A DNA stretch of 64,000 nt from Malacoraja senta (Eukaryota), in contig CM075994.1 of the NCBI GenBank assembly GCA_038087875.1, positions 8,372,001 through 8,436,000 of the forward strand, written 5' to 3'. Made by a program: the position numbers and the translations under genes. Below are positions 1-64,000 of this stretch, piece after piece. Within the stretch, counting starts at the first letter, position 1; the number at the start of each line of letters is the position of its first letter. The notes below the pieces were generated by a model. That model was not told where the DNA came from. It ran no database searches and was given only the letters and a program-made list of their open reading frames with translations.

Positions 1-3000
1 CAAATCAATATCCGGCGTTCAATATCAGCCAGTTGTCGTGGTGCACATTGGCACCAACGATATAGGTACAAACGGGATGAGGTCCTACAAGGTGAATTTA
101 GTGAGCTAGGAGATAAACTTAAAAGTAGGACCTCAAAGGTAATAATCTCTGGATTACTACCAGTGCCACGGGCTAGTCAGAGTAGAAATAGGAGGATTTG
201 CAGATGAATACGTGGCTTGAAAAATGGTGCAAGGGGGAGGGATTCAAATTTCTAGGGCATTGGAACCAGTTCTGGGGGAGGTGGGACCAGTACAAACAGG
301 ACGGTCTGCACCTGGGCTGGAATGGAACCAATGTCCTTGGGGGAGTGTTTGCTAGTGCTGTCGGGGAGGATTTAAACTCGTGTAGCAGGGGGATGGGTGC
401 AAGAGCAGAGAGACAGAGGGGTGTAAAATGAGGGTAGAAGCAATAGGTAGCAAGGTGAAAAGTAAAAGTGGCAGGCAGACAAATCCAGGGCAAAAATCAA
501 AAAGGTCCACTTTTCAACATAATTGTATAAGGGGTAAGAGTGTTGTAAAACCAAGCCTGAAGGCTTTGTATCTCAATGCAAGGAGCATTCGTAATATGGT
601 GGATGAGTTGATGTGCAGATAGTTATTAATGATTATGATATAGTTGGGATCACGGAGACATGGCTCCAGGGTGACCAAGGCTGGGAGCTGACCATCCAGG
701 GATATTCAATATTCAGGAGGGATAGACAGGATGGAAAAGGAGGTTGGGTAGCGTTGCTGGTTAGAGAGGAGATTAATGCAATAGAAAGGAAGGACATTAG
801 CTTGGAGGATGTGGAATCGATTTGGGTAGAGCTGCGAATCACTAAGGGGCAAAAAACGCTAGTGGGAGTGGTGTACAGGCCACCTAACAGTAGTAGTGGA
901 GTTGGGGATGGCATCAAACAGGAAATTAGAAATGCGTGCAACAAAGGTAAAATAGTTATAATGAGTGACTTCAATTTACATATAGATTGGGTGAATCAAA
1001 TTGGCAGGGGTGCTGAGGAAGAGGATTTCTTGGAATGTATGCGGGATAGTTTTCTAAACCAATATGTAGAGAAACCAACGAGAGAGCAGGCTATTCTAGA
1101 CTGGGTATTGAGTAATGAGGAAGGGTTAGTAAGCAGTCTTGTTGTGCGTGGCCCCTTGGGCAAGAGTGACCATAATATGGTTGAGTTCTTCATTAGGATG
1201 GAGAGTGACATTGTTAATTCAGAACCAAGGGTCCTGAACTTAAAGAAAGGTACATTTGAGGGTATGAAACGTGAATTGGCCATGATAGACTGGCAATTGA
1301 TTCTTAAAGGGTTGACGGTGGATATGAAATGGAAAGCATTTAAAGATTGCATGGATGAACTACAACAATTGTTCATCCCAGTTTGGCAAAAGAATAAATC
1401 AGGGAAGGTAGTGCACCCATGGATAACCAGGGATAGTATCAAAACAAAAGATTAAGCATACAAATTAGCCAGAAAAAGCAGCCTAACAGGGGACTGGGAG
1501 AAATTCAGTCCAGCAGAGGAGGACAATGGGCTTAATTAGGAAAGGGAAAATAGATTATGAAAGAAAACTGGCGGGGAACATAAAGACTGACTGCAAAAGT
1601 TTTTATACATATGTGAAGAGAAAACGATTAATTAAAACAAATGTAGGTCCCTTTGCAGTCAGAAACAGGTGAATTGATCATGGGGAACAAAGGACATGGC
1701 AGACCACTTGAATAACTACTTTGGTCCTGTCTTCACTGAGGAAGACATAAATAATCTGCCGGAAATAGCAGGGGACCGGGGGTCAAATGAGATGGAGGAA
1801 CTGAGTGAAATCCAGTTTAGCCGGGAAGTGGTGTTAGGTAAATTGAATGGATTAAAGGCCGATAAATCCCCAGGCCAGATAAGTTGCACCCCAGAGTACT
1901 TAAGGAAGTAGCCCCAGAAATAGTGGATGCATTAGTGATAATTTTTCAAAACTCTTTAGATTCTGGAGTAGTTCCTGATGATTGGAGGGTAGCTAATGTA
2001 ACCCTACTTTTAAAAAAAGGGAGGGAGAGAGAAAATGGGGAATTACAGACCTGTTATTCTAACATCGGTAGTGGGGAAAATGCTAGAGTCAGTTATTAAA
2101 GATGGGATAGCAGCACATTTGGAAAGTGGTGAATTCATTGGACAGTCAGCATGGATTTATGAAAGGTAAATCATGTCTGACGAATCTTATAGAATTTTTC
2201 GAGGATGTAACTAGTAGAGTGGATAAGGGAGAACCAGTGAATGTGTTATATCTGGACTTTCAGAAGGCTTTCGACAAGGTCTCACATAAGAGATAAGTAT
2301 GCAAACTTAAAGCACACGGTATTGGGGGTTCAGTATTGATGTGGATAGAGAACTGGCTGGCAGACAGGAAGCAAAGAGTAGGAGTAAACGGGTTATTTTC
2401 AGAATGGCAGGCAGTGACTAGTGGGGTACCGCAAGGCTCAGTGCTGGGACCCCAGCTATTTACAATATATATTGATGATCTTGATGAGGGAATTGAACGC
2501 AACATCTCCAAGTTTGCGGATGACACGAAGCTGGGTGGCAGTGTTAGCTGTGAGGAGGATGCTAGGAGGCTGCAAGGTGACTTGGATAGGTTGGGTGAGT
2601 GGGCAAATGCATGGCAGATGCAGTATAATTTGGATAAATGTGAGGTTATCCACTTTGGTGGCAAAAACAGGAAGGTAGACTATTATCTGAATGGTGGCCG
2701 ATTAGGAAAAGGGAGATGCAATGAGACATGTGTGTCGTGGTACACCAGTCATTGAAAGTAGGCATGCAGGTGCAGCAGGCAGTGAAGAAAGCGAATGGTA
2801 TGTTAGCATTCATAGTAAAAGCATTTGAGTATAAGAGCAGGGAGGTTCTACTGCAGTTGTACAGGTCTTGGTGAGACCACACCTGGAGTATTGCGTACAG
2901 TTTTGGTCTCCTAATCTGAGGAAAGACATTCTTGCCATAGAGGGAGTACAGAGAAGGTTCACCAGACTGATTCCTGGGAGGACAGGACTTTCATATGAAG

Positions 3001-3424
3001 AAAGACTGGATAGACTCGGCTTGTACTCGCTAGAATTTAGAAGATTGAGGGGGGATCTTTTAGAAACTTACAAAATTCTTAAGGGGTTGGACAGGCTAGA
3101 TGCAGGAAGATTATTCCCGATGTTGGGGAAGTCCAGAACAAGGGGTCACAGTGTAAGGATAAGGGGGGAGTCTTTTAGGCCCACAGGGCGTGGTGAATCT
3201 GTGGAATTCTCTGGCACATAAAGTAGTTGAGGCCAGTTCATTGGCTATATTTAAGAGGGAGTTAGATGTGGCCCTTGTGGCTAAATGGATCAGGGGGTAT
3301 GGAGAGAAGGCAGGTACAGGATACTGAGTTGAATGATCAGCCATGATCATATTGAATGCCAGTGCAGGCTCTAAGGGCCGAATGGCCTACTCCTGCACGT
3401 ATTTTCTATGTTTCTAAGTTCCAT
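1..3424 (+). mobile_element. CR1-clade LINE, decayed, 5' end outside window (ORF1 esterase remnant, ORF2 endonuclease + RT, 3' UTR)
   Basis: ORF1-like VVVHIGTNDIG and DGLHL motifs; endonuclease motifs GITETW, VYRPP, DFN, SDHN (613..1455); RT motifs SGVPQGSVLGP and KFADDTKL; C-terminal RPHLEYCVQFW and SRTRGH; (TTTCTATG)-like tail; several frameshifts and stops. Confidence 0.95.
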
Positions 3425-5978
3425 ATCGAGCAATAACGTTGTTAAACACCTTGTGATCTAACATCCATTCCGTGTTATCATTAAATTTACGTGACCTATT
3501 GTCTGCCACCGTGTTAAACCTACTTCACTGTTGTAGTGTTGTCAACTTGCAGTCGAACATGCAAATTATGCATATTCCCACAGTAAGCCTTTAAGCACGT
3601 GGCGAATAGATGGCTGCTCCATAACAAGAAGGTTATTACAGGCTTCTATTAATTCTAATCTCTTGCCCCAGGGCAGAGTCACAGACATTTCTATGGAGTT
3701 AATAGTAAATCCTAAATAATCATAAATAGCCCTCGTTGGTATCAACCTGGATTTAACTGGATGGATGAGAAACCGCAATTTCTCAAATATGAGTTTCGTG
3801 GCTGAAACAGCTAGATTAGCCAAATGTGCCGTTTTTCCTATGATTAGAATATCATCCAAATAGGCCATAACAATATGCTCGAGCTCTGAGCAGGCCGAGC
3901 ACAGGCTTAAGTAATTTGGTAACTAACCTAGGAGCTGAAGTTAATCCATTTGGCAATGCTTTAAACTGCCATAGCTGCCCCATCCAGCTAAATTTAAAAT
4001 ATCTCCGGTGATCCTTGTGAATAGGAACTGAATAATATGCATCTTTGAGATCGATGCATGCCATAAAGCATCCTTTGGAAATTAATTGTTTAGCAGTAAA
4101 GAAGTTCTCCATTTTTAAATGTCTATACTGCACATATGAGTTAAGTTGTGTTAAATCAAGGATGATCCGACATCCCCCATCTTTTGCCTAGAGAATATAT
4201 TAGACGAATTGATGACTTTCATAATTTGATCGCTCAATTACACCTTTTTTGTGTAATGTATGAATTTCTGCTTGTATATCCAAGCCCTCTTGTTTGGAAT
4301 GAATATACGACCGACTTGGCGTATGTTGTGTGGGTGGAAATGAATTAGGTAAAATTCAATTTTGAACCCCTTTATACTGTGCAATATAAACGGATCTGAA
4401 GTTATCCACCGCCATTCATGCAAAAACAAGTTTAATCTACCACCAACTTGTAACTGTTCCACACACCCCATGTTCCGGAAAGAACCAGACCCACCTACCT
4501 CCATGGTTACAGGTGGTCTGATAATCGGCCCAACGGCCCTAATATTGGTTCTGTTCCCGTCCCTGTGCTTTGGAGGCTTGAACTGCTGGGGTGCGAGGAT
4601 TGCGCATTTTCCATGATGGCCGGGTCGGGCCTTGGCCTAAAAAAGACCTGTGCCCGGGAAGATCAACTTTGGAGCTGGTACTAGCTTCAGCAAACTGCTT
4701 ATTGCTAGTGGAGGCGTTGGGGTGCTGACGCTGAAACAGTGAAGACTTGCCCGGAGTAGGTGCTTTAATTAATCCTACATCTTTAGCTTTGTCATGTACA
4801 TCTTTCACCTGTTTAATCAGGCTTTCCCCGAAATGGAGATTATGTGGCTGGACGTTACTGGCCCTACACGGACCCGCAAACTTTGGGTTTAATGCAGGCT
4901 CTTGCGGAAACAGTTCATCTCGAAATGTGCGTTACACATTAATGCCTTGGCATCTTGCAGGGTATCTGATAGTGGCCCGCCATCTACTGATCTGGCAAAA
5001 GCCGTGATGCCTGAAGATAGTCATTTTAGAATCTGCTGGAGCTTCATCTCTTGGGCCTTGATGCCACCTCCAATGTAACCCCAAATGGAATTGTTGACCG
5101 CCGGCACTTTCAGTGATGCACAATTTGGTGGCGTGTGGTACTTCGCAGCAGTTTCAATCATGGTTTATTCCTGAAGTTGGTGCAAAGTGAGATAATTGAT
5201 GCTAGAGGCCAGTTCTTCTTGAAGAGGTTCACCTGTTTGCGAAGGTATCGCAAATCTGGATGCAAGGGCAGGCAACTCATGTGTAAGAGCCTCGCGCATT
5301 TCATGCATCCCAGTATGTCCTTCTGACATGCATCCGTATTCGGAGTCAGTCATGTACTGACCCCTGACACTCCCCTCATCAGAGCGGGAGGCGCTATGCA
5401 GCCCTGGACCAGGAGCTGCCGCAGGCATTAGGGTAGACCTGAATTGATATGCCTCAGTGTCACGGAGCATATTGTGAGTGAGCATCCTCTCCATGAGGTG
5501 CTCCATATTGGATAAAAGTTACCCATAGGTGTAGGATGGAAATCCTCCTGTCCTGGCTCATCCGAGTATACAGGCCTATGAGACTTGCGTTTGGCTTTAC
5601 CCCCTTTAGGGGTTGCCAAAGTGCTCTGTGCAGGCAGCAAGTCTGAAGTCGCTGACCGCACTGTCAACGACTCTGAAGGCGAAACAGACGGCCGCCGGCT
5701 ACCCGCACTCCCGCGGTCCTCCATAGCCGGTTTCCCCGCGGCCCGTCTGGATTTGTTGGCCTTGGATCTTTCCATGATTCGTTGGAGACCACTGTGAAAA
5801 GAAATACTAAACAAAAACGACCTCAGAGTAAGTTGAAAACTTACGTTTGAGGTTTTTAAACTTACCGCTGGAGGAGCGACCCTCCTCCCAGCCAGTCGTG
5901 CGCCATGCGTTAGACATATTGACGCGCATGCGGGATGGCGGGCTTCTTCACATAGTCACTCACGTGACTTCGAAATAA
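3425..5978 (-). mobile_element. DIRS1-like tyrosine-recombinase retrotransposon, 5' part (left terminus, gag-like ORF, RT), decayed and interrupted by the CR1
   Basis: RT fragments IDLKDAYYSVPIH..F.W.GQLWQFKALPNGLTSAPR (3852..4133) and YLDDILI (3566..3868); VGGRL..F...W..IT.DPFIL motif (4238..4504); terminus TTATTTCGAAGTCACGTGAG matches the internal complementary region seen at 58508..58527. Confidence 0.85.
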
Positions 5979-6106
5979 TATTTGTGAGACCCCCCCTATT
6001 GCGATGAGTGCCTTCTTCTGGAAAAATAGCAGCATTATTGATCTCTTGATGAGAGACTAAAAAGTCTAAAAAGACTCCAGAGTCTTTTCAGCCTTGCCCA
6101 CTTAAG

Positions 6107-6363
6107 AGTCTGTACGGAGTTTGTACGTTCTCCCCGTGACCTGTGTGGGTTTTCTCCGGGTGCTCAGGTTTCCTCCCACACTCCAAATACGTGCAGGTTT
6201 GTAGGTTAATTGGCTTCGGTAACTAGTGTGTGTAGGATAGTGTTAATGTGCGGGGATCGCTGGTCGGCGCGGACTCGGTAGGCCGAAGGATCTGTTTGCA
6301 TGTTGTATCTCCAAATTAAACTAAACGGAACTAAACTAAACTTAACTTAACTTAACTAAACTA
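6107..6363 (+). mobile_element. HE1-like V-SINE, 5'-truncated
   Basis: Core GAGTTTGTACGTTCTCCCCGTGACC..GGTTTCCTCCCACA and (AAACT)n tail, shared with full copies at 25110 and 62545. Confidence 0.8.
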
Positions 6364-6577
6364 AGATATTTAATCCACTGAAGAATGCCATTGTAACAGT
6401 TGGTAATGAGTTCAATTGGTTCGATTTTGAGACACTTTCTCTGGGACTGTGGCTCAGTGGAACCAAACAGAATTCATCCATTTGGTTTTTTGTTGAGCTT
6501 AGTTGACTTTACTTTAGAAATACCACATGGAAACAGGGCCTTCAAGCCCCAAAGAGTGGCGGGTACATGGAACGAGC

Positions 6578-6746
6578 TGCACGGGAGCACCTCAAGGCTG
6601 CGTGCTCAGCACCCTGCTGTACCCACTCTATACTCATGACTGCGTAGCCAGACATAGTGCGAACTCCATCATCAAGTTCGCCAACGACACCACCGTTGTG
6701 GGACGAATCACTGATGGGGACGAGTCAGAGTATAGAAGTGAGATCG

Positions 6747-6777
<31 letters not shown>

Positions 6778-6915
6778 TGGTCTGTGGTCTATAGATACTC
6801 TGAACTTTTATCTTCCCTTATGTACCATGTTTACATATTCTGTTGTGCTGCAGCAACCAAGAATTTCATTGTCCTATCTGGGACTCATGACAATAAAACA
6901 CTCTTAACTCTTGAT
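6578..6915 (+). mobile_element. Rex1/Babar-type LINE fragment (RT piece and 3' tail)
   Basis: TGAPQGCVLSTLLYPLYTHDC...IIKFANDTTVVG; 3' AATAAA followed by (CTCTTGA)-like tail. Confidence 0.75.
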
Positions 6916-7391
6916 TCTTGTATTGAGGAGGTTACAACAAAGGACACAAAGTGCTGGAGTAACTCAGCCGGTCAGGCAGCATCTCTGGAGAACATGGGTA
7001 GGTGACGTTTCTGGTCGAGACCCTTCTTCAGACTGCTACATGCATAGGTGACACTTCTGGTTGACTCGAAACATCGCCTGTCCATGTTCTCCAGAGATGC
7101 TGCCTGACCCGCTGAGTTACTCCAGCACTTTGTGTCCTCTTGTGTAAAGCAGCATCTGCGGTTCCTTGTTCCCACTGCAAGAGGAGGTGGTTGAGGCAGA
7201 TGCTATCACAACAAGCAGAAGATGGATCGGACAGGTTTAGAGGGGTATAGGCCAAAAGTGGGCAGTTTGGACTAGCGTAGATGAGACATCTATGTCGACA
7301 TGAACAAGTTGGGCCGAAGGGTCGGTTTAGGTGCTGTATGACCCGATGAAATCTATGAGCCCACGCCGAACAGCGATCACTTGTTCACACT

Positions 7392-7652
7392 TGGGCAGTC
7401 TACATCCTGGGGGCTTGAACATTGAATTCTCCCAATTCTGCTAGCCCTTGCTGTCCCCTCCCCTTCATCAGCCATCTGGTTGTCTCCTCCCCTCCCCCAG
7501 CCCTCGGGCTCCTCCTCCGCCTTTTTACTTTTTTCCTTTCTTCTCCCCACCCCCTATCAGTCTGAAGAAGGGTTTCGGCCCGAAACGTTACCTATTTCCT
7601 TCGCTCCATAGATGCTGCTGCACCCGCTGAGTTTCTCCAGCATTTTTGTGTA
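7392..7652 (+). mobile_element. Penelope-like element 3' fragment
   Basis: Near-identical to about 51367..51630; flanked by direct repeat TGTTCACACT. Confidence 0.75.
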
Positions 7653-10600
7653 CCTGTTCACACTAGTTCTATCCCAAGTTATCCCACTTTCTCATCCACT
7701 CCCTACACACTAGGGGGCATTTATACAGAGGGCCGATTAACCTACAAACCTTTGGAGAGTGGGAGGAAACCAAAGATCCCGGAGAAAACCCACGCAGGTC
7801 ACGGGGAGAACGCAACAACTCCGTACCGACAGCACCCAAAGTCAGGATCGCACCCGGGTCTCTGGCGCCGTGAGGCAGCAACTCTACCGCTTTAGATTTG
7901 AGAGACAGCATGGAAGTAGGGTCCTTCGGCCCATCGAATCCGTGCCGACCATCGATTCCCCGCACACTAGAACTATCCTATACCAATTCTACCGCTGCGC
8001 CAGCGTGCCGCCCTAATGGGCCTGTCCCACTTATGTGATTTTTTTCGGTGACAGCCCGTGACTATCATAGGCGACAGCCTTGTCGCCAGTAGTCGCCTAA
8101 AAAAATCGCCAAAGTGGAACTGGGGCATATGTCTGAAGAAGCGACACGACCTGAAACATCACCCATTCCTTCTCTCCAGTGATGCTGCCTGTCCAGCTGA
8201 GTTGCTCCAGTATTTTGTGTCTGTCTAAATCGATTTTCTTTGTGGTCAGGTCTCTGATGCGAAGACAGGTTGATAAGTTCAACCTCAATCCAACCTCCCT
8301 TCCATTCATGGACACAAAATGCTGGAGTAACTCAGCGGGACAGGCAGCATCTCTGGAGAGAAGGAATGGGTGACGTTTCAGGTCGAGAACCTTCCTTCCA
8401 TTGACTCCATCCAAAGAACATCTATAGAGGTTGGGAGGTCGTGTTGCAGTCGTATAAGATGTTGGTGAGATCGCATTTATAATATAGTGTTCAGTTCTGG
8501 GCACCGAGTTATGGGAAAGATATTGTCAAGCTTTAGTTAATATCACTGTTGAATATAGTAACTCTGTACATTTTACACTTTCACAAACTGCTGATATAGT
8601 TTGCATGTTTGAATATAGGAGAATGTATGTCTGAATTAAAAAATGAGTTCAGAGGAGATTTACGAGGATGTTGCCAGGGCTAGAGGGTGTGAGCTACAGG
8701 GAGAGGTTGAGCAGGCTGGGTCTCTATTCCTTGGAGCGCAGGAGGACGAGGGGTGATCTTATAGAGGTGTACAAGAACATGAGAGGATTAGATCGGGTAG
8801 ATGCACAGTCTCTTGCCCAGAGTAGGGGAATCGAGGACCAGAGGACATAGGTTCAAGGTGAAGGGGGAAAGATTTAATAGGAATCTAAGGGGTAACTTTT
8901 TAACACAAAGGATGGTGGGTGTATGGAACAAGCTGCCAGAGGAGGTAGTTGAGGCTGGGTCTATCCCAATGAGTGGTAACTTTTTCACACAATGGGTGGT
9001 GCATTTATAATATTGTGTTCAGTTCTGGGCACCATGTTATGGGAAAGATATTGTCAAGCTTGAAAGGGTTCAGAGAATATTTACGAGGATGTTGCGGGTG
9101 TGAGCTACAGGGAGAGGTTGAGTAGGCTTGGTTTTTAAGGGACTGCTCTGTCATCTTGCTGCATCAGCCCCAACTTCAGGAATAGATTGTTTAAGAAGGA
9201 ACTGCAGATGCTGGAAAATCCGAAGGTAGACAAAAATGCTGGAGAAACTCAGCGGGTGAGGCAGCATCTGGGAGCGAAGGAATAGGCAACGTTTCGGGTT
9301 GAGACGTGAAACGGCGCCTATTCCTTCACTCCTAGATGCTGCCTCGCCCGCTGAGTTTCTCCAGCATTTTTGTCTGGATTCAGGAGTGGATTGGTGCCCT
9401 ATGTGGGTGTGATGGGCAGTGAGTGTTGAACTTGGCATCGGTGATGAAAGCTTGCTGAACTTTACCCGCTCTGCTTGTTGACACATGTTGTGAAACTAAC
9501 GATGTTGCATTGCTCTTGGGAAAGCTTTGGCCGAATGATTGGAGCATTGTGCGTGATGTTATTATCTGTTATCCTCAAAAACAACACAGATGTTTGTAAG
9601 AAGGAAAAGTGTTCCCAATATTGGGCGAGTCCAGAACCAGGGGCCGCAGACTAAGAATAAAGGAGGCCATTTAAAACTGAGATGAGAAAAACTTTTTTCA
9701 CAAAAAAAGAGTTTCGAATTTGTGGAATTCTCTGGCACAGAAGGCAGTGGAGGCCAATTCATTCGATTAATTTAAAAGAGAGTTAGATAGAGCTCTAGGG
9801 GCTAGTGGTATCAAGGGGTATGGGGCGAAGGCAGGCATGGGTGACTGATTGTGGATGATCAGCCATGATCACAATGAATGGCGGTGCAGGCTCGAAGGGC
9901 CAAATGGCCTGCACTTAATTTCTATGTTTCTAAGGAACAGTAGATGCTGGCTTAAACCGGATAGACACAAAATACGGGAGTAACTCAGCGGGACAGGCAG
10001 CATTTCTGGAGAGAAGGAATGGGTGACGTTTCGGGTCGAGACCCTTCTTCAGACTGATCAGGGATAAGGGAAACGAGAGATATAGACGGTGATGTAGAGA
10101 GATAAAGAACAATGAATGAAAGATATGCAAAAAATTAACGATGATAAAGGAAACAGGCCATTGTTAGCTGTTTGTAGGGTGAAAATGAGAAGCTGGTGCG
10201 ACTTGGGTGGGGGAGGGATAGAGAGAGGGAATGGCGGGGTTACCTGAAGTGAGAGAAATCAATATTCATACCACTGGGCTGCAAGCTGCCCAAGCGAAAT
10301 ATGAGATGCTGTTCCTCCAATTTGCGGTTAGCCATACTCTGACAATGGAGGAATGGGAAGAAGAATTAAAGTGTCCAGCAACCAGGAGATCAGGTAGGTT
10401 CAGGCGGGCTGAACGAAGGTGTTCCACCAAACGATTGCCCAGTCTACGTTTGGTCTCGCCGAACGACAGATACAGTAGATGAGGTTGGGGGAGGTGCAAG
10501 TGAACCTCAGCCTAACCTGAAAGGACTGTCGGGGTCCCTGGACAGAGTCGAGGGAGGAGGTATAGGGACATGTGTTGCATCCTCTGAGGTTGCAGGGGAA

Positions 10601-11379
10601 GGTACCTGGGGAGGGGGCGGTTTGGGTGGGAAGGGATGAGTTGATCAGGGAGTTTTCTTCATACCGCTGGGGTGCAAGCTGCCAAAGCGAAATATGAGGT
10701 AAACATGTACCGATTATGAGAAAAAACATTTTATTGGCTTTAACCCACCTTGAGGTCAAATCCCAGCAGGCAGATTCCCGCAAGTACTTGGCCAATACAC
10801 ATTTAATTTAAATAAAAACTAAAATGGACTGAACCTTATCGACACAGGACAAGGTCGACTGATGTTAATAGTTAGCAAATTGCTTACGGTGATACCAAAC
10901 TATGTTTATTTGGCAAAACCTGTGGCCAGCTCTTCCCATCTCCTGCGGTTGCAGGGGAAGGTACCTGGGGAGGGGGTGGTTTGGGTGGGAAGGGGTGAGT
11001 TAACCAGGGAGTTGCGGAGGGAACGGTCTCTGCGGAAGACGGAAAGGGATGGAGATGGGAAGATGTGGCCAGTGGTGGAATCCCGTTGGAGGTGGCGGAA
11101 ATATCAGAGCATATATGTCTCTTTGTGCGTGATGTTATTATCTATTATCATTCTCTGTTATATTATCTGCCTCAACTATGTACAGGTCTGAGTAATGTAA
11201 TTTAGGCGCTTTCCATCAAATCGTAACTCCCTGACTAAGTTGTTTAAGGAACTCGGATGAGGGCTAGCCCACACGTACACTTGTTTGTTCGTCAGTATAT
11301 AAACCCGTCCTGTGTATTCTTGACGAACTGTCTCCCAGGGCAGTTTCTCCGTGATATCACATAATTATCTCTCACTCTC

Positions 11380-11660
11380 CAGGCCCTTCGGCCCACCGAG
11401 TCCGTGCCGACCAGCGATCCCCGCACACTAACACTATCCTACACACACACCAGGGACAGTTTACATTTACACCAAGCCAATTGACCTGCAAACCTGCACA
11501 TCTTTGGAGTGTGGGAGGAAACCGAAGATCTCGGAGAAAACCCGCGCGGGTCACGGAGAGAACATACAGACTCCATACAGATAGCACCCGTGGTCTGGAT
11601 CGAACCCGGGTCTCTGGCGCTATGAGGCAGCAACTCTACCGCTGCACCACTGTGCCGGCC
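11380..11660 (-). mobile_element. HE1-like V-SINE
   Basis: Reverse complement has tRNA-like head (GGTGCAGCGGTAGAG, GGTTCGATCC) and the V-SINE core. Confidence 0.8.
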
Positions 11661-11959
11661 TGATCATTGTTGGGATAAAACCACTCCTGAACCTGGTGGA
11701 CACGCTTTTTAGACGTCTCGGTGACAGTAGTGAGGGGGAGAAGGCAGGAGAATGAGGTTGGTAGAGATAGATCAGCCACGATTGAATGGCAGAGTAGACT
11801 TGATGGGCTGAATGGCCTAAATCTGCTCATAAAACGTGTGAACATGATATGAGAGTGTGAGTACCTGTGATGGATCTTCGATGGTGGGGAGGTCAGTACC
11901 TGTGTCCACCACTCTCTGGAGATACATTTGATGGTGGGGAGGTCAGTACGCGTGAAGGA

Positions 11960-12142
11960 CAGAGTAAACATCACGTCTACAGAATCATCCACTGTCAATT
12001 AGTAACGGTAAGTCAATATCGGTGAGGGTGAGCTGCTAAAAGCCATGGGAAGGCACTCTGAGAGTGCAGTTGGGTGGTGAGATCGACCCCCCTTCCCGTC
12101 GTTCTCCCCTCTCACAGACAGAGGGGACCTCTCCTCCCAGCC
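11960..12142 (+). promoter_or_regulatory. Putative C4 proximal promoter / 5' UTR with liver-type motifs
   Basis: Immediately upstream of the ATG; GTAAACA (11964..11970, FoxA-like), GTCAATTAGTAAC (11994..12006, HNF1-like, 2 mismatches), AAGTCAATA (12010..12018); motif matches only. Confidence 0.35.
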
Positions 12143-12207
12143 ATGGACAGTGTGGCCATCCTCGTTTGGTTCTGCGCCGTCGTACCGGCTACAGGACAGG
12201 ACATGTC
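12143..12207 (+). CDS. C4: Complement C4-like, exon 1 (signal peptide)
   Basis: Kozak [28 protein letters not shown](S); 65 nt, ends phase 2; donor GTAAGT; joins exon 2 in frame. Confidence 0.85.
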
Positions 12208-12279
12208 GTAAGTAGATGGTTTCTCACCCACCGCTGGGTAGCGTGTTATGTGAAGGAACGGGGGGGGCAGAGGCATGGC

Positions 12280-12730
12280 ACACACGCCAGGCACACACAC
12301 ACACACACACACACACGCGCACGCATGCACACACGCACGCACACATACACACACGCACACACCTACACACACACAGACACACACGCACATGCACACACAC
12401 GCACGCACACACGCACGCACACACTCGCACGCATGCATGCACACGCACACACACACGCATGCACGCACGCACACACGCACACGCACACACGGCGGGCTGG
12501 GGCAGTAGCGGGGTGTGCTGGAGAGAGGAAGTGCGTGTGAATGTTTATCTGTGTGTTTCAATGTGTGTACTTGAATGTCTACGTTTGTGTGTGTGAATGT
12601 GACTATATGTGTGAGTGTGTCAGTGTGTGTTTGAGTGGGTGTGTGACTGTATGTGTGCATGTTTGAGTGGGTGTGTGACTGTCTGAGTGTGTGTGACTGT
12701 GTTTGAGTGGGTGTGACTGTGTGTGTGTTT
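12280..12730. repeat. Compound (CA)n then (TG)n microsatellites
   Basis: Directly visible. Confidence 0.9.
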
Positions 12731-12732
12731 GA

Positions 12733-13590
12733 TTGCAGTATAATGTGGATAAATGCAGTATAATGTGGATAAATGTGAGGTTGTCCACTTTGGTGGCAAA
12801 AACAGGAAAGCAGACTATTATCTAAATGGTGGCCGATTCGGAAATGGGGAGATGCAGAGAGACCTAGGTGTCATGGTACACCAGTCATTGAAAGTAGGCA
12901 TGCAGGTGCAGCAGGCAGTGAAGAAAGCGAATGGTATGTTAGCTTTCAAAGCAAAAGGATTTCAGTATAGGAGCAGGGAGGTTCTACTGCAGTTGCACAG
13001 GGTCTTGGTGAGACCACACCTGGAGTATTGCGTACAGTTTTGGTCTCCAAATCTGAGGAAGGACATTATAGCCATAGAAGGAGTGCAGAGAAGGTTCACC
13101 AGACTGATTCCTGGAATGTCAGGACTTTCATATGAAGAAAGACTGGATAGTCTTGGCTTATACTCGCTAGAATTTAGGAGGTTGAGAGGGGATCTTATAG
13201 AAACGTACAAAATTCTTATGGGGTTGGACAGGCTAGATGTAGGAAGATTGTTCCCGAAGTTGGGGAAGTCCAGGACAAGGGGTCACAGCTTAAGGATAAG
13301 GGGGAAATCCTTTAAGACCGAGACGAGGAAAAACTGTTTCACACAGAGAGTGGTGAATCTCTGGAACTCTCTGCCACAGAGGGTAGTTGAGGCCAGTTCA
13401 TTGGCTATATTTAAGAGGGAGTTAGATGTGGCCCTTGTGGCTAAGGAGATCAGGGGGTATGGAGAGAAGGCATGTACGGGATACTGAGTTGGATGATCAG
13501 CCATGATCATATTGAATGGCGGTGCAGGCTCGAAGGGCCGAATGGCCTACTCCAGCACCTATTTTCTATGTATCTATGTATCTATGATTG
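12733..13590 (+). mobile_element. CR1 LINE 3' fragment
   Basis: ORF 12753..13487 is the CR1 ORF2 C-terminus; (CTATGTAT)n tail. Confidence 0.92.
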
Positions 13591-13599
13591 TATGCCGCA

Positions 13600-13920
13600 T
13601 ACAACACACACACACACACGCACACACACACACACACACACAGAGACACACACAGGCATACACACGCACATGCACACACACGTAATCACACATACACACA
13701 CACTCACTCCCACACACACATAGATTCATACAGATACACACAAGCACACACATGCATACACACACACACACAGACATACACACACACTCACATGCATACA
13801 TACAGACAGACACACACAAACACACACACACACAAACACACATCACACACACAGACACACACACACACACACACACACACACTGATACACACACACACAC
13901 AAACACACACACACAATCAC
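13600..13920. repeat. Degenerate (CA)n microsatellite
   Basis: Directly visible. Confidence 0.9.
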
Positions 13921-13969
13921 AGAAGTTTAGGGTGTCACGGTTAATTGTTTTGTCTTCTCCTGTTGCCAG

Positions 13970-27608: not shown

Positions 27609-29971
27609 GTAAGTGAGATCTCTAATGCCCTTCAAACAGCCGCTCTTCGATTGAGAGAACAGTCTTCAATTCTTCAGTCGTAGGAGCAGAATCACAGGCA
27701 GCTAATTCCAGATCTTACACCCCAGCGGTATGGATATTGAAGATGGACACAAAAAGCTGGAGTAGCTCAGCGGGACAGGCAGCATTTATCGTTGACAAGG
27801 GATGGGTAACGTCACCATTCCTTCTCTCCAGAGACGCTGCCTGTCCGCTGTTACTCCAGCTATTTGAGCCTATCTTCGGCTTAAACCAGCATCTGCAGTT
27901 CCTTCCTACTCTTTCTGTCCTGGACCTCCTCCACTGTCAGAGTGAGGCCCAGCGCTAATTGGAGGAACAGCACCTCATAAGTTTCTTGGGCAACTTACAC
28001 CCCAGCGGTATGAACATTGACTTCTCTAACTTCAAGTAACCCTTGCTTTACCCTCTCTCTCCATCCCTCTCCCTTCCCAGTTCTCCGACTTTTCTGATTG
28101 TCTCCCTGATTAAATTGTATATCTGTTGAGGAAGGAGCTGCAGATGCTGGAACAATTGAAGGTAGACAAAAATGCTGGAGAAACTCAGCGGGTGAGGCAG
28201 CATCTATGGAGCGAAGGAATGGGTGATGTTTCGGGTCGAAACTCTTCTTCAGACTGATGTGCTTTGGTTGTCACCTTACCCTTCCTTATCTCTGTGTCTC
28301 CCTGTATGTCTCCACATCATCGTCTATATCTCTCGTTTCCCCCTTCCCTGACACTCAGTCTGAAGATGGGTTCCGACCCGAAACGTCACCCATTCCTTCT
28401 CTCCAGAGATGCTGCCTGGCCCGCTGAGTGACTCCAGCATTTCGTGTCTATCTACTGCTTTGACCTGTGGAGGTTCGATAGAGTATTTCTCAACACGCAA
28501 AACTCAAACTTCTGCGGAAGTAGGTGTTGGTGAGTTTTCCTTATGAGTGTATCGAAGTGCCCAGTAGCCCAGCACAGATCAGTGGAACAACATACAACAA
28601 ATGCGGCCTCACCAACTTCTTATACAACAGCAACATGACCTCCCTGTTTCAGTTTAGTTTATTGTCACGTGTACCCAAAGTTATTGTTTTTTGCACAATA
28701 CATGCGACTCAAACTGTTGTGAATATTTAGTTTAAAAATAATGATCATGGAGAGAGAATAACACAAAATATAGATAATTTAGATGGCTTATGACATGATT
28801 GTCCAAACAAAATGGGCATTTTAATCATCTTGCTTCTGGAACGCGATCGATTGGAATGTTGCATTTGCGGTGAATTTGAACCCCATATCGGCAGGAAAGA
28901 CAATGGCGGTTTGTATGGGGCCCAAATCACATTTTCGCAACGTAAAATTAGATTAAAGCCATCCCAAGAAGCAAGATTATATGTAAAATATACCACTTAC
29001 CCTTTGTTTTGTCCCGTTCTTGCGATCCGCCACGTTGTAGGCATTGAGGGCGTAAGAAGCCGTTTTTTATTTTAATCCAATTATTAAATTTTTAAATATA
29101 CCGGGAACGGAATTCCGATCGATTTTTCTTCATCAGCTAGCAGCCTGAGGAAATCAGCCTCCGACAGGCAGTACAAAACTGGATTTTAATCACCCCCCCC
29201 CCCAAAGGCGCCAAAGTCGTGCACACGGCCAGTGGCAGAACTGCAGTGCCGCTGAAGGTAGGTATTGTAACATCGCTATTCGATGCTGGTCTAGTCATTG
29301 CAGGCTGAAGATAGAAACAAAAAGCTGGAGTAACTCAGCTGGACAGGCAGCATCTCTGGAGAGAAGGAATGGATGACGTTTCGGGTCGAGACCCTTCTTC
29401 AGACTGAGAGTCTGGGGAGAGGGAAACGAGAGAGAAAGCCGGTGATGTAGAGAAATAAAGAACAATGAATGAAAGAGATGTAAAAAAGTAACGATGGTAA
29501 AGGAAACAGGCCATTGTTCGCTGTTTGCTGGGTGAGAACGAGAAGCTGGTGTGACTTGGTTGGGGAGGGATGGAGAGAGAGGGAATGCCGGGGTTATCTG
29601 AAGTTAGAGAAATCAGTATTCATATCGCTGGGCTGTAAGCTGCCCACTCAAGTCTCACCAGCTTCCCTTTCTCACCCAGCAAACAGCTAACAATGGCCTG
29701 TTTCTTTTTATCAACGTTACTTTTTTGCATATCTTTCATTCATTGTTCTGTATCTCTCTACATCACCGTATAAATCTCCCATTTCCCTTACCCCTGTGTC
29801 CCTCAGCCTGAAGAAAGGTGTCGACCCGAAACGTTACCCATTCCTTCTCTCCACAAGATGCTGCCTGTCCCGCTAAGTTACGCCAGCTCGTTGTGTTTAT
29901 CTTCAGTGTAAACCAGTGTCTGTGGTTCCGACCCACACATTTAGTCACTCCTTGCTCCTGTTTTGCTGCAG

Positions 29972-30087
29972 GTGGGCTCATGGAGGAACTGGACGTTAGC
30001 AACATCCAGTTCGTTTCCTCCCCGTACGTCATCGACCTATCGAGGACAACCAGCTACTTCACCCCTGAGCTCCCGTTCAACGTTCTG
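29972..30087 (+). CDS. C4: Complement C4-like, exon 10
   Basis: (S)GLMEELDVSNIQFVSSPYVIDLSRTTSYFTPELPFNVL; 116 nt, phase 1 to 0; CAG/GTGCGT. Confidence 0.93.
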
Positions 30088-31289
30088 GTGCGTATTACCT
30101 CACCCAGCTGCAACTAAGTGTATCGTGCCTCATGAAATGTATACAGTGGAATTTAGAAGGATGAGCGGGTAGCTTATTGAAACATAGAAGATTATTGAGG
30201 GAGATTGTACATGCTAGAGGCAGGAAACGTGTTCCAGAACCAGGGGCCACAGTTTAAGAATAAGGGGTCGGCCATTTAGAACGGAGACGAGGAAAAACGT
30301 TTTCACCCAGAGAGTTGTGAATCTGTGAAATTCTCGGCCTCAGAAGGCAGTGGAGGTCGATTCTCTGGATGCTTTCAAGAGAGAGTTAGAGCTGTTAAAG
30401 ACAGTAGAGGTGGTATATGGGGAGGGCAGGAATGGGGTACTGAATGTGGATGATCAGCCATGATCACAGTGAATGGCAGTGCTGGATCGAAGGGCCGAAT
30501 GGCCTACTCCTGCACCTATTGTCTATTGTCTATTGAAATGTTCATTCATAAAATCATAAGTTCATAAATTCGGAAGTTCTGAGATGCACAGTAAAGAACT
30601 ATCTGCTCCCGTCAGGCAGAAGGTATAGAAGCTTCACAAGTTCACATCATAGAAGCAGAATTAGGCCATTCGGCCCATCAAGTCTACTCTGCCAATCAAT
30701 CATGGCTGTTCTATCTCTCCCTCCCAACCCCATTCTCCTGCCTTTTCCCCATAACCCCTGACACCGTACTGATCAAGAATCTATCTATCTCTGCCTTAAA
30801 AATATCCACTGACTTGTGGCCTCCACAGCCATCTGTGGCAATGAATCCTGCAGATTCACCATCCCCTGACTAAATATATTCCTCTTCATCTTTCTAAAGG
30901 AACCTCCTTTTATTCTGAGGCTATGACGTGTAGACAGTCAAAGGTTTGTCTAGGAATCACGTTGTGGGCCGAAGGGCCTGTGCCTGCACTGTGCACAATT
31001 CTACAAAACTTGTTGATGGAAGTTGATGGAAAATCTCAATGAAAATGGAATAGAAAGGAACTGCAGATGCCAGTCTACCAAAGATAGGCCCAAAGTGCTA
31101 GAGTAACGCAGAGGGTCAGGCAGCATCTCCGGATAAAATAGAACTTTTTAGAATATTTTTTTTTAGTTTAGAAAATGATTTTTCGGAAACTAAAATGGCG
31201 ATCCATTTCCTACAAATATGCTGCCTGAGTTATTCCAGCACCCTGTGTCTCTCTTTAAAAATCGCAAAGACTCCACCAGCACTGAGTTC

Positions 31290-31790
31290 AGTTTAGATAA
31301 GTTTACATTTCCCGTCCACAATTCGATGCAATCAAGCCGTCCAAAGTGTACAGATACACGATAAATGGAATAACGTTTGTTGTCAGCTAAAGTCCAGTAA
31401 AGTCTGATTAAAGATAGTCCGACGGTCTCCAATGAGGTAGATGTGTGGTCAGGACCGCTCTCTAATTGGTGGTAGGATGGTTCACCTGCCAGATAACAGC
31501 TGGGAAGAAACTGTCCCTGAATCTGGAGGTGTGCGTTTTCATACTTCTGTGCCTCTTGTCCGATGGGAGAGGGGAGAAGAGAGATTGATCGGGGTGCGAC
31601 TGGTCCTTAATTATTTTTGGGAAACTAAAATGGCGATCCATGCTGCTGCACCCGCTGAGTTTCTCCAGCATTTTTGTGTACCTTTGGTCCTTAATTATGC
31701 TGCTGGTCTTGCCGAGGCAACGTGAGGTATAAATGGAGTCAATGAAAGGGAGGTTGGTTTGTGTGATGGTCTGGGCTGCGTCCACAATTC
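31290..31790 (-). mobile_element. Rex1/Babar-type LINE 3' fragment
   Basis: SSIIKDQSHP..LFSPLPS..RHRSMKTHTSRFRDSFFPAVI; similar pieces at about 32660..33230 and 61090..61610. Confidence 0.65.
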
Positions 31791-32322
31791 ACAATTCAAT
31801 GCAATGAACCCCTCCATAGTGTACCGATACAGGATAAAGGGAATAACGTTTAATCCAAGATAAAGTCCGATAGTCCGAGGTTCTCCATTGAGGCAGATGG
31901 GAAGTCAGGACTGCTCTCCAGTTGTGATAGGATGGTTCAGTTTGCTGGGAGAAGGATAGTGAGAGAATGTTCACCAAGAGAGTTGTGAATCTGTGGAAGT
32001 CTCTGCAGCAGAAGGCAGTGGTGGCAAATTCACTGGATGTTTTCAAGAGAGATTTAGATTTAGCTCTCAGGGCTAATGGAATCAAGGGATATGGGGAAAA
32101 AGCAGGAACGGGATACTGATTTTGTAGTGATGAACCATGATCATATAAAATGGCGGTGCTGGCTTGAAGGGGCACCTATTTTCTCTGCTTCTATGAGAAG
32201 AGGGCGTGAGACTGGTCCTTGGTTCTGCTGCCGGCCTTTCCGAGGCAGCGTGAGGTGTATCAGGGGATCCTGGCGACTCGACTAGAAGCTTTGCTGACGT
32301 CCGCTGTGGGTTTATGTCGCAG

Positions 32323-32466
32323 GTCCGGGTAACTTATCCTGATGGGTCTCCTGCTACCAACGTCCCAGTCCGGCTAGAGAGATACGACAGTTTCAAAACA
32401 AAAGGGGATGGAATGGTTTTGTTATCAATGTCACCACCATCCGACACAGAGGCATTTGACATCAAG
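32323..32466 (+). CDS. C4: Complement C4-like, exon 11 (MG4)
   Basis: VRVTYPDGSPATNVPVRLERYDSFKTKGDGMVLLSMSPPSDTEAFDIK; 144 nt, phase 0 to 0; CAG/GTAAGA. Confidence 0.92.
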
Positions 32467-33974
32467 GTAAGAAAATAGTGTGGGCAATAGAGTGGTCAAA
32501 AAGGCTTTCAGCACATTGGCCTTCATCAGTCAGAGTATTGAGTCTAGAAGTTGGGAGGTCATGTTGCAGTTGTATAATACGTTGGTGAGTCCGCGTTTAG
32601 AGTATTGTGTTCAATTCTGGGCACCGTGTTAAGTGAAAGATGTTGTCCCACCAGCCATAGTCAAGAGTGTTTTATTGTCATATGTCGCGGACAGGACAAT
32701 GACATTCTTATTTGCTGCAGCACAACAGAATATGTGAATATGTAAACATTGTACATAACGGGGGGAAAAAAGATAAAGTTCAATAAATACCAAATATAGT
32801 GCAAATAACAAATAATATAGTATTTTGCAGTTCAGAGCTCATAGCTTATTCGTTGTGTTTAATAGCCTGATGGCAGTGGGGAAGTAGCTGTTTCTGAACC
32901 TGGAAGGTACAGGAATCTTCAGGCTCCTGTACCTTCTTCCTGGTGGTAGTAGTCAGATGAGTGTGTGCCCAGGATGGTGTGGGTCCTTGATGATTTTGGC
33001 TGCCTTTTTGAGGCAGCGACTACGATAGATCCCTTCGACGGTGGGGAGGTCAAAGCCGGTGATGGACTGGGCAGTGGTCACAACTTTTTGTAGGCTTTTT
33101 GGACGTTCAAGTTGCCACAAGGCCACGATGCAACCAGTCAGAATGCTCTCTACCGTGCACCTGTAGAAGTTTAGGAGAATCTTCTTTCACATGCCGAATC
33201 TCCGTAATCTTATCAGGAAGTAGAGTCGCTGATAATGATACAGCACCAAAACAGGTCCTTTCACCCAACCAGCCAACATTTCAAACTGGAAAGGGTTCAG
33301 AGAAGATTTACCAGGATGTTGCCAGGACTCAAGCATCTGAGCTATAGGGAGAAGTTGGGTAGGCTGGGACTCTATTCCTTGGAGAGCAGGAGGATGAGGG
33401 GTGATCTTATACAGGTGTACAACATCATGAGAGGAACAGATCGGGTAGATGCAGCAGAGTGGGGAATCGAGGACCAGAGGACATACGTTCAAGGTAAAGG
33501 GGGAAAGATTTAATAGGAATCAGAGTGTAACTTTGTTCAAGCAAAAGTTGGTGGGTGTATGGAACGAGCTGCCAGTAGTTGGGTCAGGGACTATGGCATC
33601 ATTTAAGAAACAGTCAGACAGACAGATATATGGATAGGTTAAGTTTGGAGGGATATGGGCCAATCACAGACAGGTTGTGGGACTAGTGTAGCTGGGACGT
33701 GTTGGCTGGTGTGGGCAAGTTAGGCCAAAGGGCCTGTTTCAGCGCCATATGACTCTATGACTAAATGGGGTGGCTGGTAGGACAACTTCCTGACACAGAG
33801 AGTGGTGTGGTCTGGAACGAGCTAACAGGGGTGGTGGTGGAGGCAAATAAACCTAACCCAATCCAACCCAACTCAACCCAACTTAAGAAGGGTCTCAACC
33901 CAAAACATCACTCATTCCTTCTCTCCAGAGATGCTGCCTGACCCGCTGAGTGACTCCAGCATTTAGTGTCTATC

Positions 33975-34680
33975 GTCAACCCAATTCAATCCATCTTAAC
34001 CCAACCCAAACAAACCCAACTTAACTCACCCCAACCAAACTCAACCCAAACAACCCAACCCAACCCAACTCAACCCAACCCAACCCAACCGAACCCAACT
34101 CAAACCAACCCAACCCAACTCAACCCAACTCAACCCCTCAAACCAACCCAACCCAACCCAAACCAACCCAACCCAACTCAACCTAACCCAACTCAACCTA
34201 ACCCAACTCAACCCAACTCAACCCAACCAACCTAACTCAACCCAATCTAACGCAAACCAACCAAACTCATCCCAACACATATCAACCCTACCCAATCAAA
34301 CGCAGCCCACCCAACTCAACTCAACCCAACTTAACCCATCCCAACTTAACCCATCCCAACTCATCTCATCCCAACCCAACCAAACCCAACCTAACACAAC
34401 CCAATCCAACACAACACAACCCAACCCTTCCCAACCCAACCCAACTTAACCAAACCCACTTAACCCAACACAACCGCTCAACCCAAACCAACCCAACTCA
34501 TCCCCACTCAACCCAACCTAACTCAACCCAACTTAATCCAACCCAACACAACACAACTCACAACCCAACACAACCCAACACAACCCAACTCAACTAACTC
34601 AACCCAACCAAACCCAACTCAACCCTACCCAACCCAATGCAACTGAACCCAACCCAACCCAACTCAACTCAACCCAAAAC
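33975..34680. repeat. Degenerate (AACCC)n pentanucleotide microsatellite
   Basis: Directly visible; produces the spurious PNPTQ ORF. Confidence 0.9.
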
Positions 34681-34705
34681 CAAAACCAACAAAACTCTCT
34701 GCCAG

Positions 34706-34900
34706 GTATTCGCTGGAGATGAGACGGATGGGGAGATCAGTGAAGCACAGAAGAAAATTCACAAGTACCAGTCGGAGAACAAGAACTATCTCCACATTTC
34801 AATGCCACTGAATGTGCTTCATCCTGAGGAATCGCTGTCTGCAGATATCAGAGTCATTACAGCAGCGAATGCTGGGGAAGTCAAGTGCTATTACTATCTG
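34706..34900 (+). CDS. C4: Complement C4-like, exon 12 (MG4/MG5)
   Basis: VFAGDETDG...YQSENKNYLHIS...VKCYYYL; 195 nt, phase 0 to 0; CAG/GTAAGT. Confidence 0.9.
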
Positions 34901-35549
34901 GTAAGTGCCAATATTCGCATTGCCTTCTGCATTCAAAGTCGACAACAAGCTTCACACCAATGTACAGTGATAATAGTACTTTATTTCTCACATGTGGGCG
35001 CCACCGTTTTTGGCGCCGTTATTCCAAGTCCAAAGTCCGGTCAGCCTGCGCGCTCGATGTTGTGGAGCAGTTCCCGCAAACCGACGTCCCTCTCCTCTCT
35101 TAGCTATTTTTGTGTCCCGGGGACGTCTCCTGCAGCCGAGTTTGAGGGCGCTGGTGGCGTTACCCCGGTTCATCCTCCCACCCGCCCTTGCTCCTAGCGG
35201 CTGCTTCCCGGTTACGCTGTGCATGTGTGTATGTGTGTGTGTACTTGTTAATGCGTGTTCGTGTGTGTGTGCGCGCGCAAGCGTGTGTATACATGACAAC
35301 GTGTGCCTGTGACTATGTGCGTGTTTGTGAGTGTGTGTGTATATTTGCATGTGTGTCCGTGTGCGTGTGAATATGTGCATGTTTATGAGTGTGCGTGTGT
35401 TTGTGAGTGGGTGTGAATGTATGTGTGTGTGAACACATACGCTCAGGCATGGAAACGCATACAAAAGTGAACGTACACATGTGACACGCGCACCGGTACG
35501 CTGAATCCCTGGGGACACATATGGTGAGATGGCTGCTGTGGCAAAACAA

Positions 35550-35875
35550 GGGTGGCAGGTGCCGCAGCGGTAGAGTTGCTGCCTTACAGCCTTGCAGCAC
35601 CAGAGACCCGGGTTCCATCCTGACTACGGGTGCTGCCTGTTCGAAGTTTGTACCTTCTCCCCGTGACCTGCGTGGGTTTTCCGCGAGATCTCCGGTTTCC
35701 TCCCACACTACAAAGACGTGCAGGTTTGTAGGTTAATTGGCTTGGTATAAGTGTCAAATATCCCGAATGTGTGCAGGATAGTGTTAGTGTGTGGGGATCG
35801 CTGGTCGGCGCGGACTCGGTGGGCCGAAGGGCCCGTTTCCACGCTGTAACTCTGAACTAGACTGAACTGGACTAA
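35550..35875 (+). mobile_element. HE1-like V-SINE
   Basis: tRNA-like head, V core; tail ends about 20 nt before exon 13. Confidence 0.8.
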
Positions 35876-35894
35876 AGTGCTGCTCTCTCCGTAG

Positions 35895-36089
35895 ATCATC
35901 AGCAAGGGCAAGGTTGTGAAGATGGGCCACGTGCACAAGTCGGAGCTGACCAAACTCACTGTGCCACTGAGTTTGGAGATGGTCCCTTCCTTCCGCCTCG
36001 TCCTCTACTATTTCATCAGTGTCGGCGGCAAGACTGAGATGGTCGCTAACTCCGCCTGGATTGATGTGAAAGATGTCTGCGAGGCGGAG
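35895..36089 (+). CDS. C4: Complement C4-like, exon 13 (MG5/MG6)
   Basis: IISKGKVV...EMVPSFRLVLYYF...EMVANSAWIDVKDVCEAE; 195 nt, phase 0 to 0; TAG/GTACGA. Confidence 0.94.
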
Positions 36090-38615
36090 GTACGAATATA
36101 AGCATAAAATTGTCCCTGTGTGTGTGTGTGTGTGGGTGGGTGTGTCGGATAGTGTGAGTGTGCGGGGATCGCTGGTTGGCACAGACTCGGCGGGCCAAAC
36201 GGCCTGGTTCCGTGCTGTATCTTCACATAGAAACATAGAAAACAGGTGCAGGAGTCGGTCATTCGTCCCTTCGAGCCAGCACTGCCATTGAATATGATCA
36301 TGGCTGATCATCCACAATCAGTACCCCGTTCCTGCTTTCTCCCCATACCCGTTGATTCCGTTATCCCTAAGAGCTAAATCTAACTCTCTCTTGAAAACAT
36401 CCAGTGAATTGGCTTCCACTGCCTTCTGTGGCAGAGAATTCCACAGATTCACAACTCTGGGTGAAAAAGTTTTTCCTCATCTCACTCCTAAATGGCCTTA
36501 CTGTGACCCTGGTTCTGGACTTCCCCCAACATCGGGAACATTGTTTCCTGCATCTAACCTGTCTAATCCCTAAAGAATTTTATATGTTTCTATAAAATCC
36601 ATCTGTATTTCAAGGAGCATGTAGTTTGGAATTGCAGATGCTGGTTTACACCGAAGATAGACACAAAGTGCTGGAGTAACTCAGCGGGTCAGGCAGCATC
36701 TCTGGAGAGAAGGGATGGGTGAAGGGTTTTGGGTCGAGACCCTTCTTCAGACTGAGAGTCAGAGGAGAGGGAGACAGAGATAAGGAAGGTAAAATGTGAA
36801 AACGAGACATCAAAAGAGATGCGAATTTAGGAAAATGTAGAATAGGTCATCGTTAGTGAGGAGAAGATGAAAACAAAGCAAACAGATATAAAATGCAGTC
36901 GGGGGGACAATCAGACTGGTCGGAGAACTGGGAAGGGGGAGGGAGGGAGAGAGAGGGAAAGCAAGGGTTACTTGAAGTTGGAAAAGTTAATGTTCATGCC
37001 GCTGGGGTGTAAGCTGTAGAATGTAGAGCCTGAGATATGACGGGCATGATGTGTAAACAGAAGGCTGTGGAGCCCAAGTCAGTGGGTACTTTTAATGTAG
37101 AGATAGATAGATTCATGATTAGTACAGGTGTCAGGGGTTATGGGGAGAAGGCAGGAGAATGGGGTTAGGAGGGAGAGACAGATCAGCCATGATTGAATGG
37201 TGGTGTAGACTTGATGGGCCAAATGGCCTCATTCTACTCCTATCACATGATCTTACGAAAACAAGACATCAAAGGGGATGATGCTCAAGGAATATGTAGA
37301 AGAGATCATTGTTAGCTCGGAGAAGTTGACAACGAATCATACAGACATACAAAGTCCTCCAGGTTACATTTTTTTCTTTGTATACCTCGTTGTCACCTTC
37401 GCCTAGCTAACAATGATCTATTCTACATTTGCTCTAGATCCCCTTTGAAGTTTGATTTTCACACCTTACCCGTCCATATCTATGTATCTCCCTCTCCCCT
37501 GACCCTCAGTCTGAAGAAGGGTCTCGTCCCGAAACGTCACCCGTTCCTTCTCTCCAGAGATGCTGCCTACCCCGCTGAGTTACTCCAGCATTTTGTGTCT
37601 TTAACTTAGCAGAGGTGAAGCGATCTTATGTGCAGGAAGGAACTGCAGATTCCGGTTTAAACCGATCATAGACACAGAAAACTGCAGTAATTCAGCGGGA
37701 CAGGCAGCATATCTGGAGAGAAGGAATGGGTGACGTTTCGGGTCGAGACCCTTCTTCAGACTAGTTAGGGATAAGGGAAACGAGAGATATAGATGGTGAT
37801 GTAGTGAGATAAAGTACAATGAATGAAAGATAGGCAAAAAAGTAACGATGAAAAGGAAACAGGCCATTGTTAACTGTTTGTTGGGTGAAAACGAGAAGCT
37901 GGTGCGACTTGGGTGGGGGAGGGATGGAGAAAGAGGGAATGCCGGGGTGATCTTATACCTTAATAGTCCTTCTAGCAATGACCAGAACAAGAATAAACAG
38001 CATTCTGATTTTCTCAGTCATACAGCAGGAAACAGGCCCTTCGGCCCAACTTGCCCATGCCGACCAAATGCAGGGCTCTCACTTAACCTTTTTCCCCTGT
38101 TGCCAGCCGGGCAACCTTGAGAGCTTTTTAGGTTGCCATATGACAGTTTAGGTGGTCATTTAAGAAGGTTTGCATGACGCGTGCGATAATGTACTCAGAC
38201 GAAGTGCATAGTTACCAGTCGGAATTATGCTCAATGAAGCATTCACATATTATGCTCAAGAAGGAACTGCAGATGCTGGAAAATCGAAGATAGACAAAGG
38301 TGCTGCAGAAACTCAGCAGGTGCAGCAACATCTATGGAGCGAAGGAAATAGGCAACGTTTCAGGCCAAAACCCATCAGTCTGAAGAAAGGTTTCGGCCGG
38401 AAACGTTGCCTATTTCCTTCGCTCCATAGATGCTGCCGCATCCGCTGAGTTTCTCCAGCACTTTTGTCTACATTCACATTATTTCTGCTTCAAATAACTC
38501 ACAAACTAAACATATTCACCAATCAAGACATGATATATACCACAATGACATGCAGCAAAATTATAATACAATATCCCAACTCTTTTTACATATTGCAATT
38601 AATGCAACTTCTATT

Positions 38616-40805
38616 ATAACCATATAACCATATAACCATAACAGCACGGAAACAGGCCATCTCGGCCCTTCAAGTCCGTGCCGAACATTTTTTTTTTTTT
38701 TTTTTTTTTTTAATTAAAAATAAATACTTCCCCCTAGTCCCATCTACCTGCACTCAGACCATAACCCTCCATTCCTTTCCCGTCCATATACCCATCCAAT
38801 CTATTTTTAAAGGATAACATCGAAGCTGCCTCCACCACTTCCACTGGAAGCTCATTCCACACAGCTACCACTCTCTGAGTAAAGAAGTTCCCCCTAATGT
38901 TCCCCCTAAACTTCTGTCCCTTAATTCTCAAGTCATGTCCCCTTGTTTGAATCTTCCCTACTCTCAATGGGAAAAGCTTATCCACGTCCACTCGGTCTAA
39001 CCCGCTCATAATTTTAAAGACCTCTATCAAGTCCCCTCTTAACCTTCTGCGCTCCAAAGAATAAAGGCCTAACTTGTTCAACCTTTCTCTGTAACTTAGT
39101 TGCTGAAACCCAGGCAACATTCTGGTAAATCTCCTCTGTACTCTCTCTATTTTGTTGACATCCTTCCTATAATTAGGCGACCAAAATTGTACTCCATACT
39201 CCTGAATTGGCCTCACCAATGCCTTGTACAATTTTAACATTACATCCCAACTTCTATATTCAATGCTCTGATTTATAAAGGCCAGCACACCAAAAGCTTT
39301 CTTTACCACCCTATCTACATGAGATTCCACCTTCAGGGAACTATGCACAGTTATTCCTAGATCCCTCTGTTCAACTGCATTCCTCAATTCGCTACCATTT
39401 ACCGTGTACGTCCTATTTTGATTTGTCCTGCCGAGATGTAGCACCTCACATTTGTCAGCATTAAACTCCATCTGTCATCTTTCAACCCACTCTTCCAAAT
39501 GGCCTAAATCTCTCTGTAGACTTTGAAAATCTACTTCATTATCCACAACACCACCTATCTTAGTATCATCTGCATACTTACTAATCCAATTTTCCACACC
39601 ATCATCCAGATCATTGATGTACATGACAAACAACAGTGGACCCAACACAGACCCCTGAGGCACCCCACTAGTCACCGGCCTCCAACCTGACAAACAGCCA
39701 TCCACCATTACTCTCTGGCATCTCCCATTCAGTCACTGTTGAATCCATCTTGCTACTCCACCATTAATACCCAACAATTGAATCTTCTTAACCAACCTTC
39801 CATGAGGAACCTTGTCAAAGGCCTCACTGAAGTCCATATAGACAACATCCACTGCTTTACCCTCATCAATTTCCCTAGCAACCTCTTCGAAAAATTCAAG
39901 AAGATTAGTCAAGCATGACCTTCCAGGCACAAATCCATGTTGACTGTTCCTAATCAGACCCTGCTTATCCAGGTGCTTATATATATTATCTTTAAGTATC
40001 CTTTCCATTAATTTGCCCACCACTGACGTCAAACTAACAGGTCTATAATTGCTAGGTTTACTCTTCGAACCCTTTTTAAACAACGGAACAACATGCGCAG
40101 TACGCCAATCCTCCGGCACTATTCCCGTTTCTAATGACATTTGAAATATTTCTGTCATAGCCCCTGCTATTTCTACACTAACTTCCCTCAATGTCCTAGG
40201 GAATATCCTGTCAGGACCTGGAGACTTATCCGTTTTCATATTTTTGAAAAGTGTCCGCACCTCCTCTTCTTTGAATCTCACAGTTTCCATTGCTACTCTG
40301 CTCGTTTCCCTTACCTCACATAATTCCATATCCTCCTTCGTGAATACCGAAGAAAAGAAATTGTTCAATATATCCCCCATCTCTTTTGGCTCTGCAGATA
40401 GCTGTCCACTCTGACTCTCTAATGGACCAATTTTATTCCTTGTTATCCTTTTGCTATTAATATAGCTGTAGAAACCCTTTGGATTTACTTTCACCTTACT
40501 TGCCAAAGCAACCTCATATCTTCTTTTAGCTTTTCTAATTTCTTTCTTAATATTCTTTTTACATTCTTTATACTCCTCAAGCACCTCATTTACTCCATGC
40601 TGCCTATAATTATTGTAGATCTCTCTCTTTTTCCGAACCAAGTGTCCAATTTCCCTTGAAAACCATGGCTCTTTCCATTTTTTACTATTTCCTTTCAACC
40701 GAACAGGGACATAAAGATTATGTACTCTTACAATTTCACCCTTAAATGTCCTCCATTTTTCTTCTACATCCTTCCCATAAAACAACATGTCCCAATTCAC
40801 TCCTA
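38616..40805 (-). mobile_element. CR1 LINE of a second subfamily, 5'-truncated
   Basis: ORFs 39733..40800, 39475..39708 and 38734..39471 with NYRPVSLTS, QHGF, DFSEAFDKVPH, KYADDTK; (ATATGGTT)n tail. Confidence 0.95.
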
Positions 40806-41444
40806 TTAGTTCTTTCCACTTCCAAACAAAAATGTGGTTGCAGTATTCAGCATTTGATCAACCTGTGTCAATAAATCCTGGACCATGGTAACATATATGC
40901 TTAACCATACACACTACAGATTGATGCAAGCATGTTTTCTGTGAAGGACCGAAAATTACCTTGACATGGCCATAGCATGGGTCGTTATTGTTATTGGCAC
41001 AGAAACACTCTGGCTTCCCACATAATTAATCCATAACAAAATATACAGGTTGCAAGGAAATTTCTAAAGGCATTTTATGATAATAGCTGTTAAAACCGAC
41101 TATACCCATCTGACAGGTTAAATATCACACTAACTGACAAGAGATGGCCAAAGGACATAACTGCAGCAAATGTTCTTTTGGTAATATGTTTAAAGGTGTC
41201 AAAACAAATAATAACATTGGGAATGAAAATACATTTGATTGCATTCAGTTATCAAATATAGTCAATGTTCGCTCTGAAGACCATGAAGCACAATACGGTC
41301 AGGAAGTGTGTGAATCAGTGCGGGGTGGATAGATGGCGGGTGCGGGGGGGGGGTTGAGAAGGCAATCAGTGCGGAATGGATGGATTGAGGCAGGTGAATT
41401 AGTACGTGTTGTTTGGAGTATGTAAAATTGTGAGGGGAGAGCAC

Positions 41445-42300
41445 GGGGGATGTCAGTGGTGTTGAATGGGGGGATCAGTATGGGATGGATGAGGGGGGCA
41501 TCAGTACAGGATGAATGGTGGGATCAGTACAGGATGAAATGGGGGTAGACAAAAATGCTGGAGAAATTCAGCGGGTGAGGCAGCATCTATGGAGCGAAGG
41601 AAATAGGCAACGTTTCGAGTCGAGACCCTTCCTCAGACTGTTCCCCCCATTCTTCCTGAATGGGGGGATCAGTACAGGATGGATGTGGGGGGGATCAGCA
41701 AAGGATGAATGGGGGGATCAGTACAGGATGAATGGGTGGGGGTCAGGACAGTGTGGTTCGGAGGGTCTGTGCAGGATGAATGGAGATCATTACAGGATGA
41801 ATGAGGGGATCAGTATAGGATGAATGGGGGATCAGTACGGGATGCATAAGGGGGTCAGTACAGGATGCATGAACAGATCAGTACAGGATGCATGAGGGGA
41901 TCAGTACAGGATGAATGGGGGATCAGTACAGGGTAAATGAGGGGATCAGTACAGGATGAATAGGGGATCAGTAAAAGATGAATGGGGAGATCACTACAGG
42001 ATGGATGGTGGGATTGGTGCAGGGTAAATGGAGGGTGGGTCAGTACGGGATGAATGGGAGGATCAGTGCAGTATGAATGGGGGGAGAAGTGCAGGATGGA
42101 TTGGACGGGGGGTCAGTACAGGATGAATTAGGGGACCAGAGTAGGATGGATTGGGGGGCGGGGGGTGGCAGGAGAATCAATGCGAGGTGGGTAGGGTGAT
42201 GAATAGATTGGGGGGGGTAGATGAGGAGGGGAGCACAGGGGATGTCAGTGAGGACTGAATAGAGGAGGGAATGGGGATCAGTGCAGGATGGAGAGGAGGG
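41445..42300. repeat. Degenerate ~21-22 bp G-rich minisatellite (GGGGATCAGTACAGGATGAATG)
   Basis: Directly visible; interrupted by a Penelope-tail piece at about 41545..41645. Confidence 0.8.
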
Positions 42301-43450
42301 GTCCCAGGATAAGAGGGGTGGAGGGGGGCGTACAAGAGAGAGAGAGAGAGAGGGGGGAAGGGGCAGAGGAGGTGGGGAGGAAGGAAGGTCAGCGCTCCTC
42401 GGACAACATCGCCCGCTGCCTTGGCCGTCCCTGTTCAACGCCAAAGTGCTGCCGCCAAAGGGGGTGGCGGTTGGGATCTTATCGCCACCGCCTCCCCTCC
42501 TACGCCAGCCAATAGCAAGGTGCGGGGCCGAGCGGTGCAGCTCAAAGATCCTATAGCTATAGGATCTACTAGACTAAGTGGGACCCGTTGGGTCCCAGCA
42601 TCACACGGGAGGGCTGGTCACCCAACGCAATATTCCACCTCTCCACCAATTCCAATATTGCTCGCCAGGGGGGGGGGCTTTCTGTTGCACTAGTATGGGT
42701 GTTGTGGGCCGAAGGGTCTGGTTTCCAGGGGGCTAGTATAGACATTGTGGGCCGAATGGATTCTTGGGCTGGCAGATCAGTCACTGAGGGCTGGCAGTAC
42801 AGTCACTCGGACCTGCCAGGCTGGCAGCTGAGAAACTGCCAGAAATTCTGCCCAAAATAGGTGACAGACTGTGTGAGAGAGAAGGGTGAGAGGGTGGACT
42901 GAATGGGTTATTGGGCTGGCTGTACAGTCACTTACGGCTCGTGGGCTGGCAGTGCAGTCACTCACGCCTGGTACGCTGGCAGTTCATTCAGTCACCCCTC
43001 CTCCCTTCATCCCCCCACTCTGCTCCTTGCCATTCCCCTCCCCCCCACACATTCAGTCCATCTCCCCACAACCTCCCCCCATTCACTCTTAACGGCTCTC
43101 CCACAGAGAAGCCATTCCTGCCTATTAGGTTCCCGTTGTGATAAAGCAGGGATGAAAAGTGGAAAAAGGATTTATTAAAGTTTAAATTGTGAATTACTCT
43201 TAAAATATAAGAACAATTTAAATGTTAAAGATGAGAATTATTAAGTTCTTCCTTGTTGTGTCTCTTGTTGTGTTCTGCTGCTCACTGCCTCTTGATAGCT
43301 ATTTACTGTTGATAAAAAAAGAGACAATTTTAATATAGAGAGATTGAGCGGTTGTAATTTGTTGTAATTCTCAATCCTCTGGACTCACTGAAGAATTTGT
43401 GCAAAACATTTTTTGGAGGCGGGGGCTGTCGGGGTGGGGTGGGCGGTGGC

Positions 43451-43588
43451 TTCTTCTTCTTTTGTGTGGCGTGCACAGCCTAAAGTTGTAGGACAACTTG
43501 TTCTATTTGATCTTCTGTTTGTGCACGTCGAGTTGATTGCATTAGTCGAAACAGGGCGGACCACGTGAAGGTTGCAATCTTCCACCCC
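43451..43588 (-). mobile_element. 138-bp non-autonomous retroposon with (GAA)n tail and 5' HDV-like ribozyme (copy 1)
   Basis: 3' tail ...CACACAAAAGAAGAAGAA; 9-bp flanking repeat GGCGGTGGC / GGGGGTGGC; 5' end coincides with ribozyme G1. Confidence 0.75.
43535..43588 (-). ncRNA. Minimal HDV-like self-cleaving ribozyme (predicted)
   Basis: GGGGUGG AA GAUUGCA ACC UUCACGU GGU CCGCCCU G UUUCGA CUAA UGCAAUC: 7-bp P1 with G1.U, perfect 7-bp P2, 3-bp P3, L3 UUCACGU, J4/2 CUAA. Confidence 0.8.
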
Positions 43589-45787
43589 GGGGGTGGCAAA
43601 CGTCCTGCAGCCGAGGGAGGGGGGCGGCTTCAGGCGGGGGCTCTCGTGGGCTGATGAGGGAGGGGGACCTGCAGCGGGGGATGGGGGCGGCTTCAGGAGG
43701 GATGGCATCCCATAGCCAGGCGGAAGGCAGCGTCTTGTGGTGGGGATGTCAGTGGGGGGGGGGGGAGTGAGTTACCCACTCATGGCCTCTGGACTCACTG
43801 CCTTGGGACTAACTCATGGTCTCTGGACTGACTGACTGACTCACGGCCTCTGGACTGATAGAATGACTCACAGCTTGTGGACTGACTGACTAATACCCGA
43901 CTTCTGGAGTCACGTCTGACGTTTGTAAACTGAAAGCAGTAACATCCACATGGAGGAACAGCCTCTTCCCGACAGCCATTAGGCTATTAAACATAACGAA
44001 CTACGAAATAATATATTATTTGTACTATTTGTTATTTGTTGATCCCACACACACCCTCCATCTCACACAGACACTCAGACTCTCACACACACATACACAG
44101 ACACAGACTCTCAGACACACACGCAGACTCTCAGATACACACACAGACTCACACACACACACAGACACTCTCACACACATACATATACACACACATACAT
44201 ACACAGACACTCTCACACACACATATATACACACAGACACACACACTCACACACAGGCTCACACACAGACTCACACACAGACTCACAACCAATACTAAAA
44301 TACCAAGTAACTTCAGAACGTGGTGAACATACAGTGTGTAAACCGAATGATTCAAACGTTTAAAGCCTCCTGTAGAGGCGGCTGCTGCTGAAGCAAAAAC
44401 GTGCTTTAAATACCGTCCAACAAATACACTCACCATAGACAGAGCAGTAAGCTCTCTTTAATTATTCAACGACGTCTTCACTATGCCTTCTGCAGTCAGC
44501 GCCATCTTGCCACGAACCGGAAATTACGCAGTCAGTGCCATCTTGAAGCTAACTAGAAATGACATCATCAGCGCCATCTTGCCATTAAGCAGGTCACGGA
44601 ATGAGCGCCAATTTTGCAAATAAACAGTCCTGATCTAATACAATGTTTATTCACGCTTTATCCATCCGAAAACTGTTGCAACGGTTTAAAAAACGAAGCC
44701 AAGGCAAACAATTTGATAGCAGCCAATTGACAACCAAAATTCATTTTGTGAACACAACCCTTTTAAAAGGCGAGGCAAGCCATTTGGCAGCAGCCACTTG
44801 ACAACCAAAATTCATTTTGTGAACACAAACTTTTTAAAAGGCGAGGCAAACAATTTGGCAGCAGCCACTTGACAACCAAAATTCATTTTGTGAACACAAA
44901 CTAAGGCGAGGCAAACAATTTGGCAGCAGCCACTTGACAATCGGGACGGCTGGTCACCCAACGCAATATTCCACCTCTCCACCAATTCCAATATTGCTCG
45001 CCAGGGGGGGGCTTTCTGTTGCACTAGTATGGGTGTTGTGGGCCGAAGGGTCTGGTTTCCAGGGGGGGCTAGTATAGACATTGTGGGCCGAATGGATTCT
45101 TGGGCTGGCAGATCAGTCACTGAGGGCTGGCAGTACAGTCACTCGGACCTGCCAGGCTGGCAGCTGAGAAACTGCCAGAAATTCTGCCCAAAACAGGTGA
45201 CAGACTGTGTGAGCGAGAAGGGGGAGAGGGTGGACTGAATGGGTTATTGGTCTGGCAGTTCAGTCACTTACGGCTCGTGGGCTGGCAGTGCAGTCACTCA
45301 CGCCTGGTACGCTGGCAGTTCATTCAGTCACCCCTCCTCCCTTCATCCCCCCACTCTGCTCCTTGCCATTCCCCTCCCCCCCACACATTCAGTCCATCTC
45401 CCCACAACCTCCCCCCATTCACTCTTAACGGCTCTCCCACAGAGAAGCCATTCCTGCCTATTAGGTTCCCGTTGTGATAAAGCAGGGATGAAAAGTGGAA
45501 AAAGGATTTATTAAAGTTTAAATTGTGAATTACTCTTAAAATATAAGAACAATTTAAATGTTAAAGATGAGAATTATTAAGTTCTTCCTTGATTGTGTCT
45601 CTTGTTGTGTTCTGCTGCTCACTGCCTCTTGATAGCTATTTACTGTTGATAAAAAAAGAGACAATTTTAATATAGAGAGATTGAGCGGTTGTAATTTGTT
45701 GTAATTCTCAATCCTCTGGACTCACTGAAGAATTTGTGCAAAACATTTTTTGGAGGCGGGGGCTGTCGGGGTGGAGTGGGCGGTGGC

Positions 45788-45925
45788 TTCTTCTTCTTTT
45801 GTGTGGCGTGCACAGCCTAAAGTTGTGGGACAACTTGTTCTATTTGATCTTCTGTTTGTGCACGTCGAGTTGATTACATTATTCGAAACAGGGCGGACCA
45901 CGTGAAGGTTGCAATCTTCCACCCC
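45788..45925 (-). mobile_element. Copy 2 of the ribozyme-headed retroposon; predicted catalytic C replaced by A
   Basis: Offset 2337 from copy 1; J4/2 reads AUAA (position 45882) and P2 3' strand reads UGUAAUC. Confidence 0.75.
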
Positions 45926-47029
45926 GGGGGTGCCAAACGTCCTGCAGCCGAGGGAGGGGGACGGCTTCAGGCGGGGGCTCTCGTGGGCTGATGAGGGAGG
46001 GGGACCTGCAGCGGGGGATGGGGGCGGCTTCAGGAGGGATGGCATCCCATAGCCAGGCGGAAGGCAGCGTCTTGTGGTGGGGATGCCAGTGGGGGGGGAG
46101 AGTGAGTTACCCACTCATGGCCTCTGGACTCACTGCCTTGGGACTAACTCATGGTCTCTGGACTGACTGACTGACTCACGGCCTCTGGACTGATAGAATG
46201 ACTCACGGCTTGTGGACTGACTGACTAATACCCGACTTCTGGAGTCACGTCTGACTTTTGTAAACTGAAAGCAGTAACATCCACATGGAGGAACAGCCTC
46301 TTCCCGACAGCCATCAGGCTATTAAACATAACGTACTACGAAATAATATATTATTTGTACTATTTGTTATTTGTTGATCCCACACACACCCTCCATCTCA
46401 CACAGACACTCAGACTCTCACACACACATACACAGACACAGACTCTCAGACACACACGCAGACTCTCAGATACACACACAGACTCACACACACACACACA
46501 CACAGACACTCTCACACACATACATATACACACACATACATACACAGACACTCTCACACACAGATATATACACACAGACACACACACTCACACACAGGCT
46601 CACACACAGACTCACACACACTCACAACCAATACTAAAATACCAAGTAAATTCAGAACGTGGTGAACATACAGTGTGTAAACCGAATGATTCAAACGTTT
46701 AAAGCCTCCTGTAGAGGCGGCTGCTGCTGAAGCAAAAACGTGCTTTAAATACCGTCCAACAAACACACTCACCATAGACAGAGCAGTAAGCTCTCTTTAA
46801 TTATTCAACGACGTCTTCACTATGCCTTCTGCAGTCAGCGCCATCTTGCCACGAACCGGAAATTACGCAGTCAGTGCCATCTTGAAGCTAACTAGAAATG
46901 ACATCATCAGCGCCATCTTGCCATTAAACAGGTCACGGAATGAGCGCCAATTTTGCAAATAAACAGTCCTGATCTAATAAAATGTTTATTCACGCTTTAT
47001 CCATCCGAAAACTGTTGCAACGGTTTAAA

Positions 47030-50000
47030 AAACCAAGCCAAGGCAAACAATTTGATAGCAGCCACTTGACAACAAAAATTCATTTTGTGAACACAACCCT
47101 TTTAAAAGGCGAGGCAAGCCATTCGGCAGCAGCCACTTGACAACCAAAATTCATTTTGTGAACACAAACTTTTTAAAAGGCGAGGCAAACAATTTGGCAG
47201 CAGCCACTTGACAACCAAAATTCATTTTGAGAAAACAAACTTTTTAAAACGCGAGGCAAACAATTTGGCAGCAGCCACTTGATAACCAAAATTCATTTTG
47301 TGAACACAAACTTTTTAAAATGCGAGGCAAACAATTTGGCAGCGGCCACTTGACAACCAAAATTCATTTTGTGAACACAAACTTTTTAAAAGGCGAGGCA
47401 AACAATTTGGCAGCAGCCACTTGACAACCAAAATTCATTTTGTGAACACAAACGTTTTTAAAGGCGAGGCAAACAATTTGGCAGCAGCCACTTGACAACC
47501 AAAATTAATTTTGTGAACACAAACTTTTTAAAAGGCGAGGCAAACAATTTGACAGCAGCCACTTGACAAACAAAATTCATTTTGTGAACACAAACTAAGG
47601 CGAGGCAAACAATTTGGCAGCAGCCACTTGACAACCAAAATTCATTTTGTGAACACAAACTTTTTAAACGGCGACGCAACCAATTTGACAGCAGCCACTT
47701 GACAACCAAAATTCATTTTGTGAACACAAACTAAGGCGAGGCAAACAATTTGGCAGCAGCCACTTGACAACCACAATTCATTTTGTGAACACAAACTTTT
47801 AAAAGGGCGAGGCAAACAATTTGGCAGCAGCCACTTGACAACCAAAATTCATTTTGTGAACACAAATTAAGGCGAGGCAAATAATTTTGCATTAGCCACT
47901 TGACAACCAAAATTCATTTTGTGAACACAAACGTTTTAAAAGGCGAGGCAAACAATTTGGCAGCAGCCACTTGACAACCAAAATTCATTTTGTGAACACA
48001 AACTAAGGCGAGGCAAACAATTTGGCAGCAGCCACTTGAAAATCAAAATTCATTTTGTGAACACAAACTTTTTAAAAGGCGAGGCAAACAATTTGACAGC
48101 AGCCACTTGACAACCAAAATACATTTGTGAACACAAACTTTTTAAAAGGCGAGGCAAGGAATTTGGCAGCAGCCACATGACAACCAAAATGCATTTTGTG
48201 AACACAAACTTTTTAAAAGGCGACGCAAACAATTTGGCAGCAGCCACATGACAACCAAAATTCATTTTGTGAACACAAACTAAGGCGAGGCAAATAATTT
48301 TGCATTAGCCACTTGACAACCAAAATTCATTTTGTGAACACAAATGTTTTAAAAGGCGAGACAAACAATTTGGAAGCAGCCACTTGACAACCAAAATTCA
48401 TTTTGTGAACACAAACTAAGGCGAGGCAAACAATTTGGCAGCAGCCACTTGACAATCAAAATTCATTTTGTGAACACAAACTTTTTAAAAGGCGAGGCAA
48501 ACAATTTGACAGTAGCCACTTGACAACCAAAATACATTTTGTGAACACAAACTTTTTAGAAGGCGAGGCAAGCAATTTGGCAGCAGCCACATGACAACCA
48601 AAATGCATTTTGTGAACACAAACTAAGGCGAGGCAAATAATTTTGCATTAGCCACTTGACAACCAAAATTCATTTTGTGAACACAAACTTTTTAAAAGAC
48701 GAGGCAAACAATTTGGCAGCAGCCACTTGACAACCATAATTCATTTTGAGAACACAAACTTTTTAAAAGGCGAGGCAAACAATTTGGCAGCAGCCACTTG
48801 ATAACCAAAATTCATTTTGTGAACACAAACTTTTTAAAAGGCGAGGCAAACAATTTGGCAGCAGCCACTTGACAACCAAAATTCATTTTGTGAACACAAA
48901 CTTTTTAAAAGGCGAGGCAAACAATTTGGCAGCAGCCACTTGACAACCAAAATTCATTTTGTGAACACAAACTAAGGCGAGGCAAATAATTTTGCATTAG
49001 CCACTTGACAACCAAAATTCATTTTGTGAACACAAACGTTTCAAAAGGCGAGACAAACAATTTGGCAGCAGCCACTTGACAACCAAAATTCATTTTGTGA
49101 ACACCAACTAAGGCGAGGCAAACAATTTGGCAGCAGCCACTTGACAATCAAAATTCATTTTGTGAACACAAACTTTTTAAAAGGCGAGGCAAACAATTTG
49201 ACAGCAGCCACTTGCCAACCAAAATACATTTTGTGAACACAAACTTTTTAAAAGGCGAGGCAAGCAATTTGGCAGCAGCCAGATGACAACCAAAATGCAT
49301 TTTGTGAACACAAACTTTTTAAAAGGCGAGGCAAACAATTTGGCAGCAGCCACTTGACAACCAAAATTCATTTTGTGAACACAAACTAAGGCGAGGCAAA
49401 TAATTTTGCATTAGCCACTTGACAACCAAAATTCATTTTGTGAAAACAAACGTTTTAAAAGGCGAGACAAACAATTTGGAAGGAGCCACTTGGCAACCAA
49501 AATTCATTTTGAGAACACAAACTTTTTAAAAGGCGAGGCAAACAATTTGGCAGCAGCCACTTGATAACCAAAATTCATTTTGTGAACACAAACTTTTTAA
49601 AAGTCGAGGCAAGCAATTTGGCCGCAGCCACTTGACAACCAAAATACATTTTGTGAACACAAACTTTTTAAAAGGCGAGGCAAGCAATTTGGCAGCAGCC
49701 ACATGACAACCAAAATGGATTTTGTGAACACAAACTAAGGCGAGGCAAACAATTTGGCAGCAGCCACTTGACAATCAAAATTCATTTTGTGAACACAAAC
49801 TTTTTAAAAGGCGAGGCAAACAATTTTGCAGCAGCCACTTGACAACCAATCCATTTTGTGAACACAAACATTTTAAAAGGCGAGGCAAACAATTTGGCAG
49901 CAGCTACTCGACAACCAAACCATTTTGTGAACACAAACTTTTTAAAAGGCGAGGCAAACAATTTGGCAGCAGCCACTTGACAACCAAAATTCATTTTGTG

Positions 50001-53000
50001 AACACAAACTAAGGCGAGGCAAATAATTTTGCAGCAGCCTCTTGACAACCAAAATTCATTTTGTGAACACAAACTTTTTAAAAGGCGAGGCAAACAATTT
50101 GGCAGCAGCCACTTGACAACCAAAATTCATTTTGTGAACACAAACTTTTTAAAAGGCGAGGCAAACAATTTGGCAGCAGCCATTTGACAACCAATCCATT
50201 TTGTGAACACAAACTTTTTAAAAGGCGAGGCAAACAATTTGGCAGCAGCCACTTGACAACCAATCCATTTTGTGAACACAAACTTTTGAAAAGGCGTGGC
50301 AAACAATTTGGCAGCAGCCACTTGACTACCAAAATTCATTTTGTGAACACAAACTAAGACGAGGCAAATAATTTTGCAGCAGCCACTTGACAACCAAAAT
50401 TCATTTTGTGAACACAAACTTTTTAAAAGGCGAGGCAAACAATTTGGCAGCAGCCACTTGACAACCACAGTTCATTTTGTGAACACAAACTTTTAAAAAG
50501 GTGAGGCAAACAATTTGGCAGCAGCCACTTGACAACCAAAATTCATTTTGTGAACACAAACTTTTAAAAGGCGAGGCAAAGTATTTGGCAGGAGCCACTT
50601 GACAACCAGAATTCATTTTGAGAACACAAACTTTTTAAAAGGCGAGGCAAACAATTTGGCAGCAGCCACTTGACAACCAAAATTCATTTTGTGAACACAA
50701 ACTTTTTAAAAGGCGAGGCAAACAATTTGGCAGCAGCCACTTGACCACCAAAATTCATTTTGTGAAATCAAACTTTTTAAAAGGCGAGGCAAACAATTTG
50801 GCAGCAGCCCCCTAGTCCTCACCTTTCACCCCACCAGCCGTCACATACAACAAGTGATCCTCCGTCAGTTTCGCCACCTCCAACGTGACCCCACCACTCG
50901 CCACATCTTCCCATCTCCCCCTATGTCTGCCTTCCGCAAAGACCGCTCCCTCCGTAACTCCCTTGTCAATTCTTCCCTTCCCTCCCATACCACCCCCTCC
51001 CCTGGTACTTTCCCTTGCAACCGCAAGAGATGCAACACTTGTCCCTTCACTTCCCCCCTCCACTCCATTCCAGGACCCAAGCAGTCGTTCCAGGTGCGAC
51101 AGAGGTTCACCTGCATCTCCTCCAACCTCATCTATTGCATTCGCTGCTCTAGATGCCAGCTGATCTACATCGGTGAGACCAAGCGGAGGCTTGGCGATCG
51201 TTTCGCCGAACACCTCCGGTCGGTCCGCAATAACCAACCTGAACTCCCGGTGGCTCAGCACTTCAACTCCCCCTCCCATTCCGTATCTGACCTCTCTGTC
51301 CTGGGTCTCCTCCATGGCCACAGCGAGCAACACCGTAAATTGGAGGAAATGCACCTCATATTCCGCTTGGGCAGTCTACACCCTGGTGGCCTGAACGTTG
51401 AATTCTCCCAATTCTGCTAGCCCTGGCTGTCCCCTCCCCTTCATCAGCCATCTGGTTGTCTCCTCCCCTCCCCCAACCCTCGGGCTCCTCCTCCTCCTTT
51501 TCCTTTTTTCCTTTCTTCTCCCCACCCCCTATCAGTCTGAAGAAGGGTTTCGGCCCGAAACGTTACCTATTTCCTTCGCTCCATAGATGCTGCTGCACCC
51601 GCTGAGTTTCTCCAGCATTTTTGTGTACCTTCGATTTTCCAGCATCTGCAGTTCCTTCTTTAACAATTTGACAGCAGCCACTTGACAACCAAAATTCATT
51701 TTGTGAACACAAACTAAGGCGAAGCAAACGATTTGGCAGCAGCCACTTGACAATCAAAATTCATTTTGTGAACACAAACTTTTTAAAAGGCGAGGCAAAC
51801 AATTTGGCAGCAGCCACTTGACAACCAAAATTCATTTTGTGAACACAAACTAAGGCGAGGCAAACAATTTGGCAGCAGCCACTTGAAAATGAAAATTCAT
51901 TTTGTGAACACAAACTTTTTAAAAGGCGAGGCAAACAATTTGACAGCAGCCACTTGACAACCAAAATACATTTGTGAACACAAACTTTTTAAAAGGCGAG
52001 GCAAGGAATTTGGCAGCAGCCACATGACAACCAAAATGCATTTTGTGAACACAAACTTTTTAAAAGGTGACGCAAACAATTTGGCAGCAGCCACATGACA
52101 ACCAAAATTCATTTTGTGAACACAAACTAAGGCGAGGCAAATAATTCTGCATTAGCCACTTGACAACCAAAATTCATTTTGTGAACACAAACGTTTTAAA
52201 AGGCGAGACAAACAATTTGGAAGCAGCCACTTGACAACCAAAATTCATTTTGTGAACACAAACTAAGGCGAGGCAAACAATTTGGCAGCAGCCACTTGAC
52301 AATCAAAATTCATTTTGTGAACACAAACTTTTTAAAAGGCCAGGCAAACAATTTGACAGTAGCCACTTGACAACCAAAATACATTTTGTGAACACAAACT
52401 TTTTAGAAGGCGAGGCAAGCAATTTGGCAGCAGCCACATGACAACCAAAATGCATTTTGTGAACACAAACTAAGGCGAGGCAAATAATTTTGCATTAGCC
52501 ACTTGACAACCAAAATTCATTTTGTGAACACAAACTTTTTAAAAGACGAGGCAAACAATTTGGCAGCAGCCACTTGACAACCATAATTCATTTTGAGAAC
52601 ACAAACTTTTTAAAAGGCGAGGCAAACAATTTGGCAGCAGCCACTTGATAACCAAAATTCATTTTGTGAACACAAACTTTTTAAAAGGCGAGGCAAACAA
52701 TTTGGCAGCAGCCACTTGACAACCAAAATTCATTTTGTGAACACAAACTTTTTAAAAGGCGAGGCAAACAATTTGGCAGCAGCCACTTGACAACCAAAAT
52801 TCATTTTGTGAACACAAACTAAGGCGAGGCAAATAATTTTGCATTAGCCACTTGACAACCAAAATTCATTTTGTGAACACAAACGTTTCAAAAGGCGAGA
52901 CAAACAATTTGGCAGCAGCCACTTGACAACCAAATTTCATTTTGTGAACACCAACTAAGGCGAGGCAAACAATTTGGCAGCAGCCACTTGACAATCAAAA

Positions 53001-56000
53001 TTCATTTTGTGAACACAAACTTTTTAAAAGGCGAGGCAAACAATTTGACAGCAGCCACTTGCCAACCAAAATACATTTTGTGAACACAAACTTTTTAAAA
53101 GGCGAGGCAAGCAATTTGGCAGCAGCCAGATGACAACCAAAATGCATTTTGTGAACACAAACTTTTTAAAAGGCGAGGCAAACAATGTGGCAGCAGCCAC
53201 TTGACAACCAAAATTCATTTTGTGAACACAAACTAAGGCGAGGCAAATAATTTTGCATTAGCCACTTGACAACCAAAATTCATTTTGTGAAAACAAACGT
53301 TTTAAAAGGCGAGACAAACAATTTGGAAGGAGCCACTTGGCAACCAAAATTCATTTTGAGAACACAAACTTTTTAAAAGGCGAGGCAAACAATTTGGCAG
53401 CAGCCACTTGATAACCAAAATTCATTTTGTGAACACAAACTTTTTAAAAGTCGAGGCAAGCAATTTGGCCGCAGCCACTTGACAACCAAAATACATTTTG
53501 TGAACACAAACTTTTTAAAAGGCGAGGCAAGCAATTTGGCAGCAGCCACATGACAACCAAAATGGATTTTGTGAACACAAACTAAGGCGAGGCAAACAAT
53601 TTGGCAGCAGCCACTTGACAATCAAAATTCATTTTGTGAACACAAACTTTTTAAAAGGCGAGGCAAACAATTTTGCAGCAGCCACTTGACAACCAATCCA
53701 TTTTGTGAACACAAACATTTTAAAAGGCGAGGCAAACAATTTGGCAGCAGCTACTCGACAACCAAACCATTTTGTGAACACAAACTTTTTAAAAGGCGAG
53801 GCAAACAATTTGGCAGCAGCCACTTGACAACCAAAATTCATTTTGTGAACACAAACTAAGGCGAGGCAAATAATTTTGCAGCAGCCTCTTGACAACCAAA
53901 ATTCATTTTGTGAACACAAACTTTTTAAAAGGCGAGGCAAACAATTTGGCAGCAGCCACTTGACAACCAAAATTCATTTTGTGAACACAAACTTTTTAAA
54001 AGGTGAGGCAAACAATTTGGCAGCAGCCATTTGACAACCAATCCATTTTGTGAACACAAACTTTTTAAAAGGCGAGGCAAACAATTTGGCAGCAGCCACT
54101 TGACAACCAATCCATTTTGTGAACACAAACTTTTTAAAAGGCGAGGCAAACAATTTGGCAGCAGCCACTTGACTACCAAAATTCATTTTGTGAACACAAA
54201 CTAAGACGAGGCAAATAATTTTGCAGCAGCCACTTGACAACCAAAATTCATTTTGTGAACACAAACTTTTTAAAAGGCGAGGCAAACAATTTGGCAGCAG
54301 CCACTTGACAACCACAGTTCATTTTGTGAACACAAACTTTTAAAAAGGTGAGGCAAACAATTTGGCAGCAGCCACTTGACAACCAAAATTCATTTTGTGA
54401 ACACAAACTTTTTAAAAGGCGAGGCAAAGTATTTGGCAGGAGCCACTTGACAACCAGAATTCATTTTGAGAACACAAACTTTTTAAAAGGCGAGGCAAAC
54501 AATTTGGCAGCAGCCACTTGACAACCAAAATTCATTTTGTGAACACAAACTTTTTAAAAGGCGAAGCAAACAATTTGGCAGCAGCCACTTGACCACCAAA
54601 ATTCATTTTGTGAAATCAAACTTTTTAAAAGGCGAGGCAAACAATTTGGCAGCAGCCACTTGACAACCAAAATACATTTTGTGAACACCAACTAAGGCGA
54701 GGCATACAATTTGGCAGCAGCCACTTGACAATCAAAATTCATTTTGTGAAGACAAACTTTTTAAAAGGCGAGGCAAACAATTTGACAGCAGCCACTTGAC
54801 AACCAAAATTCATTTTGTGAACACAAACTAAGGCGAAGCAAACGATTTGGCAGCAGCCACTTGACAATCAAAATTCATTTTGTGAACACAAACTTTTTAA
54901 AAGGCGAGGCAAACAATTTGACAGCAGCCACTTGACAACCAAAATTCATTTTGTGAACACAAACTAAGGCGAGGCAAAGAATTTGGCAGCAGCCACTTGA
55001 CAATCAAAATTCATTTTGTGAACACAAACTTTTTAAAAGACGAGGCAAACGATTTGACAGCAGCCACTTGACAACCAAAATTCATTTTGTGAACACAGAC
55101 TTTTTAAAAGGCGTGGCAAACAATTTGGCAGCAGCCACTTGACAACCACAATTCATTTTGTGAACACAAACTTTTAAAAAGGTGAGGCAAACAATTTGGC
55201 AGCAGCCACTTGACAACCAAATTCATTTTGTGAACACAAAATTTTTAGAAGTCGAGGCAAGCAATTCGGCCGCAGCCACTTGACAACCAAAATTCATTTT
55301 GTGAACACAAACTTTTTAAAAGGCGAGGCAAACTATTTCGCAGGAGCCACTTGACAACCAAAATTCATTTTGAGAACACAAACTTTTTAAAAGGCGAGGC
55401 AAACAATTTGGCAGCAGCCACTTGACAACCAAAATTCATTTTGTGAACACAAACTTTTTAAAAGGCGAGGCAAACAATTTGGCAGCAGCCATTTGACAAC
55501 CACAATTCATTTGGTGAACACAAACTTTTAAAAAGGTGAGGCAAACAATTTGGCAGCAGCCACTTGACAACCAAAATTCATTTTGTGAACACAAACTTTT
55601 TAAAAGTCGAGGCAAGCAATTCGGCCGCAGCCACTTGACAACCAAAATTCATTTTGTGAACACAAACTTTTTAAAAGGCGAGGCAAACTATTTGGCAGGA
55701 GCCACTTGACAACCAAAATTCATTTTGAGAACACAAACTTTTTAAAAGGCGAGGCAAACAATTTGGCAGCAGCCACTAGACAACCAAAATTCATTTTGTG
55801 AACACAAACTTTTTAAAAGGCGAGGCAAACAATTTGGCAGCAGCCACTTGACAACCAAAATTCATTTTGTGAACTCAAACTTTTTAAAAGGCGAGGCAAA
55901 CAATTTGGCAGCAGCCACTTGACAACCAAAATTCATTTTGTGAACACCAACTAAGGCGAGGCAAACAATTTGGCAGCAGCCACTTGACAATCAAAATTCA

Positions 56001-58195
56001 TTTTGTGAAGACAAACTTTTTAAAAGGCGAGGCAAACAATTTGACAGCAGCCACTTGACAACCAAAATTCATTTTGTGAACACAAACTAAGGCGAAGCAA
56101 ACAATTCGGCAGCAGCCACTTGACAATCAAAATTCATTTTGTGAACACAAACTTTCTAAAAGGCGAGGCAAACAATTTGACAGCAGCCACTTGACAACCA
56201 AAGTTCATTTTGTGAACACAAACTAAGGCGAGGCAAAGAATTTGGCAGCAGCCACTTGACAACCACAATTCATTTTGTGAACACAAACTTTTAAAAAGGT
56301 GAGGCAAACAATTTGGCAGCAGCCACTTGACAACCAAAATTCATTTTGTGAACACAAACTTTTTTAAAAGTCGAGGCAAGCAATTCGGCCGCAGCCACTT
56401 GACAACCAAAATTCATTTTGTGAACACAAACTTTTTAAAAGGCGAGGCAAACAATTTGGCAGGAGCCACTTGACAACCAAAATTCATTTAGAGAACACAA
56501 ACTTTTTAAAAGGCGAGGCAAACAATTTGGCAGCAGCCACTTGACAACCAAAATTCATTTTGTGAACACAAACGTTTTAAAAGGCGAGGCAAACAATTTG
56601 GCAGCAGCCACTTGACAACCAAAATTCATTTTGTGAACTCAAACTTTTTAAAAGGCGAGGCAAACAATTTGGCAGCAGCCACTTGACAACCAAAATTCAT
56701 TTTGTGAACACCAACTAAGGCGAGGCAAACAATTTGGCAGCAGCCACTTGACAATCAAAATTCATTTTGTGAAGACAAACTTTTTAAAAGGCGAGGCAAA
56801 CAAGTTGACAGCAGCCACTTGACAATCAAAATTCATTTTGTGAACACAAACGTTTTAAAAGACGAGGCAAACGATTTGACAGCAGCCACTAGACAACCAA
56901 AATTCATTTTGTGAACACAAACTTTTTAAAAGGCGAGACAAGCAATTTGGCAGCAGCCACTTGACAACCAAAATTCATTTTGTGAACACAAAGTTTTTAA
57001 AGACGAGGCAAACAATTTGGCAGCAGCCATTTGACAACCAAAATTAATTTTGTGAATACAAACTTTTTAAAAGGCGAGGCAAACAATTTGGCAGCAGCCA
57101 TTTGACAACCACAATTCATTTGGTGAACACAAACTTTTAAAAAGGTGAGGCAAACAATTTGGCAGCAGCCACTTGACAACCAAAATTCATTTTGTGAACA
57201 CAAACTTTTTAAAAGTCGAGGCAAGCAATTCGGCCGCAGCCTCTTGACAACCAAAATTCATTTTGTGAACACAAACTTTTTAAAAGGCGAGGCAAACTAT
57301 TTGGCAGGAGCCACTTGACAACCAAAATTCATTTTGAGAACACAAACTTTTTAAAAGGCGAGGCAAACAATTTGGCAGCAGCCACTAGACAACCAAAATT
57401 CATTTTGTGAACACAAACTTTTTAAAAGGCGAGGCAAACAATTTGGCAGCAGCCACTTGACAACCAAAATTCATTTTGTGAACTCAAACTTTTTAAAAGG
57501 CGAGGTAAACAATTTGGCAGCAGCCACTTGACAACCAAAATTCATTTTGTGAACACCAACTAAGGCGAGGCAAACAATTTGGCAGCAGCCACTTGACAAT
57601 CAAAATTCATTTTGTGAAGACAAACTTTTTAAAAGGCGAGGCAAACAAGTTGACAGCAGCCACTTGACAACCAAAATTCATTTTGTGAACACAAACTAAG
57701 GCGAGGCAAATAATTTGGCAGCAGCCACTTGACAATCAAAATTCATTTTGTGAACACAAACTTTTTAAAAGACGAGGCAAACGATTTGACAGCAGCCACT
57801 TGACAACCAAAATTCATTTTGTGAACACAAACTTTTTAAAAGGTGAGGCAAGCAATTTGGCAGCAGCCACTTGACAACCAAAATTCATTTTTTGAACACA
57901 AACTTTTTAAAGGCGAGGCAAACAATTTGGCAGCAGCCACATGACAACCAAAATTCATTTTGTGAATACAAACTTTTTAAAAGGCGAGGCAAACAATTTG
58001 GCAGCAGCCACTTGACAACCAAAATTCATTTTGTTAAGACAATATTTTTTAAAGGCGAGGCAAACAATTTGGCAGCAGCCACTTGACAATCAAAATTCAT
58101 TTTGTGAACACAAACTTTTTAAAAGGCGAGGCAAACAATTTGGCAACAGCCACTTGACAACCAAAATTCATTTAGTGAACTAAGGCGAGGCAAAT
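47030..58195. repeat. Satellite array of 71-bp monomers and a 65-bp variant, roughly 145-150 copies; 3-4 more at about 44695..44940
   Basis: Consensus AACACAAACTTTTTAAAAGGCGAGGCAAACAATTTGGCAGCAGCCACTTGACAACCAAAATTCATTTTGTG; the variant lacks TTTTAA. Confidence 0.97.
50810..51661 (+). mobile_element. Penelope-like element, 5'-truncated, with open GIY-YIG endonuclease domain and 3' tail
   Basis: ORF 50854..51420: PCNRKRCNTC, NLIYCIRCSRCQLIYIGETKRRLGDRFAEH, VAQHF, GLN. Confidence 0.93.
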
Positions 58196-58527
58196 AATAG
58201 TAAGATTAAACGAGAACTTACCTAAGTTTGAAGTTTGATCTTTATTTTATGAGGAGTTACGTAGGTGATTACGTGAAGAACCCCGCCAGTGCGCCTGCGC
58301 GTCAATCTTCAAAGCAGCGGTGTGAAATCACAAAAAACAACAACCGAAGTAATATAGTCTCAGAATAAAACGAGTAATACAAGAACTTCCATCTGACCTT
58401 TATGATAGAGGGTAGGGTCGTGGCGGGCACGTAATCACCTACGTAGCTCCTCATAAAATAAAGATCAAACTTCAAACTTAGGTAAGTTCTCGTTTAATCT
58501 TACTATTTTACTTCGGAGTCACGTGAG
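58196..58527 (-). mobile_element. DIRS1-like 3' terminal fragment (internal complementary region, right ITR and extension)
   Basis: 80-bp inverted repeat 58196..58275 / 58428..58507 with 1 mismatch; similarity to the DIRS left end at about 5918..5978. Confidence 0.75.
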
Positions 58528-58955
58528 CAGCCACTTTACAGCCACTTTACAGCCACATCGAGGGGACTCACCGTGGAGTAGACGTGCGTTCAGTGTTATT
58601 CGCAGCTCAGAGAGCCGTGACCCTCTCGATTCCTGGGTCTGGCCGAGACTGAGTGAGGCACGACACTTCTGGGTTTTATGTCCCTCCCACCTGCCGCCAG
58701 CTGGGGCAGCAGAGAGAATGGCGAATGTTTAAAAAACAATAATCTTCCCCTGATTTTTCATCGATGGGAAAAATCCTCCTGTCCAGGAAGGCGGAGGGGG
58801 GCTCTGAACGAGGTGGCCAAAAATGACGGCAGTCGTTGGCGGCGTTCTTTCGGAAATCATAGCACAGCGGGCCAAAAGCAGTCAAGATCAGACTTTTAGT
58901 TATATAGATGGTGAAGCTGCTTCAGAAGCCGGAAGGAGACCTCCTTCTCCCTCTC

Positions 58956-58992
<37 letters not shown>

Positions 58993-58997
58993 CTCCC

Positions 58998-59160
58998 TCC
59001 CTCCTCCCGGCCTCGGCGTGCGAGAGGGGTTGTTTTGAAAGCGCCGTTGCCGGATTTGCAAGCAGCGGCCGTTATCAGGGCGATAGCGGCCGCTGCTTGC
59101 AAATCCGCCAAAGGCACTTTCAAAACAACCACTCTCACACGCCGAGGCTGGGAGGAGGGA
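58998..59160. repeat. GC-rich inverted repeat, 79-bp arms and 5-nt loop
   Basis: 58998..59076 vs 59082..59160, about 7 mismatches. Confidence 0.9.
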
Positions 59161-59834
59161 GGCCTCCTTCGGCCGGGCGGGGTGCGGGAGGAGGAGGCGG
59201 TGGAGCCGCTGTTGCCGCTGTTCGGGGCCCGTCACTCGCTCCGACCCTTCGTCACCACGCACCTAGTATCTTTGCCCCGCAATACAGCCGCCGCCGGCAC
59301 GAAACGTCACGTTCTTATTCGCCAGAGATGCTGCCTGACCCGCGGAGTTACTCCAGTTTTTAGTGTCTATCAGTATAGCCAGTATCTGCGTGCCAAGCCG
59401 GGCAAAATGACTCGGCGTTTAGGTTGCCCGGCGGCACTTAGGGTTCAGTGGCACCCGGCAACCGCTAATTTCGAGCCCTGACATGTCCCATCTCCACTAG
59501 TCCTCCCTACTTGCGTTTGGTCCATACCAACGGGGCCTGTTTCCATGTTGTAAGACTCTGTGAGTTGGCCAAATGGCATGTTCCCGAAACGTCGCCCATT
59601 CCTTCTCTCCAGAGATGCTGCCTGCCCCGCTGAGTTACTCCAGCATTTTGTGTCTTCGATTTTTACCAGCATCTGCAGTTCTTTCTAACTGTTTTCAACC
59701 CTTATGGTTCAGTGACTATAAAAGTGTGTTAATAGAAATAATATTTAAAAATCCCAAAATGCCTGCCTACCACTATCAAAGTCCAGAACATTCAGGATTA
59801 TTGAACTATTACTGTATGTAAAATACTCTATGAG

Positions 59835-60130
59835 GGTGGCAAGGTGGTGCAGCTGTAGAGTTGCTGCCTCACAGCGCCAGAGACCCGGATTCGATCCTTT
59901 GCGGGTGCTGTCTGTATGGAGTTTGTACGTTCTCCCCGTGACCTGCGCGGGCTTTCTCCGAGATCTTCGGATTCCTCCCACGCTCCAATGATGTACAGGC
60001 TTGCAGGTTAATTGGCTTGGTGTAAATGTAAAAATTGTCGCTGGTGTGTGTAGGATAGTTTTGGTGTGCGGGGATCGCTGGTCGGTCCGGACTTGGCAGG
60101 CAGAAGGGCCTGTTTCCGCCCTGTATCTCT
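59835..60130 (+). mobile_element. HE1-like V-SINE
   Basis: tRNA-like head and V core. Confidence 0.8.
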
Positions 60131-60324
60131 ACTTAGAAACATAGAAACATAGAAAATAGGCGCAGGAGTAGGCCATTCGGCCCTTCGAGCCAGCACCGCC
60201 ATTCAATATGATCACGTCTGATCATCCAGAATCAGTTTCCTGTTCCTGCTTTCTCCCCATATCCCTTGATTCCGTTAGCCCCAAGAGCTAAACTAAACTA
60301 AACTAAACTAAAGATATTTTCAAG

Positions 60325-60875
60325 ATGGAAAGGGTTCAGAAAAGATTTACGAGGGTGTTGCCAGGACTAGAGGGTGTGAGCTACATGCAGAGGTTGTGAC
60401 TCTATTCCATGGAGCGCAGGAGGATGAGGGGTGATCTTATGGAGGTGTATAAAATCATGAGAGGAATAAATCGGGTAGACGCACAGAGTCTCTTGCCCAG
60501 AGTAGGGTAATCGAGGACCAGAGGACATAGGTTAAATGTGAGGGCGGGAAAGATTTAATAGGAACCTGAGAGATAACTTTTTCACACAATGGGTGGTCGG
60601 TGTATGGAACAAGCTGCCAGAGAAGGTAGTTGAGGCTGGGACTATCCCAACGTTTAAGAAGCAGGCAGACAGGTACAGGTTTGGAGGGATATGGACCAAA
60701 CGCAGGCAGGTAGGACTTGTGTAGCTGGGACATGTTGGCCGGTGTGGGCAAGTTGGGCCAAAGGGCCTGTTTCCACGCTGTATCACTCTGTGACTTGTGT
60801 AGCTGGGACATATTGGCCGGTGTGGGCAAGTTGGGCCAAAGGGCCTGTTTCCACGCTGTATCACTCCATGACTCT
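60325..60875 (+). mobile_element. CR1-type LINE 3' fragment with a 78-bp tandem duplication of its tail
   Basis: Decayed ORF2 C-terminal sequence (ERVQKRFTR.., SRTRGH); tail repeated at about 60714 and 60792. Confidence 0.75.
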
Positions 60876-60934
60876 ATTCCAGGAAAAGGTGTAACATCAA
60901 TGCTGAGAATCTGCAATTTTCCTGTCCATTGTAG

Positions 60935-61084
60935 ATTGAGATCAACGTTGAGGGGAACGACTATTCTCCCGATAGTTGCGCATATATAACGATTCAAATG
61001 GGAGATGCAGGACAAGCATCTCTCGCGATGGTGGACAGCGCAATCTATATCCTCAACAGCAAGAATAAACTTACAACCAAACAG
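60935..61084 (+). CDS. C4: Complement C4-like, exon 14 (MG6/linker)
   Basis: IEINVEGNDYSPDSCAYITIQMGDAGQASLAMVDSAIYILNSKNKLTTKQ; 150 nt, phase 0 to 0; TAG/GTACGT; absent from the ORF track. Confidence 0.93.
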
Positions 61085-62544
61085 GTACGTTCAGTTTAGT
61101 TTAGTTTATTGTCACATGTACCGAGGTACAGTGAAAAGCTTTTGTTGCGTGCTAACCAGTCAGCGGAAAGGGAACAAATGATTACAATCAAGCCATTTAC
61201 AGTGTAAAGGTTCATGATAAAGGGAATAACGTTTAGTGCATGGCAAAGTCCGATCAAAGATAATCCGAGGGTCTCCAATGAGGTAGCAAGTAGTTCTGGA
61301 CTGCTCGCTGGATGTGGTAGGATGGTTCCATTGCCTGATAACACCTGGGAAGAAACTGTTCCTGAATGTGGAGGTGTGCGTTTTCACACTTCTCGATGGG
61401 AGAGGGGGAGAAGAGGGAGTGGCCGGGGTGCGACTGGTCCTTGATTATGCTGTTGGCCTTGCCGAGGCAGCATGAGGTGTAGATGGGGTCGATGAAAGGG
61501 TTTGCATGATGCTACGTTCTGTGCTGCGTTCACAATTTCTTGCGGTCTTGGACGGAGCAGTTCCCAAATCGTGCTGTGATGCATCCCAATATAAAATGCT
61601 TTCTACGGCGCGCATTTCGCCCATATCCCTCTCAACGTTCCGGTCCATCAATCTGCTCAAGTGTCATTTAAATGTTGTCGTAGTCCCAGCCTCAACTACC
61701 TCCTCCAGCAGCTCGTTACATACACCCATCTCCCTCATTGTGGAAAAGTTGCCCCTCAGATTCCTATTAAAACTTCCCCCCTTCACCTTAAACCTATGTC
61801 CTCTAGCCCTTGATTCCTGCACCTTGAGTAAAAGACTATCTATACCTCTCGTCATTTTATACACCTCTATAAGATCACCCCTCAGCCTCCTGCGCTCCAA
61901 GGAATAGAATCCTAGCCTGCCCAACCTCTCCCTATAGTTCAGGCCCTCACGCCCTGGCGGGATGGACATGCGGATGTACGGGCCAAGTTTATTTTAAACA
62001 CAGCGGGTGGTGGGTGTCTGGAACGCGCTTCCAGGGGTGGTGGTGGGAGATACAATAGTGGCGTTTAACAGGCTTTCAGATGGATTTGGAGGGAAATGGA
62101 TCGTGCTGGCAAATATCAATAGACAATAGGTGCACGAGTAGGCCATTCGGCCCTTCGAGCCAGCACCACCATTCAATGTGATCATGGCTGATCATCCACA
62201 ATCAGTACCCCGTTCCTGCCTTCTACCCATATCCCTTGACTCCGCTATCTTTAAGATATCTATCTATCTCTCTTGAAAGCATCTGGAGAACCGGCCTCCA
62301 CCGCCCTCTGAGGCAGAGAATTCCACACATTCACAACTCTCTGGGTGAAAACGTTTGTCCTCATCTCAGTTCTATATGACTTACCGCTTATTCTTAAACT
62401 GTGACCCCTGGTTCTGGACTCCCCCATCATTGGGAACTGTTTTGGCATCATGTTCGGCACAGACATTGCGGGCCGAAGGGCCTGTTGCTGTGCTGTATTT
62501 TCCACGTTCTCTGTTTATTCTAGAACATAGAACAGGGCGGCCAT

Positions 62545-62858
62545 GGTGGCGCAGCGGTAGAGGTACTGCCTTACAGCGCTTGCAGCACCAGAGACCCGGG
62601 TTCGATCCTGACTACGGGTACTTGTCTGTACGGAGTTTGGTTGTACCTTCTCCCTGTGACCCGCGTGGGTTTTCTCCGAGATCTTCGGTTTCCTCCCACA
62701 CTCCAAAGACGTGCAGGTTTGTAGGTCAATTGGCTTGGTGGATCAATGTAAAAAGTGTGTGTAGGATAGTGTTAGTGTGCGGGGATCGCTGGACGGAGCG
62801 GACTCGTGGGCCGAAGGGCTTGTTTCCGCATTGTATCTGCAAGCTAAACTAAACTAAA
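62545..62858 (+). mobile_element. HE1-like V-SINE, full length
   Basis: GGTGGCGCAGCGGTAGAG, GGTTCGATCC, V core, (AAACT)n. Confidence 0.85.
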
Positions 62859-62977
62859 CAGTACTACACAGGAACAGGACCCTCGGCCACTATATTTGTG
62901 CCGAACAGGTTGCAGAGTTAAACTAATTTCACAAGTGTGGCCTGACCAATGTGTCTGTATAATTTGTCTTGTTGTAG

Positions 62978-63104
62978 TTATTCGAACGAATGAACACCTA
63001 CGACCTTGGCTGCAGTTTTGGTGGAGGTTCGGACAATGTGCATGTCTTCATGGATGCTGGGCTGGCTTTTATTTCCAACAACGATGCCTCAAAGCTTCGC
63101 GAAG
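62978..63104 (+). CDS. C4: Complement C4-like, exon 15 (linker); gene continues beyond the window
   Basis: LFERMNTYDLGCSFGGGSDNVHVFMDAGLAFISNNDASKLRE, close to C4 MNSYDLGCGPGGG..AGLAF; 127 nt, phase 0 to 1; TAG/GTGAGT. Confidence 0.94.
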
Positions 63105-63370
63105 GTGAGTGGAACTTGTGGAAGGGAAGATAGACACAAACAGCTGGAGTACCTCAGCGGGACAGGCAGCATCTCTGGAGAGAGGGAATGGGCGACGTCT
63201 CGGGTCTCGACACTTCTTCAGGCTGAGAGTCAGGGCAGTGGGAAACCACAGATATAGACGGTGGAGAGATACAGAACAAGTGAATGAAAGATATGCAAAA
63301 ATGTACCTTCTAGCTTTCTTCTCCCCCCCCCCCCCCGCCACACTATCAGCCTGAAGAAGGGTCCCGCCCC

Positions 63371-63897
63371 GAAACGTCTCCTATCCATGTTCTCCAGAGA
63401 TGCGGCCTGACCCTCTGAATTACTGCAGCACTGTGAAACGTCTTCTATCCATGTTCTCCAGAGATGCGGCCTGACCCCCTGAGTTACTCCAGCACTCTGT
63501 GAGACGTCACCTATCCATGTTCTCCACAGATGTTGCCTGGCCCGTTGATTTACTCCAGCACTGTGTGAGACGTCTCCTATCCATGTTCTCCAGAGATGCT
63601 GCCTGACCCGCTGAGTTACTCCAGCACTCTGTGAGACGTCTCCTATCCATGTTCTCCAGAGATGCGGCCTGACCCCCTGAGTTACTCCAGCACTCTGTGA
63701 GACGTCTCCTATCCATGTTCTCCAGAGATGCTGCCTGACCCGCTGAGTTACTCCAGCACTCTGTGAGACGTCTCCTATCCATGTTCTCCAGAGATGCTGC
63801 CTGACCCCCTGAGTTACTGCAGCACTCTGTGACACGTCACCTATCCATGTTCTCCAGAGATGCTGCCTGACCCGTTGATTTACTCCAGCACTTTGTG
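63371..63897. repeat. Eight tandem copies of a 66-bp unit derived from the Penelope-type tail
   Basis: Unit starts at about 63371, 63435, 63501, 63567, 63633, 63699, 63765 and 63831. Confidence 0.9.
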
Positions 63898-64000
63898 TTC
63901 TTGTATGCATCCGAGTTACCTCGTGGTATGAATATTGATTTCCCTAACTTCAAGTAACCCTTGCTTTCCCTCTCTCTTCATCACCTCCCCCATAGCTAGG

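What the first reader, a model, noticed from the sequence alone, without database searches (positions are those of the whole stretch)
47030..58195. Satellite DNA apparently expanded from an internal Helitron repeat
Seen: about 10 kb of 71/65-bp monomers lie wholly inside the Helitron. The adjacent non-satellite Helitron sequence carries the same core (CAGCCACTTTACAGCCACTTTACAGCCAC, about 58528..58556), and edge monomers are more diverged than central ones. Each monomer has a dyad TTTGTG-AA-CACAAA and several A/T tracts. Established: Helitron-internal tandem repeats have seeded satellites in insects. Inference: the same process in a vertebrate, within a gene whose exons are intact.
Basis: partly seen in the sequence, partly recalled or inferred. 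Interest (0 to 1): 0.7.

Follow-up and report, generated by a model that had tools for sequence, protein, structure and literature searches.

The report
Satellite-swollen Helitron in skate complement intron
A non-coding rolling-circle transposon in an intron of a skate complement C4-like gene contains a 10-kb block of about 148 tandem copies of a 71-base repeat, a pattern already known from flies, oysters and frogs, so this is a good new example and not a new mechanism.

Summary
The array is real: 47041-58198, 146 complete monomers (98 of 71 bp, 33 of 65 bp), 3.6% from consensus. It lies between canonical Helitron ends on the minus strand (5' A|TCTATATAA at 58908; hairpin plus CTAG|T at 42569), in a 24.8-kb intron of a skate C4-like gene.

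- The 'shared core' at 58526 is not an independent relic. It is the array's own right-hand end, cut off by a 327-bp insertion into the last monomer.
- Edge monomers are not further from consensus (rho 0.06); they only carry more private variants.
- The dyad is at chance level (24% of shuffles).

Additional structure: a 2.34-kb duplicate of the Helitron body holds only 3.5 monomers; a 3.1-kb block was duplicated (0.39% divergence); a Penelope-like fragment then inserted. Contigs of 4 of 4 other organisms hold both monomer and Helitron 5' part, with rough monomer:Helitron depth ratios from 2 to 57.

Best reading: a Helitron-borne repeat expanded, at least partly, at this locus. Whether it arose inside the Helitron or was captured is unresolved; no genome was held. 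Known kind, already reported in vertebrates (Xenopus, zebrafish).

The parts
42569..58908 (-). Composite non-autonomous Helitron with canonical (Helitron1-type) ends, 16,340 bp, inserted at an A|T dinucleotide
   Evidence: The only 5' A|TCTATATA motif and the only hairpin+CTRR|T end found in the 64-kb window, same strand, correct order. No Pfam hit in 16 of the 25 stop-to-stop frames of at least 50 aa overlapping the unique body that were scanned.
42569..42597 (-). 3' terminus: 8-bp GC-rich stem with 3-nt loop (42579-42597), 6 nt, then CTAG and host T
   Evidence: (I11)
42606..44695 (-). Helitron body copy A: patchwork of 22/30-, 27- and 36-bp minisatellites, a CA microsatellite and a short piece also found at 32849-32895
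44696..44940 (+). Short array of 3.5 monomers of the same 71/65-bp repeat at the head of body copy A
   Evidence: Its edge monomer shares four diagnostic variants with the edge monomer of the long array.
44942..47040 (-). Helitron body copy B, lacking the last 37 bp including hairpin and CTAG; 42606-44940 versus 44942-47285 differ by 32 substitutions in 2329 aligned bases (1.37%)
47041..58198 (+). Main tandem array, 146 complete monomers plus broken ones (about 148), 71-bp unit with a 65-bp deletion variant
47934..54895 (+). Tandem duplication of a block of about 3.1 kb inside the array; 11 substitutions and one 1-bp gap over 2847 aligned bases (0.39%)
   Evidence: The block end point is inferred from the monomer variant order.
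50810..51661 (+). 5'-truncated Penelope-like retroelement fragment inserted into the first copy of the duplicated block, with loss of about 120 bp of array
   Evidence: GIY-YIG hit E 1.7e-4, 22.2 bits against a cutoff of 22.6; related copies elsewhere in the window. The label Penelope-like is from recalled knowledge of GIY-YIG retroelements.
58199..58525 (.). 327-bp insertion with 80-bp inverted arms (58196-58275 and 58428-58507) splitting the last monomer; related to the 5' end of a degraded RT-bearing element at about 3570-5990 (DIRS-like by recalled resemblance)
   Evidence: (81% over 52 bp). Separate high-depth profile in 4 of 4 runs.
58526..58556 (+).
   Evidence: 17 of 19 identical to consensus, 0 of 500 shuffles; TRF
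58557..58908 (-). Helitron 5' segment ending in the TC-TATATAA terminus; multi-copy in other organisms
   Evidence: contigs of runs X1, X2, X15 and X18 align in this segment; depth falls beyond the terminus in 4 of 4 runs
35895..36089 (+). Complement C4-like exon upstream of the 24,845-bp host intron
   Evidence: tblastn 91-96% to skate proteins P0002-P0004; splice sites
60935..61084 (+). Complement C4-like exon downstream of the host intron, in frame with the upstream exon

Best explanation
This is one copy of an abundant non-autonomous canonical Helitron family of skates that carries a 71-bp tandem repeat about 350 bp from its 5' end. Shown: the anatomy, the terminal signals, the intronic position, and that the array grew by block duplications of 0.4-3.1 kb that are as young as or younger than the 2.34-kb body duplication. 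Inferred steps: (1) a RepHel transposase supplied in trans inserted the element at A|T; (2) a head-to-tail dimer or terminator bypass, followed by a deletion joining a monomer to a point 37 bp before the 3' end, gave the second body copy with 3.5 monomers; (3) unequal crossover or replication slippage expanded the other array to about 148 monomers, leaving the edge monomer outside homogenisation; (4) a Penelope-like fragment and a 327-bp inverted-repeat element inserted later. The monomer probably arose within the Helitron, since one part of it is 1.5 copies of the element's 11-bp unit, but capture of a short pre-existing repeat followed by the same expansion fits almost as well. The array is most likely neutral passenger DNA that is spliced out with the intron.
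For: Canonical ends as defined for Helraiser and Heli1Xen1. Array joins Helitron sequence at both ends in monomer phase once the 327-bp insertion is removed. The same element body occurs with 3.5 and with about 148 monomers at one locus, 1.37% apart. Block duplications at lags 3847, 1609, 764, 845 and 1259 bp with 10/2632, 3/647, 4/443, 6/465 and 12/636 mismatches. Of 33 variants seen at least 4 times, 9 occur only in the left 100 monomers and none only in the right 46, consistent with local spread. In 4 of 4 other organisms both monomer and Helitron 5' segment are high-depth; of the 9 listed contig pieces in the Helitron segment, 6 begin at 58539-58550, in or beside the 11-bp unit. Rough monomer:Helitron depth ratios are 1.9 (X15), 57 (X1), 25 (X2) and 15 (X18) using the median of five Helitron sites, as expected for an internal repeat of about two copies per element that expanded in some lineages.
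Against: No second independent Helitron copy with its monomer junction was seen: no genome held, collection scans empty, and junction joints were crowded out by SINE matches. The depth figures come from contigs, the tool states they are no copy number, and they vary 50-fold among the five Helitron sites within one run. About half of the monomer has no significant match in the flanks. The 3' end pattern alone occurs in 12 of 30 simulated windows and its family link to the 5' end was not tested. Monomer diversity (6.5% pairwise) exceeds the body duplication age (1.37%), so variants predate it or were imported from other arrays.
Confidence: 0.62

Rival explanations
1. Capture or invasion: an independent skate satellite existed first, and a stretch of it was captured as filler DNA by the Helitron or recombined into this copy through the shared 11-bp-unit homology, then expanded locally.
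For: Monomer depth far exceeds Helitron depth in 3 of 4 runs, compatible with large free arrays. About half of the monomer is absent from the flanks. The body is a patchwork of unrelated repeats. The filler model is favoured for insect Helitrons in passages of PMC7492417.
Against: In run X15 the ratio is only about 2, leaving little room for free satellite if the figure means anything. Both array ends join in monomer phase, and the edge monomer is conserved between the two body copies.
Confidence: 0.24
2. The ends are not one element: a 5' fragment of one Helitron and the 3' body of another flank a satellite block inside a nest of insertions, so the 16-kb unit never moved as a whole.
For: The region is a nest of at least five insertions. 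Only the 5' segment was shown to be multi-copy. A 3'-type end arises by chance in 12 of 30 simulated windows.
Against: Exactly one 5' motif and one 3' end in 64 kb, same strand, correct order, both with the A|T target base. A palindrome at the left junction continues for two bases across the inferred empty site (sequence; weak).
Confidence: 0.09
3. The array length is partly an assembly artefact, for example false duplication of the 3.1-kb block or the 2.34-kb body.
For: Near-identical blocks (0.39%); the window has a 200-N gap; no run was shown to be this genome's own sample and no listed piece spans the array.
Against: The blocks differ by 11 scattered substitutions, and only one copy has the retroelement insertion and its deletion. 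The body copies differ by 32 substitutions and 7 gaps. 90 of 146 monomers are distinct.
Confidence: 0.05

Closest known systems
Xenopus Heli2Xen / Helitron-N2_XT and zebrafish Helitron-N1_DR (PMC12001565, passages)
   Same: Vertebrate non-autonomous Helitrons whose length is mostly an internal tandem array (166-bp unit in Heli2Xen)
   Different: Those are described as Helitron2-related, with reported arrays of two to seven repeats; here the ends are canonical TC..CTAG and the array has about 148 units of 71 bp
Pacific oyster Cg170/HindIII (CgiSat01) in Cg_HINE Helentrons (PMC8268682 and PMC7492417, passages)
   Same: Tandem array between conserved element ends, variable monomer number, unresolved origin-versus-capture question
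   Different: Average about six monomers, longest element-associated array 89 monomers; invertebrate; Helentron-type ends
Drosophila DINE-TR1 central tandem repeats (Dias et al. 2015; seen only as a citation and a table row in PMC9659126 and PMC12628747)
   Same: Internal repeat of a Helitron-class element expanding to satellite-like arrays
   Different: There free satellite arrays are reported; here free arrays were not tested
Canonical Helitron1 elements Helraiser/Helibat1 and Heli1Xen1 (PMC4778049 and PMC12001565, passages)
   Same: 5' TC with TATATAA-like start, 3' hairpin about 11 nt before the end, CTAG, A|T target
   Different: No RepHel coding sequence found here; duplicated body lacking the terminator; large internal array

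Membership tests
Canonical non-autonomous Helitron (Helitron1 type) | 5' terminus TC, AT-rich start | tested here: met
   A|TCTATATAA at 58908, minus strand; sole occurrence in window, 4 of 30 simulated windows have one
Canonical non-autonomous Helitron (Helitron1 type) | 3' terminus CTRR preceded by a GC-rich hairpin about 11 nt from the end | tested here: met
   8-bp stem ending 10 nt before the 3' end, CTAG at 42572-42569; pattern alone is not rare (12 of 30 simulations)
Canonical non-autonomous Helitron (Helitron1 type) | Insertion between A and T without target duplication | tested here: met
   Flanking bases A42568 and T58909 on the plus strand; no orthologous empty site was available
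Canonical non-autonomous Helitron (Helitron1 type) | Dispersed multi-copy family in which both ends co-occur | tested here: inconclusive
Canonical non-autonomous Helitron (Helitron1 type) | Autonomous RepHel partner with matching ends | not testable with these tools
   No genome held; no Pfam hit in 16 body frames scanned
Helitron2 / Helentron (HINE, DINE-1) | T|T target with subterminal inverted repeats instead of TC..CTAG ends (definition recalled) | tested here: not met
   Ends are TC..CTAG at A|T
Satellite DNA | Long head-to-tail array of similar monomers with homogenisation and higher-order blocks | tested here: met
Satellite DNA | High genomic abundance | tested here: inconclusive
   Summed contig depth at a monomer site 1.7e5 to 1.9e6 against 16-35 for exon contigs in three runs; not a copy number and not shown for this species
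Satellite DNA | Free-standing heterochromatic or centromeric arrays | not testable with these tools
   Needs assembly or FISH
Helitron-derived satellite (DINE-TR1 type) | Monomer present as low-copy internal repeat in most element copies and older there than in free arrays | tested here: inconclusive
   One locus with 3.5 and about 148 monomers; ratio near 2 in one run; junctions in other copies not seen

The most novel reading that the evidence does not exclude
The 71-bp unit was born inside a canonical skate Helitron, persists at about two copies per element in some species, and has escaped to become a major free satellite in others (roughly 30-fold spread in monomer:Helitron ratio). That would give a vertebrate series of species in which every stage of the transposon-to-satellite transition can be dated, with this intronic array as a length-polymorphic intermediate that may affect C4-like gene output.
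Probability: 0.3. Interest if true: 0.5.

Novelty: new member of a known kind. Interest (0 to 1): 0.27.

Why it matters
Helitron-borne tandem arrays are established, including in vertebrates, so the mechanism is not new. The value is as a case study. I found no description for cartilaginous fishes in seven literature searches (repeat databases such as Repbase or Dfam could not be searched). The ends are canonical, not Helitron2-type. The locus keeps a readable order of events (body duplication, block duplications, two later insertions). If the cross-species ratios hold, skates offer a direct test of origin versus capture, which the oyster literature leaves open.

Tried and rejected
No whole genome was held, so genome-wide mapping was impossible.

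Exact-pattern scans found nothing: a Helitron motif in metagenome contigs and a monomer motif in metagenome, viral and prokaryote-genome contigs. This is expected for skate DNA and uninformative.

The single read-laying run (27) used contigs of four organisms, none shown to be this species. Monomer-to-Helitron joints were not among the 15 joints shown of 9652. None of the joints shown skips the 327-bp insertion.

Rejected:
- Functional dyad or hairpin: 24% by chance; 3.3 versus 5.4 substitutions per column and 1.08 versus 1.24 distinct variants per column inside versus outside the dyad; folding z near 0.
- General edge divergence from consensus.
- A degenerate monomer extending into the left flank (985 of 2000 shuffles).
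- RNA family: 0 Rfam matches at gathering score in the window.
- Coding remnants in the body: 0 hits in 16 of 25 frames scanned.
- TRF's 159.7 copies: inflated by spanning the retroelement insertion.

One search used the wrong reading frame and found nothing; repeated in frame. Earlier-findings look-ups by place, by sequence and by the longer word list returned nothing.
Full report
Host context. The window is skate-like DNA. An exon at 62978-63103 matches human complement C4 best among solved structures (E 2.7e-6; C5 1.9e-4; C3 2.8e-3) and is 93-95% identical to two Amblyraja radiata C4-like proteins and 89-90% to two Leucoraja erinacea proteins (4 hits among 6 candidates). tblastn with these proteins gives collinear plus-strand exons from 15930 to 63106, and a further exon at 13971-14162 weakly matches the start of C4 (E 0.019). 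One expected exon (residues 81-107 of P0004) was not found; a 200-N gap at 20509-20708 lies in that interval. The intron holding the finding runs 36090-60934 (24,845 bp) with GT..AG ends and frame continuity. So 'exons intact' holds for the flanking exons; the rest of the gene lies beyond the window and expression was not tested.

The array. TRF reports period 71 over 47041-58180. Anchor parsing gives 146 complete monomers in the main array (98 of 71 bp, 33 of 65, 8 of 69, 6 of 70, 1 of 72), 3.56% from consensus and 6.5% pairwise, 90 of 146 distinct. It is interrupted at 50810-51661 by a truncated element with a GIY-YIG hit just under the Pfam cutoff (22.2 versus 22.6 bits), which I label Penelope-like from recalled knowledge. 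A block of about 3.1 kb is duplicated with 11 substitutions in 2847 bases; only the first copy carries the retroelement, so that insertion is younger still. Four smaller block repeats show 0.5-1.9% mismatch.

The Helitron. On the minus strand the window has exactly one A|TCTATATA start (58908) and one GC-rich hairpin followed by CTAG|T (42569), in the right order around the array. These are the hallmarks given for Helraiser (5'-TC, CTAG-3', palindrome 11 nt from the end, AT target; PMC4778049, passages) and Heli1Xen1 (TATATAAA start; PMC12001565, passages). Taken alone the 3' pattern is weak (12 of 30 simulated windows) and the 5' motif moderately rare (4 of 30). Contigs from 4 of 4 other organisms cover the 5' segment at high depth, and depth falls beyond the terminus in all four (for example X1 94,184 to 3,161, then 4,455; part of the first lower bin is a skipped simple repeat). 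No Pfam domain was found in 16 of 25 body frames scanned. The body is present twice: 42606-44940 and 44942-47285 differ by 1.37%. The copy next to the long array lacks the last 37 bp with the hairpin, and the other copy begins with only 3.5 monomers. This fits a dimer or terminator bypass followed by deletion (inference; compare the model of truncated tandem Helitrons summarised in PMC12628747, passages).

First, the core: 58526-58544 matches the monomer at 17 of 19 positions, unmatched by 500 shuffles, so homology is real. But the last monomer stops at 58198 and resumes at 58526 five bases later in phase. The 327 bp between carry 80-bp inverted arms and resemble the 5' end of a degraded RT-bearing element at about 3570-5990 (81% over 52 bp; DIRS-like by recalled resemblance, tyrosine recombinase not tested). 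The core is therefore the array's own end. It still carries some information: the monomer contains 1.5 copies of the 11-bp unit, and 6 of the 9 listed contig pieces in the Helitron segment begin at 58539-58550, so at least part of that unit belongs to the element in other species. Second, edges: no trend in distance from consensus (rho 0.056, p 0.50; rho -0.013 after removing the duplicate block). Private variants are enriched at the edges (p 0.005), partly because of the first monomer, whose four diagnostic changes are shared by the first monomer of the short array. This is the usual escape of terminal units from homogenisation (established knowledge, recalled) and does not indicate origin. 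Third, the dyad: exact in 111 of 146 monomers, expected by chance in 24% of shuffles, with no folding excess.

Other organisms. The run search listed 22 runs, 20 holding part of 58040-61100, from 10 studies and 8 organism codes; the best shared 0.55 of the words. I laid 4 of the 22. Monomer depth relative to the median of five Helitron sites was 1.9, 57, 25 and 15 in X15, X1, X2 and X18. Relative to X15, Helitron sites ranged 0.26-1.78 and two flanking retroposon sites 0.25-0.81, while the monomer site was 6.7-11 times higher. The tool states that such depths are not copy numbers, the five Helitron sites differ 50-fold within a run, and the 85% likeness cut could hide diverged monomers, so this is a hint only. 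It fits an internal repeat that expanded in some lineages, and equally a free satellite in the high-ratio species.

Mechanism. Most likely (0.62) a Helitron-borne repeat was carried into the intron and expanded, at least in part afterwards, by unequal exchange or slippage. Block duplications are shown; the recombination mechanism, trans-mobilisation and birth of the monomer inside the element are inferred. Capture of a pre-existing satellite (0.24), a chimera of two elements (0.09) and assembly inflation (0.05) are the rivals.

Comparison and novelty. Helitron-class elements with internal arrays are described in Drosophila (DINE-TR1; seen only as citation and table row), oyster (average about six monomers, longest element-associated array 89; PMC8268682, passages; origin versus capture discussed in PMC7492417, passages) and vertebrates (Xenopus Heli2Xen with 166-bp minisatellites, zebrafish Helitron-N1_DR, bats mentioned; PMC12001565, passages). 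Seven searches (listings only) showed no paper on a Helitron-borne satellite in cartilaginous fishes. I read no supplements, subscription papers are mostly missing from the library, and repeat libraries could not be searched, so the family may already be catalogued. Earlier scan notes on similar elements in other genomes (8 shown of 9) also filed them as known kinds; I did not check them. Verdict: real, well-preserved new member of a known kind; interest 0.27.

Noticed in passing
window 38071-59480: The whole region sits in a 21.4-kb DNA-transposon-like shell with terminal inverted repeats (8 bp perfect) and an imperfect 5-bp target duplication; its two flanks join into one retroposon tail that is intact elsewhere in the window.
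   Followed up: partly
window 63374-63897: Eight tandem copies of a 66-bp unit (91% matches) derived from the very common short retroposon tail scattered through the window; a second small transposon-derived array in the same gene.
   Followed up: no
window 41463-42158 and 58909-59270: A 23-bp minisatellite left of the Helitron and an 81-bp inverted repeat (58996-59162) right of it may be halves of an older element into which the Helitron inserted; a 22-bp palindrome (42546-42567) abuts the insertion site.
   Followed up: no
window 3570-5990 (minus strand): Degraded retroelement with reverse transcriptase pieces (Pfam RVT_1 E 9e-9), DIRS-like by recalled resemblance; its 5' end is related to the 327-bp insertion in the last monomer.
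   Followed up: partly
window 20509-20708: 200-N assembly gap; one expected C4-like exon was not found in this intron and probably lies in the gap.
   Followed up: partly
window 60876-61100: Exon contigs in the four runs differ from the window by about 5-10%, with several contigs or very high depth in X15 and X18, and one search returned two C4-like proteins per skate species: the gene seems multi-copy in skates.
   Followed up: no
window 27485-27608: This exon is one codon shorter than in the three skate proteins compared; the frame is kept.
   Followed up: no
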